Origin: Gammaproteobacteria bacterium
GTDB lineage: Bacteria; Pseudomonadota; Gammaproteobacteria; Eutrophobiales; Eutrophobiaceae
Direction of reading: 5' to 3'
Length of the DNA: 64,000 nucleotides
NCBI GenBank assembly: GCA_965208655.1
Contig: CBDBPJ010000003.1
Span: forward strand, 551,790-615,789
Made by a program: the position numbers and the translations under genes. How positions within the stretch are numbered: the stretch's first letter is position 1; each line of letters opens with the position of its first letter. The notes under the pieces are model-generated. The model saw only the letters and a program-made list of their open reading frames with translations. It was not told the origin of the DNA and made no database searches. Shown piece after piece: positions 1 to 64,000 of the stretch.

Positions 1-311
1 GCTATCCGGTACGTCTTGAGGAATTTTCCATCCGACAGGGCTCCGGCGGCGTCGGCAAACTCCGCGGCGGCGACGGCGTGGTGCGAAAACTGCGCTTCCT
101 TGAACCCATGACCGCGACCATGCTGAGTTCGCACCGGATAGTGCCGCCATTCGGGCTGGCCGGTGGCGGGCCGGGGCAATGCGGTAACAACTACGTGGTG
201 CGCGCAGGTGGTGATCTCGTTCAGCTTAAGGGCAACGACGAGACAGAAATGTACAGCGGCGACCTGCTTGTGATGGAAACACCCGGAGGAGGGGGGTTTG
301 GCAAGGCCTGA
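1..311 (+). CDS. 3' end of a hydantoinase B/oxoprolinase-family (HyuB-like) gene, truncated by the window edge
   Basis: Frame is open from position 3; C-terminal motifs GGGPG ... ETPGGGGFG are typical of HyuB C-termini; stop at 309-311. Confidence 0.65.
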   Translation, partial: YPVRLEEFSIRQGSGGVGKLRGGDGVVRKLRFLEPMTATMLSSHRIVPPFGLAGGGPGQCGNNYVVRAGGDLVQLKGNDETEMYSGDLLVMETPGGGGFGKA

Positions 312-318
312 GGTTGTT

Positions 319-1350
319 TTACGAAAACTCTTCCCGCAACTGTCTGGCTGCTTCACACATTGCCTGCAGCTTGCCGAATGCAGACTCCAGTGACAGGTAT
401 TTCATGCCGCAGTCCGGCGCCAGTATGACACGTTCCTTGTTTATATATGGCAGGGACCGTAACACCCTGGCTTTGATTGTTTCAACAGTCTCTATTTCTT
501 GCGTCGACAGGTCCAGCACGCCGAGCAGGATTTGCTTGTCCGGAAGGGATTCCAGTACCGTACAATCCAGGTTCGACTGGGCCGTTTCTATGGAAACCTG
601 GTTGCAATTTGCGTCGGCAAATTCCGGCAGGAATGAATATCCTTCAGGACGATCGTGAATCAATGCAGCATATCCGAAACAAATGTGTACGCAGGTCTTA
701 CCATTTACCCCTTCAAGAGCCCTGTTCAATACCGCTATGCCATATTCTTTCGCCTTCTCCGGCCGGAACTGCATGTAAGGCTCATCAATCTGTACCACGT
801 CTGCGCCGGCCGCAAACAAGTCCTTTACTTCTTCGTTGACTGCGACAGCGTAATCCATGGCGCAATCCAACTCAGATGAATAATGATCATTCTGCGCCTG
901 CTGCGTCATGGTAAAAGGCCCCGGCACCGTCATTTTTATGGCCTTACCGGTATTAGCCCGTAAGAACTTCACATCTTCAACAGCCACGGAATGACTGCGC
1001 CGAATCGGGCCGACGATACGCGGCACGAAAACCGGTTCACCACTGCGGTCCAGTGCTTGTCCGGGGTTGTCGATATCAATACCATCCCATACCGTCGCAT
1101 AATGATTGGAATAACTCTCTCTTCTGATTTCCCCATCTGAAACGATATCCAGGCCTGCTCTTTCCTGGTCCTGGATAGCCAGGCGGGTGGCGTCGTCCTG
1201 GGCCTCACGCAGATAAACATCCTCAATGCGCCATAGCTCCCTGGCGCGGGTGCGCGGCGGGAAGCGTTTTGCAAGTTTTTCGCGATCGATTAACCAGTCG
1301 GGTTGCGGATAGCTGCCGACAATTGTGCAAGGAAAGAAAGGAAGTTTCAT
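319..1350 (-). CDS. Cobalamin-independent methionine synthase (MetE C-terminal domain)-like protein, Meth_synt_2/URO-D-like fold
   Basis: 343 aa; N-terminal CTIVGSYPQPDWL and overall resemblance to the short MetE-like family; divergent from the downstream MBL gene. Confidence 0.55.
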   Translation of the reverse strand: MKLPFFPCTIVGSYPQPDWLIDREKLAKRFPPRTRARELWRIEDVYLREAQDDATRLAIQDQERAGLDIVSDGEIRRESYSNHYATVWDGIDIDNPGQALDRSGEPVFVPRIVGPIRRSHSVAVEDVKFLRANTGKAIKMTVPGPFTMTQQAQNDHYSSELDCAMDYAVAVNEEVKDLFAAGADVVQIDEPYMQFRPEKAKEYGIAVLNRALEGVNGKTCVHICFGYAALIHDRPEGYSFLPEFADANCNQVSIETAQSNLDCTVLESLPDKQILLGVLDLSTQEIETVETIKARVLRSLPYINKERVILAPDCGMKYLSLESAFGKLQAMCEAARQLREEFS

Positions 1351-1398
1351 ATCCTTTATAATAAACGATGTTCGGAAATAAATTAATGGATACAGGCT

Positions 1399-2517
1399 AT
1401 GTCTATACTTAACACGTTCAATAAGTTCGATCAGGTTCGCCGCAGGTTACTGACTGCAATGACCGGAGGAGCACTTACCGGAGTATCGGCCCTTGCCATC
1501 AACCAGGCTGCAGCCGCTACCAGCGCTGCTGCGTCGCCGGGACTACCCGCCAACGCCCTTGCGGACCTGGACAAAAAAGGGATGCAGTTGATCATCACGG
1601 GTTCAGGTTCGGCATTACCTGACCCGCTGCGCGGCGGCGCAAGCTGCGCGGTAGTGGTCGATGGCACGGTGCTGCAGTTTGACTGCGGTCGCCGGGTCCT
1701 GGAAAACCTGATGCTGGTGGGGATCAACCCGATGAAGATCGACCACCTGTTCTTCACCCACCTTCACTTCGACCATATCTCCGATTATGACTATTACGCG
1801 ATTACCAACTGGATTGCCGGCAGACAGGATCCGGTGTACGTGTACGGCCCGGGTGGAACGGAGCGAATGTCGGAAGGCGCTATCCAATACATGCATGCAA
1901 TGAACGTGGAATTCATCGGCACTATCCTTGAGCACTGGCCGCCGCATATGAGCGCCCGCCCGCGTGCCACACCTCCTTATGAAGTGCGGGACATAGGACC
2001 GGGCACGGTATTGGAGACTGATAATTACAAGGTATCATGCGTTGAGACAAAACACCTTCCCGACCCGGCAGTGAAAAGCCTGGGCTACCGGGTTGACTCG
2101 GACTACGGTTCCGTTGCAATAAGTGGTGATACTGCTGTTTCTGATGGGATGAAAACCCTGGCAAAAGACGTGGATATCCTGGTGCATGAGTGCGTCAAGC
2201 CGGACCTGGGCATGACGCCGGGCGGGAAGTTCAGCCTCAAGGACTTCCATAAGGAGGAGTTGATGGAAGAACGTCCTCAGACCGGCCACACCAGCCCGAC
2301 CCAGCTAGGCCGGTTGGCCAGTGAGGTAAACGCGAAGAAACTGGTAGCGTATCACCTCGCGCCCTATACCAGCGTCCCGGCGGCGATCGAAATGTCCAGC
2401 ATGTATCTCGGGCCGAGCCCGGGGCACTCAATCTGGGGCGAGTTTGTTCATGCCATGAAACAGCAGTATGACGGCCCGGTGATCCTCGCTGAAGACCGGA
2501 TGATATTCAGCCTGTGA
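1399..2517 (+). CDS. MBL-fold metallo-hydrolase with Tat signal peptide
   Basis: RRRLL twin-arginine motif followed by hydrophobic stretch; THLHFDH (HxHxDH) metallo-beta-lactamase motif. Confidence 0.75.
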   Translation: MSILNTFNKFDQVRRRLLTAMTGGALTGVSALAINQAAAATSAAASPGLPANALADLDKKGMQLIITGSGSALPDPLRGGASCAVVVDGTVLQFDCGRRVLENLMLVGINPMKIDHLFFTHLHFDHISDYDYYAITNWIAGRQDPVYVYGPGGTERMSEGAIQYMHAMNVEFIGTILEHWPPHMSARPRATPPYEVRDIGPGTVLETDNYKVSCVETKHLPDPAVKSLGYRVDSDYGSVAISGDTAVSDGMKTLAKDVDILVHECVKPDLGMTPGGKFSLKDFHKEELMEERPQTGHTSPTQLGRLASEVNAKKLVAYHLAPYTSVPAAIEMSSMYLGPSPGHSIWGEFVHAMKQQYDGPVILAEDRMIFSL

Positions 2518-2525
2518 TGCTCTGT

Positions 2526-3449
2526 TTATTCCGGGCCGAGTATCATGTTGATGACCTGCTTGCATAGCCGGCTGTTTTCGTCCACCAGCAACAGGGCCGT
2601 ATCAGCGTGGTCTTCACCCTCAAGCAACAGGTAGTGGGCGTCCACGCCCGCGGATTTTAGGGCATCGGCAAAATCCATGGACGGCTGCACGTACTCTTCC
2701 TCGGAACCGGTGGCGACCAGGGCCGCGGGCGCCGGATCGTTGATCTTCAGGATCGGACTGGCCTGCACCCTGATCTCAGGGGTCGGTGCGTAAGCGTCCA
2801 ACTGGCCGGGCCGTCTTTTTACCCTGATATCATAGGGTCCGCTTATGGGTATGATGGCTTTCAATATGTCGTTCGGCATGCCCATCTCGGTCAGCCAGGC
2901 ACGATCAACCCCGATATCCGCAGTAAGGACAGCACCGGCAGAGTGACCGGCCACGTAGATGTTCTCCGGATCGCCGCCGTATTGTTCGATATTGTGAAAG
3001 ATCCATCTGACGGCGCTTTTTATATCATCGGGTTGATCCGGGTAGTGGGCGCCGCTGCCGGTCAGCCGATAGCTGAGTGCAACCGTGATTATCCCCCGTT
3101 TGATAAACGGTTCCGCAACAGAGCCGTAGTGGGCCTTATCACCTTCGCGAAAGCCGCCGCCGTGTACGAATAAAAACACCGGGGCATTTGACACTTTGCC
3201 CTTGGGCAGGTAGATGTCGAGGCGCTGTTTCAGATCGGTACCGTAAACAAGATCCAGGTAGTGCGGGTAGTTATCTCTGACCCTGGCCGTATGCTCATCC
3301 ATACGGCTATAAAAGCTTCCCCAATCAATATCAAACTCAGCAGGGTTGCTCACCGTATAATATGAATACATATCTTGTGCGTTCACAGGAGCGGTGAAGA
3401 ACATCACCCAAACGGCTAATACAAAAAATCGTAGCGTTGATGTCGACAT
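2526..3449 (-). CDS. Secreted alpha/beta-hydrolase-fold esterase/lipase
   Basis: N-terminal signal peptide ending VNAQD; HGGGF oxyanion motif and GHSAG nucleophile elbow. Confidence 0.75.
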   Translation of the reverse strand: MSTSTLRFFVLAVWVMFFTAPVNAQDMYSYYTVSNPAEFDIDWGSFYSRMDEHTARVRDNYPHYLDLVYGTDLKQRLDIYLPKGKVSNAPVFLFVHGGGFREGDKAHYGSVAEPFIKRGIITVALSYRLTGSGAHYPDQPDDIKSAVRWIFHNIEQYGGDPENIYVAGHSAGAVLTADIGVDRAWLTEMGMPNDILKAIIPISGPYDIRVKRRPGQLDAYAPTPEIRVQASPILKINDPAPAALVATGSEEEYVQPSMDFADALKSAGVDAHYLLLEGEDHADTALLLVDENSRLCKQVINMILGPE

Positions 3450-3483
3450 GGCTTATCTCCTGATAATTAATATGATTGTGTGA

Positions 3484-3586
3484 GGTGCCCGGACATGTGT
3501 TTCAGGACTATCATCCGCAGGGATAGCGGATGGTAAGCGTACAGGGATGTATTCACAGCGAGTCCTGAAACACATGTCCGGGCGCC
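3484..3586. repeat. ~103-bp structured intergenic element: 26-bp near-perfect inverted repeat (one G-U position) around a 51-nt loop that holds an inner 7-bp hairpin (catccgc/gcggatg)
   Basis: Left arm ggtgcccggacatgtgtttcaggact (3484-3509); right arm agtcctgaaacacatgtccgggcgcc (3561-3586); sits between two same-strand genes. Confidence 0.5.
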
Positions 3587-3619
3587 AGGAATAAATCAGA
3601 TAGTTTTTCGATATTCTGA

Positions 3620-5005
3620 TTATCCATCCGGGGTGTATACTTCACCGCCCTTGATGATCAAGACGATTTTATGCTGCAGCAGGGTGATATCCTGGAGCGG
3701 GTCGCCATCCACGATCACCATGTCGGCAAACTTGCCCTCCGTGACCGTACCCAGGTCTTTTTCCACGCCCTGCATCTGTGCCGGGCGCAAAGTGGCGCTC
3801 TGGATCACTTCCATGGGGGTCAATCCGGCCTCGACATAGTGTTGCATCTCCTTCGTTAACGCACTGTGCATGTTGAAAGGTGAACCGGCATCTGTTCCGG
3901 CAACGATCTGCTCGCGACCGCCTGCCGCGATAAAGGTTTTCAGTTTCCGTTTCGCCACCTTGATGCGTTCCGGCGCGCCGATGCCCCAGGGCACCGCGTT
4001 CGGGTTCTTCCAGGAATCGCGCAGGTGCGCGTACACGTCCGGGGGATATTGTTTCCTGAAGCGGGGATGGTCTGTGAATTCCGGGAAGGCAAACACGCGC
4101 GCATAGGCCTGGCGCATCTCAATGGTCGGTACGATATAGGGGCCGCGCAGGATATTGGCCATCGGTCCGGTGGGAGGGGGTTTTATGCCGCGTACCAGGA
4201 AGCGGATATCCGCGGCGCTGTAATCCGATAACGGATCGGCGGTAAAAACGTGATGCAGACGGTCAACACCGGCTTCGATCGCGGTGCGGTAGGCATTCAT
4301 ATGGCGCACGTCGGCCTCTACACCGAGTCCGGCCGCATGGGCCGTATCCACTATCGCCTTCAGAATTTCCAGGTCCCAGAATCTGGCCACCTTGATTTGG
4401 TCTACCCCAAGACCGATGACTTTTTCAGTAACCTGTTTTGCTTCGGCAGGCGAGGCGATGAGATATTCTATATTGCTGGTGGCGGTTATTTCAGGATTAG
4501 TCTGATGCAGCACGGGCCCGGCCAGGAACAGCCTGGGACCGGGCAGACGGCCCGCCTTGATATCCGCTCTCAGGGCCAGTTGCTCGTGAATCGGGCCGCC
4601 CGTGTCGCGGAAGGTTGTAATCCCCGCCATCAGCGTCGTCCTGGCCACGGCAGCCATGATCGAACCGGCCCGGGATTTGAATTTATCCGGAAACGTCGCC
4701 GGGTCTCCTTCGCCGATATGGTATAAATGTCCGTGAGATTCCCACAATCCCGGCAGGATGGTCATGCCGTTGACATCCAGTGTTTCAACTCCCTCGGGAA
4801 TGTCCACGGAATTCACATCGCCGACCTTCATAACGCGGTCGCCGGAGACCAGCACCACCGCATTCTGTACAGGCAGACCGCCGTAGCCGTCAACGAGTGT
4901 GCCGCCGTTCAGGGCCAGTGTGGGTGTGTCTTGCGCCGCTACCGGGCCCGAAAATACGGCCAGACTGAGGCAGAACAGTGTAGATATTGAGATTCTTTGT
5001 TTCAT
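3620..5005 (-). CDS. Secreted metal-dependent amidohydrolase-family protein
   Basis: Start placed at internal ATG (MKQRISIS) preceded by GAGGGGG RBS, followed by signal peptide; C-terminal GKFADMVIVDGDPLQD amidohydrolase signature; the track ORF extends to 5125 but that extension has no RBS or signal. Confidence 0.7.
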   Translation of the reverse strand: MKQRISISTLFCLSLAVFSGPVAAQDTPTLALNGGTLVDGYGGLPVQNAVVLVSGDRVMKVGDVNSVDIPEGVETLDVNGMTILPGLWESHGHLYHIGEGDPATFPDKFKSRAGSIMAAVARTTLMAGITTFRDTGGPIHEQLALRADIKAGRLPGPRLFLAGPVLHQTNPEITATSNIEYLIASPAEAKQVTEKVIGLGVDQIKVARFWDLEILKAIVDTAHAAGLGVEADVRHMNAYRTAIEAGVDRLHHVFTADPLSDYSAADIRFLVRGIKPPPTGPMANILRGPYIVPTIEMRQAYARVFAFPEFTDHPRFRKQYPPDVYAHLRDSWKNPNAVPWGIGAPERIKVAKRKLKTFIAAGGREQIVAGTDAGSPFNMHSALTKEMQHYVEAGLTPMEVIQSATLRPAQMQGVEKDLGTVTEGKFADMVIVDGDPLQDITLLQHKIVLIIKGGEVYTPDG

Positions 5006-5030
5006 GATTACCCCCTCGGGCACGGCGCAT

Positions 5031-5447
5031 TTAATCCATGAGGCCGATGTGGTGAGCGTGGAACGGGTTGTCGATAATGGTCTTCCAGGTGCCGTCCGGC
5101 TGCCGCTTGACCACGTTGCCGTCATAGGATGTCACAAAAACCTCTTCGCCATCGGCCGAGGTGCCCCTGATTTCCCATTTCAATGTAAAAAATGCAACGT
5201 CATCAGCCTCGACAAACTGCATCGCTTCCACTTTCAGTTTCGGTTTAATGGCCTGGAACTGTTCGAGTGCCTGACGAATATTTTCCAGCCCGGTCAGTGC
5301 GGGTTTGCCGGGTTCCTGTACGAACACGGCGTTATCGTCGTACAAGGCCATCGCTTTATCCAGGTTGCCTTCATTCATCGCTTGCTGGAACAATTCATCC
5401 ACGCGCCGCGCCGTGCGTGGTCTCTCATAGGTACTGTCTTTATTCAT
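5031..5447 (-). CDS. NTF2/SnoaL-like (DUF4440-type) small protein
   Basis: ~139 aa from ATG MNKDSTYER; fold-level resemblance to SnoaL/ketosteroid-isomerase-like proteins. Confidence 0.45.
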   Translation of the reverse strand: MNKDSTYERPRTARRVDELFQQAMNEGNLDKAMALYDDNAVFVQEPGKPALTGLENIRQALEQFQAIKPKLKVEAMQFVEADDVAFFTLKWEIRGTSADGEEVFVTSYDGNVVKRQPDGTWKTIIDNPFHAHHIGLMD

Positions 5448-5533
5448 GACTTTTACCTGTAAATTACCTGATGTATTGAGCTCCAAAATATATGTAAGAT
5501 AATTCTTTAATATTATTTAGATATAATAGTTAT

Positions 5534-7477
5534 TTAAAGTAATTGCTCAACTGCACGTTTACCTTCAGCTGCCGCTGTTTGCCATACCTGCGTTCCAGTC
5601 AGTTCCGAATGCGCAAACGCGATACGGCCATGAACCGTGTTACGGATCACATCCTTGGCGGCGGGTTTGCCGTCCTTGCCGAAATAAAACCCGGGAGGTT
5701 GAACGACATACGCATGCCCCCAGCGGTTGAGTACAATCCCGGCTATGTCACGTTTGGCATCGAAACCGCTTGCGCCGAACAGGACTTGTAATTGTCTACG
5801 GATTTGTAGTTCGAAATCCCTGAAGCCAGGCCCCAGCAGTGAGTAGCGTGCGGCGACCGCCTGATCTCTTACCGGCATGCCGGGATACAGAAAAGGCACG
5901 TACATCGTCAGGACAGTCGGTTTGTTCGGGTCAAGGGGCATGGGTTCTTGCCCGTCGATCATCATTTGTCTCCTGATACAGGTAAACCAGCCGAAGCCTT
6001 CAAACCAGCGGGCTGCGGTTATGCCCAGCTTTTCCATAAACTTCCAGTTTCTTACCGCGACGTTCACCGTCAGTACCGGACCATGCATGAAACTGTCCAT
6101 GGCGTTATACAACTCAGGCGCCAGTCCCTTTACAATTATTTTGTTCACTGCCTGGTTGGCCGCCATTACCACCGATTTTGCCGTCAGTTTATGCAGGGAT
6201 CCGTTTTTATAGTAGATTACATTCACCCCTCCGTTCTTTTCGCTGCCGGTATTCTCAACAGAGACGACAGTACAACCACCCCGAAAGCGGACGGAATTGC
6301 CCGGGCGATCCAATTCCTGCCAATTTATCGGGTTAAACAAAATGGCGCTCACGGACAGATCGCCCTTGATAGAGCCGGGAATGAGATGTTTCAGAAAGTA
6401 ACGCGCAATACCGGCGTTACCACCGGGAAAGGCGGCAAGATGAAGCAGGTCGGTCGGGTCCGTGTTATCCGTGATATACCGGAAATAACCTGCCGGGCCG
6501 GGCAGCGCGAATTCAAATGCTGCATAGGCTGATGTGACATCAGAACCCAGGCCGTGTCCGACAGTAGCGCCAAACGGGTCTACCAGTTTTGCGTATTCGG
6601 GCGAGACGCCGAGCACTTTGGTAAGGAAATCCAGGTAAGTCATGCTGTCGAGCCAGTGTTCCCAGTCATCACGGCGCGGCGGCATGCGATAGGACTCCAG
6701 GGTCATATAGTCAAGTTTTAACCTGTCCGGAATGGGAGCATCACGAAACCCGTTATTCCAGGGGTTGATTGCCCAGCCGCCATCGGGTGTTGAGTCCCTG
6801 CCGTAAAAATAACCTGAATCAGCTGCCTCCCAGGTCTGCAACATGGGGAAATAGATGTCCTTGGCTACACGCAGGTCTTTAGCGCTGCCGCTTAATTCCT
6901 GCCAGGCAAATTCGTCCGGCAAACCCAGTTCAGACCAGTAGTCATGGTAGAAACCCATCTGTTTGGTGACGGAAACAGGCCACAGATTGCCGTTGGAGCC
7001 CTGTGGGCCGTAGAGATGATAACCGTCCACATTGAATTCATTCTGTTTTGCCTCACCACCAAAAATCAGATGGTTGTCCAGGACCAGACAGTTTCTGTTA
7101 TCGCCGGCATGTTTGTTGAAGCTATATGCGGCACTCAGACCTGAAAATCCGCCGCCCACTACGACGAGGTCGTAGGTCTCACCGCTATCAACTGCCAGCG
7201 TCGCGGCGTCGGCAAACTGGTTGTTTCTCATTGCATGGGCCGCGTTAACAACCTCTGCCGTATTGCCGTTGCTGGCCGCATAGTCGCCGATCCCCCCGGG
7301 TCCCGTCCACTCGCTCCCAAACTGGGCTAGAAATTGCGACCTGTCTGCGGCTGAAAGACCGGGTGAACCGGTTGCCATTAATGCGCTGCCAGCTCCGACC
7401 AGCGTTGAACCTATGAAATCTCGCCGCGTGATGGGCATGTCCATGCCCAGTTTCTTTTCTTTACTGGAAGCCGACAT
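5534..7477 (-). CDS. Tat-secreted FAD-dependent amine oxidoreductase (spermidine-dehydrogenase-like family)
   Basis: TRRDFIGSTLVGAGSALMA Tat signal; DLVVVGGGFSGLSAAY Rossmann FAD-binding motif; ~640 aa. Confidence 0.65.
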   Translation of the reverse strand: MSASSKEKKLGMDMPITRRDFIGSTLVGAGSALMATGSPGLSAADRSQFLAQFGSEWTGPGGIGDYAASNGNTAEVVNAAHAMRNNQFADAATLAVDSGETYDLVVVGGGFSGLSAAYSFNKHAGDNRNCLVLDNHLIFGGEAKQNEFNVDGYHLYGPQGSNGNLWPVSVTKQMGFYHDYWSELGLPDEFAWQELSGSAKDLRVAKDIYFPMLQTWEAADSGYFYGRDSTPDGGWAINPWNNGFRDAPIPDRLKLDYMTLESYRMPPRRDDWEHWLDSMTYLDFLTKVLGVSPEYAKLVDPFGATVGHGLGSDVTSAYAAFEFALPGPAGYFRYITDNTDPTDLLHLAAFPGGNAGIARYFLKHLIPGSIKGDLSVSAILFNPINWQELDRPGNSVRFRGGCTVVSVENTGSEKNGGVNVIYYKNGSLHKLTAKSVVMAANQAVNKIIVKGLAPELYNAMDSFMHGPVLTVNVAVRNWKFMEKLGITAARWFEGFGWFTCIRRQMMIDGQEPMPLDPNKPTVLTMYVPFLYPGMPVRDQAVAARYSLLGPGFRDFELQIRRQLQVLFGASGFDAKRDIAGIVLNRWGHAYVVQPPGFYFGKDGKPAAKDVIRNTVHGRIAFAHSELTGTQVWQTAAAEGKRAVEQLL

Positions 7478-7602
7478 CGTGTGTTTTTGTTATATGCAGT
7501 TCGTGGTATGGGATATACGGGAAATCAGGAATATGACAGGTTGCGCTGTCGTACCTATAATATATAAATATAATCGATCACGGTTAACAAGGTGAACCTT
7601 CT

Positions 7603-8985
7603 ATGACAGAGCTTGCCAGAAGCACAAATGAATGGCAACAGGCCGATCTCATCAATTACCTTCACCCGTTTACGGATTACAAGGCATTGCTGGACGAAAA
7701 AGCGCTTGTGATCACGCGCGGGAAAGGTTGCTACGTCTGGGACAGTGACAATAACAGGTACCTGGACGGCCTCGCCGGCCTCGCCTGTGTCAATATCGGT
7801 TATGGCCGGACCGAACTCGGACGGGTTGCTGCTGCGCAAGTGGCGGAGTTGAGCTACTTCAACAGTTTTTTCAAGTCGACGAATCCAGCGGCCATAAGGT
7901 TGGCCGAGAGACTCGTTGACATAACGCCGGATGGATTGAACCACGTCTTCTACGCCAACTCCGGTTCCGAGGCAAACGATACGGCGTTGCGCATGGTAAG
8001 ACAGTACTGGATGCTGGAAGGCCGGCCGGAAAAGCAGACGGTCATCGCCAGGGAAATGGCCTATCACGGCAGTACCGTGGCAGCCGGAGCATTATCCGGT
8101 ATGCCGCCTATGCATGAACAGGCCGCGGTAGTACCGGATATCCAGCATATCCAGTGTCCCTACCAGTTTCAGTACGGCCGGGACATGAACGAGGAAGCGT
8201 TCGGGTTGATCGCTTCGCGCTGGCTCGAAGACAGGATACTGGAAACGGGTCCTGAGAAAGTGGCGGCATTCTTTGCCGAACCGGTGCAGGGCGCCGGCGG
8301 CGCCAAGATTCCGCCGCGGAATTATTTCAAGGAGATTGGCAGGATATGCAGGAAATACGATGTCCTGCTGGTTATCGACGAGGTGATTACCGGGTTTGGC
8401 CGGACCGGGAAGTGGTTCGCCAGCGACCTCATGCAGATAGAACAGGTAGACTTGATGTGTATAGCCAAGGGGATTACCTCAGGTTACCTGCCGCTCTCAG
8501 CGGTCATGGTCGGTGACCGGGTGGCTGATGCCTTGATCGAAAAAGGTGGGGAGTTCTTTCATGGATTTACCTATTCCGGGCATCCGGTCAGTTGTGCGGT
8601 GGCGCTGGAAAATCTCCGTATCCTTGACGAAGAGGAGATAATCCTGGAGGTGGAAGGGAAAACCGGGCCCTACCTGAAGCAGCGCCTGGAGGCGTTGTCC
8701 GGTTCGTCGATGGTAGGAGAAGTACGCAGTTGCGGCATGATCGGCGCAGTGGAACTGGTCCGGGATAGCAAGACAATGGAACCGATTGCCGATGAAATGG
8801 AGGAAGTTGAGCAATACACGGACGTATTTCGCGACCTGTGTCTTGAACAGGGCATCATCGTACGCCCGATAGGCTCGACGATCATGCTGTGCCCGCCGTT
8901 GATTATAACCGAGCCGGAAATCGATTTTCTGGTGGATAAAATGCAGATTGCCCTGCACGGATTTGAGAAGGTTATCCCGGGGTAA
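7603..8985 (+). CDS. Class-III (omega) aminotransferase, PLP-dependent
   Basis: 460 aa; LVIDEVITGFGRTG motif and overall aspartate-aminotransferase-family-III pattern; divergent from the FAD oxidoreductase. Confidence 0.85.
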   Translation: MTELARSTNEWQQADLINYLHPFTDYKALLDEKALVITRGKGCYVWDSDNNRYLDGLAGLACVNIGYGRTELGRVAAAQVAELSYFNSFFKSTNPAAIRLAERLVDITPDGLNHVFYANSGSEANDTALRMVRQYWMLEGRPEKQTVIAREMAYHGSTVAAGALSGMPPMHEQAAVVPDIQHIQCPYQFQYGRDMNEEAFGLIASRWLEDRILETGPEKVAAFFAEPVQGAGGAKIPPRNYFKEIGRICRKYDVLLVIDEVITGFGRTGKWFASDLMQIEQVDLMCIAKGITSGYLPLSAVMVGDRVADALIEKGGEFFHGFTYSGHPVSCAVALENLRILDEEEIILEVEGKTGPYLKQRLEALSGSSMVGEVRSCGMIGAVELVRDSKTMEPIADEMEEVEQYTDVFRDLCLEQGIIVRPIGSTIMLCPPLIITEPEIDFLVDKMQIALHGFEKVIPG

Positions 8986-9017
8986 ATCTTCAACTATCTT
9001 AATGGGAGCAAATTCAA

Positions 9018-9653
9018 ATGAGAATTAGTATTGACTGGCAGCGAAAAGAAGAGGCGCTGATTGCCGGGCTGATCGGCCGCGTGGACAGTACCAACGCTGA
9101 TAAATTTCAAAAGATGATGGAGGCTGAAATTGCCCCTAAAGACAAGGTGTTAATCATGGATTTTGAACAAGTCTCCTACATCAGCAGCGCGGGTCTGCGT
9201 GTCGTGGTGATAATGGCCAAGAAATTCAAGGGGCCGTACAAGCAATTTGGCGTTTGTGCGCTTTCGGAACCGATAAAGAAGATTTTCAAAATGAGCGGAC
9301 TGGATCGGGCCATGCCGGTTATCGGCACACAGACTGAGGCGATAGCCAAATTCAGCCAGGACGAGGTGGAAGAAGTACAAAAGAAAGAAGTAAAAATCAA
9401 GGTTAAGGAAGCGGTCGATTACGTTATCGTGGGGGACAACATCGAGGACATTACCAATTTCACCCTTGAGAAGTATGAATTCACTAATGACACAGTCCTC
9501 TCCGACGATATACGCCGTGCTGCAACCACCAAGATAAAAACCGTGTTGTGGCAAGAGATAGAGCGATTGAGACACCACCGCAAGATGTTGCTGGAAAAGA
9601 TGTTCAAAGATGCGGAAAAGACGCTGAATGAAGTAATTGCCGGAAAGAAATAG
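9018..9653 (+). CDS. STAS-domain protein (anti-sigma-factor-antagonist-like) with ~100-aa K/E-rich C-terminal extension
   Basis: N-terminal ~110 aa with FEQVSYISSAGLRVVV STAS signature; visibly lower GC than its neighbours. Confidence 0.55.
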   Translation: MRISIDWQRKEEALIAGLIGRVDSTNADKFQKMMEAEIAPKDKVLIMDFEQVSYISSAGLRVVVIMAKKFKGPYKQFGVCALSEPIKKIFKMSGLDRAMPVIGTQTEAIAKFSQDEVEEVQKKEVKIKVKEAVDYVIVGDNIEDITNFTLEKYEFTNDTVLSDDIRRAATTKIKTVLWQEIERLRHHRKMLLEKMFKDAEKTLNEVIAGKK

Positions 9654-9699
9654 CCTGTCTCAGGTTACTGCCCGGCGGTATTCAATACGCTTGTAGCAG

Positions 9700-12600
9700 C
9701 TAAAAGGAATAAGTAAAACCCAGCTTGAAGATGCGCCCCAGGGGGTTGTGGGTGAACGCGTCGTAGTTCAGGTCTTCGCCGGCGTAGGGCGGGTCTTCAT
9801 CGGTGAGGTTGAGCAGCGTTGCCCACAGGTTCAACCCGTCTTCCTTCACGGCCCAGTGAAAATGCAGGTCATGGGTCAGGTGGGCGTCGATCCTGATATT
9901 GTCCTCTACGTTGTCATAACCGTTGACGTATTTTGCCTCGTAGCGCAGGTTGAAGCCGCGCCAGGCGTAGTTCGCGTGCCACAGCATTTTCCATTCCGTC
10001 AGGGTACGGGCAAGAGGCGTTTCGTAGTTAAACCGCCCCAGTGCATTAAAGGAATTGCCCAGTTCCCATGAGCCGATGTCAAATGACAGGATACGGGTGC
10101 CGGAGACCTTGAGTTCCATATCTCCCGGGCCCGCGGGGAAGCGGTAACTGCCGGTGAAATCAATGCCGTCCGTCTCGACGTCGGGACCATTGACGATATT
10201 GACTTCAATAGCCTGCAGGTTTGCCAGGCTGGTGGCCTCGCCGAAGCGTATCCGCTGCAGGTAGGCAGGGTCGCCCGCATCGCAGTCCCCGTTCGGACAG
10301 GCGAGTTCCAGCACCCGGGGAAACGGTTCGACGACCAGGGGATCGGAGAACGAGTACGACCAGTAATCGAGTGAAACGCTGAGATCGTCGTTATCAGCCA
10401 GCAGGCCATCCTGGTTCAGCAACAGTCCGACGTTGTACGTAACTGCCGATTCCGGGTCCAGGCCGGGGTTGCCCTTGATGATCAGGCTTTTGAATGCTCC
10501 CGTTGCAGCCACGTAGCGCAGCGAATGTACGGAATTTCCGCTGACGGTCTGGTTAAGTGTCGGCCCGCGGAAGGCGGTGCTGACTGAACCGCGCAGGGCC
10601 AGGTTGTCGGAAATATGCCAGTGCAGGACGGCTTTCGGGTCCAGGCTGGCGCCGGTGCCGCTGCCGTAATCCTCGTAGCGCAATGACAGTTGCGTATTGA
10701 TGTCGTAGCCCAGGGGTAAATGCAGTTCGCCGAAGACCGAGTAGATGTCGCGGTTTTCATCGACGGTGTAATGCGGCGGCAGGTAGCCGAACACACCGCT
10801 GCGTTCCGCCTCGGGACAATCGGTAATACCGGGTCCCGCCGGACAGGGATTGATGCTGCCGTCATTCAGGGACCCCGGTATGGGGCCGTTTTCGAAGGTT
10901 TCCCGGCGCCACTGGGCGCCCAGTGCGAAATCCACCTCGTTCCCCAGTAACTGGAACGGAGTCGCGCCGCTGGCAATGCCTTCCAGCACCAGTAACGAAG
11001 TCTTGCCCTTGATGATGCGGTCGGTGAGCAGGTAATCGAACAGGCGCCGGTTATCCAGATCGGGGTTGAAATCCGGGTTTTCGTAATACTGCGCATCCGG
11101 AACCTGGGCGTGGGCGCCGTACATGCCGTTGGAGAACGGACTCCAGTACATACAGTTTCCCCTGCCTGCGTGCTGTTGCAGGGTTGCCAGGTCGAATTCA
11201 AGCCTGCCATCGACATACCGGTTCGGCACCTCCTGTTCACATTCGATACCACCCAGGCCTTGCAGCGCCCGTTTATCGCGATAGTTCATGACGTCCGCTT
11301 TTCTTATCCTGCGGGTTGATGAAGACCAGGTCGCAGAGGTGGTGAAGTCCAGTTTCCCGAACTGACCGTCCAGGCCGATAGCCCAGCGGGTGAGCCTGGA
11401 TTTAACCGGTTCGGCCCGTAACGGGCCGTCCTGGCCGTAAGAGCGGCCCAGCACCCAGCCCACGCTGTCCCAGGCATCCCCGGACCAGCCGCAGCGGCTC
11501 TTGTCGTCGCAGAAGGCATAGGGACCGTAAGTTTCCGGGTATTTCATGGCCATATCGACCAGGGCCGGGTTGTTCGCCCTGAGCGAGCGGTCCGGGGCGA
11601 TCACGCGGTTCGGCGGATACGAGGGCGAGGTATTCCAGTCCGGCACGCTGCTTTCGCTGTACAGGAATTCCCCGCTGAGGGTCGCGGTATCACCGAGTTC
11701 CCAGGATGCCTCGGTGAAACTCTGCCAGCGCCGGGTTTTCTCGACCAGGTTATCGAATGGGGTGTACTGGAAGCGGCAGCGTTTATTACCGCTGGTCGGC
11801 GCACCGCCCAGGGCTGCACAGTTTGGGTCGATGATACCGTTCGTATTGACGTCCGTGGTGGTGCCGGGCACGAATGTGGCAGGCCTGCCCGTGGACGACC
11901 AGCCGCCTTTCGGGTTTTCCGCGTAAGGGCGGATGGCCCAGTCGCGCTTGTATATCTCAAGCTCGCCGCGGCGGATGCCGCTTGCCGACGTGGTGATATG
12001 CCCTCTGCCGGCAAAATCAAAACCGCCGATGAATCCGATCTCGGTGTCCCCGCCTGAATCTTCTATTATCTTGTGGTTGGCGCTGAGTTCAATGCCGGAG
12101 AAATCGCTGCGGGTCCGGAAGTTCATGACACCCGCAATCGCGTCGGAACCGTAACTGGCCGCGGCGCCGTCACGCAGGAAATCGATGTTCTCCAGCGCGA
12201 TGAACGGCAGCATGTTCACGTCCACCAGCAGTTGCGTGTCGGCGCCGATGGGTATGGGTGACCAGGTGCTGCGGCGCCCGTTGATGAGCACCAGCGAGCG
12301 GCTTGGTCCAAGGCCGCGGATGTTAATGGTCGCCCGGTCCGGTCCTACCCCGGAGCCGCCGCCACCGCCCTGGAACCGGTCGGATTCACCGTCGGCGCCC
12401 TGGCTGAAGGGCAGGTTGAGGATCATGTCAAGGACGGTGGGCGACCCCTGGTAGCGCAGTTCATCCCGATCCAGGCTTGTGACCGGACTCAAAGCTTCTT
12501 CCGGGTCCATCCTGATGTGGGAACCGATAACGACGATCTCTTCGATAACTTTTTCTGCTTGTACCTGTGCGGGAACCGCAGAGGTGAATAACAGGGTAAT

Positions 12601-12708
12601 GCAGAGTGTGATAATCCGGCAGACGTAAGTTTGCCTTGAAGTAAGATAAAACAGCCGGTGCAGGTAATGGTCCTGCCGCCTACAGCTTGTCTGCCCTGCT
12701 TGCATGGC
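9700..12708 (-). CDS. TonB-dependent outer-membrane receptor (large, ~1000 aa)
   Basis: Signal peptide; plug/barrel pattern; canonical C-terminal ...GFTYSF. Start is uncertain: ATG candidates at 12756 or 12708 overlap the upstream gene's 3' end, and a CTG further in is possible. Confidence 0.8.
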   Translation of the reverse strand, partial: AMQAGQTSCRRQDHYLHRLFYLTSRQTYVCRIITLCITLLFTSAVPAQVQAEKVIEEIVVIGSHIRMDPEEALSPVTSLDRDELRYQGSPTVLDMILNLPFSQGADGESDRFQGGGGGSGVGPDRATINIRGLGPSRSLVLINGRRSTWSPIPIGADTQLLVDVNMLPFIALENIDFLRDGAAASYGSDAIAGVMNFRTRSDFSGIELSANHKIIEDSGGDTEIGFIGGFDFAGRGHITTSASGIRRGELEIYKRDWAIRPYAENPKGGWSSTGRPATFVPGTTTDVNTNGIIDPNCAALGGAPTSGNKRCRFQYTPFDNLVEKTRRWQSFTEASWELGDTATLSGEFLYSESSVPDWNTSPSYPPNRVIAPDRSLRANNPALVDMAMKYPETYGPYAFCDDKSRCGWSGDAWDSVGWVLGRSYGQDGPLRAEPVKSRLTRWAIGLDGQFGKLDFTTSATWSSSTRRIRKADVMNYRDKRALQGLGGIECEQEVPNRYVDGRLEFDLATLQQHAGRGNCMYWSPFSNGMYGAHAQVPDAQYYENPDFNPDLDNRRLFDYLLTDRIIKGKTSLLVLEGIASGATPFQLLGNEVDFALGAQWRRETFENGPIPGSLNDGSINPCPAGPGITDCPEAERSGVFGYLPPHYTVDENRDIYSVFGELHLPLGYDINTQLSLRYEDYGSGTGASLDPKAVLHWHISDNLALRGSVSTAFRGPTLNQTVSGNSVHSLRYVAATGAFKSLIIKGNPGLDPESAVTYNVGLLLNQDGLLADNDDLSVSLDYWSYSFSDPLVVEPFPRVLELACPNGDCDAGDPAYLQRIRFGEATSLANLQAIEVNIVNGPDVETDGIDFTGSYRFPAGPGDMELKVSGTRILSFDIGSWELGNSFNALGRFNYETPLARTLTEWKMLWHANYAWRGFNLRYEAKYVNGYDNVEDNIRIDAHLTHDLHFHWAVKEDGLNLWATLLNLTDEDPPYAGEDLNYDAFTHNPLGRIFKLGFTYSF

Positions 12709-13501
12709 GGTCCAGAAAGTCACCCAGGATCGTGTTAAACAGTCCGGGTGCTTCAATATTGGTTAAATGACCTGCACCCTCTATCAGTGTCAACTCCGAT
12801 CCGGGTATGGCGTCCGCCAGTATCCGGCTTTCAGACACGGGCAGCACCTTGTCTTCTATCCCTGCAATGATGAGCACAGGCAAGTTAATCTCCGGCAGGA
12901 TTGCTCTGAAATCCGTGGTTACCACTGCTTTTAACGCCTGGATATAAGGCCCGGTTCGAACAGCCGACAGGGATGCAAGCAGGCGCCGGCGGACATATTC
13001 CGTGGCTTTGGAACCGGTCAGCACGGTGATCATTTTTGGCGCAAGGTCGGCCGGTGTCAGTCCTTCCTGCAACGGTTTCAATCTGGGAGCCAGAAATTCC
13101 CGTCTGTCCGCCTCGCCGGCGGCGCCGAACCCCTGTGATGTATCCGCCAGCGTCAATGTTGCCACCCGGTCTGCATGGCGGCCATAGAAGTCCTGGGCGA
13201 TCATGCCGCCCATGGACAGTCCGACCAGGTGCGCGGTGTGTACGCCCAGATGATCCAGCAGGGCGTTGAGATCGTCGGCAAAGTCTGAAAATTTCAGCGG
13301 CTCATCCGGGTCGTCGCTGTCGCCGTAGCCCCGGGCATCCCAGGCAACCGTGCAATAGCGGTTGCTCAATCCGGCCTGCTGTTCAGCCCAGTTGGTTCGA
13401 TTACCGCCGATGCCGTGCATGAAGACGACAACCGGACCGGCTCCCCCTCTCTCATACGCCAGTTTCAGGGCGCCATTACGATAGTGCCGTAAAACACGCA
13501 T
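12680..13501 (-). CDS. Alpha/beta hydrolase (3-oxoadipate enol-lactonase-like)
   Basis: HGIGG ... GLSMGG nucleophile elbow; 273 aa. Confidence 0.75.
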   Translation of the reverse strand: MRVLRHYRNGALKLAYERGGAGPVVVFMHGIGGNRTNWAEQQAGLSNRYCTVAWDARGYGDSDDPDEPLKFSDFADDLNALLDHLGVHTAHLVGLSMGGMIAQDFYGRHADRVATLTLADTSQGFGAAGEADRREFLAPRLKPLQEGLTPADLAPKMITVLTGSKATEYVRRRLLASLSAVRTGPYIQALKAVVTTDFRAILPEINLPVLIIAGIEDKVLPVSESRILADAIPGSELTLIEGAGHLTNIEAPGLFNTILGDFLDRHASRADKL

Positions 13502-13516
13502 CTGCTGTCACACCGT

Positions 13517-13924
13517 TCAGCTGTCCGGGAGCAGGGCGATGACCTCGACTTCCAGCATCAGTTCCGGGACGACCAGGGCGGAGACCTGTACGCCGGTGCT
13601 GCAGGGCTTGTGATCACCGAAGTATTCCCTGCGTACCTCGAAGTAATCGGAGACTTTATCGTGGTCCGTGATATCGACAGTAAAAAACGTGGTCATCTTG
13701 ACCACGTCCTGAAAGCCAGACCCTGCTTCCTGCAGAATACCTCTTATATTTTCAAAAACCTGGCGGGTCTGTTGACGCAGGTCGCCGATACCGACGACGT
13801 TGCCGTCTGCGTCAAACGGGACCTGTCCGGAAAGAAAAACCAGGTTGCCTGTCCGGATACCCTGGGACAGTGGAAAATTTTCATCCCACCCCCAGCCTGG
13901 GTCTATGTATTGCATTTTGCTCAT
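13517..13924 (-). CDS. ridA: RidA/YjgF/L-PSP-family enamine/imine deaminase
   Basis: 135 aa; VFLSGQVP motif region and overall RidA pattern; start overlaps the hyuB stop (ATGA). Confidence 0.75.
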   Translation of the reverse strand: MSKMQYIDPGWGWDENFPLSQGIRTGNLVFLSGQVPFDADGNVVGIGDLRQQTRQVFENIRGILQEAGSGFQDVVKMTTFFTVDITDHDKVSDYFEVRREYFGDHKPCSTGVQVSALVVPELMLEVEVIALLPDS

Positions 13925-15690
13925 GCCGGTGTGCTCCCCTGTGTTGCCGGGTCTGCGGTGAGGGACGCGCGCAGGGTTTCGGTAGCCGTCTCGTCAATGG
14001 ACATTGTCACGGGATCAATTACCACGCCGTAGTCCCGCGTCGCGCCCTCGATGGAAACGTACTCATCCACGACATCCTGCAGTACCGCGTGTACATCTCT
14101 GGCGAGCGGGTCTCCCCAACCGCCGCCGCCGCCGCTTTGCGCGTACATGATCTCGCCGGGTTGTTGCGCATAGTCCGCCTTGGCGACCCGTACCTCTTCC
14201 TCGTTGTCGCCACCATAGTCAAGGACAACGTGATTGCCCGCCGCTTCCTTGCCGCCGGCAAAACCCATCAACGGACGCCGGCAGGCCTGGACCTGGATAA
14301 AATTGATCACCGGGTCCGTGGTGCTCATACGCAGCATCTGGTGGGCCGGTGAACCGCGCCATTTGCCGGGCGCCGCACTGTCGGTACTGTATTCATTCTG
14401 GTAATACAGGAACGGATACATCACTTCCTGCAACTCGAACGACGGGATGCGCAGGGAAGCATGAGGCGCCGAGTATCCGCCCCAACCGTCCGTGCCGCAG
14501 GCGCCGCCGCTGGAGGTCGGTGTGGTTGAGTAGTCAAAACTGACGTACATCTGGTTATCATATTGCGAATTCAACCCGAAAACGGTATTGATGGTCAGGT
14601 CGATGAATGCCGAGCCGGTTTTTTCCGGAACGATCTTTTCCAGGGTTTTCATTACAGCCTGGCCGATATCACTGCCGATGCACAGCGTTGAATTGCCCAC
14701 CGGCGCCGGCGGCAACGGGTTAATCACGGTACCCTCCGGCGCGATCACCTCGATCGGTCTGAAAAACCCGGAGTTCAGCGGCACATCCGGCATCACTACG
14801 GAAAATTCGGTAAATACCCAGGATAAGGTGTTGCCCTTGACGCTGTTGACGAACCCCTTGGTCTGGGGGTGAGTGCCGGTGAAATCCACCGTGCATGCGT
14901 CCCCTTCAACGTTGATGGTGACGTCCACGTTGATATCGATGCCGCCGTTGAAATCGTGTTCGAGGATACTTCTCCCCTTGTACTCGCCATCCGGCCAGGA
15001 AGAGATTTCGGCGCGCACCTGGCGTTCGCTGTAATTCAGGATGTAATCCACCGACTCCAGCACCGTATCCAGGCCATACTTCTCCACCAGCCGGACGATC
15101 CTGTCTTCGCCAACCTTGCAGGCGCCGATCATCGCGTTGAGATCCCCTTCCATGGTGTCAGGGAGGCGATTGTTGCCTGCCAGCAGGTTGACGATGTCGC
15201 GGCGCATTTCCCCTTTTTCGCAGATCTTGACGGGCGCCAGGCGAAAACCCTCCTGCCAGATTTCCGTAGCCAACGAGTTGTACCCCCCTGGTACGGGGCC
15301 ACCCACTTCGATAAAGTGCGCGCGTACAGCGGGAAAAAAAACGGGCTTGTTATGGTAGAACACGGGCTTCATCAGGGTCCAGTCAGGGATGTGACTGCCA
15401 CCGGAATAGGGGTCGGTGGCCAATACGATGTCCCCTTCATTGAGGTTGTATTTGAACGACTTTAACAGTGTTTCAACCGAATGGACGGACGCATAAATAT
15501 GGATGGGTTGCGAGTTTGCCCTGGCCAGCAGGCTGACGTTCTTGCCGTCCGAGTAAAACACGCCGGTGGAATAATCATGGGCCTCGCTGAAAACAGTGGA
15601 AACGGAGGTGTTCTCCATGGTTTTGCTTATTTCTTCCGATACGGTTTCCAAGTATTCGCGTATGATTTCAGCCGTGATCACGTCAATCAT
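13921..15690 (-). CDS. Hydantoinase B/oxoprolinase-family subunit (HyuB-like)
   Basis: TDPYSGGSH and GGGGGWGDPL motifs; start placed at MIDVITAEII, overlapping the upstream gene's stop by 8 nt. Confidence 0.85.
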   Translation of the reverse strand: MIDVITAEIIREYLETVSEEISKTMENTSVSTVFSEAHDYSTGVFYSDGKNVSLLARANSQPIHIYASVHSVETLLKSFKYNLNEGDIVLATDPYSGGSHIPDWTLMKPVFYHNKPVFFPAVRAHFIEVGGPVPGGYNSLATEIWQEGFRLAPVKICEKGEMRRDIVNLLAGNNRLPDTMEGDLNAMIGACKVGEDRIVRLVEKYGLDTVLESVDYILNYSERQVRAEISSWPDGEYKGRSILEHDFNGGIDINVDVTINVEGDACTVDFTGTHPQTKGFVNSVKGNTLSWVFTEFSVVMPDVPLNSGFFRPIEVIAPEGTVINPLPPAPVGNSTLCIGSDIGQAVMKTLEKIVPEKTGSAFIDLTINTVFGLNSQYDNQMYVSFDYSTTPTSSGGACGTDGWGGYSAPHASLRIPSFELQEVMYPFLYYQNEYSTDSAAPGKWRGSPAHQMLRMSTTDPVINFIQVQACRRPLMGFAGGKEAAGNHVVLDYGGDNEEEVRVAKADYAQQPGEIMYAQSGGGGGWGDPLARDVHAVLQDVVDEYVSIEGATRDYGVVIDPVTMSIDETATETLRASLTADPATQGSTPA

Positions 15691-17452
15691 TGTCGTATTT
15701 CTCCGGGCGATAGCCATTCACATCCTGCTCTTTTCTCAGTTCGGCGGTACGGGCGGTGTCGATTTGCAACGTCCCAGGATCAACAATGACAGCATATTGT
15801 TCCTCAGCCGCTTTAAGGGATACGTAACCATCCAGTACGTCTGCCAGTACCTGCTCCGGGTTCCTGGCCATGGGATCGCCCCAGCCGGCGCCGCCGCCCA
15901 TCCTGATACTGAGATCGGCGCCCTGTCCGAGCAACTGGTCCACGTAGGCGTTCTCAACGTTTATTTCCGCAGCACCGGAATGTACCAGCACGGAATTGTC
16001 CATGCCTGTGGTTCCTCCGGCAAATCCGGCTGCCTGCTGGCGCGGGATGACACAGGCTGTTAAATAGAACTCATCCGGATCCGGGTCGGGCAATTCAATG
16101 CACGCCTCCGTTCCGGGACTGCCGCGCCATTGCCCGGCGCCGGCCGAATCCGTCACGTATTCCAGCTTGCGGATTTCCCCGTCGACCTCCGCTTCAAACA
16201 TCTCAATCGACGGCAGGGGAGTCGTAGAGGAAATACCGGGCATGCCCCAGCCGTCCCGTCCGTCCGCGCCGCTGCAGCCGCCCTGGGTAAAGCGGGCATA
16301 GTCGGTAAATGCCAATTGCTCGACGGTAAAGCCGTTGCGTATGCCGCGCCGGATCATGTATATCAGCATGGCATTCCCGGCCACGTTGGCAACTTTTTCC
16401 GGAACAAGGCCGGACAGGGCATCGGTGACCGCCAGCGCCAGTTCGGTGCCGACATGGGATGCCGACCAGCCCGTCGGCGCCGGTATGCGGGCATTCACCA
16501 GGGAACCTTCCGGAGCAACCAGGTCGACACAACGCAGGCTGCCCGCATTCTTCGGAATATCGCCTCCCAGCGAAGCAAAAACAGGTAACAATGCATAACT
16601 CAGGGCCTGCGCCGGCGTAGTGTTTATAAAGCCGGTGGACTGGGCATCGGTTTCTGAAAAGTCCAGGAGCAGCCGGCCGTTTGCCGTTTCCAGTCTGACG
16701 CGGATATTGAGGTTTTCCCGTCCCTGGCAATCATGCATCAGCCTGCAACTGCCTTGCGCACTGACGTCTCCCCAACCCTTCAGCAGCGAACTGAAACGGA
16801 TTTCTGCGTAATCGACCGACCAGTCCAGCGCATCCAGTACCACCCCGGCGCCATAGTCGTGAAGCAACTCCGTCATACGCGCCTGGCCGACCCTGACAGC
16901 AGAAAACATGGCTTCCAGGTCCAGCCTCAAAGCCTTTGGATTGCGGCTGTTCAGGGCGATGGTGTTCAACGTGTCTTTGAGCAATTTCCCGTCACGGTAG
17001 ATCTTGACGGGTGGGCAACGCACACCTTCTGCCCAGATGTCGGTGGCCCTGGGATTGTAGTTTCCGCGCAAGTCACCGCCGATATCCTCCGTATGTGCAC
17101 GCACGCCCACGTACAGGACTATCTCCTCTTCAAAACTCACCGGCGCAAACGCGGTAAATTCCTGCAGACGCGAACCGCCGCCATAGGGATCATTGGTGAG
17201 CAGGATATCTTCTCCTCCCAGGTCGTACTGGAAGTAGTCAAGCACGGCGGTAGCGGTATCCGCCATGGATGAAAGGTATAACGGGTTGTCGATTGTGACC
17301 AGCGATCCTGCCTCGGTAAACAAGCCGTTACAGCATTGGTTTGCCTCGCTGACGGTAGTCGAGCAGGCTGTGTTTATCAGTGTGGCGCGCATTTCCGCCA
17401 CAACCGCGTCGAACTTGCTGCGCAGGACCTCGCCGGTAATTTTGTCTACCAT
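15683..17452 (-). CDS. Second, paralogous hydantoinase B/oxoprolinase-family subunit (HyuB-prime)
   Basis: NDPYGGGSRLQE and GGGAGWGDPM motifs; lies in tandem between hyuA and hyuB. Confidence 0.85.
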   Translation of the reverse strand: MVDKITGEVLRSKFDAVVAEMRATLINTACSTTVSEANQCCNGLFTEAGSLVTIDNPLYLSSMADTATAVLDYFQYDLGGEDILLTNDPYGGGSRLQEFTAFAPVSFEEEIVLYVGVRAHTEDIGGDLRGNYNPRATDIWAEGVRCPPVKIYRDGKLLKDTLNTIALNSRNPKALRLDLEAMFSAVRVGQARMTELLHDYGAGVVLDALDWSVDYAEIRFSSLLKGWGDVSAQGSCRLMHDCQGRENLNIRVRLETANGRLLLDFSETDAQSTGFINTTPAQALSYALLPVFASLGGDIPKNAGSLRCVDLVAPEGSLVNARIPAPTGWSASHVGTELALAVTDALSGLVPEKVANVAGNAMLIYMIRRGIRNGFTVEQLAFTDYARFTQGGCSGADGRDGWGMPGISSTTPLPSIEMFEAEVDGEIRKLEYVTDSAGAGQWRGSPGTEACIELPDPDPDEFYLTACVIPRQQAAGFAGGTTGMDNSVLVHSGAAEINVENAYVDQLLGQGADLSIRMGGGAGWGDPMARNPEQVLADVLDGYVSLKAAEEQYAVIVDPGTLQIDTARTAELRKEQDVNGYRPEKYDND

Positions 17453-17456
17453 GGCA

Positions 17457-19520
17457 TTACTGGAAGCTTTCGATAATGTAAGTCTGATAGTGGTCGAGCA
17501 TAGCCTCTTGTTGCGGATAGATGACTATCGTCGTTTCCGGTTCTTCGATTATGGCAGGACCCGTAATGAGGTTTCCGGGCCTGACTTTCGTGCCGTCGTA
17601 GATACGTGTGTCGACAAACCCGACCCCGTCAAAACCCACCCGGCGCGTTTCCTTGTATGCCGCAGACGGGTCCTCGGATTCGAACGGCGTACTGTGGTAT
17701 TTGAGAGTATCGCGGGTGCCGACCAGGTCCGCACGGACACTGAGTACTTCCACCATCTGGTCGGGACGTTTGAAAGAGTAAAGCTGCTCATGGGCCTCAT
17801 GGAAGTCCTGAAAGGTCTTGTTCAGGTTCAGTTCCGTCACCCGTTTTGTCCTCGAGCGGATCGGAACGGTGACTTCGTGGGTCTGGCCGACGTAGCGCAT
17901 GTCTATGGCGCGGTGGGTCTGGGTCTCGACGATGCCCGGGGTTTGTTTGAGCAACTCCAGGGCGTCGTTCTCAATCTCCTCGTAGATGGCATTCAAATCA
18001 TCGATGCGGATGGTGTTGGAACGACTGATGAAACTCTTGACCTTGGATATTTTGAAATTCGATATGATGCAGCCCAGTGCGCAGAATACGCCCGCGTTTT
18101 TCGGCACCAGGATCGTATTGACGCCCAGGTCCTTGGCCTGTACTCCCACGTGAACGGGACCTGCGCCCCCGAAAGCCATCAGGGCGAAGTCCCTGGGGTC
18201 GCGCCCGCGGGAAACCGAAACGTAACGGATGGCGTTGGTCATGGCGCTGTTGGAGATGCGGAATATCCCGCTTGCCGCTTCCTCGACCGACATGCCCAGG
18301 GGCTGTGCAATCTCAGTTTCGATCGCCTTGTGTGCGGCTGCTGTGTCCAGGTTGATTTCCCCCCCGCCGATAGCGCCCGGATTCAGGTAGCCCAGTACCA
18401 GGTTGGCATCGGTGACTGTGGGTTTGACACCGCCGCGACCGTAGCAGGCAGGTCCCGGGTCGGATCCCGCGCTCCTGGGTCCTACCCTGAGTGCGCCGCC
18501 TTCATCGATCCAGGCTATGGAACCCCCGCCGGTGCCGATGGAATGTATGTCTATCATGGGCGTGGCGACGCGGTAGCGGCTGACCCAGGAATCAACGCCG
18601 ATATCGGGCCGGCCATCCTTGATCAGGCAGACGTCGTAACTGGTTCCGCCCATGTCCACTGCGATCAGGTCCTTGTACCCGGACCATTCACCCACTGCAA
18701 CCGCCGCGGTGACGCCGCCGGACGGCCCTGACTGGATGAGTTCGACCCCGCGTTTGCAGCAGAAGTCAGTATCCATGACGCCGCCGTTGGAAAGCTTGAT
18801 GAACAGGCGGCCGCCGAAACCTGCTTCATTCAGGCTGACTTCCAGCTGGCGCAGGTAATTATCGAGTTTCGGACTGAGGTAAGCGTTCAGTATGGTCGTA
18901 CTGAAACGATCGAACTCCCGCACCTGGGGCAGGACTTCGCAGGACAGGGAAACATAAGCATCCGGATATTCCTCCCGGATGACCTCCCTGATGCGGAATT
19001 CGTGTTCATTGTTTTTGAATGAGAACAACAGGCATACCGCGATTGATTCGACCTCCAGTTGCTTTAAATTACTGACTGCGTCGCGTACTTCCTGCTCGTT
19101 GAGGTCAAGTACGATCTCGCCCAGGTGGTTGATGCGCTCAGTGACACCCAGGCGTCTTTGCCTGGGTACGATGGGGTAGGGCGCGGGCAGGCGGATATCA
19201 AAATGATCTTCCTTGTAGCCGGTACGCAGTTCGATAATGTCGCGAAAGCCTTTTGTGGTGATGAGCCCGGTTTTGGCGCCGGCGTATTCCAGCATGGCGT
19301 TGGTTACCACCGTCGTGCCCAGTACCAGGTTGTCGGCATTTTTGAGAAAGTCCTGTGAATCCAGGCTGAAATGCTCTGCGGATGTGCGGATGGCATTCAT
19401 GATGCCGACGGTTTCATCGTTGGGCGTGGTCAGCACCTTGCCGCTGACGATGTCATCCGCGCTGCGCACGACAAAATCGGTAAACGTCCCACCGACATCG
19501 ATGCCAATTTCATAACTCAT
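17457..19520 (-). CDS. Hydantoinase A/oxoprolinase-family subunit (HyuA-like)
   Basis: N-terminal IGIDVGGTFTDF ASKHA-fold signature; 687 aa. Confidence 0.9.
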   Translation of the reverse strand: MSYEIGIDVGGTFTDFVVRSADDIVSGKVLTTPNDETVGIMNAIRTSAEHFSLDSQDFLKNADNLVLGTTVVTNAMLEYAGAKTGLITTKGFRDIIELRTGYKEDHFDIRLPAPYPIVPRQRRLGVTERINHLGEIVLDLNEQEVRDAVSNLKQLEVESIAVCLLFSFKNNEHEFRIREVIREEYPDAYVSLSCEVLPQVREFDRFSTTILNAYLSPKLDNYLRQLEVSLNEAGFGGRLFIKLSNGGVMDTDFCCKRGVELIQSGPSGGVTAAVAVGEWSGYKDLIAVDMGGTSYDVCLIKDGRPDIGVDSWVSRYRVATPMIDIHSIGTGGGSIAWIDEGGALRVGPRSAGSDPGPACYGRGGVKPTVTDANLVLGYLNPGAIGGGEINLDTAAAHKAIETEIAQPLGMSVEEAASGIFRISNSAMTNAIRYVSVSRGRDPRDFALMAFGGAGPVHVGVQAKDLGVNTILVPKNAGVFCALGCIISNFKISKVKSFISRSNTIRIDDLNAIYEEIENDALELLKQTPGIVETQTHRAIDMRYVGQTHEVTVPIRSRTKRVTELNLNKTFQDFHEAHEQLYSFKRPDQMVEVLSVRADLVGTRDTLKYHSTPFESEDPSAAYKETRRVGFDGVGFVDTRIYDGTKVRPGNLITGPAIIEEPETTIVIYPQQEAMLDHYQTYIIESFQ

Positions 19521-19763
19521 TACAGCGGTCCCCTGGTTAGTGGCACAGCAATAGGTTTTCTGCTCAGTTTCAGGATTCTACGGTACAAGGATGTATAGTT
19601 AAAATCAATGTAGTAAAAATACGTCAGTGGTAATAATACCGATTGATTTCTGAATTTTATGATACCATTGGACACGGGTGAGCGGAATCACATAACTCAT
19701 CCTGGTCGGTATTCGCGAAGTAAAAATTAATAATCGATTAGCTTCAGTGGGGGGCGGTTCGTT

Positions 19764-21929
19764 ATGCTCAAGTCAAGTAATTGCGCAAAATATCTTGCCA
19801 TGTTTTCGTGTGCGGCTTTATTCCTGTTCGATGCCGTTGCGACCTACTCGCAGGAGAAAGACAAGGGTGTCCTGGAGGAAGTGATAGTGACTGCGCAGCG
19901 GCGCACGGAGAATCTGCAGGATGTTCCCCTGGCGATCACCTCTTTTTCTGCCAGGAACCTCAGTGATAAAGGGGTCTATGACCTGTTTGGTCTCACGTCC
20001 CTGGCTCCTAACCTGGACATAGTGCAGAATAACGGTCGTGTGAAGGTATTTATCCGCGGCATCGGCCTCACGCTGGATAATTCGGGTTCCGAGGGCGCGG
20101 TTGCGGTACACCAGGACGGTGTCGTCATCGCCTATCCGAACTCGCAGGGCACCTCGTTTTACGATATTGAACGAATAGAGGTATTGCGCGGACCGCAAGG
20201 TACCTTGTTCGGCAGGAATGCAACGGGCGGCACGCTCAATATCATTACCCGGGGGCCGACGGAAGAGGTCAGTGTCAATGCCCGCGCCAACTTCGGCAAC
20301 TATGAGACACGGGAATTCGAACTCGGCGTCGGCGGGCCCCTGGTAGCAGACAAGTTATCGGCGCGTGCTGCGTTCTACAAGGTAGACAGGGACGGCTTCG
20401 GTGAAAACAGTTTTAACGGCCAGGATATCGACGATCGCGACGAGGTCGCGGCGCGCGGCAAGCTGAAGTGGCAGGTGACTGACCAGTTCACCGTGGTTGC
20501 GGCGATTGATTACTGGGACGCGGATGACTCGGGCGCGGTCGTGCATACCTTCGGCTCGGCGTTTGGTGAGTTACAGGGGGTTGTCGAGGGAGGTAACGGT
20601 AAACCGAGTTTCAGGGATATAGCAAGTGAAACCGAAGAAAGCCGGGATATGAGAACCTATGGCTACTCCCTGGATGTCACCTATGAAATCAACGAAAACT
20701 TCACCTTCAAGTCCCTGACGGGTTACCGCGATGAGCACAGCGTAAAGAAATCACAATATGACGGTACGGACAATCCCGGCTGGCCTTCCACCAATGTCAA
20801 TTCCGGCGTCCATTTCAGCCAGGAATTTCAATTGAACTGGGATACGGACAGGATCAATAGCGTGTTCGGGCTGTACTACTTCGATGATGACGTGTTTGTC
20901 ACCAATACGGTACCCTTCCAGTTCGGGATAAATCTGCCCGGAGACATCTTTGATGAACGGGGGCACGCAAAGACGGAAGCCTACGCGGCATTCGGCAGCC
21001 TGACCTGGGCGGCGACGGAACGGCTTAACCTGACTGCCGGTGTGCGCTACAGCGATGAAAAGAGAACGACGGAGAGTTCTTTCCAGCTCAAGATTCAACT
21101 GTTTGGCCTGGATTTGTTTATTCCGCTGAACAACCAGCGTAAATATGACGCCTGGACGCCGCGCTTCTCCATTGATTATGCCCTGACCGACGATGCCATG
21201 GTTTATTTCACCGCGTCCCGCGGCTTTAAAAGCGGGCAGATACTGCCGGGTAACACGGCCCCGCCGCTCAATCCCGAATTTATCTGGAGCTTTGAAGGGG
21301 GCATAAAGTCCGTGCTGTTTGACGACCGGCTGAAAGCCAACCTGTCGGCCTTCTATTACGATTACACGGATCTGCAGGTGAGCCAGTTGCTGGGCCTGTC
21401 GTTTACGCTTACCAATGCCGCGGCGGCCGACGCTATCGGAGTTGAGGCGGAACTTGCCTACCTGCTGACGGAGAATACCCAGCTGGAACTGGTCTACGGC
21501 TACCTGGATAATGAATTTACCGAATTTTTCACCCAGGATCCGATATTTCCGGAACTGGGCGTGTTGAACCTGAAGGGCAATCCGTTGCCCAATTCTCCCA
21601 AACACATGTTCACCCTGAGTGCGAGCCATACATACCCTAGCAGCCTTGGTGATTTCGACTTCCGGGTGGACTGGCGCTGGCGGGATACGGCCTATTTTGA
21701 CCCGTATAAACGGGATGTAGCCTCCCAGGACTCCTATTCAAATGTCAGCATGAGGGGCACGTTTCAACCGCGTAACCAGAACTGGTCTATCTCGGCCTGG
21801 GTCAACAACCTGACCAACAAGGATGCGTATATAACCAACTATATCAGCCTGGCCAGTGGCGGCTTCCCCCGTAACGGCGATATCAACGACCCGAGAACCT
21901 ACGGCATAGAGTTGCGTTACGAGATGTAA
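19764..21929 (+). CDS. TonB-dependent outer-membrane receptor
   Basis: Signal peptide; EEVIVTAQRR TonB box/plug region; 721 aa; unusual C-terminal residue Met. Confidence 0.8.
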   Translation: MLKSSNCAKYLAMFSCAALFLFDAVATYSQEKDKGVLEEVIVTAQRRTENLQDVPLAITSFSARNLSDKGVYDLFGLTSLAPNLDIVQNNGRVKVFIRGIGLTLDNSGSEGAVAVHQDGVVIAYPNSQGTSFYDIERIEVLRGPQGTLFGRNATGGTLNIITRGPTEEVSVNARANFGNYETREFELGVGGPLVADKLSARAAFYKVDRDGFGENSFNGQDIDDRDEVAARGKLKWQVTDQFTVVAAIDYWDADDSGAVVHTFGSAFGELQGVVEGGNGKPSFRDIASETEESRDMRTYGYSLDVTYEINENFTFKSLTGYRDEHSVKKSQYDGTDNPGWPSTNVNSGVHFSQEFQLNWDTDRINSVFGLYYFDDDVFVTNTVPFQFGINLPGDIFDERGHAKTEAYAAFGSLTWAATERLNLTAGVRYSDEKRTTESSFQLKIQLFGLDLFIPLNNQRKYDAWTPRFSIDYALTDDAMVYFTASRGFKSGQILPGNTAPPLNPEFIWSFEGGIKSVLFDDRLKANLSAFYYDYTDLQVSQLLGLSFTLTNAAAADAIGVEAELAYLLTENTQLELVYGYLDNEFTEFFTQDPIFPELGVLNLKGNPLPNSPKHMFTLSASHTYPSSLGDFDFRVDWRWRDTAYFDPYKRDVASQDSYSNVSMRGTFQPRNQNWSISAWVNNLTNKDAYITNYISLASGGFPRNGDINDPRTYGIELRYEM

Positions 21930-21951
21930 AAGGCAGAACTGACCAGGGTCG

Positions 21952-23415
21952 TTGGCTTTGTGCGCTGATACTGCCGGTTCTCAGGAAAGGAGATCCTTCT
22001 TACGGCAGTTGTTGCCGGCAGGAATATTACTGCTCTCTGTCTGTTCCGGCCATTCATGGGCCGGGGAAATACTGGCGCTGACAGGCGCCAGGATTATAGA
22101 CGGTAACGGTGGTCCAGCGCTGGAAGATGCTGTCGTAATAGTCCAGGGACAAAAAATTTCCGCAATCGGTCCCGCATCCGTCATCCCCGCAAACGCGCGT
22201 GTAATGGACCTTGCCGGCAAGACTCTCTTGCCGGGTCTCATTGATGCGCATATCCACATCGGCGGCAGTGGTGGCGGGTCTGCAGACCCGCGTGAATTCA
22301 CCCCTGCTGCTGTTGAAAACAGCCTCCTGAGTTACCTGAAGTTCGGCGTGACCAGTATTTACGATATGGCTGCACATCCCAGCCTCAATGCTATGAAAAC
22401 AGCGCTGGAGAGCGGTGAACTGACGGGTCCGAGGCTGTACGGCAACGGTTTCGGTATCACCGCCCCCGGTTCGCATCCCATCCGCCTGATTACCGAACTC
22501 GGACTCCTGGACTACCTGGGCCCTTTCTATTTCCAGGTTGACAGCGTGGAAGATGCTCAAGAGGCGGTACGCAGGATCAGTGCGGAGCAGGTTGACGGCA
22601 TCAAGCTGTTCCACTCGCGCGTCGAAGCCGGGACCACCCGGTTTGACGCCGACATGGACAAGTTAAAGCCCGCCATCCTCCGCACTGTGATTGAGGAAGC
22701 CCACGCCCGCAGACTGAAGGTTTATGCGCATACATCATTTCCCAGCGAGGCCGGGGAATTTGTTGAAGCCGGCGGTGATGTCATCGTGCACAGCATTCAC
22801 ATGGCCGAGACCGGCGCCCGGGACGTATTCGAATTGATGGCCGAACGTGATGTTGCCTATATCCCCACCCTCGCGGTGTTTGAAGGCGGCTATTCAACGA
22901 AACCCGGCTCTTTTGCTTCCCCACATCTTCATGACAAGGTATGGGATGTCCTGCTCGCGTCGATCACCGCTCCGGGCAGCGTGGTCCTGGCTTCCCGGAC
23001 TGTGCCCGGTCTTCTCAATGACAGGGAGCGCAGCCTGGAAATCTCGATGGCGAACCTGGCGCGGGCGCTGCAGGTTGGCGTCAAAATCGCAATGGGGAGT
23101 GACGCGGGCAATGCCGGGATGCTGCACGGCGCCACAGTACTGCGCGAACTGCAGTTGATGAACGAAGCGGGTATGACGCCGATGCAGGTGATCGTGGCTG
23201 CCACCCGGAACGGGGCCGAGGTCATCGGCCGGGGAGAGGAACTGGGCACTGTCGAGGCCGGCAAGCTGGCTGATATCATCGTCGTCAACGGCGACCCGTT
23301 ACAGGACCTGTCTGCCCTGGGCAATGTCGAACTGGTGGTGAAAAACGGCAAGATTATCAACCCCGGGGAACTGGAGTTCAAGGAAGTACCACAACCAACT
23401 GGGGACGGGTTTTAA
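21952..23415 (+). CDS. Tat/Sec-secreted amidohydrolase-family protein, paralogous to 3620-5005
   Basis: RRSFLRQLL N-terminus; GLIDAHIHIGGSG and GKLADIIVVNGDPLQD amidohydrolase motifs. Confidence 0.75.
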   Translation: MALCADTAGSQERRSFLRQLLPAGILLLSVCSGHSWAGEILALTGARIIDGNGGPALEDAVVIVQGQKISAIGPASVIPANARVMDLAGKTLLPGLIDAHIHIGGSGGGSADPREFTPAAVENSLLSYLKFGVTSIYDMAAHPSLNAMKTALESGELTGPRLYGNGFGITAPGSHPIRLITELGLLDYLGPFYFQVDSVEDAQEAVRRISAEQVDGIKLFHSRVEAGTTRFDADMDKLKPAILRTVIEEAHARRLKVYAHTSFPSEAGEFVEAGGDVIVHSIHMAETGARDVFELMAERDVAYIPTLAVFEGGYSTKPGSFASPHLHDKVWDVLLASITAPGSVVLASRTVPGLLNDRERSLEISMANLARALQVGVKIAMGSDAGNAGMLHGATVLRELQLMNEAGMTPMQVIVAATRNGAEVIGRGEELGTVEAGKLADIIVVNGDPLQDLSALGNVELVVKNGKIINPGELEFKEVPQPTGDGF

Positions 23416-23499
23416 GCATGCCCCCGCATGTTAGAAGTTGAGGATATTTCTTGAATAATGATAATTATTATTTAATTATCAATTATATAATGTATATAA

Positions 23500-24270
23500 T
23501 TAAAGTAATCTATTAATACTCTTGCTTAATTGTGCGAATATGAACTTGGGGAAAAACCGGCTCATGAACCAGAGCTGGTTAGCTACGCCAATGCGAATTT
23601 CGTAGTTATCTTTTGCAAAATCTTTCAGGAACGCCGCAACCATTTTTTCTACGGGCATTATCGGAACGCCTTTAATATCTTCTTCATCAAAGCCTCCTAA
23701 CATCCCTGTTTCGGTAAGAGGAGGGGCCAGTTCGAAGACCTTGATTGCTGTATTCCTTAATTGCGCTCTCAATGACAATGTATATGAGTGAATGGCGGCC
23801 TTGGTCGAACAATATACCGGAGTAATCGGCAGAGGGACAAATGCCAGCCCGGAGCTAACATTGACGATTGCGGGGTTGTTGTTGTGCCGCAATAGCGGCA
23901 GAAAGGCGTTGTTCATCAACATGGTCCCTTTCAGGTTAATATCGATTTCCTGCGTCAGATATGTTGCGGAAAGGTTGCCGCTGCGCAGGTTGAGCGCTTG
24001 CATGATGCCTGCATTATTGATCAGTATATTTAGATCGGGATAGTCTTTTACGGCCTGCTGGTGGAGTTTTTCTACGTCGCCGGGGTTACTGACGTCATTC
24101 CTGATTATCGTCACACCTCCCAGTTGTTGTTTCGCGTCCTGGAGTTTCTTCTCATCCCGCCCCGTAATAACGACCTTATTGCCCTTTAGTAAAAACTGCC
24201 TGGCCATCTCAAAACCGATACCGCTCGAACCGCCTGTAATCAGGATGGTGTTACCGGATAATTTCATCAC
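23500..24270 (-). CDS. Short-chain dehydrogenase/reductase (SDR)
   Basis: TGGSSGIG cofactor motif and YCSTKAA (YxxxK) catalytic motif; gene is notably AT-rich. Confidence 0.85.
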   Translation of the reverse strand: MMKLSGNTILITGGSSGIGFEMARQFLLKGNKVVITGRDEKKLQDAKQQLGGVTIIRNDVSNPGDVEKLHQQAVKDYPDLNILINNAGIMQALNLRSGNLSATYLTQEIDINLKGTMLMNNAFLPLLRHNNNPAIVNVSSGLAFVPLPITPVYCSTKAAIHSYTLSLRAQLRNTAIKVFELAPPLTETGMLGGFDEEDIKGVPIMPVEKMVAAFLKDFAKDNYEIRIGVANQLWFMSRFFPKFIFAQLSKSINRLL

Positions 24271-25475
24271 TAACTCCGGGTCCAGGCACGCAGGGTCCTG
24301 ACAGCGACTTCGTTTTCGATTTCCCCGGGGACATTTTGCGGGCCTGCCGGCAATGATTGACCATTTGTCGCGAGATAGGCCAGGGACAGGGATTGCAGGG
24401 CAAGACCCAGGTCCATAATCTCGATGGGATTGCCGTCACCGGCGCTCAGGTTAATACTGTTACCCCTGCCGAACAGGTAAACGATTTTACCGTTATCCAG
24501 CTTGAATTTCTGGATATCCGGCATGATTTGGTGTGGTTCGGAAGCCAGTGCGTGCAGGCCGGGCAGGTCGATCTCGTTTTCAAATGCCCCGGCGTTGCAT
24601 ATTACGGCGCCATCCTTCATCAGCGCCAGGTGATCCCGTTTGAGTGCTCCCGGTCTGCCGGTGACGGTAATGACGATGTCACTGACCGGTAACGCCTGTT
24701 CCAGTTCAGCCGTATGATAACCCTCCAGGTGCGCTTCCAAGCGCGTCAGGGGGTCGATATCGACTATGGTTACATGCGCCCCCAATCCGCGCAAGGCGCG
24801 GGCGATACCCTGGCCGCAATAACCATAACCGATGACAGCTACCCGCTTTCCGCCGATAAGCAGGTTGGAACAGCGCATGATGCCGTCGAGCACACTCTGG
24901 CCGACGCCGTAACGGTTTTCGACAATGCGTTTTGCCCGGGTATCGTTAATTATGAGGGTGGGGAAGATATGTTCGTCAATGTCCTCGCGTAAGCGGAAAC
25001 CGCCGGTGGTAGTTTCTTCGGTGGCGCCGAGCAGCTTCGCCTTAGCGCCGGAAAAGTCCGGATTGGTATGCGCCAACATATGCAATTCTGCGCCATTATC
25101 GGCAATCATGTCGGGTTCGGTGGCTAACACCTTTGCCGCGTAATCAAGGTGCTGGTTGGTGGTTTCACTTCTTTTGGCAAATACCCGGACGTTGTATTCT
25201 GCCACCAGCGCGGCAGCCACCTCATCCTGGGTAGTTCCGGGCCAGCCGGTGATTACGACCTCCGCACCGCCGCTGGTCAGTGCGTCCATCCAGACGCCGG
25301 TCTTCGCTTCCACATGCAGGCAGATACCGATACGCATGCCTGCAAAAGGCTTGGTCCTGCTGAAATCCTCCTTGATCCGGCCTAATACCGGCATCCGTTC
25401 GCGCACCCAGTTTATTCGATCCAACCCTTGTTGCGCGAGTTCGATATCTTCAATTTCGTAGGTAAAATCAGGCAC
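24270..25475 (-). CDS. Adenosylhomocysteinase-like (short SAHH-family) protein
   Basis: N-terminal YEIEDIELAQQGL...RMPVL and IGICLHVEAKTGVWMDAL...GAEV...TQDEVAAAL match the SAHH architecture; GYGYCGQG NAD-binding motif. Confidence 0.6.
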   Translation of the reverse strand: MPDFTYEIEDIELAQQGLDRINWVRERMPVLGRIKEDFSRTKPFAGMRIGICLHVEAKTGVWMDALTSGGAEVVITGWPGTTQDEVAAALVAEYNVRVFAKRSETTNQHLDYAAKVLATEPDMIADNGAELHMLAHTNPDFSGAKAKLLGATEETTTGGFRLREDIDEHIFPTLIINDTRAKRIVENRYGVGQSVLDGIMRCSNLLIGGKRVAVIGYGYCGQGIARALRGLGAHVTIVDIDPLTRLEAHLEGYHTAELEQALPVSDIVITVTGRPGALKRDHLALMKDGAVICNAGAFENEIDLPGLHALASEPHQIMPDIQKFKLDNGKIVYLFGRGNSINLSAGDGNPIEIMDLGLALQSLSLAYLATNGQSLPAGPQNVPGEIENEVAVRTLRAWTRS

Positions 25476-25516
25476 CGTTAACTCCTATCGTCATTCCCGT
25501 GTAGCCGGGAATACAA

Positions 25517-27040
25517 TCATAAGACGCGCCGGAAACCGGGTTTGCCGTACTCAACGACAAAACGCGCCAGGTCAAAGACTCCGGATTGCGCATCCCTGAC
25601 ATTATCTACCGCGCGTGCGGTCGCCTGCCACTCCTTCGCACTGACTTCGTGTAACAGGTAGCCGCGTTTGTCCGGTTCATAGAACTTTATCTGTGGGTTG
25701 CGTTCCAGGTTGTCGGTTATGGGTTTGTCCATCTGGTCGGGCCAGTTGGCCGAGATGGAGGAGACCACAAACTCTACCCCTGGAAAGCGGTCAGCTATTG
25801 CTGTGGACCGCATGCCGTCTATGGCCCAGAAAGAGTGCATGTCACCGCTCAGGATCACTGCCTGGCCCGCGTTGCTGCGCTTGATTGCATCCACGACCCT
25901 GTCCCTGTTGGCCGGGTAACCATCCCAGGAACCTGCAAAATTATAGGTTTTGCCGTCAATGTCCAGGTTGAACGGCGAAAACACGCTGGAGGAGGCGATC
26001 ACGTTCCAGGGAGCGTGGTTTGCCAGGATATTATGCGTCAGCCAGTTGTTCTGCTCCTCACCCAGCATGCTGCGCTGGTCAGCGAACATTTCAGGACAAC
26101 GTACCACGTAGTTGCCGAATCCATGGGGGGACCTGTCACCGGGGCATGGCATCTGCCTGGCGCGGAATTGGCGGGTGTCGAGGAAATTGACCTGCGCAAG
26201 TTCTCCCATCTGGATAGTCCGCCTGATGCGGAACCGGTTATCACCGGGGTTGCCGTAACCGCGGGTCGGCATGTGCTCATACCAGGCCTGGTAGGCCGCC
26301 GCCCGTATCGCCATGGTAGCCGGATCGGCATCAATTACCGCATCATGGTTATCAAGGGTGCAAAAGAAGGGCAACCAGGCATGAGCCTGTTGAAGGCTTT
26401 CATCGGTTTTGTACAGCGCGTGGCGGCGCCGGAAACCGTCAAGCGTCGGCGGCATGTCTTCGGTCTCGTGTCTGCGGAAGGTCTCACCGTAGGATGTTTC
26501 ATAGATATAGTCGCCCAGATGAATCACGAAGTCCGGGTCATCCGCAATGATATGGTCGTAAGCGACGAAAGAACCGTGCGTGTAGTTCTGGCAGGACGCG
26601 GTGACGAAACGTATTGAACCAGGCTTGCTGCCGGGAGCGGGCAGGGTCTTTGTACGGCCCTTTGCCGAGGTGTATGAGCCTGCGTTGAACCGGTACCAGT
26701 ACACCTGCCCCGGTTCAAGGTCCCGGATGTCGGCATGTACCGAATGGCCAAGCTGCGGGACAGCCGGTTCTTCGCCACTCCTGACAAGTTGTTGCATGTC
26801 CTCATCCCGGAACAATTCCCAGCGTACCGGTATGGCGTCCCGGCCAAGTCCGCCATCGGTAGCCAGCGGTTGCGGCGCGAGCCGGGTCCACAACACCACC
26901 GAGTCATGCGTCATGTCACCGGAGGCTATCCCCAGGGTAAACGGGTTTCTGTCGAACCTGGCCTCTGCGACAAGCGGTGAGGAAACTTGTGCGGCGGCCA
27001 GTCCAAGGGTAGAGCTGATAATGAATTCCCGCCTTTTCAT
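25517..27040 (-). CDS. PhoD-like phosphatase/phosphodiesterase with Tat signal
   Basis: MKRREFIISSTLGLAAAQ Tat signal; calcineurin-like metallophosphoesterase pattern (GDYIYE, DNHD). Confidence 0.7.
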   Translation of the reverse strand: MKRREFIISSTLGLAAAQVSSPLVAEARFDRNPFTLGIASGDMTHDSVVLWTRLAPQPLATDGGLGRDAIPVRWELFRDEDMQQLVRSGEEPAVPQLGHSVHADIRDLEPGQVYWYRFNAGSYTSAKGRTKTLPAPGSKPGSIRFVTASCQNYTHGSFVAYDHIIADDPDFVIHLGDYIYETSYGETFRRHETEDMPPTLDGFRRRHALYKTDESLQQAHAWLPFFCTLDNHDAVIDADPATMAIRAAAYQAWYEHMPTRGYGNPGDNRFRIRRTIQMGELAQVNFLDTRQFRARQMPCPGDRSPHGFGNYVVRCPEMFADQRSMLGEEQNNWLTHNILANHAPWNVIASSSVFSPFNLDIDGKTYNFAGSWDGYPANRDRVVDAIKRSNAGQAVILSGDMHSFWAIDGMRSTAIADRFPGVEFVVSSISANWPDQMDKPITDNLERNPQIKFYEPDKRGYLLHEVSAKEWQATARAVDNVRDAQSGVFDLARFVVEYGKPGFRRVL

Positions 27041-27148
27041 CGCGTTATCATAGCAGGTAGAGTTTTACAGGCGTATGATCCTGTCCAATTCCGGCTGGAA
27101 CAGGCTTGCCGGGGAACAGGTTGAAACAAATTTAACAAGGTAATTACC

Positions 27149-27625
27149 ATGTCGACAAACCAGCTGAGCAGCGCCAGGATGGAAGCGATAATGCGTGAAT
27201 ATTACGACGGTTGCAACGAGGCTGACCGGGAAAAGATAACGGGGTGTTTCACGCCCGATGCGGTGCATTATTTCCCACCGGGCATGTACGAAGGACCGTT
27301 CCGCGGCGCCGCGAAGATTGCCGAACGCTGGTGCACAGCCGTGGAAAAGAGCGGTTCGTACTGGACCATTGACGCCTTGTTAATCGATGCGGACAAGGCC
27401 GAGGCGGTGATCGAGTGGAGCCATTTCAAAACAGGACAGGGGACCGTCTTGCGTGGCGCCGAATGGGTTGTGTTTGACAGGGTATCAGGATTGATGCAGG
27501 AGATCCGGGCCTATTATGCGTCGCCGCAGGCAGCGGACCTGAAGCGCCTGGAACTGGGCGGCTTCGATTACGAGGGGCGCGGTTACGAGATGGTTTCTCC
27601 CAGGGGTCGCTCAGCCGGCCAGTAG
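27149..27625 (+). CDS. SnoaL/NTF2-like small protein
   Basis: 158 aa; pattern typical of SnoaL-like polyketide-cyclase-fold proteins. Confidence 0.45.
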   Translation: MSTNQLSSARMEAIMREYYDGCNEADREKITGCFTPDAVHYFPPGMYEGPFRGAAKIAERWCTAVEKSGSYWTIDALLIDADKAEAVIEWSHFKTGQGTVLRGAEWVVFDRVSGLMQEIRAYYASPQAADLKRLELGGFDYEGRGYEMVSPRGRSAGQ

Positions 27626-28648
27626 CCCTGCCAGTTGCCGGTGGCTGCCGATAATGCGGTAGGCCCCGGCGCCGCATAAACTGGCTGAGGTGCCGGCGCC
27701 CGTGAGCACTCCTATCGGCACGACACCCGCAGCGTGGCTCGCCTGCATATCGATCATACTGTCGCCCACGTAAACCGTATCGGCCGGATCGGCATCCATA
27801 CGCCCCAGGCATTTCAGCAGGCCTTCCGGATCGGGCTTGCGTTGCTCGACGTCGGCGCCGGTAACCACTGCGTCGAATAACCCGGCTACGCCCTGTTCAT
27901 ACAGTAAATCCAGTGATCTTTCTCCGGAACCCGTAACAATGCCGAGCCGGTATCCAGCGCTTTTTAATCCGGATAATGTCCCGGACACGCCGGGGAATGC
28001 GAGCGCATGGGCCTTGAATACATCAGGCCAGAGTTGCATGGCCCTGTCGTTCAGTTTATGGACCATGGCCGGGCGGTTCTCAACGGAGGCAGGTACTACC
28101 TGATCCCAGTAGGAGATGCCGTTATTCAGCGTCTCATACATGACCGCTTTGGATACTTCCAGGCCGAATTCAGCTCCGGTCGTTTTGGCAAGCAGGTAAA
28201 ACGCGCCGACCGTGTCCACCAGCGTCCCGTCCAGGTCGAACAAAATGTTGCTTGTCCTGACGGGTTCGATGACATCCAGGCGCAGGCGGTCGCCGTCGTC
28301 CAGGGATAAGTGCCGGCGCAGTGAGACCGAGGTAATAACTTCCACCTGGTCTTCCGGGTAATCGTTGATTTGCGGAAAGATAATCGCCCCGGTCACACGC
28401 CTGTTGATATGCACCGGATAACTCCGCGCATGACAGTTATTCCCGTCAGGGCTGTTTATGCCGATACCGTGCCTGTCCCTGAGCGATTGCCAGTTCGAGA
28501 GGGTCCGCTTATCATCGATTTTTATGTTGAGGGTACCGGGCCACGCATCAATACCCAGTTTCTCCAGGAATTGCTGTTTTGCGTGTGTAAGTTCGGTAAA
28601 ACCCGCGGCTTGTCCTGTCCCGGTTACTACCCGGCCGGATAATTCCAA
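27611..28648 (-). CDS. Fusion protein: N-terminal CTP-dependent (archaeal-type, DUF120) riboflavin-kinase domain + C-terminal HAD-superfamily phosphatase domain
   Basis: N-terminal GRVVTGTGQAAGF...GTLNIKIDDK...GAIIFPQ...DGD aligns by eye with MJ0056 RibK; C-terminal FDLDGTLVDT (HAD motif I) and VGDSMIDMQAS; start placed at TTG one nt after the upstream stop, with AAGGAG upstream; the track ORF runs to 28750 but overlaps the upstream gene. Confidence 0.6.
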   Translation of the reverse strand: MELSGRVVTGTGQAAGFTELTHAKQQFLEKLGIDAWPGTLNIKIDDKRTLSNWQSLRDRHGIGINSPDGNNCHARSYPVHINRRVTGAIIFPQINDYPEDQVEVITSVSLRRHLSLDDGDRLRLDVIEPVRTSNILFDLDGTLVDTVGAFYLLAKTTGAEFGLEVSKAVMYETLNNGISYWDQVVPASVENRPAMVHKLNDRAMQLWPDVFKAHALAFPGVSGTLSGLKSAGYRLGIVTGSGERSLDLLYEQGVAGLFDAVVTGADVEQRKPDPEGLLKCLGRMDADPADTVYVGDSMIDMQASHAAGVVPIGVLTGAGTSASLCGAGAYRIIGSHRQLAGLLAG

Positions 28649-28649
28649 G

Positions 28650-29114
28650 TCAATACGTCTCCTTTTGTATTTCGGCGGCGCGATGAATCGCGGCGCGGAT
28701 GCGCTGGTACGTCCCGCAACGGCAGATATTGCCTGACATGGCCTCGTCAATATCAGTGTCGGATGGCGCGGGATTGTCAGTCAGCAGGGCGGCGGCAGAC
28801 ATCAGTTGTCCCGACTGGCAATAGCCGCACTGGGGCACCTGCAATTCCAGCCAGGCCTGCTGCACGGGGTGATAACCGTCCTTGGCCAGGTGTTCGATAG
28901 TGGTAATATTTTTGTTGCCTATACTGCTCGCGGGGAGCACGCAGGAGCGCATGGGTTTTCCGTCAACGTGAACGGTACAGGCGCCGCACTGGGCTATTCC
29001 GCAACCGAACTTGGTGCCGGTCAGGCCGATCTCGTCCCGCAGCACCCACAGCAGCGGCGTGTCCGCTTCGACGTCAACTTCAATTTGCCGGTCATTAACG
29101 TTGAGTTTAATCAT
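28650..29114 (-). CDS. [2Fe-2S]-binding small subunit of the xanthine-dehydrogenase/aldehyde-oxidase family (IorA/CoxS-like)
   Basis: [12 protein letters not shown] and CGYCQSGQ ... CRCGTY cysteine clusters; 154 aa; no molybdopterin subunit adjacent. Confidence 0.85.
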
Positions 29115-29207
29115 GTCTTTTCTGCACCAGGGTTACACCAGGAAGTGAACTCCGCACAATATAATCCAGAATTTGATATTTTTGTATCGTTTTTTACCTG
29201 TTATCGG

Positions 29208-30839
29208 TTATTCCGGATCAACACATGCAAAGTTCTCATGCGCATCGATACTGCCGGTCCCGCGGTACCTGGAAACCCGGGGCCAGGCGCATAACGGCCG
29301 TGTCCTGGTCACTTTGCCCTGTTCTACCCGGTGGCCGGTAAGGTCCCGCGGTATGACATCGCCTTCCACCCAGTTGATCAGCGGCGTCATCAAATCGAAC
29401 CGGTCCACGTTCACCCCGCCGTTGCAGTGGTGCATGCCGGGGACCAGGTAAAGTTGCAGAAACCCGGAAATTTCATCGCCCAGCAGTGCGGCTACTTCAT
29501 GGTAATACTCGACGGTGCGCAGGGGGTTGATGCCGAAATCAGCCCAGCCGTGGTAGATGATCATTTTTCCGCCACGCCGCTGGAAGGGCCTGAGATCGGG
29601 GTCTGTTGCATTGAAAATCAGCCCTGATTGCAGCGTGCGCGGGTAGTCCCGTTCCGGATCCAGTTCCCGCCAGTCCCGGTTGGCGTCATCCGTTTCGAAA
29701 GCGAGGTACTGGAACCAGGACTTGACGATAAACGACTGCCCCAGTCCGCCTTTACTGTCGGGGACTGCGCGCCCGTCCCACGCCGATTGCGGCGCAACGG
29801 GCGTATAGGTGCCGTCGGCATAGGCGAGCCCCGGAAACTCGCCGCCGATGACGGTGCGGGGATAGATTGCCGTCTTGCCGATAAAGGTGGGCCCGTAGAT
29901 GACTGCCAGGGTGTTGATTTCAGCATCCGTGAAACCCTGCTGCGTTCCCTGCATACGGGGCAAATCCCGTTGCGGGTCGAAATCCACGGCAGGCGGGTTC
30001 CCGATAACGCCGTCTCTTACCCCGTCAGCTTCATCGTAGCGTTTGAGGATAATATCCCCCAGCAGTTCAAGCTTTTCCCGGGACAGGGGAGCGTCGGCAA
30101 CCGCCTGCTGGATATTCCGGTATTGCCAGATCATCTCCCTGAGGCTGAACACAGGCGCGCCGGCAAGGATACCGTCGAAATCGGCCGGGAAACGTTGCGC
30201 CTCGTTAAACCCCTGCAAACCGCCGGTCGAGCAGCCGTCAAAATAAGAATACCCCGGCGCCTTCCCGTAGTATGCCGCGGCAAGGTTTTTAGCCGTCAGC
30301 GCAGTCAAATGCACCGCACGGAACCCGAAATCGATCTCTTTCTGCAGGTTATTGTGCGCCCAGGTACCGCCTCGCTCCGTGGCCGCGTCGTGGCCGGTGT
30401 TGGTAAACGCCGCGGCAAATCCATGCCGCGCCGCCTTCAGCCGCGCCATGTGGCCGGCCTCATCATCCAGCGCTTCCCCTGCATAACCCCCGTTGCCGTG
30501 CATGTACAGACGTCCGTTCCAACGGGTGGGCAGGTAGACGATGTAGCGGACTTCGGGGCTGATCACCCCCCGCACCACGCACAGATCCGGCATGCCGGCT
30601 GCTGCCGTTGCCAGGGTGGCGGATAATACGCTGTTGTCCGCGTCGGAAACATGGATGAGGTCTGCGCAGCCTATACGGGGTTGCGTTACTTCGGGTGCGG
30701 TGTAATCGATACGGGATTGTTCCGCATCAAGAAAGCTTGAACCGTTCGCGGTCGGGGTCGCCGGCGCACCAGGCGTGAAAAAAACCACTGCAAGCGCCGC
30801 CGCGACGGACCGGATGGTAAGCTTGCAGGGAAATCTCAT
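29208..30839 (-). CDS. Secreted tannase/feruloyl-esterase-family hydrolase (paralog 1)
   Basis: Start placed at internal ATG MRFPCKL with signal peptide; GCSTGG catalytic-serine motif; C-terminal Cys-rich lid region. Confidence 0.8.
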   Translation of the reverse strand: MRFPCKLTIRSVAAALAVVFFTPGAPATPTANGSSFLDAEQSRIDYTAPEVTQPRIGCADLIHVSDADNSVLSATLATAAAGMPDLCVVRGVISPEVRYIVYLPTRWNGRLYMHGNGGYAGEALDDEAGHMARLKAARHGFAAAFTNTGHDAATERGGTWAHNNLQKEIDFGFRAVHLTALTAKNLAAAYYGKAPGYSYFDGCSTGGLQGFNEAQRFPADFDGILAGAPVFSLREMIWQYRNIQQAVADAPLSREKLELLGDIILKRYDEADGVRDGVIGNPPAVDFDPQRDLPRMQGTQQGFTDAEINTLAVIYGPTFIGKTAIYPRTVIGGEFPGLAYADGTYTPVAPQSAWDGRAVPDSKGGLGQSFIVKSWFQYLAFETDDANRDWRELDPERDYPRTLQSGLIFNATDPDLRPFQRRGGKMIIYHGWADFGINPLRTVEYYHEVAALLGDEISGFLQLYLVPGMHHCNGGVNVDRFDLMTPLINWVEGDVIPRDLTGHRVEQGKVTRTRPLCAWPRVSRYRGTGSIDAHENFACVDPE

Positions 30840-31047
30840 GGCTAATATCTTAAGCTTTGGGATTCCCGCTTTCAACTCTGCCCGGTACGGCCGCAACGCT
30901 TCCGGCAGGGCGCCAGGTTTATTTGATATGTAAAAAACAGGTATTATGGCCAAATCAACGTATGCCGGAAACGGGATCAGCATTCAGTTCTGTTCCACCG
31001 GAACCTTTCCGGAATACTGTGCAGTTTAATACAAACCAGGGTATCTC

Positions 31048-33129
31048 ATGTCGAGTGAAGGAATAAGAATCGGTATTGACACCGGGGGCACTTTTACCGA
31101 TTTTGCCTTGTCAAGGGACGCTGTTTTCCACACCACCAAGATACTGACCACCCACCAGGCGCCGGAACTGGCGATCATGCAGGGACTGGATGACCTGATG
31201 AAGGCTACAGGTTGCCGCCCTGGCGATGCGGAATTGATCATCCATGGCACCACGCTGGCCACCAATGCCGTCATCGAGCACAAGGGCGCCAGGGTGGCCA
31301 TGCTTACAACGGAGGGGTTCCGGGACGTTCTGGAACTGGGTTCGGAAAGCCGGTTTGATCAATATGATCTCGGCCTGACCAAGCCCGCCCCCCTGGTGCC
31401 GAGGCAACTGCGGTTTACCATTTCCGAACGCCTGGCGGCAGACGGCAGCGAATTGCTGCCGCTTGACCTTGCAGCCATCGAACAGGTTGCCGAAGAGTTA
31501 AAAAGACACGAAATAGACAGTGTCGCGGTTTGCTTCTTGCACAGCTTTATCAACCCCGAACATGAAGAACGGGCCGCGCAGGCGTTGCGCAAACACTTGC
31601 CGGGTATCTATCTCAGCCTGTCATCCCGGGTGGCGCCGGAGATCAGGGAGTACGAACGCTTCTCCACGACGGTCGCCAATGCCTATATCCAGCCGTTGAT
31701 AGATTCCTACCTCAAGCGCCTGCAGGAGGGCTTGAAACAGGCAGGATTTGGTTGTCCGCTTTACATGTTCGTATCCAACGGCGGACTGGTTGAAGTGGAC
31801 GTGGCCAGGCAGTTCCCGATCCGGCTGGTTGAATCCGGGCCGGCCGGCGGCGCCGTCTTTGCGAGCCATGTCGCCCGTATCCACCAGGAGGATCGCATAT
31901 TGTCGTTCGATATGGGCGGCACTACTGCGAAAATCTGCCTGGTCGACAATGCGGAACCGCAGAAGGCGACCCTGTTCGAGATGGCGCGGGCGCATCGCTT
32001 TAAACAGGGCAGCGGCCTGCCGGCCAGGATACCGGTGATCGAGATGGTCGAGATCGGCGCCGGTGGCGGGTCCATTGCCCGGGTCGACAGTCTTGGCCGT
32101 ATAACAACAGGTCCCGACAGCGCCGGTTCTGAACCGGGACCGGCCTGTTATGACCTTGATGGCGATGAGGCAACGGTAACCGATGCCGATCTCATCCTGG
32201 GGCGGCTGGAGGCGGAGGGATTCGCCGACGGTTCCATGCGACTCAACAGCGAGGCTGCCAGGCAGGCAGTCCGGGAGAAGCTTGCCGGGCCGCTGCACAT
32301 GGATATTCCGCTGGCCGCCTACGGTGTGGCTGAGATCGTGGAAGAAGATATGGCCAACGCAGCGCGTGAGCATGCAACGGAAAGCGGAAAATCGCTGACC
32401 GGGCGAACCCTGGTTGCCTTCGGCGGCGCGGCGCCGTTACACGCGCTTTCCCTTGCAGGCAAGCTCGGGATCAAGCGGGTAATCGTTCCGGCCCATGCAG
32501 GAGTGGGTTCGGCGATAGGGTTCTTACTGGCGCCCGTTGCTTATGAACTTGCCCGCAGTTGTCACGTCAGGCTGACTGATTTCAAGCCTGGAGTATTGAA
32601 CAAGCTGTTTAAGGAAATGAGTGAATACGCACACGGAATAGTCGCATCAGGCGCTCCCGGGCGGGGACGTACGGAAATCCGGCAGGCACAAATGCGCTAT
32701 ATCGGGCAGGGCTATAGTATTCCTGTCGATGTGCCGGTCGGGAAGTTGCTCAAAACTGACACACAGTCACTGCAAACGGCTTTCGACAAGGCCTATATCA
32801 ACCTCTACAGCAAGCTGCATGACGGGGTTGACGTGGAAATTGTCGGTGTCAGTGTTTCCGTTTCCGCCCATCTTGTTTTCGCAGAGCCTGCAGAAACTGC
32901 CGTGACTGCCGCCGGCATTCCGCCTGAAATCGATCATGGCGCCACCATGTTCGATGCACAGGCCGGCGCTTACGCGGACGTAAACGTGTATTCACGTCAT
33001 GCCCTGCAACCGGGGAATTACATACCGGGGCCAACCCTGGTGCGCGACAAGGGCACAACTGTCATGGTGCCGCAGGGTCACGGTGTCACGGTGGCCGGGG
33101 ACGATAGTTTGATCATCGAAAGGGAATAA
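31048..33129 (+). CDS. Hydantoinase A/oxoprolinase-family subunit (HyuA-like)
   Basis: IGIDTGGTFTDF N-terminal signature; 693 aa. Confidence 0.9.
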   Translation: MSSEGIRIGIDTGGTFTDFALSRDAVFHTTKILTTHQAPELAIMQGLDDLMKATGCRPGDAELIIHGTTLATNAVIEHKGARVAMLTTEGFRDVLELGSESRFDQYDLGLTKPAPLVPRQLRFTISERLAADGSELLPLDLAAIEQVAEELKRHEIDSVAVCFLHSFINPEHEERAAQALRKHLPGIYLSLSSRVAPEIREYERFSTTVANAYIQPLIDSYLKRLQEGLKQAGFGCPLYMFVSNGGLVEVDVARQFPIRLVESGPAGGAVFASHVARIHQEDRILSFDMGGTTAKICLVDNAEPQKATLFEMARAHRFKQGSGLPARIPVIEMVEIGAGGGSIARVDSLGRITTGPDSAGSEPGPACYDLDGDEATVTDADLILGRLEAEGFADGSMRLNSEAARQAVREKLAGPLHMDIPLAAYGVAEIVEEDMANAAREHATESGKSLTGRTLVAFGGAAPLHALSLAGKLGIKRVIVPAHAGVGSAIGFLLAPVAYELARSCHVRLTDFKPGVLNKLFKEMSEYAHGIVASGAPGRGRTEIRQAQMRYIGQGYSIPVDVPVGKLLKTDTQSLQTAFDKAYINLYSKLHDGVDVEIVGVSVSVSAHLVFAEPAETAVTAAGIPPEIDHGATMFDAQAGAYADVNVYSRHALQPGNYIPGPTLVRDKGTTVMVPQGHGVTVAGDDSLIIERE

Positions 33130-33137
33130 CCGTCATT

Positions 33138-34796
33138 ATGATTAATAATAACTTTAAGTTATCATTGCAACATATTGAATTTCAAGTGATATGGCGTCGC
33201 TTAATCTCTATTGTGGAAGACCAGGCCAGGACCTTGATGAAGACCGCGTTCAGCCCCGTGGTACGGGAATCCGGCGACCTGTCCGCAGCCGTGTTCGACC
33301 CGCAGGGGCGCATGCTGGCCCAGGCCATTACCGGCACACCCGGGCACGTCAATTCAACCGCTGCCGCGGTACCGCATTTCCTCAGGGAATACCCGCCGGC
33401 GGAACTAAAACCCGGCGATCACCTGATTACCAATGACCCGTGGATTGCGTCGGGGCACCTGCACGACGTCACGGTCGTGTCCCCGGTATTTCTTGCAGAC
33501 AGGTTAATCGCGCTGTTTGCCTGCACCTGCCACCAACTGGATATCGGTGGCTTGGGGCAGGGGCCTGACGGCAAGTCGGTATATGAAGAGGGACTGTATA
33601 TTCCCGTTATGAAACTGGTTGACCGGGGTGAGGTAAACCAGGATTTACTCAGGATAATTGAGGGTAACGTACGCACACCCTACGAAGTGCGGGGCGATAT
33701 CCTGTCCTATGTTGCTGCAAACGAGACCAGCGGCGTGAAACTGCTGGATATGATGCGGGAATACGGACTGGATAATCTCGATTATACCGGGAACGAGATT
33801 ATCGAACGCTCGCGCCAGGGGATGCTGGAAGAAATCCGCAAGCTGCCGGCAGGGACTACCCACAACAGCATCACCCTGGACGGGTATGACAAGCCGGTTG
33901 AAATTGTCTGTGCGCTGACCGTTGCTGATGACGAGATAAGGATCGACTTTACCGGCAGCACCGAGGCAAGCACCAAGGGTATCAACCTGGTCCTGAATTA
34001 CACCCAGGCCTATGCCAACTACGGTATACGCTGTGTGGTGGGCGCCCACATCCCCAACAATACCGGCTCGTTATCGCCGATAAAAATAAGCGCACCGGAG
34101 GGTTCTATCCTGAATGTCCAGCGACCCTGGCCGGTCTGTGCCAGGCATATTATCGGGCAATTCCTGCCGGACGCGGTAATGGGTTGCCTGGCGCAACTAC
34201 TTCCAGAGAAAGTCCCGGCGGAAGGCGCGTCATCCCTGTGGGGCGTTCAAATCCGCGGCGGGCCGGAGGTGGACGCCTCGTGCAATTATGACAACTCGAA
34301 TGCGGACGGGAGGCGTTACGAAATGCTGATTTTTAACAGTGGCGGAACCGGCGCCAGGCCCGACCAGGACGGCATGTCGGCCACGGGGTTTCCCAGCGGG
34401 GTGCGCGCCATGCCTGTTGAGGTTGTGGAAAACATGGGTCCCGTGGTGATCTGGCGCAAGGAACTGCTGGCCGATTCCTGCGGCGCCGGCGAATGGCGCG
34501 GCGGCCTGGGACAGGTCGTGGAAGTGGGGACCATCGATGAGAGTCCGTTCCTGCTGTTCGCCATGTTTGACAGGACTGCGAATCCGGCCCGCGGCCGCAT
34601 GGGCGGCGAACACGGCAAGGTCGGAACAGTCCGGGTAAAGCACGGCAAAACCCTGAATCCGAAAGGCGTACAACTCATAGAACCCGGACAGCGACTGGAG
34701 CTGCTGCTCCCGGGGGGAGGCGGCTTCGGAGACAAGGGGCAGCGCAGCGCTGCACACCTGGAACAGGATAAGCTGGCCAGCCTCGTCAGCGATTAA
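33138..34796 (+). CDS. Hydantoinase B/oxoprolinase-family subunit (HyuB-like)
   Basis: ITNDPW...GHLHD and GGGGFGD motifs; 552 aa; 8-nt gap to hyuA. Confidence 0.85.
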   Translation: MINNNFKLSLQHIEFQVIWRRLISIVEDQARTLMKTAFSPVVRESGDLSAAVFDPQGRMLAQAITGTPGHVNSTAAAVPHFLREYPPAELKPGDHLITNDPWIASGHLHDVTVVSPVFLADRLIALFACTCHQLDIGGLGQGPDGKSVYEEGLYIPVMKLVDRGEVNQDLLRIIEGNVRTPYEVRGDILSYVAANETSGVKLLDMMREYGLDNLDYTGNEIIERSRQGMLEEIRKLPAGTTHNSITLDGYDKPVEIVCALTVADDEIRIDFTGSTEASTKGINLVLNYTQAYANYGIRCVVGAHIPNNTGSLSPIKISAPEGSILNVQRPWPVCARHIIGQFLPDAVMGCLAQLLPEKVPAEGASSLWGVQIRGGPEVDASCNYDNSNADGRRYEMLIFNSGGTGARPDQDGMSATGFPSGVRAMPVEVVENMGPVVIWRKELLADSCGAGEWRGGLGQVVEVGTIDESPFLLFAMFDRTANPARGRMGGEHGKVGTVRVKHGKTLNPKGVQLIEPGQRLELLLPGGGGFGDKGQRSAAHLEQDKLASLVSD

Positions 34797-34803
34797 ATCT
34801 CGG

Positions 34804-34854
34804 ATATTTGGGGTCAGAGCAAGAGCTCTGACCCCTTGCTCTGACCCCAAATAT
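34804..34854. repeat. 51-bp palindromic MITE/REP-like element (unit GGGGTCAGAGCAAG), copy 1
   Basis: 20-bp perfect arms atatttggggtcagagcaag / cttgctctgaccccaaatat; lies between the stops of convergent hyuB genes; related 90-bp copy at 56929-57018. Confidence 0.6.
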
Positions 34855-34874
34855 TCAAATATCTTTCATCAACG

Positions 34875-36548
34875 CTACTCCTCGGGTATCTCGACGCCGT
34901 AATCCTGTTTTGCCCCCGTTGACGTGATAAAGCCTCTTCGATAGTCTTCGCGGACTTTTTCACCGGGGCGTTTTCCGGGGTCGCCGAAGCCCCCGCCGCC
35001 GGCTTCCCGGATGGTAAGAAGGCCCCCTGCAGGTAACGTATGCGTGCCTTTGCCCGGGACGGGTTCGTTATTGATCCTGAAGGCGCGCAATCCGCCGTCC
35101 CTGCCGCCCGCATAGCCTTTGGCGGGGTATTCCGTGCGTATTCCAAACAGGGCAAGCGATATTTGATGGCCCGTGTTGTTTTTCAGCACGACCTGTTGCC
35201 CCGGACCCCCGCGGTATTGGCCTGCCCCGCCTGAATCGGGGAGTATGCGCCGCTCCAGCACGGCAATTTCCGTTTCGTCTTCCCAGATTTCGCTGGATAT
35301 CATTGCGCAGTTTGTCGGCGCGGGCGTGGTTTGCCGGCCGTCCAGTCCGGTCATGGCGCCGATCCCGCCGGTGGCGAAATACTGGTCGAGCAGCCTGTCT
35401 CCATTCCGCAGCGTGCCGTTGAACACGACCGCCGTCGCCATCCCCGGTTCGGCCTGGACGGCTTCAGGCAGTGCCCTGGCAAAGGCGCCCATCAGCAGCG
35501 GCACGACATACCAGCCTACCGTATTGCGTCCCAGGGTGGCTGCCGGGTGTTGAGCATTCAGGATACAGCCTTCCGGGGCCGTCACGTCCAGGGGCAAGAC
35601 GTTGGCAAGGTTGTTTGGCAGGTCCGGTGTTGTCAGGCATTTCAGGGTGTATGCGCACCAGGAACGGGTATAGCAGAGCGGGACGTTTATTGCGTAGGGC
35701 ACGCAGGGACTGGTGCCGGCAAAATCGATTTTCACGCGGCCGCTTTTTATCTCCAGGGTGCAGGCCAGGGTAACGGGTTGTTCGCCCTGTGTTTCAGCTT
35801 CCAGTTGATTGTTGTAGACACCATCCGGCATGGCGAGGATCTTTTCCCTGACAGCCGTATCCGACTGCCTGATGATGCCGTCGGCAATAGCCTGTAAATC
35901 TTCCCGTTCATACTGGTCCAGCATCTCGTTCAGTTTTACGCCGCCGGCATAAGTACCTGAAATATTGGCCATAATGTCTCCGGCCACCTGCTCCGGCGCG
36001 CGCACGTTGCCTTTTATGATATCCAGCAATTCTTCATTCAACTGCCCTTGCCGGTAGATCTTCAGTGGTGGGATTAGCAAGCCCTCTTCGTAAATATCCC
36101 TGCTCGATATGGATGCGCCCCTGCCGCCGGTATCGACGAGGTGGCTAATGGTCATGACGAAACCAATAAGATCGCCATTGCGGAATACGGGCCTCAATAC
36201 GCTGACATCCGCAATATGGCCGGTGCCTATCCACGGGTCATTGGTAATGATGACGTCACCGTCTTCCAGGCTGTGCGCGGGATAGCTTTCCAGCAGTTTT
36301 TCGATGGTATAAAAGGCGGTGCCGGTAAAAGCAGGTGTACTTTGCGAACCCTGGGCAATGGGGCGTCCCGAGCGGTCGAATATGACGGCGCCTGCGTCCC
36401 ATGCCTCCCTCACGGTCATGGAAAAAGAGGTATGGACCAGTGCCAGGAGTATTTCATCTGCAATGGAGATGAGACGGTCCCAGAGGATCCCCAGGGTGAT
36501 GATATCCAGCGAGTTATTGTTCATGGCGCTCTGAAACCGGCGAGGCAA
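34875..36548 (-). CDS. Hydantoinase B/oxoprolinase-family subunit (HyuB-like)
   Basis: ITNDPWIGTGHIAD and GGGGFGDP motifs; start may be the internal MNNNSLD at 36524. Confidence 0.85.
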   Translation of the reverse strand: MPRRFQSAMNNNSLDIITLGILWDRLISIADEILLALVHTSFSMTVREAWDAGAVIFDRSGRPIAQGSQSTPAFTGTAFYTIEKLLESYPAHSLEDGDVIITNDPWIGTGHIADVSVLRPVFRNGDLIGFVMTISHLVDTGGRGASISSRDIYEEGLLIPPLKIYRQGQLNEELLDIIKGNVRAPEQVAGDIMANISGTYAGGVKLNEMLDQYEREDLQAIADGIIRQSDTAVREKILAMPDGVYNNQLEAETQGEQPVTLACTLEIKSGRVKIDFAGTSPCVPYAINVPLCYTRSWCAYTLKCLTTPDLPNNLANVLPLDVTAPEGCILNAQHPAATLGRNTVGWYVVPLLMGAFARALPEAVQAEPGMATAVVFNGTLRNGDRLLDQYFATGGIGAMTGLDGRQTTPAPTNCAMISSEIWEDETEIAVLERRILPDSGGAGQYRGGPGQQVVLKNNTGHQISLALFGIRTEYPAKGYAGGRDGGLRAFRINNEPVPGKGTHTLPAGGLLTIREAGGGGFGDPGKRPGEKVREDYRRGFITSTGAKQDYGVEIPEE

Positions 36549-38625
36549 CGAGGTTCAGCCTGTCATCTGTTTCGACAGAGTCACCCTCATGAATGACGGC
36601 TGTGCACTCATCGTCTTCAATCAACATGGGCCCGGTAAATTTCTCTCCCTGCCGCAAGGCATAACGGTTAACTACCGGCCACTCAACAAAGCGGTCATCC
36701 TTGTGTGAATAGACGTTGCGGACACCGGTCGACGCGTCGCCGTTGCTGTGACCGGCAGATTTACAGCCGTCAACCGGCAATGTGCCGGCGACAGTGACCT
36801 CCGCCTTCCAGTTGATGATTTCCATATCCCTGTCGGGAAAACGGGTGAAGAAATGTTTTTCATAAGCATCATGAAACAGATCCGGCAGCGCGGCATAAAG
36901 GCTTTTCATGTCGGCGCCGGAGGGCAGGCTGACTTCCAGTTCAAAACCCTGTCCCAGGTAGCGCATGTCCAGTCGCCTGGCGGTTTCAGGCTTACCGGCA
37001 GCCGCTTCTTCATGGGAGATACTCCGCAGGATGCTGTTTTCCAGTTCAGTGAAGCGCTTGATGAAACCTTCCGGGGAAAGCCCGCTTAACGCGGTCCGGT
37101 ATGATTGCATGGAGGCAAATGACACAGGCGCGCTCAGCAAGCCGACCGCTGATGCCACGCCGGAGGCGAAAGGGATGATCACCTGCGCCATTCCCAGTTT
37201 CCCTGCGATTGCCATGGCATGGGCCGGCGCTGCCCCGCCGCATGCGACCAGCCGGCACTTTCGATAGTCGATGCCGCGTTCTGCCGAATAATTTTTTATT
37301 GCCGCCGATACTTTTTCGTTGACGGTCTCGTAAATACCCCAGGCAGTGCGGGGTACTGTTGCGCCGAGCCTCCCGGTCAACTTGCCGGCAATCACCTGTT
37401 CGGCAAGTCTGGATGACGATTTCAGTTCGCCGCCCGGGAATGTATCCGTGCCGTAATAGCCCAGCAACAGGTTTGCATCGGCAGGGGTGGGCTGTTCTCC
37501 TCCAAGCCCGAAACAGGCGGGTCCCGGTTTCGCCCCCATGCTCTCCGGCCCGACCTTGATGACGCCGCGCTCATCGATGGCGGCGATGCTGCCTCCACCG
37601 GCGGCAATCTCGGCCAGGTCCAGTACCGGGGTGGAGACGGGCAGGCCGCTGCCTGATTTGTTCCGGTAGACAAGGCCGACCTCCGTGTCGTAGCGTTTCT
37701 GCGCCTTGCCGCCGCTGATAATGCCCAGTTTGGCTGTCGTGCCTCCCATGTCAAGCATGAGCAGGTCGGAACCGGCAGTGGTTTTATCCAACTGGCCGCA
37801 CCTCAGGGCAGCCGCGGCCGAACCGGATGCGAGCATGCGTACCGGGTATTGACGGGCAGTGTCCATAGTCACTACGCCGCCATCTGAACCGAGCAGGTGC
37901 AGCGTACCGGCGAATCCGTTATTTTTTAACCAGGCATCAAGTTCCGACAGGTAAGTCCTGAATATGGATTGGGAATACGCGTTTACCACTGCTGTGGTCC
38001 AGCGCTCATACTCCCTGATGGCAGGAAGTACGTCAGCGGACGTTGAGACGGACATACCGGGAAATTCACGGGCTATGACTTCGCCTGCCCGGCGTTCATG
38101 GACGGGGTTGCGGTAGGAATTGATGAAACACACGGCAACGGAGGTAATCCGGTGCCTGCCGGTTAATTCCCGAACCGCTTGCAGGACCGCCTGTTCCGGC
38201 AGGTCAGTTTCTATTTCGCCCGTGCTGTTGATCCGTTCATCGATCTCCCTGCGCAGCGGCAGGGGGACCAGGGGTTCAGGGTACTCAATGCGCAGGTCGT
38301 ACAGGTCGTAGCGCTGCTCCCTGCCGATATCGAGCGCTGAAATGAAACCTTTTGTGCATAACATGCCGGTGGCGTCTCCCTTGCGCTCCAGCACGGCATT
38401 GGCAACCATCGTCGTTGCATGGGTAATACGGGATACGGCGGCCAGTTGCACACCGGCTTTTGACAGCAGGACCCCCAGGCCCTCACGGACCGCCTGCAGG
38501 GGATCGTCCGGGGTGCTCAGCTGTTTATGCACATACAGGTGCTTGAATTCCCGGTTGGTTAAGGAGAAATCGGTGAACGTACCGCCGATATCAATACCGA
38601 GCTGAAACTGTCCGGTCTGGTTCAT
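36514..38625 (-). CDS. Hydantoinase A/oxoprolinase-family subunit (HyuA-like)
   Basis: LGIDIGGTFTDF signature; 703 aa. Confidence 0.9.
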   Translation of the reverse strand: MNQTGQFQLGIDIGGTFTDFSLTNREFKHLYVHKQLSTPDDPLQAVREGLGVLLSKAGVQLAAVSRITHATTMVANAVLERKGDATGMLCTKGFISALDIGREQRYDLYDLRIEYPEPLVPLPLRREIDERINSTGEIETDLPEQAVLQAVRELTGRHRITSVAVCFINSYRNPVHERRAGEVIAREFPGMSVSTSADVLPAIREYERWTTAVVNAYSQSIFRTYLSELDAWLKNNGFAGTLHLLGSDGGVVTMDTARQYPVRMLASGSAAAALRCGQLDKTTAGSDLLMLDMGGTTAKLGIISGGKAQKRYDTEVGLVYRNKSGSGLPVSTPVLDLAEIAAGGGSIAAIDERGVIKVGPESMGAKPGPACFGLGGEQPTPADANLLLGYYGTDTFPGGELKSSSRLAEQVIAGKLTGRLGATVPRTAWGIYETVNEKVSAAIKNYSAERGIDYRKCRLVACGGAAPAHAMAIAGKLGMAQVIIPFASGVASAVGLLSAPVSFASMQSYRTALSGLSPEGFIKRFTELENSILRSISHEEAAAGKPETARRLDMRYLGQGFELEVSLPSGADMKSLYAALPDLFHDAYEKHFFTRFPDRDMEIINWKAEVTVAGTLPVDGCKSAGHSNGDASTGVRNVYSHKDDRFVEWPVVNRYALRQGEKFTGPMLIEDDECTAVIHEGDSVETDDRLNLVASPVSERHEQ

Positions 38626-38727
38626 CGGGTAATAATGTCAGTCGCAGTATTTGTTTATCACTGAAGGGATTATACGGAATCCGGACCTGGGATTCCCGGC
38701 ATCCAGTATTTCACGGGGCTGTTATTA

Positions 38728-38757
38728 TGTATACTGTACACAGATAATCCTTAGCCG
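38728..38757 (+). promoter_or_regulatory. Candidate extended -10 promoter (TGTATACT) for the TPP-enzyme gene
   Basis: tatgtatactgtacac about 30 nt upstream of the ATG at 38765; the same 11-mer tgtatactgta recurs at 43447-43457 upstream of the TRAP SBP gene. Confidence 0.3.
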
Positions 38758-38764
38758 GCATGTT

Positions 38765-40444
38765 ATGAAGACAGGCGCACAAATTCTCGCAGATATCCTG
38801 GTAAATAATGGAACCCGCTTCGTGTTTCACATGCCCGGGGAAAGTTTTCTCAGCGCAATCGACGCCTTGAGCGGGTACCGGGATAAGGTAACGGCGATCA
38901 GTTGCCGCAATGAAACGGGAATGGCCGTGATGGCGGAGGCGACCGGCAAGTTGACCGGCAAGCCGGGGGTCTGTTTTGTAACACGGAGTCCCGGCGCGAC
39001 CAATGCGTGCCTGGGTGTCCATACCGCGTTCCAGGATTCCTCACCGATGATCCTGATCGTCGGCCAGGCGGGGCAGTTTGAAACCGAACGCGACGCATTT
39101 TTACAATACCAGGATTTCCCGAACATGTTTGCGCCCATGTCCAAGTGGGTGGCGCAGGTCGATAGCGCGCACCGGTTGCCGGAAATTGTCAGCCGGGCTT
39201 TTCATACTGCGCTGTCCGGCAGGCCAGGGCCTGTCGTCCTGGTAATCCCGGAAAATGTACTTAACGAAGAGTGCCAGCCGCAGAACGTGGCTCCGGTACA
39301 GGCAATTCAGCCTTCTCCTTCACGGGAACAGGTCGACGCGCTGTTCAGGCTGTTGGGCGAGGCAAAAAAACCGGTGTTACTGGTCGGTGGCGCCGGATGG
39401 GATGAAACCGCAAGGGAGCAGGTACAGGACTTTGCTGATAAGAATAAACTGCCCGTAGTTGCTTCTTTCAGGCGCAGGGATATTATTGACCAGCGCCATC
39501 CGTGCTACGCGGGCGAACTGGGTATTGCCTGCAATCCAAAAATTATCCCGTGGCTGCAGGAAAGTGACCTGGTCATTGCTTTTGGCCTGCGTCTGGGGGA
39601 GATGAATACCATCGGTTCCGGGTTCATGGTCGGGTTTACCCTGTTCGACGTGCCCGCGCCCAGACAGACCCTGGTACAGATTCACAGCGGTATTGAAGAA
39701 CTGCAGCGGGTATACCAGGCTGATTTGGCAATTCTTGCATCTCCGGGCCCGATGGCCTCAGCCCTGAACGGCATGGAGGCCGTTGCCGGCGTCCCGTGGG
39801 AACAATGGACCCGAAACGCCCGGGCCGAATATGAAACATTCACCGCCACCGACAATTGTCCCGGGCCGGTCGACCTGGCCGGCATCTTTCGCTGGCTGCG
39901 GGAACGCTTGCCCGCAGATGCCATCCTGACCAACGGGGCCGGCACCTATGCAGGCTGGAGCCAGCGTTACTTCCAGCATTACCGGCCGCATACACAGCTT
40001 GGCCCGATCAGCGGCGGCATGGGCTACGGCCTGCCTGCCGCCATTGCCGCGAAACTGCACCGTCCTGAAGCGACCGTTGTTGCCCTGGGTGGCGACGGCT
40101 GTTTCCTCATGAACAGCGAGGAACTGGCGACCGCGGTGAAATACCATATAGCCGTTATCGTGCTGGTCATCAATAACGATATGTATGGCGCCATACGCCT
40201 GCACCAGGAGACGGCATTCGGCGGGCGGGACCTGGGGACCTCCCTGGCCAACCCGGATTTTGCCGCCCTGGCCAGGGCGTATGGTATCTTCGGCGCGACC
40301 GTGAACAGAACCGACGAGTTCGAACCGGCCTTTGAACAGGCGCTGGAGTCCGGCGGACCTGCCTTGATCGAATTGAAAATCAACCCCGAAGCGATTAATA
40401 CGCGCTTTACCCTGAGTTCCATCTCCGGCAAAGATCATAACTGA
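38765..40444 (+). CDS. Thiamine-pyrophosphate-dependent enzyme (acetolactate-synthase-large-subunit/benzoylformate-decarboxylase-like)
   Basis: Start placed at internal ATG MKTGAQIL; GDGCFLMNSEELATAV TPP-binding motif; three-domain layout. Confidence 0.8.
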   Translation: MKTGAQILADILVNNGTRFVFHMPGESFLSAIDALSGYRDKVTAISCRNETGMAVMAEATGKLTGKPGVCFVTRSPGATNACLGVHTAFQDSSPMILIVGQAGQFETERDAFLQYQDFPNMFAPMSKWVAQVDSAHRLPEIVSRAFHTALSGRPGPVVLVIPENVLNEECQPQNVAPVQAIQPSPSREQVDALFRLLGEAKKPVLLVGGAGWDETAREQVQDFADKNKLPVVASFRRRDIIDQRHPCYAGELGIACNPKIIPWLQESDLVIAFGLRLGEMNTIGSGFMVGFTLFDVPAPRQTLVQIHSGIEELQRVYQADLAILASPGPMASALNGMEAVAGVPWEQWTRNARAEYETFTATDNCPGPVDLAGIFRWLRERLPADAILTNGAGTYAGWSQRYFQHYRPHTQLGPISGGMGYGLPAAIAAKLHRPEATVVALGGDGCFLMNSEELATAVKYHIAVIVLVINNDMYGAIRLHQETAFGGRDLGTSLANPDFAALARAYGIFGATVNRTDEFEPAFEQALESGGPALIELKINPEAINTRFTLSSISGKDHN

Positions 40445-40502
40445 TTCATATCAGGTGAGATCGGGAACCGGCAGTTGGTTCAACGACACGGAGCAACACA
40501 CC

Positions 40503-40874
40503 ATGAAAAATCTGACGCATAATTTTCTCATAGCAGCCATCCTCTACGGCCTCTGGGGTACGCTGATGGGCGCCTGGATGGTATTTGCCGGGCAGTCACA
40601 CCTGAGCCAGGTACACGCCCATATCAACCTGGTCGGCTGGGTGGCGCTGGCGCTGTTCGGCGCGTTTTATCACATCTATCCCAGTGTGTCCGAGACAAGG
40701 CTGGCGGCTGTCCACTTCTGGACGGCAAACCTTTCCGTTCTTGCGCTCAATATCGGGCTGTGGATGTTCTTTGAACAACAAGGCGGGTTCCTGCTGATCA
40801 GGGTGGGGACGCTGCTGGTATTGCTGTCGTTCCTGCTGTTCCTGGTTTTAATGTGCCGGGCAAGGCCGGCCTGA
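40503..40874 (+). CDS. Small integral membrane protein (~4 TM helices, several conserved His), function unknown
   Basis: Start placed at ATG MKNLTH with GGAG 8 nt upstream; hydrophobic helices. Confidence 0.45.
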   Translation: MKNLTHNFLIAAILYGLWGTLMGAWMVFAGQSHLSQVHAHINLVGWVALALFGAFYHIYPSVSETRLAAVHFWTANLSVLALNIGLWMFFEQQGGFLLIRVGTLLVLLSFLLFLVLMCRARPA

Positions 40875-40886
40875 AGGGGAGACGAT

Positions 40887-41711
40887 ATGATGAAATTCAT
40901 CTTTACAGGCCTGTTCGCCATGTCATTCGGCATGGCGGCGCAGGCGGGTGACGTACGCTTTACCCTGCTGGAAAAAGGCGCGAGTTATGAAATGGATGAG
41001 GCCGGCGAGTTACACCTGGTCAGGATTGAATTCGTCAGCGAAACCATTTTGAGTGACGGCGGGGCTATCGTTGACGGGACCATAACACAGGCCGGGAGCG
41101 CAACGCCGGTATTCGAGTTGAAGGAATCGGAAGCTTTTTTCAACCGTTATGCCAATTCCTATGCGGATGTTAGCGCGCTGGATAAAGCCCATCCCAATAC
41201 CGGGTACGTTGTCAATATCCGCGGCAAGTCCAGCCGCATTGAGGATTTATCCCTGGTATTCGACGGCCCGGAAGGGCAGGTGCAGTTCCCTGACCCCATA
41301 CGTATCACGTTACAGCAGGAAAATAACGAAGCCGGTTTTACGCCGGTTGACCCCGATAAGGACCTGCACCTGATCTGGAGTGAATTTTCCAAGGGCGCGG
41401 CCGACCCGAGGGGCATCCTGGATGACCTGGTATTCGCCATAGTCAGTGATTGTCACGGCAACAGCGTCAGCCGTAGCGGCATTCCCTTAGTCATGCCGGA
41501 GTACCTGACGTTCCGCGCCGACAAACACGTCATACCCGCCGACAGCTTACAACCAGGGTTGACCCATGAAGTTACGGTTATACATGTGAATGGCGTGGAT
41601 ACCAGGCAGACAGGGGATACGATTGCCATGGTAAGCTATAACGCCACCACAAAAATGCAGTTCCGGACCACAGGCGAAGCTGTCGGACTGCCTTGCGCAG
41701 AAGCGCCCTGA
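40887..41711 (+). CDS. Secreted hypothetical protein
   Basis: Signal peptide MMKFIFTGLFAMSFGMAAQA; no recognisable domain. Confidence 0.45.
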   Translation: MMKFIFTGLFAMSFGMAAQAGDVRFTLLEKGASYEMDEAGELHLVRIEFVSETILSDGGAIVDGTITQAGSATPVFELKESEAFFNRYANSYADVSALDKAHPNTGYVVNIRGKSSRIEDLSLVFDGPEGQVQFPDPIRITLQQENNEAGFTPVDPDKDLHLIWSEFSKGAADPRGILDDLVFAIVSDCHGNSVSRSGIPLVMPEYLTFRADKHVIPADSLQPGLTHEVTVIHVNGVDTRQTGDTIAMVSYNATTKMQFRTTGEAVGLPCAEAP

Positions 41712-41744
41712 GCGGTTCTGCCGGCCAATCATGGAGAGTAACAG

Positions 41745-41765
41745 GCCCTGATCGGTATCAGGGGA
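41745..41765. terminator. Short GC hairpin (ccctgat-cggt-atcaggg) between convergent genes
   Basis: 7-bp stem overlapping the tannase-2 stop codon; no T-tract. Confidence 0.25.
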
Positions 41766-43383
41766 CAGCGCAGGTATAGCTATCCATTTTTGCGGTATCC
41801 CCGCGTCCGCGGTATACGGCAATTTCAGGGTACGGGCAAAGCGGGTGTTCCCGTCCCGTTTCAGCGTCTTCAAGCTCGATTGCCCTAATCTGTTCCGGCG
41901 CAGTGCCGCCTTCCACCCAGTTGATCAGGGCGGTCATCCCGTCAAAGCGGTCGGCGCCCAATCCGCCCCAGCAGTGGAAACCGCCGGGCACCATGAACAG
42001 CCGAAAAAAAGAAGCGGTGTCTTCACCCATACCGGCAACGACCTGCTCATAGTAATCCACGCTGATTTGAGGGTTGACCCCCGCGTCCGCCCAACCGTGA
42101 TACAACAGCAGCTTTGCGCCGCGCGCGCGGAAGCTGCTGAAGTCCGTGGAGTTGGCATCCATGATGTCAGACATGGCTTCAAGGCGCGGCAAGGTTTCCT
42201 TTACGTCCAGTTCGCGCCAGTCGATGGTTTCATCGTCTTTTTCAAAGGCAAGATATTTCAGCCAGGAATCGACGATGGCGATTTGCTCACTGAACCCCCG
42301 TTCGTCGGGAAATACCCGGCGCCACCAGGGGGACCGGTCCGGCACCGGCTCAAACGTGGCAAATTTATAATGACGGCCGCTTGGCTCCGAACCTACCGGT
42401 ATCCCCGGCGCAACCTGCACGCCGTCAACGACCAGGCCGTTATATATCCTTGCCAGGGCTTCGATTTCCGTAGCGGTGAAACCGGTTTTGCCCGAGGCAT
42501 CAAGGGGCAGGTCCCGGGCCGGGTCAAAATCAATCGCCAGCGGGTTTTCAATGACACCGTCCGCCACCTTGTCCAGTTCGTCATATTTGGCCATGATGAC
42601 TTTCCCCAGCAACTCGACGCGATCCGCATCGAACCGGCCCTGCAGTTGCGCCATCTGGTTATTCCAGGCGTACAGCACGCTCCTGACGAAATCAAATACC
42701 GGAGAGCCAACCAGGATACCGTCGTAATCGGCCGGATAGCGCAGCGCCGCCTTGATGCCCTGGCCGCCGGCGGTGGAGCAGCCATCGTAGTATGAATAAC
42801 TGACCGGCTTGCCGTAATACATCGCCGCCAGCCGTTTGCTGACGACGGTAGTCAGGTGCAGGGCGCGGAAGCTGTAATCGACCTCCTTGTGAATGGCGTT
42901 GTGTGCCCAGGTGCCGCCCGGTTCGGTATCCTGGTCGTGGCCGAGATTGCTGAAGGCGGTAGCGAACCCGTTGCGCAAGGCGCGCCGGCGATCGTCCAAC
43001 CCGTAGTTGCCGTATACCGAATGACCTCCGTAGCCGCCGTTGCCATGGACATACAGACGCCGGTTCCAGTCAGCCGGCAGGTTGGTGCGGTATTGAATTT
43101 CCGGGGCGATGACCCCTGTCACTTCGCATGATTCAGGTGCGGCTTCAGTTGCAGGAACAAGCCTGGCGCTGATGACGCTGTGGTCGAAATCGGTCACGGA
43201 CATCAGTTCCCTGCAGGCCATGGCGGGAGTGACGTCGCGCTGGCGGTAGTCGATCCCTGAAAGCTCCGCGTCCATGAAACTCCAACTGTTGGTTTCCGCT
43301 ACGCTGTGCAAATGGCCGAGTGACAGGATTGTGAAAACCATCCATTGCGTTAATCGGGTGGTTTGAAATGCCGGCAGGTTCAT
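41758..43383 (-). CDS. Secreted tannase/feruloyl-esterase-family hydrolase (paralog 2)
   Basis: Signal peptide; GCSTAGG motif; strong similarity to paralogs 1, 3 and 4. Confidence 0.8.
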   Translation of the reverse strand: MNLPAFQTTRLTQWMVFTILSLGHLHSVAETNSWSFMDAELSGIDYRQRDVTPAMACRELMSVTDFDHSVISARLVPATEAAPESCEVTGVIAPEIQYRTNLPADWNRRLYVHGNGGYGGHSVYGNYGLDDRRRALRNGFATAFSNLGHDQDTEPGGTWAHNAIHKEVDYSFRALHLTTVVSKRLAAMYYGKPVSYSYYDGCSTAGGQGIKAALRYPADYDGILVGSPVFDFVRSVLYAWNNQMAQLQGRFDADRVELLGKVIMAKYDELDKVADGVIENPLAIDFDPARDLPLDASGKTGFTATEIEALARIYNGLVVDGVQVAPGIPVGSEPSGRHYKFATFEPVPDRSPWWRRVFPDERGFSEQIAIVDSWLKYLAFEKDDETIDWRELDVKETLPRLEAMSDIMDANSTDFSSFRARGAKLLLYHGWADAGVNPQISVDYYEQVVAGMGEDTASFFRLFMVPGGFHCWGGLGADRFDGMTALINWVEGGTAPEQIRAIELEDAETGREHPLCPYPEIAVYRGRGDTAKMDSYTCAVP

Positions 43384-43514
43384 GGAGTGTGTCCTTATTC
43401 AGTATGTCCGGGTCGGTAAGCCGCCTGTTTGGTGCAGGGATATTACTGTATACTGTATGCTCATCCCCCAATTCTGGCAATTAACCGATTGTTGATACCA
43501 CCCGTGGGACAAAC

Positions 43515-44564
43515 TTGGTCATGAGTAAACCTGTCAGGGTCCTGTCATTTGCGTTATTTTTTCTCTTCACCGGAAACGGCGTTTTCGCGGCCGGTCCCGC
43601 AGTCCTGGAAGTCCACAGCACGTTTCCCAGGGACCTGGCCGTTCAGGGTGAAAGCGCGCATCATCTGAACGGGATAATACAGGAGATTTCCTCAGGCAGG
43701 CTGAAACTGGAAATATTCGGCGCCGGGGAGATTGTCCCTGCCTTCGAAGTCTTCGATGCGGTCAGCGCCAACGCGGTAGCGGCAGGCTGGGACTGGATCG
43801 GCTACTGGGCGAACAAGGTGCCGGTTACCGGTATTATCGGCTCGATGCCGTTCGGACCGCCTCCGGATGTGTTTATTTCGTGGTTGTATGCCGGCGGCGG
43901 CCGGGAGATCCTGCAAAGAGCCTATGATAAACACGATCTGTGGGCCATACCCTGCCACATGACGCTGCAGGAAGCGGGTGGCTGGTTTAACAAGGAGATC
44001 AATTCAATCGAGGATTTCCGCGGTTTGAAGATGCGCATTTCCGGGCTGGGAGGAAAGATACTCAACAGGGTCGGCGCATCCACCCAGCTTATCCCCGGCG
44101 GCGAGGTTTACCTGGCGCTGGAGCGCGGCCGTATCGAGGCCACCGAGTATGCCCTGCCTCAAATCGATGACGCGCTGGGGTTTCCCAGGATCGCAAAATA
44201 CTATTATTTCCCCGGCTGGCACCAACCCACCAGCCTGAATACCCTGATGATCAACAGGACTGTCTGGGAGGAATACACGCAACAGGAACGGTTGATGTTT
44301 GAAACCGCCTGCAGGGTCAATTTTTTGTGGAGCTACACCAACGGAGCGGTTCCCCAGTCCGATTTTCTCAGCAAGTTTGAAGAACAGGGCGTGCAGCTAC
44401 GCCGCTTCCCCGACGAGGTGCTGGATGCGTTACGGGAAGCGTCACGGACAGTGCTGGAAGAAGAGGCAGCGAAAGATCCGTACTTCAAAGAGGCCTATGA
44501 TTCGATCCGGGCCTTCAGCGCCAAAGTGAACCGCTGGTATGAGATACAGGACTTCAAACGATAA
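43515..44564 (+). CDS. TRAP-transporter DctP-family periplasmic solute-binding protein (orphan; no DctQ/DctM nearby)
   Basis: Signal peptide; GEIVPAFEVFDAV and FRGLKMRISG...GA..QLIPGGEVYLALERGRIEATE match the DctP pattern. Confidence 0.55.
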   Translation: MVMSKPVRVLSFALFFLFTGNGVFAAGPAVLEVHSTFPRDLAVQGESAHHLNGIIQEISSGRLKLEIFGAGEIVPAFEVFDAVSANAVAAGWDWIGYWANKVPVTGIIGSMPFGPPPDVFISWLYAGGGREILQRAYDKHDLWAIPCHMTLQEAGGWFNKEINSIEDFRGLKMRISGLGGKILNRVGASTQLIPGGEVYLALERGRIEATEYALPQIDDALGFPRIAKYYYFPGWHQPTSLNTLMINRTVWEEYTQQERLMFETACRVNFLWSYTNGAVPQSDFLSKFEEQGVQLRRFPDEVLDALREASRTVLEEEAAKDPYFKEAYDSIRAFSAKVNRWYEIQDFKR

Positions 44565-45614
44565 CGGTAACTATTAAGTCGAGGTCGATTATGTACATTG
44601 GTATTCGTATTTGCGGGTTGCTGGCGGCTCTTATCCTGGGCAGTTTAAATGGCGCGAATGCAGGTGACTGGCCCGTGCACAGCGGTGACAAGAAAGGCAC
44701 GCGTTATTCCCTGTTGGAACAGATCACCCCCGATAACGTGGATAAACTGGAAGTTGCCTGGCGTTACCGCACCGGAGAGAAAGAGCGGCGCGGAGAAAAA
44801 GCATTTGAACAGAGTAAGGATCAAAGCATTCCCCTGCTGGTTGCCGGTAATTTAATCATCTGCACCCCGTTTAACCGCATTATCGCCCTGGACCCGGCCA
44901 ACGGAAATGAACGCTGGGTATTCGACCCCGAGATTCCCCTGGACCTGGTGGAGCCCACTACCTACGGTTGCCGTGGCGTGGCTTACTGGCGAGATGAAAG
45001 CAGCACTGATGCAGAGCCGTGCCATGAACGCCTGCTGTTCGGCACCAATGATCTGCGCATGTTCGCAATCGACGCGAAGACAGGAAAACGCTGTACGGAA
45101 TTCGGTGATGGCGGCGTCGTGGACCTGCCGCCGAGCAAACCCGAACTGTACCGTGGTGAAGTCCAGTACGCGTTTCCTCCCATCGTGGTTAACGGTATTG
45201 TCGTACTGGGCTCGACGATCGGCGATAACCAGCGTATCGATACACCCAGCGGCAAGGTACAGGCCCTGTCGGCAAAAAACGGGGAAAAGCTGTGGGAGTT
45301 CGAACCGATCCCCAGGTCGGCAGCGGACCCGGCCTTTGCTACCTGGGGTAATAACAGCGCCCTGGTAAACGGCAGCGCCAACGTCTGGTCCAACATGGCC
45401 GCGGATGAGGGGCGGGACATGGTGTTCCTGCCGGTCTCCACGCCCGCGCCGGATAATTACGGCGGTACGCGGCCGGGCAATAACGAATACGCAAATTCAC
45501 TGGTGGCATTGAGAGGCAGCACCGGTGTCAACAGGAAATTAAAATGTCCACTTTTCAGGATTCTAAAATGTCCCCTGGTGGATAAAGAAATGGCTGTGTC
45601 AATCATCTTGTGAA

Positions 45615-46397
45615 TCAGTCCGTATCTGGCAACTGTTCCGGTTTCATTACCGGCGCCCGCCCCAATAACCCCGCCTTGCGCTTCTCCTTCAACCGGTAAC
45701 TCTCACCCTTGATATTCAGGGTGGTGGCATGGTGCAGCAAACGGTCCAGGATCGCCGTGGCCAGCACCTGGTCACCGAAGATCTCGCCCCAGTCGATGAA
45801 GCTCTTGTTGGAGGTGAGGATGAGGCTGGCCTTCTCATAGCGGCGTTGGATGAGCCGGAACAACAAACTGGCATCCTCCCGGGACAGGGGCAGGTAGCCC
45901 ATTTCGTCGAGTATAAGGACTTTGGGGTAGACCCATTGCTGCAGTTGTTTCTCCAGGCGGTTCTCATCCCGGGCCCGTTTCAGTTTGCTGAGCAGGTTGT
46001 CCAGGGTCAGGAACAGGACCCGGTGCCCGGCTTCCACGGCTTTCACGCCCAGGGCGACGGCCAGGTGCGTCTTGCCCACTCCCGGCGGTCCCAGCAGGAT
46101 GACGTTCTCGCCCCGTTCCACAAACGCCAGGCCCGCCAGGGTCTTGACCAGTTTGCGGTCCAGGCTCGGCTGGAACGTGAAGTCGAACTGTGCCAGGGTC
46201 TTCACCCAGGGCAGGCGCGCCTGCCGCAGTCGGCTGTCCACCCCGTTAACGTGGCGTCCCTGCCATTCGACCCGTAAGGCCTCGGTTAAAAAGGCCGGAT
46301 AATCCCATTCCTGTTTGGCGGCCTGTTCACACACCGTCTCCAGTTGTGCCGGCAGGTGCTGGAACTTCAGCTTCGTCATTAATTGTGTCAGTTCCAT
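45615..46397 (-). CDS. istB: IS21 IstB helper ATPase (AAA+)
   Basis: GPPGVGKTHLA Walker A; start MELTQLM overlaps the istA stop. Confidence 0.9.
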   Translation of the reverse strand: MELTQLMTKLKFQHLPAQLETVCEQAAKQEWDYPAFLTEALRVEWQGRHVNGVDSRLRQARLPWVKTLAQFDFTFQPSLDRKLVKTLAGLAFVERGENVILLGPPGVGKTHLAVALGVKAVEAGHRVLFLTLDNLLSKLKRARDENRLEKQLQQWVYPKVLILDEMGYLPLSREDASLLFRLIQRRYEKASLILTSNKSFIDWGEIFGDQVLATAILDRLLHHATTLNIKGESYRLKEKRKAGLLGRAPVMKPEQLPDTD

Positions 46398-47554
46398 TGT
46401 CCCGCCTCCTCGTACGCAGCCAACTCCCGTCGCTCTACCTGCAAGGCCTCCCGCCACAGCGCTGCATGATGGGCCGGGATACTCTGCCAACCGGCGCCGG
46501 CCGGGCGCAACCGGTGCTCGGCAATACACCGGTCCTGGCCGTCCACCACGCGTAAGCGGTCATCCAGGCCGATGTGCACCGTCACCGGTTGACCACAGTA
46601 CACTGCCGGCACACTGTAGCGGTTGCCGCGCACCTCGATATACCCGTCCCAGGCCACAAACCGCTGTTCCCGGTAAGCCGTATCAAAACGCACCGTCGGT
46701 AAGGGGGATAACTGTCCACGCTCTGCCTCAAACCGGTCTATGACGCGCTGCCGATGCGTCCCGTGCATGCGTGGGTCCGCCTCGTCCCGTAACCAACTCT
46801 CCAACTGCTGGTTCAGATGCGCCAGGGTCTCAAACTGCCGGTAGCGCACAAAGAAGTGTTCCTTCACATAACGCACCATGCGTTCGGTCTTGCCCTTGGT
46901 GCGCGCCCGGTACGGCCGGCACGCCTTCGGCATAAATCCGTAATGCCCCGCCAGGTCCAGAAAACGCGGATGAAACTGCACGCCTTCCCCCACTCGATGC
47001 GCAATCACCGCCGACTTCTGGTTGTCCACCAGCACCGTCTTCGTTACACCGCCCAGGTACGCAAAACTGCGCACCAGACACTCATAGGTGTGCGCCGCAT
47101 CCTGACTGACCGTGCCCCACACATGAAACCGGCGCGAATACCCCAGCGTGTTCACCGCAATAAACACCTTCTGCTCAAGTCCGCCTATCGCCGTCCAGAC
47201 TTCGCCCCAGTCATGCTGTAACTGCTCCCCTGGCCCAGTCTCAAAACGCACCGTCGCCCGGCTCGCACGCAACGGACGCTTGGGCCGGATATAGGCCCGG
47301 ATCAAACTCACTTCACCCGGATAACCCTGTCCCTGCAACTCGCGCTGAATCACCATCGCATTCCACACCCCCGCCTGCAACAACCGGTCTATCGCCGGCT
47401 TGTACGGGTCCAGAATACTGCCCCGGGCACGCGGCCGTTTCCCGGCCGGCGCACCGCCTCGCTTCAATGCCCGACTCACCGTCCTGGGGTGTACCCCCAG
47501 CTCCCCGGCAATGTCTTTGATATACACCCCGTCGTCGTGTTTGTGTTGTATCAT
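46388..47554 (-). CDS. istA: IS21 IstA transposase (HTH + DDE)
   Basis: N-terminal HTH IAGELGVHPRTVSRAL; start MIQHKHD preceded by GAGGAG RBS. Confidence 0.9.
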   Translation of the reverse strand: MIQHKHDDGVYIKDIAGELGVHPRTVSRALKRGGAPAGKRPRARGSILDPYKPAIDRLLQAGVWNAMVIQRELQGQGYPGEVSLIRAYIRPKRPLRASRATVRFETGPGEQLQHDWGEVWTAIGGLEQKVFIAVNTLGYSRRFHVWGTVSQDAAHTYECLVRSFAYLGGVTKTVLVDNQKSAVIAHRVGEGVQFHPRFLDLAGHYGFMPKACRPYRARTKGKTERMVRYVKEHFFVRYRQFETLAHLNQQLESWLRDEADPRMHGTHRQRVIDRFEAERGQLSPLPTVRFDTAYREQRFVAWDGYIEVRGNRYSVPAVYCGQPVTVHIGLDDRLRVVDGQDRCIAEHRLRPAGAGWQSIPAHHAALWREALQVERRELAAYEEAGQWN

Positions 47555-48851
47555 CAGATAGTCTCCTCGCTTGAGCATCGGTTATCTCCTGTTCTTGAAC
47601 AAAACAAGAAGGTAACCCCGATGCTCGGGTTGAGGGGACTTTTTAGTTTCCTGATATGGGGACTTTTAACATACTTGCTGACACCGGTGAAATGATCTGG
47701 CACTATCAAATCCTGCACCACACGATCTGGGACTACGACCTTGCGCCCCAGCCCCTGCTGGTTGATCTGCCCCGTGACGGGGAGATGGTGCCGGTGGTGG
47801 TGCAGAACACCAAGCAGGGCTTGATCTTTGTTTTTCACCGTGAAACGGGGGAGCCGTTTTTCCCCATTGAAGAACGGCCGGTGCCCCAGGGCGATGTGCC
47901 GGGCGAATGGTACTCCCCGACACAACCGTTCCCGGTAAAACCGCCGCCTTTGATCAAACCTACTGTAACGCCGGACGACATGTGGGGATTCACCTTCTGG
48001 GACAAGGGCAAGTGCCGCGAGACGCTGGAAACACTGCGTTACGGGGACATGTATACACCGCCAAGCCTGCAGGGGAGCGTGATCAGCCCCTGGACCGGCG
48101 GCGGCGCCAACTGGGGCGGCCCGGCCTTTGACCCAGAACGCGGCCTGATGATCATCAACACCAGCCGGGTCATGAAGGTTTCCAAACTGGTGCCCATAGA
48201 GGAAGCCGATAAAGACACGAAAGGTGATGACTTTCACTATGGCCCCGCGGAAAAAATGCACGGGACACCGTATGCGATCAAGGACCAGTTGTTCGTATCT
48301 CCATGGGGCGCTCCCTGTAACACACCGCCCTGGGGCGGCCTGACCGCGGTTAACCTTGCCGAAGGTACAATCTCGTGGGATGTCCCGCTGGGTTCCATCG
48401 AAGATCATCTTCCCCTGCCAATCCCCTGGAACCTGGGTATGACGAATATCGGCGGTCCGATCATCACCGCCAGCGGCCTGATCTTCATCGCCGCGACAAT
48501 GGACCAGGTCTTTCGAGCCTTTGATATAGAGACCGGTGAGGAGTTATGGCGTGACAAGTTGCCTGCGACCACCATGACAACGCCCATAACCTACGAGGTT
48601 AACGGCAGACAGTATATTGCCGTGGTCTCGGGGGGGCATGGTGAGGTCCCCAGCGTCAGGGGTGACTATGTGCTGGGTTATGCCTTACCTGCGGATTAAC
48701 TCCCGCGGGGTGAACTAATCATCTGTTCCAGGGGACACCCTTCAACATCGCCACCTACTCTTTGTTTCTTTGCCGAATGGATTAAACCTTCGCAGCGCCA
48801 TACAGAAGGACGGCTGCAAATAAGATGACAATCACACACAGCGCTATCATT

Positions 48852-49070
48852 TCAATCATAGGGTTCTGATTTCTTCGATGAGTTGATTAATTCGTAATCC
48901 CGATCCAGGGATATCGTCATCTTGACTTTTGCCGGTTTACCTTTTTCATCCTTGAGTTCCGGCAACAGGCCGCGACGCTTCACTTTCAGTTTTTTCAGGT
49001 CATATTCTTCGCGCATAATCTTCTGCCTTGCGATGGGTTGTTTTACGTGTCGAAATGATGCGGATGGCAT
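48852..49070 (-). pseudogene. Truncated brnA-like (RHH, COG3514-type) antitoxin gene fragment
   Basis: MREEYDLKKLKVKRRG...KVKMTISLDRD matches the BrnA N-terminal pattern, then diverges and stops; shares a 118-bp repeat with 53482-53598. Confidence 0.4.
48921..49037. repeat. Direct repeat copy 1 (~118 bp, 60-bp perfect core 48969-49028), paired with 53482-53598
   Basis: Core gccgcgacgcttcactttcagttttttcaggtcatattcttcgcgcataatcttctgcct is identical in both copies. Confidence 0.7.
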
Positions 49071-49110
49071 TCCCGGCGCCTATAGCGGTTTGATCACGGG
49101 ACGGAATTCC

Positions 49111-49410
49111 TTAAGCAGCTATGGTCCTCCGGACAAACTCAGGATCAGCCTGAATCAGACGCAGGTAATTTGAGGCAGCCGCATCGGGGGAGCGTTTACC
49201 CTGTTCCCATCCTTTTAGTGTGTCCAGGCTCAGGTGGTAAGAACGCGCAAACACGGCTTGCGACATGTTTACCTTTCGCCGAATCGCCTTGATCGTCGCA
49301 GGTGTTATCACCAGATAAGCAGTTTCGGGCGTTATTTTGCCTTTGGCTACCTCTACTGCTTCTTTCAGGTTGGCTTCGAGTTCGTTGAATAACTTGTCGT
49401 CCACGCTCAT
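49111..49410 (-). CDS. XRE-type HTH antitoxin (COG2944/YiaG-like), apparently orphan
   Basis: ITPATIKAIRRKVNMSQAVFARSYHLSLDTLKGWEQGKRSPDAAASNYLRLIQADPE matches the COG2944 antitoxin pattern; no intact toxin ORF upstream. Confidence 0.55.
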   Translation of the reverse strand: MSVDDKLFNELEANLKEAVEVAKGKITPETAYLVITPATIKAIRRKVNMSQAVFARSYHLSLDTLKGWEQGKRSPDAAASNYLRLIQADPEFVRRTIAA

Positions 49411-49680
49411 CCCCTAACCGAATTCATCGATAATTTGATCTACATACTTTTTCAAACATACCGATTGGAACGAGTATCTGCATCTTGCATCGTTTTTCCT
49501 GTAACCCTTACTGTGGTTCATTGAACCCTGAAAGTCAATAAGTTACCTCAAAACTGAACCATCTGGATCAGACGAACCCGTCGACTTCTGTGATACCCTT
49601 TGGCAGTATGAACAAGCTTTTCAGCCCTGATATTATCCAGAATGTAACCGCACTGATGTTCGCATAGGTTGGAATTGATA

Positions 49681-50760
49681 ATGCGTGTCGGAAAGAAGCA
49701 AGTTCTCTTAGTTGCAATCCTCCTGTCATTTATCATTGTATTGACAGCCATCTTCCTGGCGTATTGCTCGTATCGTTACGACAAGGTAATGGAAGTTGAT
49801 ATTTCTGCCGGTATCAACGAGGGGATGTATGAAACCATTGGCGGCACGCAACAATGGATTCAGATAAGAGGCAGAGACAGGAGTAACCCCGTCATTTTGT
49901 GGCTGAACGGAGGCCCGGGGTTTTCTACTATTCCGCAAACGTTCTTCCATGTGCCGTTGGAAAAGGATTTTACCGTGGTCATGTGGGACCAGCGTGGAGA
50001 GGGCAAATCCTACGCATTCACCGGTCCCTCCATCGCCCCGACGATGACTATAGAGCGGATGGCTGCTGATGGGGTGGAGCTTGCCGAGTTTCTAAAACAA
50101 CATCTTGGTGTCGACAGGATTGTGATTATGGGACATTCCTGGGGGTCGATACTTGGTGTACGCATGGCACTGATGCGGCCGGACCTGTTTTCAGCCTATA
50201 TCGGCACCGGGCAGGTTGTCGGTCTCAGGGAAGCGATGGAACTGGAATATCCGTCGATCCTGGATATGGCTCGTGAGACGGGAAATGAGCAGTCAGTTGA
50301 GGAATTGGAGGCTGCCGGACCTCCACCATACAGCAGGGTTAATGACTACATGATTCCTATTCGATGGGCGAATGCTTTCGATGCCGTAGCACCGTCGGAA
50401 CCCGGTCTTGGTAACACACTTTCTGCCATCTGGGCCTTTTTCAGGTTGTTTGTTTTGACTGATAGATCAGTCCGGGAGGGCATTGTGTTTTCGCAAAAAT
50501 TAATGCTGGAACCGATGCTTGATGAAGATGTTCCCGGGCTTGGAACTGACTTTGACATTCCGGTTATATTTATTCAGGGTAGTGAGGATAAACTGTCTCC
50601 GACCGCAATGGTTCGACAGTATTACGAATCTATCTCTGCTCCGGAAAAGAAAATGATTGTCCTGGACGATGCCGGACATTTGGCCATTCTCAGAAATCGA
50701 GCGCTGTTTAGAGATGCACTGTTAGGTATTAAGCCTTTGTTAACCGCAAATGAAGGATAA
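49681..50760 (+). CDS. Membrane-anchored alpha/beta hydrolase (proline-iminopeptidase/S33-like)
   Basis: N-terminal TM helix; GHSWGS nucleophile elbow; ATG at 49681 preferred over the TTG at 49669. Confidence 0.7.
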   Translation: MRVGKKQVLLVAILLSFIIVLTAIFLAYCSYRYDKVMEVDISAGINEGMYETIGGTQQWIQIRGRDRSNPVILWLNGGPGFSTIPQTFFHVPLEKDFTVVMWDQRGEGKSYAFTGPSIAPTMTIERMAADGVELAEFLKQHLGVDRIVIMGHSWGSILGVRMALMRPDLFSAYIGTGQVVGLREAMELEYPSILDMARETGNEQSVEELEAAGPPPYSRVNDYMIPIRWANAFDAVAPSEPGLGNTLSAIWAFFRLFVLTDRSVREGIVFSQKLMLEPMLDEDVPGLGTDFDIPVIFIQGSEDKLSPTAMVRQYYESISAPEKKMIVLDDAGHLAILRNRALFRDALLGIKPLLTANEG

Positions 50761-50854
50761 GTGTTTGCTAAGGCGAATTTAGATTAATCCAATATGATTA
50801 TCGCCGTCGTTCGACTCAGACTGATTTCACTTCCTGAAACGCAGACCTGCAGCT

Positions 50855-51103
50855 TCAGGGCAACTCATCGCCCGAGCGTGGAAGTTCTCCACCGGACCGA
50901 AACAGAAGAGAGCGAAAAGCGTCCATATCGGCTTCATTCATCTTATTCAAAAAAAATTGCTCGGTTTCCAGCACCGAAATCTTTTCAGCTACCGCAATGG
51001 TAATAAACTGGTTCATGCTGGATCCGTCCCGTTTGGCCACCTTGGCGACCTTGTCTTTCAAAGATTTCGGCAGTCTCAGTGGATAGGTTGATAAATCAGC
51101 CAT
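50855..51103 (-). CDS. Ribbon-helix-helix (Arc/MetJ-type) DNA-binding protein, putative antitoxin
   Basis: YPLRLPKSLKDKVAKVAKRDGSSMNQFITIAVAEKI RHH pattern; overlaps the PIN gene stop by 8 nt. Confidence 0.5.
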   Translation of the reverse strand: MADLSTYPLRLPKSLKDKVAKVAKRDGSSMNQFITIAVAEKISVLETEQFFLNKMNEADMDAFRSLLFRSGGELPRSGDELP

Positions 51104-51524
51104 TTCTCACCCTCCTCAAGGCTACCGCAGGGTTAATTACCGCAATATTAAACATATCCGACACTTTGGCATAATCACGCAGGTTAAACGTCACGATGGC
51201 GTCTGCCTGACCGTTAACAGCGACCTCAAGCACCATTTCGTCATTAGGGTCTCTCAGGAAAGGCCGCCATAAAAAATGTGTCTTGACCGGTTCGATCAAA
51301 GCTGTAAGTCCGCTCACAAAAACAAGCGCCTGTTCCTGGTTCAACCCTGCCGCTATCCAGTGTTCCCGGGATGTGCATTTCGCTTCGTACTCAAAGAACA
51401 ACGGCACGCTGGCCAGCATTTTGAGTCGCTTGTCTAATACTTCGCCCAGCAAAGCGGAAGAAGCTCCAGTCGGGCTGCGCATCGCTGCGACAATGACATC
51501 CGTGTCTAAAACATATCTATGCAT
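51096..51524 (-). CDS. PIN-domain (VapC-like) putative toxin
   Basis: Start placed at MHRYVLDTDVIVAAMRS (PIN N-terminal acidic motif); ~143 aa. Confidence 0.55.
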   Translation of the reverse strand: MHRYVLDTDVIVAAMRSPTGASSALLGEVLDKRLKMLASVPLFFEYEAKCTSREHWIAAGLNQEQALVFVSGLTALIEPVKTHFLWRPFLRDPNDEMVLEVAVNGQADAIVTFNLRDYAKVSDMFNIAVINPAVALRRVRNG

Positions 51525-51629
51525 GATGGTTAACAATACATCATATATGATATCATAGCAACTATCTTGGCTACATTTTTTTCCCGCATCTGTAATAGGA
51601 ATATGGGGTCGGACCACTCCGGCTCCGCG

Positions 51630-51923
51630 TCAGGCAACTTCAAGCTTTTCGAAATCGTCGAAGTTGATCTTCTGCCGCGCTTCCCATAAATCGAAGTTAT
51701 CCTGCATAGCCAACCAGCTTTCCGGGGACCTGCCGATGACTTTGGACAGCTTGAGCGCCATGGTCGGTGTGATGCTGCCCTTGGCGTTGAGAATCCGGCT
51801 CATCACGGATTCACTGATCCATAACCTCTCGGCCAGACCTTTCGCGCCGATGTTGAAGGGTTCCAGATAGACCCGTTTGATAAAGACTCCCGGATGCATG
51901 GGATTATGTTGCTTGATACTCAT
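51630..51923 (-). CDS. HigA-family HTH antitoxin (COG3093-like), orphan
   Basis: HPGVFIKRVYLEPFNIGAKGLAERLWISESVMSRILNAKGSITPTMALKLSKVIGRSPESWLAMQ matches the HigA pattern; no HigB ORF upstream. Confidence 0.65.
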   Translation of the reverse strand: MSIKQHNPMHPGVFIKRVYLEPFNIGAKGLAERLWISESVMSRILNAKGSITPTMALKLSKVIGRSPESWLAMQDNFDLWEARQKINFDDFEKLEVA

Positions 51924-52323
51924 TAGTGATAATCCTCATAATCTATGGCATTAACGTCGCAATATAGACGAGATCGCTGACATGTCGCGATTGTTCCATA
52001 AGATTTCATAGAATCGACGAACCTGGGCTTTTTGTTCGACCATGAGCATTTAATGCGATTTTATTCACCGTTTCCGGACTTGATTTAATACTTTTTACTT
52101 CCCTGGTATTTTTGGACTAATCAGGTGGCAGAAGTTTTTTCTCGCAAATTCAACATCTGCTTCATCAAGGGATTGAGTGAATAATTTTTTTCTTCAGGTT
52201 GCACCATTTTTGGTTCTTCTTGTTATTGACGTTCTCCAGGGTCATCATACTACCTCAATCATCTATATGAGAAACTTGGGCAGGCCAAACCGCTAATTCG
52301 GACAGTCAAGCTCAACGAAAGCT

Positions 52324-52653
52324 ATGAATAACGACTACGTAATTGAGAAACTTACAGATGCAATGGATGCGCTCACAACGGGACGTGGAGATGTTCGTTC
52401 CCGTATAAAAAATGCCTACTCATTAATGCATACAGTTCGCGAGAGTGATTTTCCAGACAATCTGAAAGAGGACTGGGTCTGGATATATGGAGAAATTACA
52501 AAATGTGGCCCTTTGCTCGGGCCTAATGGTGAAGTTTGGCTTAGCAGCGTAGAGAATACTATGCGATCTATCAGGAACATAACCGGACAACGAATAGCTC
52601 GGCGTATTTCTAAACTATATTGGGAGATAAGTAAGAATGAAAAATATTCCTGA
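52324..52653 (+). CDS. Hypothetical protein, AT-rich, no recognisable domain
   Basis: ATG start; 109 aa; lowest-GC stretch of the window. Confidence 0.3.
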   Translation: MNNDYVIEKLTDAMDALTTGRGDVRSRIKNAYSLMHTVRESDFPDNLKEDWVWIYGEITKCGPLLGPNGEVWLSSVENTMRSIRNITGQRIARRISKLYWEISKNEKYS

Positions 52654-52843
52654 AAGACAGCAAATTACAGCGTGCGACCCAGATTGTCAGTTTGATATAC
52701 GATAAAAAATGTTACCACCTAGCCATACTTCTAGAACCCCTGAAGATATAGTAAGTAAAGAATTATATTTCGATTCTATAGGACATTTATATCGAGCAGT
52801 GTCCTAGCTTGACTACTTTGAAAGGAATGATCAGTTTACAGCT

Positions 52844-53386
52844 TTGATATATGCGTGTATTGAAGCGCGTTTTGGAATAGAAAACTTAATATTTGAAGAA
52901 ATTGTAATTTCAACAGGCGCCAACCTTTCAAAAGAAGATTATGAAAAATGCTTAAACAATCCAACAAATTTAAATAGCGCGTTAAAAAAAATATCCCCAG
53001 AATATGAAAAACTACAAGAATTTACGCAGTTAATTGTGAGCTTGAGTCCTGAATTTCCAAGGATAATACAGTGGGAGCCACGGAAGCTGATTAAATCATG
53101 GGGGAAAATATCCAAATATCTACACTGGTGTGGAAGTAGGAGCGAGACCACTGATTTATCTAGCTGGAGAGCCAGCGTTGGAAGAGCGATGAGAGGAGAA
53201 ATTGCACCAATCTGGAATAAGATTACTTCTGGTCATAGTGGGTGTATGCATCCTGATGATATGCATCCCAAAATTTCGGAACTATGGGGCCAATTCAAAA
53301 GTGGCGATATCGATACTGAAAGCGCAAAAATACGGATGCTAATATTAAAACCTTTGTTGCGGCTGGACAGGGTAGGAGTTGCCTGA
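52844..53386 (+). CDS. Hypothetical protein, AT-rich, no recognisable domain (TTG start in track; start uncertain)
   Basis: 180 aa ORF in a very AT-rich context; in-frame stop at 52805 leaves only a TTG start. Confidence 0.3.
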   Translation: MIYACIEARFGIENLIFEEIVISTGANLSKEDYEKCLNNPTNLNSALKKISPEYEKLQEFTQLIVSLSPEFPRIIQWEPRKLIKSWGKISKYLHWCGSRSETTDLSSWRASVGRAMRGEIAPIWNKITSGHSGCMHPDDMHPKISELWGQFKSGDIDTESAKIRMLILKPLLRLDRVGVA

Positions 53387-53481
53387 CTGTTTGTTCTATA
53401 CGGAGACTTATGATGGATTATTCTACTCTCTGAATTTGGTGCCAGTTGCAAATTTAGACTACTACACAGTCAGGATATTGT

Positions 53482-53598
53482 CCTGACTTTTGCCGGCGTC
53501 CTTTTTTTGTCGTTGAGTTCCGGTAACATGCCGCGACGCTTCACTTTCAGTTTTTTCAGGTCATATTCTTCGCGCATAATCTTCTGCCTAGCGACGGG
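53482..53598. repeat. Direct repeat copy 2 (~118 bp; perfect core 53530-53589); encodes a second, shorter brnA-like N-terminal fragment on the minus strand
   Basis: Reverse-strand translation gives ...ARQKIMREEYDLKKLKVKRRGMLPELNDKK... then stop. Confidence 0.7.
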
Positions 53599-53618
53599 AG
53601 TGCCGTACACCGGGTCCG

Positions 53619-55220
53619 TTATTGACAGGTGAAATTTTCCGCCTCGTCGGTACTGCCATTACCCTCATAAACAGCCACTTCAGGGTACGGACACAGCGGC
53701 CGGGTACGCACAACTTCACCGTTTTCGATCCGTGCAGCGTCTATCCGTTCGGGTACTACTCCCGCTTCAACCCAATCAATCAGCGTGGTCATAACATCAA
53801 AGTGGTCAACATTACGGCCACCGCGGCAATGGAACATGCCGGGCACCATGAAAGTGCGGAAAAATGAATGAGTTTCCTCGCCCATCGCCTCCATGACCTG
53901 TTCATAGTACTGCACCGTCATGATCGGACTCACCCCCACGTCAGCCCAGCCGTGGTACATGAGGATCTTGTTTCCCCCATCCATAAAAGGACTCAGGTCC
54001 GTAGCCGTGGCATTCATGATCCGGCCCATTGGCTGCATTTTCTCCAGATCGCCCTCCATGTCCAGTTCTTTCCAGTCATAATCGGGGTCGTCCGTAGTAA
54101 ACGCCATGTACTTGAGCCAGGATTCGAGTATTTCCAGGGTCATGTTATACCCGGTGCCTTCGCGGTAAACCCGCGCCGACCAGGGTGAGGCTTCACTGGT
54201 TTTTTCATAGGTTCGACCCGCATCACGCACGCCGGGCAGTTCCGCACCTACGGGCAGACCCGGTGCGACCTGCCTGTCGCCGATGCGGGGGCCCTGGTAA
54301 ATCCGGGTAAATGCCTCGATCTCCGCATCGGTAAAGCCGTTTTTACCCTCCGGGTCCCGGGGCAGGTCCCGGGCCGGCACGAAATCGACAGCCAGGGGGT
54401 TGCCTATCACGCGGTCTGCAACGCCGTCCAGTGCGTCGTATTTCTCCATGATTATCTCTCCCAGCATGTGCACCCGTTCGGCGCTGAGCGGTATCTTGTC
54501 CGCCGTTGCCTGGTTCCACCAGGATTGCATCTCGATGGTCGGCAAATCGTAAAACGGCGCGCCCACGGCAATGCCGTCAAAATCATCCGGGAAGCGCTGG
54601 GCCGCAACCAGACCCTGGCGCCCGCCGCCGGAACATCCTTCGAAGTATGCATAGGTGGGTTCCTGTCCGTAATAACGGGAGATCAGTTGTTTTGCGACCA
54701 CGGCCGTCAGGTGAACGGCGCGATAACCGTAGTCAATTTCCTTCTGGATATTATTGTGCGCCCACGAGGCGAAGTGCGCATCATCGGTATGGCCCGTATT
54801 GGTGAACGCGGTGGCAAAGCCCAGGCGCCGGGCCTTGGCCCTGTCTTCCCTGGCGTAATCGCCGTAAACGGATTGCCCGCCAAACCCGCCGTTGCCGATC
54901 ATGTACAGGCGTCCGTTCCACTGCTTCGGCAGGTTGACGACATACTGTATCTCCGGCGTGATGACGCCGTAAACTTCACAGTGCTCGGACGAATTCTCAT
55001 CGGCAGGGATGGTTTTTGCGGAGATCACGCTGTGGTTGTAATCCGTCAGGCTCACAAGCCCGCGGCAATCTCCCGTCGCGGTTACAGCAGCAAGGTGGTA
55101 GTTAACACGACCATTACCTGCATCAGCGAAACTGGCGCCGTTTACATCCGCTCCAATCGTTACGGCAGGCGCCAGGCACAGCAAACCGGAGATGATCAAG
55201 ATATTTTTTTTCAATGACAT
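53619..55220 (-). CDS. Secreted tannase/feruloyl-esterase-family hydrolase (paralog 3)
   Basis: Signal peptide; GCSGGG motif; tandem with paralog 4. Confidence 0.8.
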   Translation of the reverse strand: MSLKKNILIISGLLCLAPAVTIGADVNGASFADAGNGRVNYHLAAVTATGDCRGLVSLTDYNHSVISAKTIPADENSSEHCEVYGVITPEIQYVVNLPKQWNGRLYMIGNGGFGGQSVYGDYAREDRAKARRLGFATAFTNTGHTDDAHFASWAHNNIQKEIDYGYRAVHLTAVVAKQLISRYYGQEPTYAYFEGCSGGGRQGLVAAQRFPDDFDGIAVGAPFYDLPTIEMQSWWNQATADKIPLSAERVHMLGEIIMEKYDALDGVADRVIGNPLAVDFVPARDLPRDPEGKNGFTDAEIEAFTRIYQGPRIGDRQVAPGLPVGAELPGVRDAGRTYEKTSEASPWSARVYREGTGYNMTLEILESWLKYMAFTTDDPDYDWKELDMEGDLEKMQPMGRIMNATATDLSPFMDGGNKILMYHGWADVGVSPIMTVQYYEQVMEAMGEETHSFFRTFMVPGMFHCRGGRNVDHFDVMTTLIDWVEAGVVPERIDAARIENGEVVRTRPLCPYPEVAVYEGNGSTDEAENFTCQ

Positions 55221-55222
55221 GA

Positions 55223-56812
55223 TTATTCACACCTGAAACTGTCCGCCCGGTTGCTGTCCCCTGAACCCTGGTAACGCGCCGCCTTCGGGTAAGGGCACAG
55301 GGGACGGGTGCGGGTAACGCGATTATTTTCAACTCTGGAGGCGATAATCCGGTCCGGCGCGACATCCGCCTCCACCCAGTTTATCAGCGTCGTCATGGTG
55401 TCAAACCGGTCCACGTTGCGGCCGCCGTAGCAATGGAACATGCCGGGTATCATATACGTCCTGAAAAAAGACTGTGTTTCCTCATCCCCCATCGTCTGCA
55501 TGACCTTGTCGTAATACTGCACGGTCATGATGGGGCTGACGCCGATATCCCCCCAGCCGTGATACATGAGCAGCTTGCCGCCGCTGTTGCTGAAAGCGGA
55601 GAGGTCAGGGTTATCGGCATTGAATATGGCTGACATCGCCGCCATGCGGGGCCAGTCTTTTTCCGGGTCCAGTTGGTGCCAGTCAAAGTCCGGATCATCT
55701 GTTGTAAAGGCCATATACCGCAACCACGGGACTAATATGTCCAGTTGCTGATTGTAACCTGAAATATCCGGGTAGAGGCGGGAATTCCACGATGACAGCA
55801 TGGGGGATTTGTCTGCAGTGCGGGCCGCGTCCCGTCTTCCCGGCAATTCCGCCCCGGCCACGATACCTGGCGCGATTTGTTTACCATTCAACTCCAGTCC
55901 TGCGAAGAGCCGCTGCAGGGTCTTGATCTCGGCGCGGGTAAACCCATCCCGGCCTGTTTCATCCCCGGGCAGGTCGCGTGCCGGGTCGAAGTCGATTTCC
56001 AGGGGATTGCTGATGATGCCGTCCCGCAGGCCGTCCACCGCATCGAACCTGTCCATGATGAACTTCCCCAACTGTTCAACCTTTGCCGCGGACAGGGCCG
56101 TTTCGGCCAGCGCTACCTGGTTGTTCCAGTATTGCATCATAATGCCGGCCAGGTCGTAAAACGGCGCGCCCGCGGCAATACCGTTGAAATCGCCGGGAAA
56201 TCGCTGTGCGGCGACCAGGCCCTGGCGGCCGCCGCCTGAACAGCCGTCAAAATAGGAGTAAGTGGCAGGTTTGCCGTAGTAGGCCGTTACCAGGCGCTTT
56301 GCCGTCACAATCGTCAAATGGACCGCGCGAAAGCCGTAATCGATTTCTTTCTGCAGATCGTTGTGGGCCCAGCTGGCATTATGCCCGTCGTCACGGGTAT
56401 GCCCGGTATCGGTAAAGACCGTGGCAAATCCCTGGCGCAGCGCCGGACCGGATAATTCAGCGCCGTAGGACCCGGTGACGGACTGGCCGCCGTATCCGCC
56501 GTTGCCGTGCATGTAGATACGCCGGTTCCAGTTGTCCGGTAATTTGAGCATGAACTGGACCTTGGGCTCGATAATTCCATAGATGGCGCACAGTCCGGGC
56601 AAACCGTCAGCGGCTTCAACCTCCGTGGCTGAGATAACGGCGAAATCAAAGTCCGAATGGCGGCCCAGTTCACTGCATTTGAGCGCCGGGACCGCAGAGC
56701 CGGCAGCGAGGTCCACGGCAATCTCGCTTGCCGCAAGAAAATTCCCGCCATGTGTGGCTTGTGCTGATACCGGCGCAGGCAGGCAACTGCAGTAAATCCC
56801 GATAATAATCAT
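55223..56812 (-). CDS. Secreted tannase/feruloyl-esterase-family hydrolase (paralog 4)
   Basis: Start placed at internal ATG MIIIGIYCSC (signal peptide); GCSGGG motif; 2-nt gap to paralog 3. Confidence 0.8.
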   Translation of the reverse strand: MIIIGIYCSCLPAPVSAQATHGGNFLAASEIAVDLAAGSAVPALKCSELGRHSDFDFAVISATEVEAADGLPGLCAIYGIIEPKVQFMLKLPDNWNRRIYMHGNGGYGGQSVTGSYGAELSGPALRQGFATVFTDTGHTRDDGHNASWAHNDLQKEIDYGFRAVHLTIVTAKRLVTAYYGKPATYSYFDGCSGGGRQGLVAAQRFPGDFNGIAAGAPFYDLAGIMMQYWNNQVALAETALSAAKVEQLGKFIMDRFDAVDGLRDGIISNPLEIDFDPARDLPGDETGRDGFTRAEIKTLQRLFAGLELNGKQIAPGIVAGAELPGRRDAARTADKSPMLSSWNSRLYPDISGYNQQLDILVPWLRYMAFTTDDPDFDWHQLDPEKDWPRMAAMSAIFNADNPDLSAFSNSGGKLLMYHGWGDIGVSPIMTVQYYDKVMQTMGDEETQSFFRTYMIPGMFHCYGGRNVDRFDTMTTLINWVEADVAPDRIIASRVENNRVTRTRPLCPYPKAARYQGSGDSNRADSFRCE

Positions 56813-56928
56813 CACCCTTGAGAAACAGGTGCGAAGCACCGGGAATAATCCCCGGGAGTGAAGCTGTTTAGCGCGCATGGAAGTCAGTCACCTTGGTCGC
56901 TGTCCGAAAAACATTTTATTTGCGGAAA

Positions 56929-57018
56929 TTTGGGGTCAGAGCAAGGGGTCAGAGCAATATACCTGCGCCATCCAAGCTTGGCCGTATTTTTGCTCTGACC
57001 CCTTGCTCTGACCCCAAA
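56929..57018. repeat. 90-bp MITE/REP-like element, copy 2: 29-bp perfect inverted arms (2x GGGGTCAGAGCAA units each) around a 32-bp spacer
   Basis: tttggggtcagagcaaggggtcagagcaa ... ttgctctgaccccttgctctgaccccaaa; sits in the divergent intergenic region. Confidence 0.65.
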
Positions 57019-57064
57019 AGTTATGTAGATGTGATCCTACTACAGTTTGCTATCATGCCGATCT

Positions 57065-57751
57065 ATGGCCGCGCCGATTATAGAATTTCGCCACCTGTCC
57101 AAATCCTACCGGGAGGCCGATCAGGAGCATGTTGTTCTGGATGATGTAAACAGAAAAGTATACGAAGGGGAATTTATCGTGTTGCTGGGCAAGAGCGGGT
57201 CCGGCAAATCCACCCTCCTGAATCTCATCAGCGGTATCGATGCTCCGAGCCGGGGCGACATACTGGTAGACGGGCAATCACTGACCGGGATGAGCGAGGA
57301 TGAACGCACCCTGTTCCGGCGCCGTCATATCGGTTTCGTGTTCCAGAGTTTCAACCTGATCCCGACACTGACGGTAAGGGACAACCTGTTGCTGCCGCTG
57401 GAGTTGACCGGCCGGCTTGATGACGGCAACCGCACAGCACTCGAGAATATGCTGGACGAGCTGGACATGGCGCACCGGATTGACTATTACCCCGACAAGC
57501 TGTCCATCGGTGAACAACAGCGCATCGCGATTGCCAGGGCGCTGATCCACAACCCATCCATCATTCTCGCCGATGAACCCACAGGCAACCTCGACCACGA
57601 CACCGGGCAGGACGTGTTGAACCTGCTTGACCAACTGGTGCGCCGCTCCGGCAAGACCATGATCATGGTCACCCACAGCCGGGAGGTCATCGGCCTGGCC
57701 GACCGCTTGATGACGATACGGGATTGCCGGCTGGAAGAAAGTAATTGTTGA
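57065..57751 (+). CDS. ABC transporter ATP-binding protein (YbbA/LolD-like)
   Basis: Walker A GKSGSGKST, ABC signature LSIGEQQR, Walker B ILADEPT. Confidence 0.85.
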   Translation: MAAPIIEFRHLSKSYREADQEHVVLDDVNRKVYEGEFIVLLGKSGSGKSTLLNLISGIDAPSRGDILVDGQSLTGMSEDERTLFRRRHIGFVFQSFNLIPTLTVRDNLLLPLELTGRLDDGNRTALENMLDELDMAHRIDYYPDKLSIGEQQRIAIARALIHNPSIILADEPTGNLDHDTGQDVLNLLDQLVRRSGKTMIMVTHSREVIGLADRLMTIRDCRLEESNC

Positions 57752-60312
57752 CCGCAAACAAAATCCTGCTACGGTCGAGCCGGCATTTTTTCCTGCGCCA
57801 CCCCTGGCAACTGATCCTGGCTGTAGCCGGCATCGTACTGGCTGTAGCCGTGGTGGTGTCCGTCGACCTGGTAAACAAAAGCGCCGGCCATGCCTTCGAA
57901 CGATCCACCGAAACCGTCGTCGGCAGGGCCACCCACCAGGTTGTTGGCGGACCTGCCGGTCTCGATGAAACGCTGTACACCCGAATGCGTGTAGACCATG
58001 GCATGCGCGACCTGGCGCCCGTGATCGAGGCCCACGTTACACTCCGGAAGGATGAACGGCGGGAGACCGTGGTCTTACTCGGTCTCGATCCCTTCGCGGA
58101 AAGGACATTCCGCGCATACGCCTGGTTCAACAACCTGCAGAACCCGGAAGGAGAGGGGGTGTTCATCCCCCTGTTGACGGAAAGAAATACCGTACTCCTC
58201 GACGCCGCCACGGCAAACCGCCTGGGCCTGGTGGAGAATGATGGTGCGACCCTGGTTACCGGCGGCCGGAGCATACCGGTTAGTGTCAAAGGCATCCTGG
58301 CCGGGTCCGTAGCGGGAACGTCTCAAAGTCCTGACAACCTTCTGTTGGCGGATATTGCCACCGCCCAGGAAGTACTTGATATGCCAGGACGGATTAACCG
58401 CATCGATGTGGTGCTCGAAGACGGGGACGCCGCGACGAAAAACCGGCTGGAATCCCTACTGCCTGACGGCGCGGCTTTGCTGCCGTCAAGCACGAGGACC
58501 CGTTCCCTGGAGCAGATGACCGGCGCTTTTCATACCAACCTCACCGCACTCAGCCTGCTGGCGCTGCTGGTGGGCATGTTTCTCATCTATAACACCATGA
58601 CCTTCATGGTGATGCAGCGACGTCCTCTGCTTGGCAGGTTGCGGGCCCTGGGGGCAACGCGGTGGCAACTGGGGGCGATGATTGCCATGGAGGCCTTGCT
58701 GGTGGGTCTGGCGGCTACTGCTGCCGGCCTGCTGTTCGGTATCGCATTGGCGCACGGCCTGCTACAGGTCGTAAACCGCACCTTAAACGAGGTCTATGAC
58801 CTGCTCACGGATGCGAATCTCACCCTGACGCACTTCTCATTGATCAAGGGCGTATTGCTGGGCACGGCAGGGACACTGCTGGCGGCCGGTCCCGCGGCGC
58901 TGGAAGCAACCAGGGTCACCCCGGGACAGGCGCTGCTGCGTTCCCACCTTGAAACGTCTGCACGGCGCGTGGTGCTGCCTGCGTCCCTTGCGGGCGTTGT
59001 TGCGCTGTGCGCAGGGGTTGCGGTTATCCAGCTTTCCAGTCCCGGTATCGGACTGGGCTTCAGCGGGATTTTTATCATAATTATGGGTGTTGCCCTGTTT
59101 ATACCCCTGGTGACCGTTGCCTTGATGGCCTGTTTAAAGCCCCTACTGGGCGGGGTCTTCGGTATTTCAGGCCGCTATGCCTGCCAGTCGGTATCGGCTT
59201 CCCTGAGCCGCACCACCGCGGCCGTCGCCGCCCTGATGATCGCCATCGCCACGGTCATCGGCATAGGCCTGATGGTCAATAATTTCCGTGTTTCCGTGGA
59301 CCGCTGGTTGCAACAGGCGCTGCGGGCGCAGATGTACGTATCGCTGCCGTCGACAGGCACGACGGCCTCGGCCCGTGCCCTGGATGCCGGAATGGCGGAA
59401 GCGATCCTTGCGCTGCCGCAGGTGAGCGCAGTCAGCAGTGTGCGGCGCATCAACATTGAATCGTCCCGGGGGCGGACTGAGCTTGCCGCCTACGGCCTGA
59501 ACGAGGTCGCATGGGAAGGGTTCCGGTTCAAACACGGCGATGCGGATGACATCTGGACTGACTTTCGCCAGCAAGACACGGTCATTGTTTCCGAGCCCTA
59601 TGCCTGGCGTCATGGACTGAAACCGGAAGATGTGCTGGAACTGCGCACCGATCACGGCAACCGGTCGTTCCGGGTGCTGGGCGTATACAAGGATTACGGT
59701 TCCGACCAGGGTGTGGTCAGCATGAGCCGGCGCACCTACGAACGCCACTGGCGCGACGACCGCTATTCGGGTTTCGGCATATACACACAGCCCGGAACGG
59801 ACCTGGAGGCGTTGCGCAGGCAGGTACGGCAACTGGCGCCTGAGCGGGACCTGTGGCTGCAGGACAGGGACAGGATACTGCAGACATCGCTGGAGGTATT
59901 TGACAATACCTTCGTCGTCACCGAGATCCTGCGGGTGCTGGCGGCCGTCATTGCTTTTATCGGCGTGTTCAGCGCACTCATGGCGTTACAACTGGAGCGC
60001 CGCCGGGAACACGCCCTGCTGCGGGCCGTGGGTTTTTTGCCCGGGCAGGTACGGCGGCTGATAATTTCGGAAACCGGACTACTGGGTCTTGTTGCCGGAC
60101 TGCTGGCGGTCCCCGTGGGTTGTCTCATCACCGCCCTGTTGATCCTGGTCATCAACCGCCGCTCCTTCGGCTGGACCATGGAATTGCAGTTCAGCGCGGA
60201 CATCATGCTCCAGGGCATTGGCCTCGGTCTTGCCGCGGCCCTGCTTGCCGGCATCTATCCCGCCTGGAAGATATCCCGTGCGGAACCGGCCGAGGCCCTG
60301 AGAACGGAGTAA
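57745..60312 (+). CDS. ABC transporter permease with duplicated FtsX domains (YbbP-like, 855 aa)
   Basis: Two blocks of TM helices with large periplasmic loops; overlaps the ATPase stop. Confidence 0.8.
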   Translation: MLTANKILLRSSRHFFLRHPWQLILAVAGIVLAVAVVVSVDLVNKSAGHAFERSTETVVGRATHQVVGGPAGLDETLYTRMRVDHGMRDLAPVIEAHVTLRKDERRETVVLLGLDPFAERTFRAYAWFNNLQNPEGEGVFIPLLTERNTVLLDAATANRLGLVENDGATLVTGGRSIPVSVKGILAGSVAGTSQSPDNLLLADIATAQEVLDMPGRINRIDVVLEDGDAATKNRLESLLPDGAALLPSSTRTRSLEQMTGAFHTNLTALSLLALLVGMFLIYNTMTFMVMQRRPLLGRLRALGATRWQLGAMIAMEALLVGLAATAAGLLFGIALAHGLLQVVNRTLNEVYDLLTDANLTLTHFSLIKGVLLGTAGTLLAAGPAALEATRVTPGQALLRSHLETSARRVVLPASLAGVVALCAGVAVIQLSSPGIGLGFSGIFIIIMGVALFIPLVTVALMACLKPLLGGVFGISGRYACQSVSASLSRTTAAVAALMIAIATVIGIGLMVNNFRVSVDRWLQQALRAQMYVSLPSTGTTASARALDAGMAEAILALPQVSAVSSVRRINIESSRGRTELAAYGLNEVAWEGFRFKHGDADDIWTDFRQQDTVIVSEPYAWRHGLKPEDVLELRTDHGNRSFRVLGVYKDYGSDQGVVSMSRRTYERHWRDDRYSGFGIYTQPGTDLEALRRQVRQLAPERDLWLQDRDRILQTSLEVFDNTFVVTEILRVLAAVIAFIGVFSALMALQLERRREHALLRAVGFLPGQVRRLIISETGLLGLVAGLLAVPVGCLITALLILVINRRSFGWTMELQFSADIMLQGIGLGLAAALLAGIYPAWKISRAEPAEALRTE

Positions 60313-60315
60313 CCG

Positions 60316-61491
60316 ATGTCAGGGCGTAAATTCATGAAATTCGTGAAGGTAATATTTATCCTGCCGGCAGTCCTTGCAATGTCCGGCTGTGCCGAAAGGA
60401 GTGAAGGGAACAGTGATGAACCGATTTCCGTCGCTAACGTATTGCGCGGCGATCCTGCCCAGGCCTTTGCCCGGGTTGGTGAGCCGCGAAAATTCATCTT
60501 CCCGGCCGACCATGGCCCCCACAACGAGTATCGCAGCGAATGGTGGTACTTCACCGGCAACATCGACGCGGGCGAGGAACGCCGCTTCGGCTACCAGCTC
60601 ACCTTTTTTCGGTTCCGGCCGAGAGCAGGGGAGACAAGCGGTTCTTCCCGCTGGCGGACTGAACATTTCTACATGGCCCACTTCGCCTTGAGCGATATCA
60701 ATAATGAAAGGATCCATGCCTTTGAGCGCTTCAGTCGCGGCGCCGCGGGTCTGGCCGGCGCCGGTGCGGACAGGTTGCATGTCTGGCTTGACGACTGGTC
60801 TGCAGAAGCGGCATCACGGGAGACATTCCCCCTGCGCATCCGCGCAAGGCAAGACCGGATCGGCCTGGACCTTACCCTGCAACAGGGCAAGGCTGTCGTC
60901 CTGCACGGTGAAGACGGCGTCAGCGTGAAGAACGGCGAACCGAGCAATGCCTCCTATTACTACTCGTACACCCGCATGCCGACAGAGGGTAGCATCAGCG
61001 TTGGAGATACGACCTACACGGTACGCGGCAACAGCTGGATGGACAGGGAGTGGAGCAGCAGCGCCCTGGGCAGGGAACAGGTCGGGTGGGACTGGTTTGC
61101 GCTGCAACTGTCAAACGATCACGAACTGATGTACTACCGTTTCCGCCGCGCGGACAACGCGGTTGACCGGTTCAGCTACGGCGCGGTTATTTTCCCGGAC
61201 GGGAGCATGCAGACGCTCGGTTTCGACCAGGTAGAGCTGGATATACTCGATACCTGGCCGAGCCCCGAAAGCAGTGTAATCTACCCGTCCGCATGGCGCC
61301 TGCGGGTGCCGGCACATGGGCTCGACCTCAACATCCGCCCGGCGCTGGCCGACCAGGAACTGGACCTGTCGTTCCGTTACTGGGAGGGCGCGGTGGAATT
61401 CAACGGCGCGTTCGGCGCAAATGAGGTAAATGGCCGCGGCTATGTGGAGCTTACCGGCTACGATGCAGCTTCCGCGCCGCGAACCCGGTAA
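60316..61491 (+). CDS. CrtC/AttH-like (hydroxyneurosporene-synthase-fold) lipoprotein
   Basis: Lipobox-like AMSGC; EWWYFTGN motif typical of the CrtC/AttH family; classic partner of ybbA/ybbP-type transporters. Confidence 0.6.
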   Translation: MSGRKFMKFVKVIFILPAVLAMSGCAERSEGNSDEPISVANVLRGDPAQAFARVGEPRKFIFPADHGPHNEYRSEWWYFTGNIDAGEERRFGYQLTFFRFRPRAGETSGSSRWRTEHFYMAHFALSDINNERIHAFERFSRGAAGLAGAGADRLHVWLDDWSAEAASRETFPLRIRARQDRIGLDLTLQQGKAVVLHGEDGVSVKNGEPSNASYYYSYTRMPTEGSISVGDTTYTVRGNSWMDREWSSSALGREQVGWDWFALQLSNDHELMYYRFRRADNAVDRFSYGAVIFPDGSMQTLGFDQVELDILDTWPSPESSVIYPSAWRLRVPAHGLDLNIRPALADQELDLSFRYWEGAVEFNGAFGANEVNGRGYVELTGYDAASAPRTR

Positions 61492-61532
61492 ACAGCAGTC
61501 AGGTTGCCGGCGTAAAGATCAAGGCCCGTAAA

Positions 61533-61952
61533 TCAGGTCCAGCCCAGCTCATCTAATGCCCACGCTGAGTTCCATATTTTCACCATGCCGGAAACAAGGT
61601 CATTATCATCGAGAGTCAGCACGTAAACGTAGTGCGAGTTAGTCCGTTTGTTTGTCGGCGGCACCGGCCCGCCCTCACCGGTATGGGTACCTGAAAACGT
61701 TGCGAAGTACAGTGCCGTTCGCGTTGCCTCATTATAGGACGATGCGTGCAGTTCGTAACCGCAGTCGGGCATCAGGTTAAGCCCGAGACCTGCCATCCAT
61801 TCGGTGTACCCTTCAACCGTATTTACTTCAGCCAGGGCGTCACTCTGGGCAACAAAGCCTGCGCCGGGCGCAACATATTGTTTACAGCCGTTCCAGCCCT
61901 CAAGCCCTTCACAGGCGTGGAAAAAACGGTTTGCGTTGTCAAATGCGGACAT
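61533..61952 (-). CDS. SnoaL/NTF2-like small protein
   Basis: 139 aa; SnoaL-like ester-cyclase pattern. Confidence 0.45.
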   Translation of the reverse strand: MSAFDNANRFFHACEGLEGWNGCKQYVAPGAGFVAQSDALAEVNTVEGYTEWMAGLGLNLMPDCGYELHASSYNEATRTALYFATFSGTHTGEGGPVPPTNKRTNSHYVYVLTLDDNDLVSGMVKIWNSAWALDELGWT

Positions 61953-62096
61953 GTGCGTCTCCTAAAGTTGATGTTTGCTCCAAGTACCAGGTTTTAATTT
62001 ATCGCAACAGGTGAGTATTGTATACAATATCAATCAAAACGATTGGTTAAACAGCCCTGCAACATACATGACAACACACCGCACCGGAAGTAATAC

Positions 62097-62768
62097 ATGA
62101 CCAGGAGTAAAGGTGTTATCGTCCAGTCGGAGCGTCTGCGCGATCAGATCTATAAATTGATCCGGGACGATTTGCGCACCGGCGCGCTGGCGCCCGGTGA
62201 ACGGTTGGTTGAAGTGAGCCTGGCAAAAAAACTGGGTGTATCCCGCACCCCGGTGCGTGAAGCGCTGTTCCAACTGGCCAGTGACGGTTTGCTGGCCGAA
62301 TCCAGCCGGGGTTACATGTTGCCGGTACACACTACTGAGGAAATCAGGGACAGGTTGGAGATACGCAGGCTGCTGGAACCGGAAATACTGCGCCGGGCAT
62401 GCGAAGAAGCCAGCAGCAAGCAGATTAAATCATTGCTGAAAGCCCTGGAAGAAGAGAAGAAATATATCGATGCGGAAGATGCGAGCAAGTTCATCGGCGC
62501 CAATGCCAACTTTCGCCTGGCGCTTTTAAGCATGTGCAAAAATCCGTTATTGACGAAATGTGCTGAACTGTACGATGACCAGTTTCAGTGTTTTCGTATC
62601 TGGGGATTGATTGATCCCAAAAACCGGGAACTCACGTCGGTCTCTCATGAAAAGATTTGCAACGCGATTAAAAACAGGAATCCCGTTACGGCGGTGCAAG
62701 CCTTGCAACAGTTACTGGACAGGGTCGAAGACATGCTGGGAGAGTACAGCGACAGCGTAGCTTCCTGA
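62097..62768 (+). CDS. GntR-family (FadR/FCD subfamily) transcriptional regulator
   Basis: N-terminal HTH LAPGERLVEVSLAKKLGVSRTPVREAL and C-terminal FCD-type helical domain. Confidence 0.85.
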   Translation: MTRSKGVIVQSERLRDQIYKLIRDDLRTGALAPGERLVEVSLAKKLGVSRTPVREALFQLASDGLLAESSRGYMLPVHTTEEIRDRLEIRRLLEPEILRRACEEASSKQIKSLLKALEEEKKYIDAEDASKFIGANANFRLALLSMCKNPLLTKCAELYDDQFQCFRIWGLIDPKNRELTSVSHEKICNAIKNRNPVTAVQALQQLLDRVEDMLGEYSDSVAS

Positions 62769-62823
62769 ATTCCTGCTGTTTAACCCGGGTAGATTTGTGA
62801 CAATCTATACAGGAGAAATCATT

Positions 62824-63777
62824 ATGTATCGTTGGCAGTTTTTGTATCTGGCCTGGTTGCTGGCAAGTTTCTCTCTGGCGCAGGGTAGCGTGGCTGGCGA
62901 AGAGCAATGGTTCCCTTCAAAATATGGTGCTGCCGATACGATCGGTGCGGCGAATAATCTTTCACCGGAGAAAACACTTCGGGCAACCAGGCTGGTCAAA
63001 CAGGGCAAGGCTGTTTCCCTGGCAATTAATACCGGCGCGGATACGCCGGCCCCACCGTTCCGTTCCTACCAGATGCACATCATGCACCCGGGTGACGGGA
63101 CCGGCGCGCCGGGCGGCCCGCTGCAGGCCACCTCAAACGATGACATGATGATAACGTGGCTGGGTATCGGGACCCAGATCGACGGACTGGGTCACGCGGG
63201 CATCAACCACCGCTATTACAACGGCGTCCATGCAAGGGATTTTGTCCGCCCTTCCGGCCTGGCCAAATTCGGCACGCACGAGATACCGCCGATAGTTACG
63301 CGTGGTGTGTTACTGGATCTGGCTGCGTTCCTCGGCCATGACATTGTGCCGGCAGGAACCGCGTACGGCCGCCGGGATATTGAGGGAGCAGCCGAACGCC
63401 AGGGACTGCGTATAGAACAGGGGGACGTGGTCCTGTTACATGGCGCCTGGATGAAAAACTACGAGGAGGGGGGCGGCGCCTGGCTCTGGCACGGCTGGCC
63501 GGGATTGAATGTCGAAGGCGCGCAATACCTGGCCGGACTGGGTGTCGTTGCCATCGGAGCGGATAATGCCGGGCTGGAGGCCTGGGACGGGACGGGCGGT
63601 GCGCCTGGCTCCGGGGTACACCAGGAATTGCTGGCCAAAAACGGTGTTTATATTATCGAGGGAGTGTGGACCCTGGACCTGGCTGCCGCCGGGGTTTCCG
63701 AATTTCTGTTCGTGCTGGGGCAACCGAAGTTTGTCGGTGCGGCGCAGATGGTGGTAAATCCCATAGCCATCTACTGA
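62824..63777 (+). CDS. Secreted cyclase-family protein (kynurenine-formamidase-like)
   Basis: Signal peptide from MYRWQFLYLAWLLASFSLAQG; GIGTQIDGLGHAG..H motif region of the cyclase family. Confidence 0.6.
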   Translation: MYRWQFLYLAWLLASFSLAQGSVAGEEQWFPSKYGAADTIGAANNLSPEKTLRATRLVKQGKAVSLAINTGADTPAPPFRSYQMHIMHPGDGTGAPGGPLQATSNDDMMITWLGIGTQIDGLGHAGINHRYYNGVHARDFVRPSGLAKFGTHEIPPIVTRGVLLDLAAFLGHDIVPAGTAYGRRDIEGAAERQGLRIEQGDVVLLHGAWMKNYEEGGGAWLWHGWPGLNVEGAQYLAGLGVVAIGADNAGLEAWDGTGGAPGSGVHQELLAKNGVYIIEGVWTLDLAAAGVSEFLFVLGQPKFVGAAQMVVNPIAIY

Positions 63778-63803
63778 AGCAGGTAAATATGCTCTATGCC
63801 GGT

Positions 63804-64000
63804 TTACCCGGCGTCCCTGTTCCAGTTCGGGTATTCCCTTAAGAACAGTAACATGGCGGCTGCCGCCACGATCAAGGCGGCATACGCGACCAGGACGCCC
63901 GTATAAGACCCCATTGCGTCATAACCCAGCCCCAGTACCAGCGGACTTAAACCGGACCCGATTATGTGTATGCCGTAAACAGAGCCGTAAAGTTCACCGT
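63804..64000 (-). CDS. 3' end of a membrane transporter gene (MFS-like C-terminal TM helix), truncated by the window edge
   Basis: Reverse translation gives hydrophobic ...GVLVAYAALIVAAAAMLLFLREYPNWNRDAG then stop. Confidence 0.35.
   Translation of the reverse strand, partial: GELYGSVYGIHIIGSGLSPLVLGLGYDAMGSYTGVLVAYAALIVAAAAMLLFLREYPNWNRDAG

Follow-up and report, generated by a model that had tools for sequence, protein, structure and literature searches.

A widely conserved three-gene form of the hydantoinase-family enzymes with a diverged second B-type subunit in a sponge-associated bacterium

Two described systems with which the locus analysed here can be compared are caprolactamase, a plain (alpha-beta)2 enzyme which needs bicarbonate (PMC8453981), and acetophenone carboxylase, in which two A-type paralogs, ApcA and ApcC, stand beside one B-type subunit (PMC5214803). 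Four residues, Asp-His-Asp-His, are essential in the caprolactamase subunit CapB, residues 129-174 of which form the CapB-CapB interface while its N-terminal helix contacts the A subunit (PMC8453981). Hydrolases and carboxylases of the family are distinguished by the length of the B subunit and by the gamma subunit gene (PMC5214803). In caprolactamase and the related carboxylases a dimeric core of two B-type subunits carries one A subunit on each outer face. Our locus, in contrast, has one A-type gene and two B-type genes, B and B', and the likeness to the multi-paralog complexes of both enzymes put forward in the original prediction is a loose one, neither of them offering a precedent for duplication of B.

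The window, i.e., the whole stretch of 64,000 nucleotides that was analysed and to which all positions refer, contains a group of six packed minus-strand genes, which was borne out with regard to reading frames, coordinates and domains. The hyuA gene (17457-19520; 687 aa; Pfam Hydant_A_N, Hydantoinase_A and Hydant_A_C) is followed, after a gap of 4 nt calculated from the coordinates, by hyuB' (15683-17452; 589 aa; Hydantoinase_B at 1e-110), a diverged B-type paralog that overlaps by 8 nt (ATGATTGA) with hyuB (13921-15690; Hydantoinase_B at 8e-139). A longer hyuB frame runs from 15717, and the ATG at 15690 is the probable start, given the GGAG ribosome-binding site 9 nt upstream and the overlap with the hyuB' stop. 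There is a 4-nt overlap between hyuB and the gene for a Rid-family protein (13517-13924; 135 aa; Ribonuc_L-PSP), then a 15-nt gap before the gene for an alpha/beta-fold serine hydrolase (12680-13501; 273 aa; Abhydrolase_1), which in turn overlaps with the gene for a TonB-dependent receptor, TBDR1 (9700-12705; about 1000 aa; Plug and TonB_dep_Rec_b-barrel). The latter gene is real but its ATG lies at 12705 and not at 12708, the only alternative starts in the frame, open to 12756, being GTG 12723 and TTG 12756. Judging by spacing alone, the six genes would be co-transcribed. Across a 243-bp intergenic control region (19521-19763) the proposed divergent plus-strand pair is likewise real, and consists of a second receptor, TBDR2 (19764-21929; 721 aa; Plug and barrel domains, signal peptide), and a Tat-signal amidohydrolase of the carboxypeptidase or amide-hydrolase type (21952-23415; 487 aa; Amidohydro_1). 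A class III aminotransferase (7603-8985, plus strand, convergent with TBDR1; Aminotran_3) and a short-chain dehydrogenase (SDR; 23500-24270, minus strand; adh_short) are possible accessory genes.

The gene order A-B'-B was found at 23 genome loci (L001-L023) and in six further metagenomic places (five distinct loci and one listed without DNA), which together cover Proteobacteria (including Gammaproteobacteria), Binatia, Acidobacteriota, Actinomycetota and Spirochaetota, the 8-nt B'/B overlap being kept in several of these loci. With this recurrence the arrangement is no chance juxtaposition; it is a conserved three-gene hydantoinase-family system. In curated families, solved structures and the literature nothing was found that gives the A-B'-B architecture a substrate, nor was any close homolog with an assigned one. 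The sponge-associated bacterium carries a widely conserved and previously undescribed three-gene form of the ATP-driven ring-opening hydantoinases, in which a normal catalytic subunit appears to be paired with a selectively maintained sister copy devoid of the metal site.

HyuA, the product of the one A-type gene, is predicted to be the ATP-binding (ASKHA) alpha subunit: its phosphate and adenosine motifs DVGGTFTD, DMGGTSYD and GSDPGP, as defined for caprolactamase (PMC8453981), are all intact, and within NCBIfam it matches caprolactamase alpha best, at 698 bits (cut-off 1000). HyuB is the putative catalytic B-type subunit: its Asp-His-Asp-His tetrad (D48, H109, D112 and H134 in the numbering of the 598-aa frame) is intact and does not vary in 21/21 lineages, and CapB is its closest solved structure (9e-95). 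HyuB' shares 34% identity with HyuB over the full length, and its residues Q39, R95, E98 and H120 align with D41, H99, D102 and H124 of CapB (6yra_B). Among the orthologs of HyuB' these positions are variable and mostly occupied by non-ligand residues (Q/E/R/A/H/L; R/K/G/T/S; E/D/T/F/H/S/N/Y; H/R/Q/P), with Arg or Lys at the His99 position in most lineages.

That HyuB' might lack the metal residues had been named beforehand as a sign of a decaying duplicate; the ligands are indeed gone, but decay does not follow, because HyuB' is under purifying selection (dN/dS of 0.11-0.15, compared with 0.03-0.08 for A and B) and has diverged together with A and B, the distance-matrix correlation being 0.88 for B-B' and 0.87 for A-B', with mirrored tree topologies. 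The monomer model of HyuB' obtained with AF2 is confident (pLDDT 81, pTM 0.84), and in Foldseek it matches only HyuB-type chains. We therefore regard HyuB' as a putative pseudo-catalytic subunit rather than as another active site. The best reading is that of a non-catalytic partner, which probably replaces one half of the beta-beta core.

A physical pairing of B with B' is suggested by the conserved A-B'-B order, the translational overlap and two properties of the region corresponding to the CapB-CapB interface, which is the most conserved stretch of B' (0.72 vs a mean of 0.57, a signal modest in size) and is well conserved in HyuB too. This stretch contains residues 126-142, the one internal segment to which the monomer model assigns low confidence, as would be expected of a segment that becomes ordered on dimerisation.

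With slightly better than even confidence, we propose that the three gene products constitute an ATP-dependent enzyme opening the ring of a cyclic amide (lactam or ureide), with B' as the non-catalytic partner in a B-B' core; the family placement follows from domain content and closest relatives. HyuA would phosphorylate and so activate the amide carbonyl, and the activated ring would be hydrolysed at the metal site of HyuB. HyuB', an ancient HyuB paralog that has lost this site, would most likely form a heterodimer with B in place of the B homodimer, so that the complex would be asymmetric and each core would contain a single hydrolytic site. The ring-opened amino compound may then be processed by the Ser-variant Rid protein and the serine hydrolase. 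The substrate would be polar, exogenous and imported via the TonB-dependent receptors, with TBDR2 and the periplasmic carboxypeptidase-like amidohydrolase probably releasing or trimming it in the periplasm. The order of these steps is our own inference.

The most serious alternative, which we nevertheless consider unlikely, is that HyuB' has been neo-functionalised and bears a metal-independent site of its own, so that two different B-type sites act in sequence; B' might hold the phosphorylated intermediate or bicarbonate/carboxyphosphate, perform a second ring-opening step or serve as an allosteric sensor. Pocket and tunnel positions D59, N60, G339, D386 and C468 (CapB numbering) are strongly conserved in the B' clade, the DPYGGG motif beside the former metal site is invariant, and the Arg or Lys at His99 could bind an anion; such a pocket could be a ligand-binding or regulatory site instead of pure scaffolding. 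The tetrad is moreover full in the B' of L020 (D-H-D-H) and near-full in that of L085 (E-H-D-H), where B' may still be catalytic. Both are basal or divergent lineages. On the other hand, free variation at the four ligand positions is unlike conserved chemistry there, the evolutionary rate of B' is about 1.6 times that of B, and in Spirochaetota and Deltaproteobacteria loci B' is only about 390 aa long and without the barrel domain.

Rather improbable is a scheme in which A alternates between B and B', so that AB and AB' would be separate enzymes that differ in specificity and share one ATPase subunit. It would account for the presence of one hyuA for two B-type genes and for the fair conservation of the A-contacting N-terminal helix in both (0.82 in B, 0.67 in B'), but AB' would be without the metal site essential in CapB, and B' and B, which strictly co-occur, diverge together and overlap in translation, look more like an obligate pair than like parts of two independent enzymes.

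Marginally less probable still is an ATP-dependent carboxylase resembling acetone or acetophenone carboxylase and acting on a ketone or other CH-acidic compound. The family includes carboxylases, one B' ortholog is labelled 'acetophenone carboxylase delta subunit', Acx and Apc chains are matched by the HyuB' model with a TM of about 0.7, and the bicarbonate requirement of caprolactamase (PMC8453981) points the same way. However, at about 590 aa instead of 684-776 aa the two B-type subunits have the length of hydantoinases, and genes for gamma and epsilon subunits are absent, which argues for hydrolase rather than carboxylase chemistry; there is also one A-type gene instead of two, the similarity to caprolactamase (9e-95) far exceeds that to Apc (4e-35) or Acx (6e-06), and the surrounding genes encode enzymes that process amides and amines.

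The notion that HyuB' is a functionless decaying tandem duplicate, suggested by its lost ligands and by evolution faster than that of A and B, can be practically dismissed, as it is contradicted by the selection and predicted fold described above, by congruent trees and an architecture kept across phyla, by a reading frame that is intact and full-length in the long-B' lineages examined (in L021/L022 it spans only ~390 aa), and by 79 columns invariant across 20 orthologs with identities down to 42%.

The genes downstream of the triad allow less to be said of the product than had been claimed. RidA imine hydrolysis requires an Arg, which is replaced by Ser in all operon-linked orthologs: the Rid protein has KPCST where YabJ and PH0854 have KPARS, 14 of the operon-linked orthologs share the motif P[AC]STGV, and the protein falls below the curated RidA and RutC cut-offs. 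With the Arg of known Rid chemistry absent, a deamination role, and with it an enamine or imine product, is only weakly indicated. The hydrolase, described as lactonase-like, is esterase- or enol-lactonase-like in general, its nearest PDB entries being esterases and 3-oxoadipate enol-lactonase, but it lies below every curated cut-off (PcaD 161 bits vs 256; RutD 101 vs 238). Its nucleophile motif GLSMGG is present, and the candidate triad residues, Asp (IEDKV) and His (GAGHL), were chosen by visual inspection and not from an alignment.

The triad is recurrently accompanied by Rid, alpha/beta hydrolase or isochorismatase, class III aminotransferase, TBDR, Amidohydro_1, SDR, CoA ligase and TetR genes. 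The alpha/beta hydrolase comes after Rid in L010, L013, L014, L016, L018, L079, L080, L083 and the P0053 locus, while elsewhere the Rid and serine-hydrolase positions are taken by an isochorismatase-type hydrolase or a class III aminotransferase. The aminotransferase lies directly 3' of hyuB in L017, L019 and L084 and is present in the P0053 locus. The proposed link to TonB-dependent uptake and to the receptor/amidohydrolase pair holds in several distant lineages: a TBDR adjoins the triad in L010, L014, L016, L083, L085, the P0053 locus and the window's own clade, with TBDR2 homologs in the first four of these and amidohydrolase homologs in L010 and L083, and TBDR1 is kept in the sponge-associated clade (L001-L009). 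TBDR1 has a signal-peptide-like N-terminus, then ...AQVQA/EKVIEEIVVIGS. The amidohydrolase has the twin-arginine motif RRSFL in its N-terminus, with a hydrophobic stretch after it, and among PDB entries comes closest to the Cc2672 L-arginine carboxypeptidase, ochratoxinase-type amide hydrolases and Xaa-Pro dipeptidases.

In the spacer, with a GC content of 41% vs 56% for the whole window, promoter-like matches were no commoner than in shuffled sequence. Two of its blocks, TGGTATCATAAAAT and ATTGATTTT..GTACCGTAGAA, are conserved among relatives, and a minus-strand promoter-like site (19602-19575) falls in the second. In L010 the gene immediately after that for the alpha/beta hydrolase encodes an ortholog of the short-chain dehydrogenase (66% identity), and SDR genes are also found in L083 and the P0053 locus.

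All six genes that had been predicted on the minus strand were found as open reading frames with the expected domains: HyuA (17457–19520; Hydant_A_N, Hydantoinase_A and Hydant_A_C), a Hydantoinase_B protein of 589 aa which is a diverged B-type paralog and is referred to here as HyuB' (15683–17452), a second Hydantoinase_B protein, HyuB (13921–15717, or from 15690), a Rid-family protein (13517–13924; Ribonuc_L-PSP), an alpha/beta hydrolase (12680–13501; Abhydrolase_1) and a TonB-dependent receptor of about 1000 aa with plug and barrel, TBDR1 (9700–12756), whose ATG was located at 12705, 3 nt away from the start at 12708 given in the original prediction. From hyuA onwards, the junctions are a gap of 4 nt, overlaps of 8 and then 4 nt, a gap of 15 nt and another overlap, and it is from this spacing that the six genes are presumed to be co-transcribed. 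The start of HyuB appears best placed at the ATG at 15690, since a GGAG lies 9 nt upstream, the ATG overlaps the HyuB' stop (as ATGATTGA) and the resulting protein start matches those of HyuB' and of CapB, the B subunit of caprolactamase. A second receptor gene (TBDR2, 19764–21929) and an amidohydrolase gene with an RRSFL twin-arginine signal (21952–23415) are divergent from the operon across a 243-bp spacer, which is AT-rich as proposed (41% GC against a window mean of 56%). The spacer holds two blocks conserved among relatives, TGGTATCATAAAAT and ATTGATTTT..GTACCGTAGAA, and the sole minus-strand promoter-like match falls inside the second of these; in the region scanned, promoter-like and terminator-like matches were no commoner than in shuffled sequence.

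Each of the four metal ligands of CapB (Asp41, His99, Asp102 and His124) is essential (PMC8453981). When aligned with HMMER to the CapB chain 6yra_B, HyuB retains this D-H-D-H tetrad as D48, H109, D112 and H134, and HyuB' carries Gln39, Arg95, Glu98 and His120 at the same positions. None of the four positions varies in HyuB over 21 non-redundant lineages; in HyuB' they are degenerate and variable, a plausible site being retained only in two loci, L020 from an Acidobacteria MAG (9979–11620, D-H-D-H) and L085 (9961–11746, E-H-D-H). Since these two keep a full or near-full tetrad, the site may have been lost step by step or only in certain lineages.

The original prediction had considered that HyuB' might be a decaying duplicate lacking the catalytic metal residues; the ligands have indeed been lost, but decay is ruled out by dN/dS, conservation and co-divergence. 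Among close relatives dN/dS is 0.11–0.15 for HyuB' as compared with 0.03–0.05 for HyuA and 0.04–0.08 for HyuB, and 79 columns are invariant over 20 HyuB' orthologs whose identity falls to 42%. Distance matrices correlate with r = 0.95 (A-B), 0.87 (A-B') and 0.88 (B-B'), HyuB' diverging about 1.6 times faster than HyuB by pairwise distances. The HyuB' monomer model is a confident HyuB fold (pLDDT 81, pTM 0.84) for which Foldseek finds matches only to NMHase, CapB, Acx-alpha and Apc-beta, the last two belonging to acetone and acetophenone carboxylase, respectively. That the site has instead been neo-functionalised is a less likely rival reading, against which the variability of the tetrad positions can be set. 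Only two lineages have a shortened HyuB', of about 390 aa (L021 1185–2367, a Spirochaetales MAG, and L022 1847–3029, a deltaproteobacterial MAG), and all others keep the full length; the short forms align to residues 21–346, without the C-terminal barrel domain, and remain between hyuA and hyuB.

In the tree, the B and B' sequences separate into two clades, each monophyletic, whose internal branching matches, and other HyuBs, including the two extra copies in the window, fall outside both. The best non-orthologous match of HyuB' is its neighbour HyuB (34% identity, E = 4e-107), which, on a tree without a resolved root, would fit an old tandem duplication.

A possible role for a retained, degenerate subunit is offered by CapAB, an A-B-B-A tetramer with a B-B core formed through residues 129–174, in which each CapB binds one A subunit on the side away from the core (PMC8453981); Apc, Acx and Hyd also have a central B dimer, either observed or predicted (PMC5214803). 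The equivalent of CapB 129–174 is the best conserved region of HyuB' (0.72 against a mean of 0.57), the A-contacting N-terminal helix ranks second (0.67), and inside the model pLDDT drops below 50 only at residues 126–142, which belong to the interface segment. From the analogy with the CapAB core, the conservation of the interface and this low-pLDDT segment we infer that HyuB and HyuB' would pair into a heterodimeric core that has a single functional site for hydrolysis. A less likely rival arrangement is that of separate AB and AB' enzymes: the conserved A-contacting helix of HyuB' would suit it as well, and its AB' form would have to work with the degenerate tetrad.

Comparison of synteny, which had been suggested as a check, showed the A-B'-B order to be conserved well beyond the clade of the window. 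The conservation scan covered one genome per species, and the order was kept in 23 genome loci and in 6 further metagenomic places (5 distinct loci, and one place without DNA). Near-identical loci (B' protein 90–97%) were found in uncultured Gammaproteobacteria MAGs whose isolate names, APA, RHO3 and Plut, presumably point to sponge and coral metagenomes. Beyond this clade the triad is present in a MAG labelled Planctomycetota, in Binatia, a Sphingomonadales MAG, Gaiellaceae and other Actinomycetes, Acidobacteria, Spirochaetales, a deltaproteobacterium and several metagenomic contigs, as well as in the cultured Caballeronia jiangsuensis MP-1, Caballeronia choica LMG 22940, Paraburkholderia domus and Amycolatopsis jejuensis. 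HyuB' is the least conserved subunit in every one of these more distant loci (Caballeronia proteins are 73%, 47% and 70% identical to A, B' and B of the window, respectively), and the 8-nt B'/B overlap recurs in L079, L083 and the P0053 locus. The search of PLSDB plasmids returned no triad, only distant HyuBs of less than 32% identity.

Several of these loci have peculiarities of their own. A second, canonical hyuA/hyuB pair, about 27–38% identical to the triad subunits, often adjoins the triad (L011, L017, L083, L084, L085 and the P0053 locus), a hint that some pathways may include two ring-opening steps driven by ATP. In L007, a close relative, the operon is split between hyuB and the Rid gene by an insertion of about 4 kb (13530–17483) with an AAA_16/STAND-NTPase-like ORF (397 aa) and a 573-aa ORF without a Pfam match, which may be a mobile or defence cassette. 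The 670-aa protein P0028, a B' relative of 51% identity, has Hydant_A_C in front of Hydantoinase_B and is either a true fusion or an artefact of gene calling that joined the end of hyuA to hyuB'.

Among solved and curated proteins, all three subunits are closest to CapAB of Pseudomonas jessenii (PDB 6YRA). This ATP-dependent lactamase shares with the triad the ASKHA ATP motifs in A, the D-H-D-H tetrad in B, a B subunit of about 580–590 aa and the lack of a gamma subunit. HyuA, whose family is confirmed by its Pfam domains, holds these motifs (as defined in PMC8453981) as DVGGTFTD, DMGGTSYD and GSDPGP. CapAB is, however, encoded by two genes and assembles as (alpha-beta)2 around a B-B homodimer; the triad has an additional gene, for a B paralog without the metal site. 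Caprolactamase identity is ruled out by scores far below the cut-off of 1000 bits of the equivalogs NF050156/NF050157 (697.7 for A, 377.4 for B and 240 for B') and by the pocket, which is hydrophobic in CapB and polar or acidic in HyuB (E38, Q60, N/D368, D/E386 and Q468); this replacement suggests that the substrate of HyuB would be polar. The vicinal Cys410-Cys411 of CapB aligns to a gap in HyuB. The N-methylhydantoinase/5-oxoprolinase type (HyuAB, OplAB; fused in PDB 7HK5/9H03) provides the second-best PDB match for both B and B' and has the same two-module chemistry and fold, but is a two-gene or fused A-B system without a B' partner, 23–30% identical to the triad subunits. Hydantoinases/amidohydrolases are encoded by two genes, one alpha and one beta (PMC5214803), and here there are three, A-B'-B. 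From its likeness to these enzymes in sequence, the triad is predicted to catalyse ATP-dependent hydrolysis of a cyclic amide.

Acetophenone carboxylase and caprolactamase had been cited as precedents for two B subunits, which does not hold, as CapAB is a plain (alpha-beta)2 and Apc duplicates its A type. Apc, with a core that is a central B-type dimer (PMC5214803), is nevertheless the nearest conceptual precedent, since among the characterised members of the family Apc alone has a duplicated, diverged paralog inside one complex: in Apc these are the A-type kinases ApcA and ApcC, both thought to be active, in contrast with the triad, where the B type is duplicated and one copy has lost its catalytic site. 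Apc also depends on gamma and epsilon subunits, and its beta is longer (684 aa, compared with 589–598 aa for the B-type proteins of the triad). Assignment to Apc is contradicted by the single A-type gene, the absence of a small gamma-like ORF from the operon and the short B-type proteins, and the Apc NCBIfam models score 94–388 bits on the triad proteins against cut-offs of 1250–1500. Acx (AcxABC) has its gamma gene downstream and a B-type subunit of about 720–776 aa (PMC5214803); the triad does not fit this type either, as there is no such gamma gene and Acx alpha matches only the C-terminal 60 residues (E 1e-4 to 1e-8). By the branch criteria of PMC5214803, that is B length, gamma/epsilon genes and number of A-type genes, the evidence points to the hydrolase and not the carboxylase branch, since B and B' are of about 590 aa, a gamma/epsilon gene is absent and there is one A-type gene. 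The match of HyuB to CapB (E = 9e-95) is also far stronger than those to Apc-beta (4e-35) and Acx-alpha (6e-06). That the enzyme is a carboxylase is a rival reading of low probability.

Of the accessory proteins, the Rid protein aligns with RidA-type proteins but has Ser at the position of the catalytic Arg (KPCST against KPARS), and the same Ser is found in 13/13 of the operon-linked orthologs aligned (motif P[AC]STGV). In RidA this Arg105 (E. coli numbering) binds the carboxylate of the substrate, and hydrolysis of the imine requires it; Ser occurs here in about 10% of RidA-subfamily proteins (Niehaus et al., PMC4433059). The reactive enamine or imine product deduced from RidA in the original prediction is thus not secure, and against TIGR00004 the protein scores 84, with a cut-off of 106. 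For the lactonase-like hydrolase, the resemblance to esterases and enol-lactonases stood, but the PcaD model was missed (161.5 bits, cut-off 255.85) and no curated cut-off was reached. With its GLSMGG nucleophile motif, and with Asp and His candidates chosen by eye, it is taken from sequence to be a competent serine hydrolase of unassigned specificity.

The triad resembles the Rut pathway, with its accessory trio RutC (Rid family), RutD (alpha/beta hydrolase) and RutB (isochorismatase family), in having a Rid protein and an alpha/beta hydrolase after a ring-opening enzyme, and in L085 an isochorismatase-family protein. The scores against the Rut models are 68 for RutC (cut-off 169) and 101 for RutD (cut-off 238), and the annotated neighbours include no gene of RutA/RutF type. 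RutC keeps the RidA-type catalytic Arg. Assignments to archetypal RidA, RutC and RutD were dropped given the sub-cut-off scores and the Arg to Ser replacement. An isochorismatase-family hydrolase occupies the position of the hydrolase in L085, and a class III aminotransferase that of the Rid protein in L017, L019 and L084. Together with the Rid protein and the hydrolase, these swaps would fit an order of ring opening, a second hydrolysis, of an amide or ester, and removal of an amino group. In the caprolactam pathway, a class III aminotransferase follows the opening of the lactam (PMC6061476).

An exogenous, actively imported substrate, as originally proposed, is supported by the recurrence of TonB-dependent receptors beside the triad in the clade of the window, L010, L014, L016, L083, L085 and the P0053 locus, with varying receptor types and orientations. 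Both receptors in the window have Plug and TonB_dep_Rec_b-barrel domains and signal-peptide-like N-termini, and neither reaches a curated substrate-specific model. A homolog of the Tat-amidohydrolase accompanies the receptor in L010 and L083, and the nearest characterised relatives of this enzyme are the L-arginine carboxypeptidase Cc2672, ochratoxinase-type amide hydrolases and Xaa-Pro dipeptidases; this linkage and these relatives support a periplasmic amide-cleaving step that would accompany import. No inner-membrane transporter is evident in the operon of the window. Other recurrent neighbours of the triad are TetR regulators, MFS or ABC importers, SDRs, AMP-forming ligases and a split TPP decarboxylase, and single cases include a molybdenum hydroxylase or a Rieske/VanA-type oxygenase.

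A creatinine/N-methylhydantoin pathway was considered for the Amidohydro_1 and isochorismatase neighbours and was not adopted because the amidohydrolase in the window is Tat-exported and carboxypeptidase-like, the triad B is nearer to caprolactamase than to N-methylhydantoinase, and the canonical hyuAB pairs are separate in the window. Rut-like pyrimidine opening, 2-pyridone-type enamide opening, diketopiperazines and siderophore lactams, candidates drawn from the Mo-hydroxylase, Bmp and ABC transporters, split TPP decarboxylase and Rieske/VanA-type oxygenase, were none of them consistently supported by the neighbours. The top Foldseek match, PDB 9h03, is a fused N-methylhydantoinase titled 'NMHase, dihydrouridine', the title suggesting that members of the family can bind dihydropyrimidine nucleosides; a literature search found no paper on the structure. 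Bmp-type nucleoside-like ABC transporters adjoin the triad in L084.

The published classification of the family recognizes only the hydAB, acxABC and apcABCD(E) layouts (PMC5214803), and no function is assigned to an A-B'-B triad in NCBIfam, Pfam, sequence-source names, PDB, PLSDB plasmids or the literature searched; a system of the same architecture with an assigned substrate, the possible objection raised in the original prediction, was likewise not found there. HyuB' is currently labelled 'N-methylhydantoinase B' or 'acetophenone carboxylase delta'. The hydantoinase/oxoprolinase/ketone-carboxylase superfamily, which is enriched in sponge symbionts (PMC5649159), is large and poorly annotated, and its annotation would be refined by recognising a fourth layout, widely conserved, in which one B-type paralog is dead. 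The triad architecture and its pseudo-subunit are clear and general, and they point to a catabolic route, so far uncharacterised, by which a nitrogen-containing ring compound of exogenous origin would be broken down. We would go further only tentatively, with somewhat less than even confidence, in proposing an ancient, phylum-spanning class of ATP-dependent ring-opening enzymes, obligately asymmetric (A-B-B'), in which one half of the universal beta-beta core has been taken over for good by a dead B paralog and which would open a polar N-heterocycle or lactam imported via dedicated TonB-dependent receptors. If this is true, no subunit of the superfamily would have been described as a pseudoenzyme before HyuB', and the compound opened would be a nutrient so far unrecognised, for bacteria including sponge symbionts. 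The triad also constitutes a natural experiment on the need for the B-B core and on half-of-sites function, and the question is open to experiment because cultured strains of Caballeronia, Paraburkholderia and Amycolatopsis carry it.

Two canonical, convergent hyuA/hyuB pairs of the N-methylhydantoinase/5-oxoprolinase type, 31048–34796 on the plus strand and 34875–38625 on the minus strand, lie 8–15 kb from the triad in the window, bringing its total to three hydantoinase-type systems, which fits the enrichment of hyuA/hyuB COGs reported for sponge symbionts (PMC5649159). Both canonical HyuBs have an intact D-H-D-H tetrad, and the pairs are flanked by tannase/feruloyl-esterase family genes (29208–30983 and 41758–43383) and a full-length TPP enzyme (38651–40444). 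Upstream of the operon region, all on the minus strand, are a MetE-like Meth_synt_2 protein (319–1350), of a family that neighbours the triad in L080, a second amidohydrolase paralogous to the Tat-exported one (3620–5125) and an FAD/NAD-binding oxidoreductase (5534–7477) with an N-terminal TRRDFIGS Tat-like motif. The stretch at about 50000–54000 contains only short ORFs and has a GC content of 0.43–0.49, compared with about 0.56 for the window, and may be a foreign island.

Follow-up and report, generated by a model that had tools for sequence, protein, structure and literature searches.

In a stretch of gammaproteobacterial DNA of 64,000 nucleotides (the window), the open reading frame at 27611-28648 on the reverse strand encodes an archaeal-type riboflavin kinase domain joined to a HAD phosphatase. 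Read from a TTG at 28646-28648 to the stop codon at 27611-27613, its product has 345 aa, and it belongs to a large uncharacterised family of bacterial kinase–HAD fusions: full-length homologues, 41-99% identical, form more than 120 clusters and occur in Gammaproteobacteria, Betaproteobacteria, Anaerolineae and Geobacter. The first-pass annotation had asked whether the fusion occurs in other bacteria; the fusion is real, and it is not limited to the present genome. That the same 345-aa architecture recurs in these clusters and that the full-length AlphaFold model is confident (pLDDT 93.7, pTM 0.92) rules out an artefact or a frameshift. Taken as a whole, the fusion is a variant, so far uncharacterised, of enzyme types which are already known. 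We are inclined, with a modest degree of confidence, to see in it a bifunctional flavin enzyme whose kinase would be a local supplier of FMN, whose phosphatase would act in the same pathway and to which the 2Fe-2S protein encoded just upstream would be linked.

The kinase domain, a RibK-like cradle-loop barrel, covers residues 1-132 (28253..28648, reverse strand). The Pfam profile PF01982 (CTP-dep_RFKase) matches residues 7-126 over profile positions 1-121 (E 1e-26, 93.7 bits for a cut-off of 25). When the domain was compared with the PDB sequences by phmmer, T. acidophilum RbkR (3cta/5trd, E 8.5e-11) and MJ0056 (E 2e-10) were aligned over the whole domain. We then submitted the AlphaFold model of the domain (pLDDT 86.6) to Foldseek: the matches with E < 1e-3 are RibK/RbkR entries only (5trd with TM 0.83 and E 2e-8, 2vbu with TM 0.76), while the next-best folds have E > 0.05. 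This is the structural match to DUF120 RibK that the annotation, made by eye, had called for, and Pfam, phmmer and Foldseek together bear out both of its domain assignments, kinase and phosphatase. The identity to RibK and RbkR is only 27-33%, and the protein stays far below the cut-offs of the NCBIfam equivalogs for RibK (ribK_Meth NF040694, 64.1 bits for 168 required; NF010762, 77.9 for 279).

We compared the residues of the active site in the RbkR numbering of PMC5397151. In that enzyme the nucleotide is bound by a loop with Gly102/104/106, by Thr131-Leu132-Asn133 and by Leu202-Arg203, and the FMN site is made of Tyr109, Tyr115, Phe165, Pro185, Tyr190 and Glu195, of which Tyr115 and Glu195 are called "absolutely conserved" in RibK (PMC5397151). 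The fusion kinase keeps G102, T131, L132, N133, P185, Y190, E195 and R203. In its own numbering the nucleotide-binding motifs are G10, G12 and A14, T39-L40-N41 (GTLN) and L110-R111; the position of A14, where the third glycine is lost, is a backbone contact. Four of the six flavin contacts are found again as F17, P92, Y97 and E103, and the two others are not: Tyr115 has become Ala23 and Phe165 has become Asn71. Among 90 bacterial copies (44 fused and 46 stand-alone), T131, N133, P185, Y190 and E195 are invariant and the Tyr115 position is always Ala or Val, together with an adjoining Trp or His (position 22); the Phe165 position is variable among bacterial copies and is Asn in the present clade. 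Thus the fusion kinase has in common with the archaeal RibK (MJ0056)/RbkR kinase domain (PF01982, EC 2.7.1.161) the fold (TM 0.76-0.83), the GTLN phosphate motif, the first two glycines of the Gly-rich loop, the Leu-Arg nucleobase loop, the catalytic Glu195, Pro185 and Tyr190. It differs from it in being bacterial, in being fused to a HAD domain instead of standing free or being fused to a wHTH, and in features of the site: Ala or Val for Tyr115, a variable residue for Phe165, Gln for the loop Glu, Ala for the third Gly, and a family-specific invariant Cys72 within a "CxARCYPV" motif. The flavin-binding site is no plain copy of that of archaeal RibK.

Riboflavin would be the most likely substrate of the kinase, but because two of the FMN-contact residues are altered the true substrate could be a modified flavin. 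One may go further and suppose a kinase re-purposed for a modified flavin, a deazaflavin or a lumazine/pterin-type catabolite, which would form with the phosphatase a salvage or detoxification pair within heteroaromatic catabolic islands. The altered pocket (Tyr115 replaced by Ala/Val with Trp or His, Phe165 by Asn, the new invariant Cys) is in line with this, as are gene contexts in which Mo-hydroxylases, amidohydrolases, hydantoinases, UbiD and NicX abound. A published lumazine/pterin pathway (PMC12391406) relies on precisely such a set: an amidohydrolase-type enzyme, a Mo-dehydrogenase and a decarboxylase which uses prFMN. We consider such a change of substrate improbable, however: no more than two of the six flavin contacts are changed, none of the phosphoryl-transfer residues is, and the fusions of related kinases to IDI-2, to PNPOx-like domains and to UbiX best fit an ordinary production of FMN.

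The HAD-IA phosphatase domain covers residues 135-345 (27614..28246, reverse strand), with HAD_2 matching residues 135-313 (E 2e-31, 109.8 bits for a cut-off of 23.8). Motifs I (DxDGT), II (T/S), III (K) and IV (GDxxxD) are complete; D138-x-D140, the T/S of "IVTGS", K271 and D296/D300 are invariant among 69 homologues, and we take the domain to be catalytically intact on the strength of these motifs. The best Foldseek matches are 3d6j (TMt 0.86), 3kbb, AlnB 4ex6 and the BT2127 pyrophosphatase, and PpaX is matched with E 4e-20. The domain stays under every NCBIfam equivalog cut-off, in particular those for phosphoglycolate phosphatase (TIGR01449, 107.3 bits for 180; NF009695, 95 for 225).

In plants, AtFMN/FHy is a bifunctional riboflavin kinase/FMN hydrolase in which a HAD domain and a kinase domain belong to one polypeptide, just as in the protein studied here. 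The plant kinase is ATP-dependent, of the PTAN type and unrelated in sequence, whereas the fusion has the archaeal GTLN type and matches PF01982 rather than Flavokinase; the order of the domains in the window, kinase then HAD, is also the reverse of the plant order. The analogy, already drawn in the first-pass annotation, is nevertheless a fair one, and bacterial relatives with the HAD domain first do have the plant order.

According to PMC5397151, Bacteria have no RibK orthologues. In place of this confinement to Archaea, we find a sizeable bacterial subfamily with a distinctive signature in the active site and with fusions to several partners: the profile of the N-domain matches 1814 representatives at E <= 1e-3. 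RibK-like kinases are fused to HAD domains in both orders (HAD–RibK proteins occur in the library), to a PNPOx-like domain, to an MFS transporter and to IDI-2, the IDI-2 part scoring above its equivalog cut-off; in one locus (L108) the kinase and UbiX form a single in-frame fusion. In public databases the kinase–HAD homologues are labelled "HAD-IA hydrolase" or "phosphoglycolate phosphatase" only, so that hundreds of such entries conceal a kinase domain. A search of the open-access literature on DUF120/RibK with HAD, UbiX or prFMN returned no description of the fusion or of a linkage to UbiX.

The strongest functional lead for the bacterial RibK-like domains is their clustering with UbiX/UbiD and with PNPOx-like genes, which the first-pass annotation had not noticed. 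UbiX or UbiD is encoded at 35 of 80 metagenomic RibK-like loci and at none of 80 ordinary HAD phosphatase loci, which served as controls and comprise 2.5 times more DNA in total (Fisher p = 5e-13); among the fused loci taken separately, 5 of 32 have one or the other (p = 0.0015 against the controls), and both p values are to be read with the phylogenetic non-independence of the metagenomic loci in mind. The control loci came from the contig scan with the full-length fusion alignment, generic HAD motifs serving as patterns. The immediate neighbours were established by a strand-aware analysis; greedy ORF clustering loses small genes to spurious antisense ORFs. UbiX lies directly upstream of 22 of the 29 stand-alone RibK-like copies which have enough flank, and adjoins none of 24 fused copies; UbiD is found at 5 only of the 18 HAD-fused loci of at least 5 kb. 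In a Syntrophaceae MAG (L178), a phenylphosphate-carboxylase cluster ends with ubiX and a ribK-like gene overlapping by 8 nt. Elsewhere, fused copies share their operons with genes for UbiD and for PNPOx-like flavoproteins, as in L105, where UbiD, the fusion and PNPOx follow one another with 4-nt overlaps. In L001, L092, L090 and L002, no more than 10 kb separate UbiD from the fusion gene; the distance is 8.5 kb in L001 and L092, which are the nearest relatives of the present genome. Other fused copies stand in unrelated contexts, beside a PIN toxin, a rubrerythrin or a ring-hydroxylating dioxygenase.

Small proteins of ubiX/ubiD operons, the LpdD chaperone and the PhdC/YclD maturase, help to supply active prFMN (PMC13040415, PMC10865409). 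The bacterial RibK-like genes have a similar position in operons, and their products differ from these proteins in fold and in presumed chemistry (a kinase). Their tight linkage to ubiX/ubiD makes the RibK-like kinase a candidate new component in the supply of the prFMN cofactor, and active holo-UbiD is a practical bottleneck both for biocatalysis with (de)carboxylases and for research on the anaerobic degradation of aromatics. It is conceivable, though rather doubtful, that bacterial RibK-like kinases, the HAD fusion of the window among them, are missing accessory enzymes of prFMN, bringing FMN and, by way of the fused HAD domain, possibly DMAP to UbiX; their translationally coupled redox partners, a PNPOx-like flavoprotein in most lineages and a free-standing IorA-like 2Fe-2S protein in the present clade, would reduce the flavin or oxidise prFMNH2 anaerobically.

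A narrower proposal turns the fusion into a dedicated module for prFMN precursors: the two substrates of UbiX would both come from it, FMN from the kinase and DMAP, cut from DMAPP, from the HAD domain. A coupled redox protein, the 2Fe-2S protein here and a PNPOx-like one elsewhere, would serve either for the reduction of FMN or for the oxidation of prFMNH2. The enrichment in UbiX/UbiD and the UbiD–fusion–PNPOx operon are consistent with it, the IDI-2–RibK fusion ties the synthesis of DMAPP to the kinase, and the likeness of the HAD domain to the HAD-type pyrophosphatases PpaX and BT2127 points the same way. Moreover, PMC13040415 states that it is not known which oxidant matures prFMN physiologically in anaerobes, and PhdC, the one known maturase, is a small protein which binds flavin. 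Against this, UbiX never adjoins the fused copies, the stand-alone copies which are linked to UbiX have no HAD-IA partner in their loci, L105 has a NUDIX gene which could already make DMAP, and neither UbiX, UbiD nor a PNPOx-like gene is encoded in the 64-kb window. The PNPOx-like neighbours were also tried by sequence as homologues of PhdC: phmmer against the PDB gave, for one of their subtypes, a weak match to Rv2991 (E 7e-4), and for the other subtype no match, which leaves these neighbours with no sequence link to PhdC. On balance, we judge a dedicated module of this kind unlikely.

In the window, the fusion gene is coupled to a gene for a CoxS/IorA-type protein with two [2Fe-2S] sites (28650..29114, reverse strand, 154 aa). 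Its product has Fer2 and Fer2_2 domains (Pfam, E 2e-31) and eight Cys in two canonical patterns, 38/43/46/58 and 96/99/131/133, and is 72-77% identical to hundreds of Steroidobacteraceae proteins annotated as "isoquinoline 1-oxidoreductase alpha / (2Fe-2S)-binding". The TGA stop at 28650-28652 is followed by 1 nt and then by the TTG of the fusion gene, whose Shine-Dalgarno sequence AAGGAG (28659..28664, reverse strand) lies inside the closing codons of the 2Fe-2S gene and precedes the TTG by 10 nt. Hence the translational coupling with an internal ribosome-binding site can be read directly from the sequence, as had been claimed. Five relatives (66-86% identity) keep this layout of stop, start and ribosome-binding site, with GGAG/GGGAG and the TTG conserved; in all, six genomes have the 2Fe-2S gene upstream of the fusion gene and the same junction, despite reshuffling on both flanks.

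The Fer2 and Fer2_2 domains and the eight cluster-binding Cys are those of IorA/CoxS small subunits of Mo-hydroxylases of the xanthine-dehydrogenase family; unlike those subunits, the protein has a kinase–HAD gene next to it and no gene for a Mo-binding subunit within the window. Indeed, tblastn and Pfam scans of the large ORFs found no MoCoBD/CoxL homologue in the 64 kb, which rules out a hidden Mo subunit there and extends to the whole window the earlier remark that no molybdopterin subunit follows. The description of the 2Fe-2S protein as an orphan applies to the window and to three relatives, in whose DNA, as far as it was read, there is no Mo subunit; it fails for L001 and L092, in which an IorB-like MoCoBD gene lies about 3.5 kb away on the opposite strand. 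The protein may be a ferredoxin which acts alone or an IorA which has become detached.

That IorB-like gene has no 2Fe-2S gene of its own, and this raises the question whether the pairing is incidental, the 2Fe-2S protein being an IorA which serves a distant IorB and the fusion a housekeeping phosphatase. The identity of 72-77% to typical "IorA" entries and the public labels of the fusion would agree with such a view. Yet the junction and its ribosome-binding site are kept in six genomes whose flanks are reshuffled, four of these six have no Mo subunit in the DNA read, and P0167, a close and abundant IorA-like relative beside which a divergent Pyr_redox_2 flavoprotein is encoded, has none within 5 kb either; as for the fusion, the phosphoglycolate phosphatase equivalog is missed (107 bits for 180) and purifying selection clearly acts on the kinase domain. 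There is thus little probability, in our opinion, that the pairing is incidental.

Our preferred reading remains that of a bifunctional flavin enzyme. The N-domain would most likely make the 5'-phosphate of riboflavin, or of a flavin closely similar to it, at the expense of a nucleotide; the donor and the substrates are inferred. Within that pathway of flavin-cofactor metabolism, the HAD-IA domain would act on, in order of preference, FMN, in which case kinase and phosphatase would ensure a homeostasis comparable to that of plant FMN/FHy, then the riboflavin precursor ARPP, and last DMAPP, converted to DMAP for UbiX. Across bacteria, the kinase domain would be a local source of FMN for proteins which consume it, chiefly the flavin prenyltransferase UbiX with the UbiD decarboxylases, and further PNPOx-like flavoproteins and the type-2 IPP isomerase. 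Against this reading stand the two altered FMN contacts, the low RibK equivalog scores, the lack of UbiX, UbiD and PNPOx-like genes in the window, the small share of HAD-fused loci with UbiD and the unrelated contexts of other fused copies. In the window, the fusion is co-translated with the IorA/CoxS-type protein; since the latter occupies the position which a PNPOx-like flavoprotein has in other lineages, it is presumably a redox partner or a client of the flavin made by the fusion.

An Rfam search which included the FMN riboswitch found no family in the window or in L001, L002, L086 and L105, a result which we regard as neutral. Promoter and terminator sites between 27000 and 31200 are no more frequent than in shuffled sequence, and the scan gave no convincing candidate in the stretch of 93 nt which separates the 2Fe-2S gene from the tannase/feruloyl-esterase family gene upstream of it (29208..30983, reverse strand; PF07519, E 9e-92). 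This last gene has the same position in L001 and L174 and is absent from it in L092 and L173; it probably starts near 30836, where the alignment of the relatives begins (in tblastn, from about 30800). On the other side, a SnoaL-like gene (27149..27625, forward strand, 158 aa; SnoaL_2, E 3e-12) is convergent with the fusion gene, overlaps its 3' end by 15 nt and belongs to the conserved block: L001, L092, L093 and L173 have copies 81-85% identical in the corresponding position, and L174 has none. Beyond it, a PhoD-like phosphatase gene (25517..27040, reverse strand; PhoD_N and PhoD, with a twin-arginine signal, MKRREFI...) is probably a separate transcription unit; each of the six related genomes has it too, on the downstream side of the fusion gene. 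It is followed by an adenosylhomocysteinase-like gene (24270..25475, reverse strand, 401 aa; NF004005, 419.8 bits for a cut-off of 275), which is also found after PhoD in L001, L092, L173 and L174.

The fusion gene runs on the minus strand from 28648 to 27611 (345 aa, TTG start at 28646-28648) and the 2Fe-2S gene, on the same strand at 28650-29114 (154 aa), ends with a TGA at 28650-28652. Reading the sequence, we find one single nucleotide between this TGA and the TTG, and an AAGGAG at 28659-28664 (minus strand), within the final codons of the 2Fe-2S gene. Pfam recognizes PF01982 (CTP-dep_RFKase/DUF120) on amino acids 7-126 of the fusion (E 1e-26), HAD_2 on amino acids 135-313 (E 2e-31), and Fer2 + Fer2_2 in the 2Fe-2S product, in which both canonical four-Cys patterns are present. 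The N-domain matches the sequences of two solved archaeal kinases, RbkR (E 8.5e-11) and MJ0056 (E 2e-10). The full-length fusion model has a pLDDT of 93.7 and a pTM of 0.92; the predicted fold of the N-domain gives a TM of 0.83 to 5trd and of 0.76 to 2vbu, and a fold search with the N-domain model returned nothing besides the RibK/RbkR type at E < 0.05. The first-pass annotation had observed a DUF120 riboflavin kinase fused to a phosphatase and coupled to a 2Fe-2S gene: the ORFs, Pfam and the fold all bear this out, the structural match to DUF120 RibK included.

The gene is an uncharacterised bacterial variant made of known enzyme types. A protein search gave more than 120 clusters of full-length fusion homologues (41-99% identity, PF01982 + HAD in all), with Gammaproteobacteria, Betaproteobacteria, Anaerolineae/Anaerolineales and Geobacter argillaceus as named sources; their database labels are solely "HAD-IA family hydrolase" or "phosphoglycolate phosphatase". 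The profile search with the N-domain, in which representatives are 50% clusters, gave 1814 of them at E <= 1e-3, of which 973 reach E <= 1e-10. Among the best 150 of these 1814 matches we found fusions of about 350 aa with an N-terminal kinase, many stand-alone kinase proteins of about 130 aa, HAD–kinase proteins in the reversed order, and PNPOx-like–kinase, IDI-2–kinase, MFS–kinase and glyoxalase–kinase fusions. The fact that HAD and kinase are joined in both orders argues for a real functional coupling. Library representatives of these fusions are P0284 (IDI-2), P0302 (MFS), P0291 (PNPOx-like), P0245 (glyoxalase) and P0283/P0298 (reverse-order HAD-IA); the IDI-2 part (type-2 IPP isomerase) scores 348 bits on TIGR02151, where the equivalog cut-off is 281.

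MJ0056 and RbkR were aligned with the kinase domains of 44 fused and 46 stand-alone copies from bacteria, and we compared these at the active-site residues listed for RbkR/RibK (PMC5397151). The residues of phosphoryl transfer and nucleotide binding are retained in the bacterial domains (G102, T131-L132-N133, E195 and L202-R203, RbkR numbering), as are the flavin contacts P185, Y190 and Y109, the last as Phe. The equivalent of Tyr115 is Ala/Val in all the bacterial copies, and the residue before it is Trp, or His in the window's clade; the Phe165 position is Asn in the window's protein; C72, in "CxARCYPV", is invariant and limited to the bacterial group. Identity of the window's kinase domain is about 40% with bacterial stand-alone copies and drops to 27-33% with the archaeal enzymes. 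Judging from these alignments, the kinase domain is very probably active, with a flavin-type pocket which is remodelled in bacteria. In the HAD domain, motifs I-IV are invariant across homologues, and the domain falls below every NCBIfam equivalog cut-off, that of phosphoglycolate phosphatase included.

Scanning metagenomes with the kinase domain as seed, we obtained 80 loci, of which 46 have a stand-alone copy and 32 a HAD-fused one; in the other 2 the copy is cut by a contig end. UbiX, the flavin prenyltransferase, is encoded directly upstream of 22 of the 29 stand-alone copies having sufficient upstream DNA, and UbiX or UbiD, the decarboxylase using prenylated FMN (prFMN), is present in 13 of the 16 stand-alone loci of at least 5 kb. 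These stand-alone proteins come from Thermodesulfobacteriota/Syntrophaceae. In two loci, a phenylphosphate-carboxylase-type cluster with UbiD paralogues, HAD-like delta subunits and Phenyl_P_gamma ends with a ubiX–ribK-like pair, the kinase being of about 130 aa (L139 9315-10402; L178 7409-8387, with an 8-nt overlap between ubiX and the kinase gene); in another, L108, a single reading frame encodes UbiX fused to the kinase domain. HAD-fused copies adjoin UbiD in L095/L096/L098, L105 and L111, and have it less than 10 kb away in L001, L092, L090 and L002; certain others lie in unrelated gene contexts. The order in L105 is UbiD–fusion–PNPOx-like, with overlaps of 4 nt, followed by GntR, UbiD, HAD, phenylphosphate-synthase-like and NUDIX genes, while in L086/L087, L101, L103, L117 and L002 the coupled upstream partner is a PNPOx-like gene. 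In 80 control loci of generic HAD phosphatases (1.29 Mb), the same tblastn gave no hit for UbiX, UbiD, PNPOx-like or CoxS genes (Fisher p against the kinase loci 5e-13 overall, and 0.0015 when the fused class is taken alone, the loci being phylogenetically non-independent). The reading which best fits this evidence is that the kinase would make FMN near the site of its consumption; UbiX would be the most frequent client across bacteria, and the fused phosphatase would act within the same cofactor pathway. We found no report of a riboflavin kinase beside ubiX in the open-access literature, and it is this link between the wider family and the UbiX/UbiD system, unreported until now, that gives the finding its value.

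In L090 (3378-14871), a 52%-identical fusion gene has a CoxMSL Mo-hydroxylase/NicX/MFS set on one flank. On the other are genes for a T4-deiodinase-like protein, a split XdhC and a MocA-like cytidylyltransferase, and UbiD follows 8.8 kb beyond. This locus is a second, independent link of the fusion to Mo-hydroxylase clusters needing the molybdopterin cytosine dinucleotide cofactor.

Very many "IorA" proteins of Steroidobacteraceae share 72-77% identity with the window's 2Fe-2S protein; for P0167, a very abundant one, the figure is 75%. The loci of P0167 (L175-L177 5001-5459) have no Mo subunit within 5 kb; its neighbours are a divergent Pyr_redox_2 flavoprotein on one side and a class-III aminotransferase on the other. 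This setting hints that free-standing CoxS-like ferredoxins may form a clade, and therefore makes such a role plausible for the window's protein. Since its gene fills an operon slot taken elsewhere by a small flavoprotein, a redox partnership with the fusion product is also suggested, by analogy; it is possible, on the other hand, that the fusion gene and a detached IorA stand together incidentally. The first-pass annotation's interpretation is supported in part.

The pair belongs to a block common to six genomes: the window, L173 (86% identity), L174 (78%), L001 (74%), L092 (71%) and L093 (66%). Its order is 2Fe-2S – fusion – (SnoaL, convergent) – PhoD – adenosylhomocysteinase, the stop/RBS/TTG junction is kept among the genomes carrying it, and its flanks vary. 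In the window, the SnoaL-like gene lies at 27149-27625, and PhoD (Tat signal) and the 401-aa adenosylhomocysteinase at 24270-27040; all three travel with the pair, in up to six genomes, despite the reshuffled flanks. L001 and L092 carry UbiD, CoxD-like AAA, CoxE-like VWA and IorB-like MoCoBD genes 3.5-8.5 kb upstream; all of these, as well as UbiX and PNPOx-like genes, are absent from the 64 kb of the window, and a riboswitch search found none. The link of the window's own gene to prFMN is indirect, through the family-level evidence and UbiD near two relatives.

The window contains four tannase/feruloyl-esterase paralogues (29208-30983, 41758-43383, and two in tandem at 53619-55220 and 55223-56878). 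It also has at least three hydantoinase/oxoprolinase A+B sets, one with two B genes (13921-19520, 31048-34796, 34875-38625), accompanied by amidohydrolases (3620-5125, 21952-23415) and TonB-dependent receptors (9700-12756, 19764-21929), and in view of these genes it resembles an island for the catabolism of N-heterocycles or aromatics. At a distance of about 18 kb from the fusion gene there is a Mu-type transposase (rve + Mu-transpos_C_2; 46388-47578 and 47554-48408), in keeping with the rearrangement of the flanks among relatives. A block of ABC/MacB-FtsX permease and AttH/CrtC-lipocalin genes (57047-61491) has its counterpart at 5033-9429 of L173, where it adjoins the 2Fe-2S gene; in the window it is about 28 kb off, and this difference in position points to local rearrangement.

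Follow-up and report, generated by a model that had tools for sequence, protein, structure and literature searches.

Two ancient hyuA-hyuB paralogue pairs meet tail to tail at a REP-like repeat in a gammaproteobacterial contig

Results

Gene layout at the convergent junction

The window analysed in this work is a stretch of 64,000 nucleotides, in which four hyu genes lie tail to tail. On the + strand, hyuA1 (31048-33129), encoding an ATP-binding (ASKHA) alpha subunit of 693 aa, is followed after 8 nt by hyuB1 (33138-34796), encoding a metal-site beta subunit of 552 aa. They are faced on the - strand by hyuB2 (34875-36524; metal-site beta subunit, 549 aa) and hyuA2 (36514-38625; ATP-binding alpha subunit, 703 aa). 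Full-length Pfam matches were found in all four: Hydant_A_N, Hydantoinase_A and Hydant_A_C in hyuA1, the same three HyuA domains in hyuA2, and Hydantoinase_B in hyuB1 (residues 12-532, profile positions 2-518 of 519) and hyuB2. The mirror-image order hyuA-hyuB/hyuB-hyuA of the original prediction was thus confirmed with its coordinates, as were the 78 bp that separate the two hyuB stops (34797-34874). For hyuB2, the predicted end at 34875 stands but the start was revised: the mechanical open reading frame (34875-36548, - strand) reaches a TTG at 36548, whereas the start is most likely the ATG at 36524 (MNNNSLD), which overlaps the hyuA2 stop codon.

Divergent from hyuA1 lies a tannase/feruloyl-esterase family gene (29208-30839, - strand; Pfam Tannase), with a probable start at ATG 30839 and a probable signal peptide. 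Divergent from hyuA2 is a thiamine-diphosphate enzyme gene (38766-40444, + strand; Pfam TPP_enzyme_N/M/C) of the NCBIfam PRK08199 subfamily (NF006052, 758 bits vs. a cut-off of 539), which probably starts at ATG 38766.

Paralogy, gene integrity and selection

Membership of the hydantoinase/oxoprolinase family was assigned from full-length domain matches above the Pfam gathering scores. A1, A2 and A3 (the last from a further locus described below) each matched all three HyuA domains (PF05378, PF01968 and PF19278), and B1-B4 matched Hydantoinase_B (PF02538) over approximately 519 of 519 profile positions, with E values of 1e-110 to 1e-144. The ATP-binding and metal-site catalytic motifs of the family have been defined previously (PMC8453981). 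All three ATP-binding motifs (DxGGTxTD, DxGGT and GxxPGP) are present in A1, A2 and A3, being DTGGTFTD (11), DMGGT (288) and GSEPGP (360) in A1 and DIGGTFTD (12), DMGGT (292) and GAKPGP (364) in A2, and the Asp-His-Asp-His metal tetrad is present in B1, B2 and B3. Values of dN/dS were 0.14 for hyuA1 (vs. L006, L015 and L001), 0.19 for hyuB2 and 0.23-0.30 for hyuA2; the range of 0.08-0.30 over both pairs shows that they are under purifying selection.

Pairwise comparison placed the copies far from near-identity: A1 and A2 are 37% identical and B1 and B2 34% identical, and blastn of pair 1 against pair 2 returned short patches only, the best being 62 nt at 74% (E 6.5e-06). Because identity is this low, DNA similarity is not meaningful, the catalytic motifs are intact and dN/dS is 0.08-0.30, hyuA1-hyuB1 and hyuA2-hyuB2 are ancient paralogues, as had been predicted. 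They are neither pseudogenes nor an artefact, and they did not arise by recent inverted duplication.

The third hyu locus and the hyu content of the window

A third locus, an operon on the - strand, comprises hyuA3 (17457-19520; three HyuA domains in Pfam), hyuB' (15683-17452; Q-R-E-H at the tetrad) and hyuB3 (13921-15717; DHDH tetrad). At the window edge, positions 3-311 (+ strand) hold the last 102 codons of a gene, the rest of which lies outside the window. The prediction of a partial HyuB at 1-311 was correct with regard to the Hydantoinase_B match (3-308, profile positions 415-518 of 519), but this is not a stand-alone HyuB: its best full-length relatives are 1187-1339 aa long and align at their extreme C-terminus, which identifies it as the end of a fused HyuA-HyuB (5-oxoprolinase-type) protein. 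With this fragment, the count of five HyuB-type and three HyuA-type genes was upheld by Pfam, one of the five (15683-17452) being devoid of three of the four metal ligands.

The hyuB' gene encodes a HyuB paralogue that is conserved but evolves faster and no longer has the metal-binding tetrad. The tetrad is degenerate in all but one of approximately 60 family representatives (at least 34% identity), with ERDR, QRNQ, RTHH and others in its place. The order A-B'-B is kept in three relatives (L018, L021 and L022), and A-B' is found at contig ends in two more (L019 and L020). Over these five loci, identity to the window copies is 44-72% for B' and 68-88% for A; for B it is 69-89% (L018, L021 and L022). 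In our literature search, no description of a three-subunit hyuA-hyuB'-hyuB system was found. There is an even chance that the locus at 13921-19520 encodes an undescribed three-subunit variant, in which a canonical HyuB would be accompanied by B' in a non-catalytic role, as a scaffold or regulatory subunit. If so, this duplication of the beta subunit would parallel that of alpha and alpha' in acetophenone carboxylase.

The two nearest genomes are MAGs of Gammaproteobacteria, one of which comes from a MAG series of the sponge Aplysina aerophoba. The hyu density had been called unusual, which holds for bacteria in general but was already published for the symbionts of this sponge, in which COG0145/COG0146 (hyuA/hyuB) are enriched (PMC5649159).

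The junction element belongs to a repeat family

The gap between the hyuB stops contains a REP-like imperfect palindrome (34804-34854, no strand), at distances of 7 nt from the hyuB1 stop and 20 nt from the hyuB2 stop. It leaves part of the gap free, occupying 51 of its 78 bp, and it is not the perfect 51-bp palindrome that had been described: perfect arms of 20 bp (ATATTTGGGGTCAGAGCAAG / CTTGCTCTGACCCCAAATAT) enclose an 11-nt non-symmetric centre, and 23 of 25 positions are complementary when it is read as 25-nt arms. The element has the layout ATATTT-(GGGGTCAGAGCAA)x1 ... (TTGCTCTGACCCC)x2-AAATAT, and it is asymmetric because the 13-bp unit stands once in one arm and twice in the other. Its sequence is identical in two relatives (L014 and L007).

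As RNA, the element folds into a G+C-rich stem-loop, as in intrinsic terminators, with -38.3 kcal/mol on the + strand (z = -7.7, stem of 22 pairs) and -42.8 kcal/mol on the - strand (z = -6.8, 22 pairs inside a longer helix); none of 200 shuffles folded as well, so the structure is beyond chance. The stem is flanked by AUAUUU upstream and AAAUAU downstream. A U-run directly 3' of it is absent on both strands, where AAAUAUUCAAAUAUC (+) and AAAUAUCCGAGAUUU (-) follow; the element was not called in a terminator scan and matched no family in an Rfam search.

The palindrome is a member of a repeat family built of 13-bp units (GGGGTCAGAGCAA) in inverted arms, the 11-mer GGGGTCAGAGC occurring seven times in the window vs. 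1.3 expected. The family has two sites in the window. The second (56929-57018, no strand) has 2+2 units, 29-nt perfect arms and a 32-nt spacer, separates the starts of two divergent genes, for a tannase (55223-56878, - strand) and an ABC ATPase (57047, + strand), and folds with -70.4 kcal/mol (z = -12.4); its units vary among relatives (4+2 in L013, 2+2 in L010). Further sites in related MAGs are convergent (L009 and L011) or co-directional (L012). Every repeat site examined, at 34.8 and 56.9 kb in the window and in L009, L011 and L012, is intergenic. With these copies, the palindrome is not specific to the meeting point. The exact 24-mer dimer, as distinct from single units, was found at two sites in the 4.5-Mb chromosome OZ242265.1 and in five contigs of APA_bin_93; measured in this way, the family is low-copy, with fewer copies than classical REPs. 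No gene for a REP-associated tyrosine transposase (RAYT) was seen among the scanned window ORFs.

Conservation of the arrangement in relatives

The mirror arrangement is kept with the same flanks in four relatives (L014, at 96% nucleotide identity, L015, L006 and L017), and convergence of the hyu pairs persists in two more distant contigs, where five genes separate them. In L001, L003 and L005, pair 1 has no pair 2 in its vicinity; the pairs are linked in six of the nine genomic contexts examined. Orthologues of hyuB1 were found at 76-91% identity (marine MAGs) and of hyuB2 at 75-95%. The conserved partners of pair 1 are the secreted tannase-family esterase, a neighbour in L001, L006 and L015, and the 2Fe-2S subunit of a molybdenum hydroxylase. 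That of pair 2 is the thiamine-diphosphate enzyme, linked to it in L006, L015 and L017 and within one operon in L016, where a Mo-hydroxylase is also located.

The hairpins at the junctions of L006 and L015 are strong and unrelated to that of the window. In L017, which shares the mirror arrangement, the gap is 18 bp long and forms no hairpin (z about 0). Among the five genomes in which the pairs abut, four have some strong hairpin at the junction (window, L014, L015 and L006).

Similarity to characterised enzymes

The best solved relatives are hydrolases: the N-methylhydantoinase 7hk5 and the caprolactamase 6yra, at 27-31% identity, outscore the carboxylases 5l9w, 5svb and 5m45, and 7hk5 is the best PDB match for A1, B1 and B2 (28-31%). 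The 1000-bit cut-off of the caprolactamase equivalogs NF050156/NF050157 was reached by no copy, the CapA/CapB scores being 489 (A1), 451 (A2), 698 (A3), 188 (B1), 217 (B2), 377 (B3) and 240 bits (B'). For the acetophenone carboxylase equivalogs NF042975/NF042960/NF042976 (cut-offs of 1250-1500 bits), the best scores were 81-388 bits. Around the pairs there is no room for extra carboxylase subunit genes.

Discussion

The tail-to-tail hyu arrangement is real but ordinary. In the reading that we consider probable, the locus holds two independent hyuAB operons, ancient paralogues that encode separate ring-opening hydrolases and that meet at a REP-like repeat. Since no copy reaches any NCBIfam equivalog cut-off, we infer the substrates and hydrolase rather than carboxylase chemistry. 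Each pair would most likely form a heteromeric (alpha-beta)2 ATP-dependent hydrolase that opens cyclic amides of the lactam or hydantoin type, in which HyuA would bind and hydrolyse ATP via its ASKHA motifs and HyuB would open the ring at the Asp-His-Asp-His metal site, as in the caprolactamase CapAB. The two paralogues presumably act on different substrates. Each operon would be transcribed from its own divergent promoter region, the transcripts converging, and the 13-bp-unit repeat would have inserted into a permissive 3'-3' junction in the lineage of the window. Transcribed from either side, the hairpin would give a 3' stem-loop of high stability, which could block read-through and 3'-exonucleases. 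The linkage of the pairs across approximately 75-96% identity could reflect a shared pathway instead of independence.

Among the alternatives, the one that survives best, although we regard it as unlikely, is that the palindrome was selected as a dedicated bidirectional terminator of both convergent operons. It is consistent with very stable hairpins on both strands, its proximity to both stop codons (7 and 20 nt), the strong though unrelated hairpins of L006 and L015 and the occurrence of two of three further family sites at convergent gene ends in APA_bin_93. However, the stem is followed by no U-tract on either strand and drew no call in the terminator scan, the same element occupies a divergent promoter region (56929-57018), unit copy number differs between strains, and L017 keeps the arrangement with an unstructured 18-bp gap. 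Because relatives with the mirror arrangement bear unrelated hairpins or none, the junction hairpin is a lineage-specific REP-like insertion and not a conserved dedicated terminator. Some 3' structure, regardless of its sequence, may nevertheless be kept by selection at this junction.

It is less probable still that one or both pairs are N-methylhydantoinases that degrade host-derived creatinine, as is usually assumed for sponge symbionts. In line with such a role, 7hk5 is the closest solved structure for three of the four proteins, hyuA/hyuB have been assigned to creatinine degradation in sponge microbiome papers (PMC6742649), and the genes that separate the pairs in the two distant contigs include a Creatinase_N/Peptidase_M24 gene and an M20 peptidase. 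On the other hand, identity to 7hk5 does not exceed 31%, creatinine deaminase, N-carbamoylsarcosine amidase and sarcosine oxidase were not recognised beside either pair in the window, and the partners (tannase-family esterase, 2Fe-2S subunit, thiamine-diphosphate enzyme and, in L016, Mo-hydroxylase) are foreign to the pathway.

We give little credence to the idea that, instead of two separate hydrolases, the products of the four genes form a single multi-subunit enzyme or are ATP-dependent carboxylases of the acetone/acetophenone type. Acetophenone carboxylase does combine two HyuA-like subunits with one HyuB-like subunit (PMC8453981), the pairs are linked in most of the contexts examined, and there are weak sub-threshold NCBIfam matches to Apc subunits; yet Apc and Acx scores lie far under their cut-offs and below the hydrolase scores, HyuB has approximately 550 aa vs. 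684-776 aa in the carboxylase subunits, pair 1 occurs without a nearby pair 2 in three relatives, and, with each pair directly adjoining the other and its divergent neighbour, no gene for a small gamma or epsilon subunit is present. Finally, the idea that the mirror image arose by recent inverted duplication or through misassembly (a chimeric fold-back at the palindrome), which the symmetric gene order, the palindrome on its axis and the L007 MAG contig that stops inside it might suggest, is refuted by the identity values with their short DNA patches, by the differing flanks of the two sides and by the independent assembly of the arrangement in four other datasets (a 4.5-Mb chromosome, a 3.9-Mb contig and a TARA scaffold included).

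With regard to known systems, the junction element shares with the REP/BIME elements of Enterobacteria and Pseudomonas that they are short, imperfect, strictly intergenic palindromes occurring at more than one site, often at convergent 3' ends, strain-variable and a cause of contig breaks; it differs in its tandem 13-bp units (1-4 per arm), AT-rich end caps and low measured copy number. Acetone and acetophenone carboxylases (5svb/5m45 and 5l9w) have homologous alpha/beta-type subunits in which the ATP and metal motifs are shared, but similarity to them is much weaker, their HyuB-like subunits are longer, and they need extra small subunits that the window pairs lack. N-methylhydantoinase 7hk5 and two-subunit HyuAB belong to the same family of ATP-dependent ring-opening enzymes, although 7hk5 is a single fused chain of 1288 aa whereas the window pairs are split and have no adjacent creatinine-pathway genes. 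Compared with caprolactamase CapAB of Pseudomonas jessenii (PDB 6yra; PMC8453981), B1 and B2 are only 27-30% identical to CapB, pairs 1 and 2 score 188-489 bits vs. the NCBIfam cut-off of 1000, and the gene order is A-B instead of B-A; the two systems nevertheless have in common two separate subunits of similar sizes encoded by adjacent genes, the three ATP-binding motifs in HyuA and the Asp-His-Asp-His site in HyuB.

Integrity and age of the convergent hyuAB pairs

All four open reading frames of the convergent pairs, hyuA1-hyuB1 on the + strand (pair 1) and hyuB2-hyuA2 on the - strand (pair 2), were found at the positions originally predicted and encode full-length members of the hydantoinase/oxoprolinase family. 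The Hydant_A_N, Hydantoinase_A and Hydant_A_C profiles were each matched by HyuA1 (31048-33129, +) and HyuA2 (36514-38625, -), and both HyuB1 (33138-34796, +) and HyuB2 (34875-36548, -) covered essentially the whole 519-position Hydantoinase_B profile. Translation of hyuB2 probably starts at the ATG at 36524 (MNNNSLD), which overlaps the hyuA2 stop codon, and the facing stop codons of the two pairs are separated by 78 bp (34797-34874). A third locus on the - strand (13921-19520) comprises hyuA3 (17457-19520), hyuB' (15683-17452) and hyuB3 (13921-15717). GC and GC3 contents were uniform over all hyu genes and their neighbours. The fragment at the window start (3-311, +), first taken for a partial HyuB, is indeed HyuB-type, but forms the C-terminal end of a protein in which HyuA and HyuB are fused, as in enzymes of the 5-oxoprolinase/N-methylhydantoinase type: among 1.84 billion representatives, its best full-length relatives were 1187-1339 aa long and aligned with it at their extreme C-terminus.

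Pairwise comparison of the hyu copies yielded 37% identity between HyuA1 and HyuA2 and 34% between HyuB1 and HyuB2, which rules out near-identical copies, and blastn of pair 1 against pair 2 detected only short patches, the best one of 62 nt at 74% (E 6.5e-06). These values bear out the view of the original prediction that the pairs are old paralogues rather than a recent inverted duplication. An exact-sequence look-up of HyuB1 had no hit, which shows the window to be absent from the collection queried. Relatives of HyuB1 at 57-65% identity were found in Alphaproteobacteria, Anaerolineae and other MAGs. Since HyuB1 has such relatives in distant taxa and HyuB2 is only 34% identical to it, the split of pair 1 from pair 2 predates the clade of this genome by far, and the mirror image does not go back even to an old local duplication. 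When compared with orthologues in three other assemblies, dN/dS ratios were 0.08-0.14 for pair 1 and 0.19-0.30 for pair 2; together with the low paralogue identity and the little DNA similarity between the pairs, these ratios exclude a recent inverted duplication. Two sets of functional residues have been defined with mutational support (PMC8453981): ATP motifs in the alpha subunit (DxGGTxTD, DxGGT and GxxPGP) and, in the beta subunit, an Asp-His-Asp-His metal site (D41/H99/D102/H124 in CapB, the beta subunit of caprolactamase). All three motifs are present in HyuA1, HyuA2 and HyuA3, and the tetrad in HyuB1, HyuB2 and HyuB3, so that, with dN/dS values of 0.08-0.30, a pseudogene reading was also excluded. 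An assembly fold-back was excluded as well.

Conservation of the convergent arrangement

The mirror arrangement was recovered in four other assemblies, namely the MAG chromosome OZ242265.1 (96% nucleotide identity over 8 kb), GCA_965243115.1 (L015), a 239-kb ENA contig (L006) and an 8-kb TARA scaffold (L017). Their common gene order consists of a tannase gene, hyuA1-hyuB1 converging on hyuB2-hyuA2 and a thiamine-diphosphate (TPP) enzyme gene, followed by two small ORFs, a second tannase gene and DctP. Two more distant JGI contigs also carry two convergent hyu pairs, with five genes in between; their HyuB1 proteins were 81-82% identical to that of the window, and HyuB2, identified in one contig, was 75% identical.

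Pair 1 was also found with other neighbours at three loci (L001, L003 and L005). L001 is devoid of the block formed by pair 2, the TPP enzyme, tannase, DctP, the PQQ dehydrogenase fragment and IS21, and lacks window positions 34.85-49.6 kb and 51.9-57.0 kb. The left flank of the window is shared by L001 at 81-86% identity. In two shared segments of the right flank (49.6-51.9 kb and 57.0-60.3 kb), identity is much higher (90-97%), a difference that points to recombination or transfer in this part of the genome. As pair 1 occurs elsewhere with other neighbours and L001 lacks the pair 2 block, the linkage of the pairs is a synteny at the level of the clade, in a catabolic region that is plastic, and not an obligatory four-gene unit. 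The clade concerned is one of marine Gammaproteobacteria that appear to be sponge-associated.

The junction palindrome belongs to a repeat family

The gap between the two pairs had been described as filled by a 51-bp perfect palindrome (34804-34854). The element is in fact imperfect: its perfectly matching arms of 20 bp flank a centre of 11 nt that is asymmetric (when read as 25-nt arms, 23 of 25 positions match). It covers 51 of the 78 bp, and it is a member of a repeat family with a second copy at 56929-57018. The 11-mer GGGGTCAGAGC occurred seven times in the window, compared to 1.3 expected, always within two clusters (34810-34848 and 56932-57015). Each element consists of inverted arms that are composed of 13-bp units (GGGGTCAGAGCAA) and carry ATATTT/AAATAT caps: the junction copy contains 1+2 units, and the second copy, which lies between a tannase gene and a divergently transcribed ABC ATPase gene, contains 2+2 units with a 32-nt spacer. 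Unit number differs at orthologous loci: L013, from a relative, has 4+2 units where the window and L010, also from a relative, have 2+2.

When the 24-nt dimer was searched in 185,579 species genomes, matches came from five contigs of the MAG APA_bin_93, one unrelated soil Acidobacteria contig and OZ242265.1, a 4.5-Mb chromosome in which the exact dimer is present only at the same two sites as in the window. Further repeat sites were intergenic, two of them convergent and one co-directional, and one MAG contig stops inside the junction copy. The two GGGGTCAGAGC-family copies bracket the block that varies between the window (34.8-57.0 kb) and L001. A third large intergenic inverted repeat, of unrelated sequence, lies at 3484-3586 between the genes at 2526-3449 and 3620-5125, with 26-nt arms (96% complementary) and a 51-nt spacer.

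The hairpin is highly stable on either transcript, at -38.3 kcal/mol (z = -7.7) and -42.8 kcal/mol (z = -6.8), and AAAUAU, with no U-run, follows the hairpin on both strands. The palindrome was not called in a promoter/terminator scan of the window, which gave fewer matches than shuffled sequences. No Rfam family reached the gathering score anywhere in the window, and the palindrome itself had merely sub-threshold matches to generic miRNA hairpins.

At the equivalent junctions of L006 and L015, unrelated palindromes of the GGGGACGGAATT type were present (fold z-scores of -3.6 to -10.3), with an additional 22-bp perfect inverted repeat in L015, and the 18-bp gap of L017 is unstructured (z about 0). 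Sequences resembling half-copies of the element form the last codons of hyuB1 in L001 (11645-11671, ATATTTCGGGGTCAGAG-TAA) and of hyuB2 in L015 (9690-9710, ATATCTGGGATCAGAG-TAA), with the stop codon directly after. Both look like element remnants; if so, insertion has remodelled the 3' ends of these genes.

The simplest reading is that a REP-like repeat inserted into a permissive 3'-3' junction, where, by analogy with REPs in general, it would probably act secondarily as a barrier to exonucleases or to read-through. The locus would then offer a clean case, of modest value, in which a palindromic repeat entered the junction of convergent genes, with L017 as the 'empty site' and unrelated elements at this position in sister lineages. 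The mirror arrangement is ordinary, if tidy, genome organisation, made up of new members of a known enzyme family plus a REP-like element; as conserved local synteny in one clade, it is of little importance in itself.

A HyuB paralogue devoid of the metal site

In HyuB', the product of the middle gene of the third locus, Q-R-E-H is found where D-H-D-H is expected. Of about 60 cluster representatives that share at least 34% identity with HyuB', only one retains the tetrad, and the others have variable replacements; more distant matches had DHDH or DQDH. The hyuA-hyuB'-hyuB order is kept in three metagenome loci (L018, L021 and L022), and in two others (L019 and L020) hyuA-hyuB' lies at contig ends. 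Across these five loci, identity to the window copy was 68-88% for HyuA and 44-72% for HyuB', and for HyuB it was 69-89% in the three loci with the full order; HyuB' thus diverges faster than its partners. Judging from this pattern, HyuB' looks like a conserved beta-type third subunit that may be non-catalytic. We found no description of a HyuA-HyuB'-HyuB system in the literature; its exposure by this analysis is of modest value.

Gene neighbours of the two pairs

The constant neighbours of pair 1 encode a tannase-family esterase, which is secreted, and a molybdenum-hydroxylase 2Fe-2S subunit of 154 aa (xanthine-dehydrogenase type), and in other genomes genes for a UbiD-type decarboxylase, an SNF transporter, an FAD amine oxidase and Fer4 proteins were found nearby. 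Pair 2 consistently adjoins a TPP enzyme of NCBIfam subfamily PRK08199; in L016 (62% identity), genes for a molybdenum-hydroxylase large subunit, hyuA, hyuB (pair 2) and the TPP enzyme are co-directional, the last two overlapping. We take these neighbours as hints to function only. Nothing convincing emerged as a common operator in the promoter regions of the two pairs (30840-31047 and 38626-38765).

Four tannase/feruloyl-esterase family genes, all on the - strand, lie within the 64 kb (29208-30839, whose product has an apparent signal peptide, 41758-43383, 53619-55220 and 55223-56878). Two of the four stand in tandem, and the over-representation of this family in the window matches that of hyu. 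In the product of the gene at 27611-28750 (-), a CTP-dependent riboflavin kinase domain of archaeal type is fused to a HAD phosphatase, which is an unusual combination; the gene is kept beside the 2Fe-2S subunit gene in L001, L006 and L015. In the 44591-47578 region, a PQQ-dehydrogenase gene ends at 340 aa, having covered positions 1-279 of the 595 in the Pfam profile (about half), and is directly abutted by an IS21-type element (istB 45615-46529, istA 46388-47578); it was probably disrupted by insertion.

hyu gene density and comparison with characterised enzymes

Profile matches confirmed the predicted count of five HyuB-type and three HyuA-type genes in the window. This density, regarded as unusual in the original prediction, is however an already known trait, since COG0145 (hyuA) and COG0146 (hyuB) have been reported as a symbiont-enriched gene network in the sponge Aplysina aerophoba (PMC5649159). 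Gammaproteobacteria MAGs are the genomes closest to the window. The APA_bin series, whose contigs are named identically, was obtained from this sponge (PMC11706023) and, judging by that naming, APA_bin_93 is probably of the same origin. Sponge microbiome studies usually read hyuA/hyuB as the N-methylhydantoinase of creatinine degradation (PMC6742649). What is new beyond the density is that the copies span at least four deeply separated subfamilies, with no orthologue among the characterised enzymes.

All seven complete hyu genes scored below the NCBIfam equivalog cut-offs, which are 1000 bits for caprolactamase and 1250-1500 bits for acetophenone carboxylase. NCBIfam scans found no creatinine- or hydantoin-pathway enzymes among the neighbours, and two Amidohydro_1 genes, an aminotransferase and the other neighbours all fell below equivalog cut-offs. 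A plausible, if speculative, role would be the opening of lactam rings arising from N-heterocycle hydroxylation, comparable to the IaaCE reaction in indoleacetate degradation to which PMC8453981 refers.

Comparison with characterised enzymes was based on pairwise identities and family scores, using sequences of PDB entries. The best solved relatives were hydrolases, N-methylhydantoinase (7hk5) and caprolactamase (6yra), and the carboxylases 5l9w, 5svb and 5m45 scored far below them. Carboxylase chemistry seems unlikely for pairs 1 and 2, because their HyuB proteins are of about 550 aa and there is no room for small extra subunits. Family knowledge leads us to infer that the products of each pair assemble into a cyclic-amide hydrolase that is ATP-dependent and of (alpha-beta)2 composition, the two enzymes differing in substrate. 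The two pairs are uncharacterised HyuAB subfamilies within a known enzyme family, whose distinct conserved partners could, as a further point of modest value, guide substrate discovery for the hyu genes enriched in sponge symbionts; HyuB1 and HyuB2 share 27-31% identity with the hydrolases 7hk5/6yra, compared to 34% between HyuB3 and CapB.
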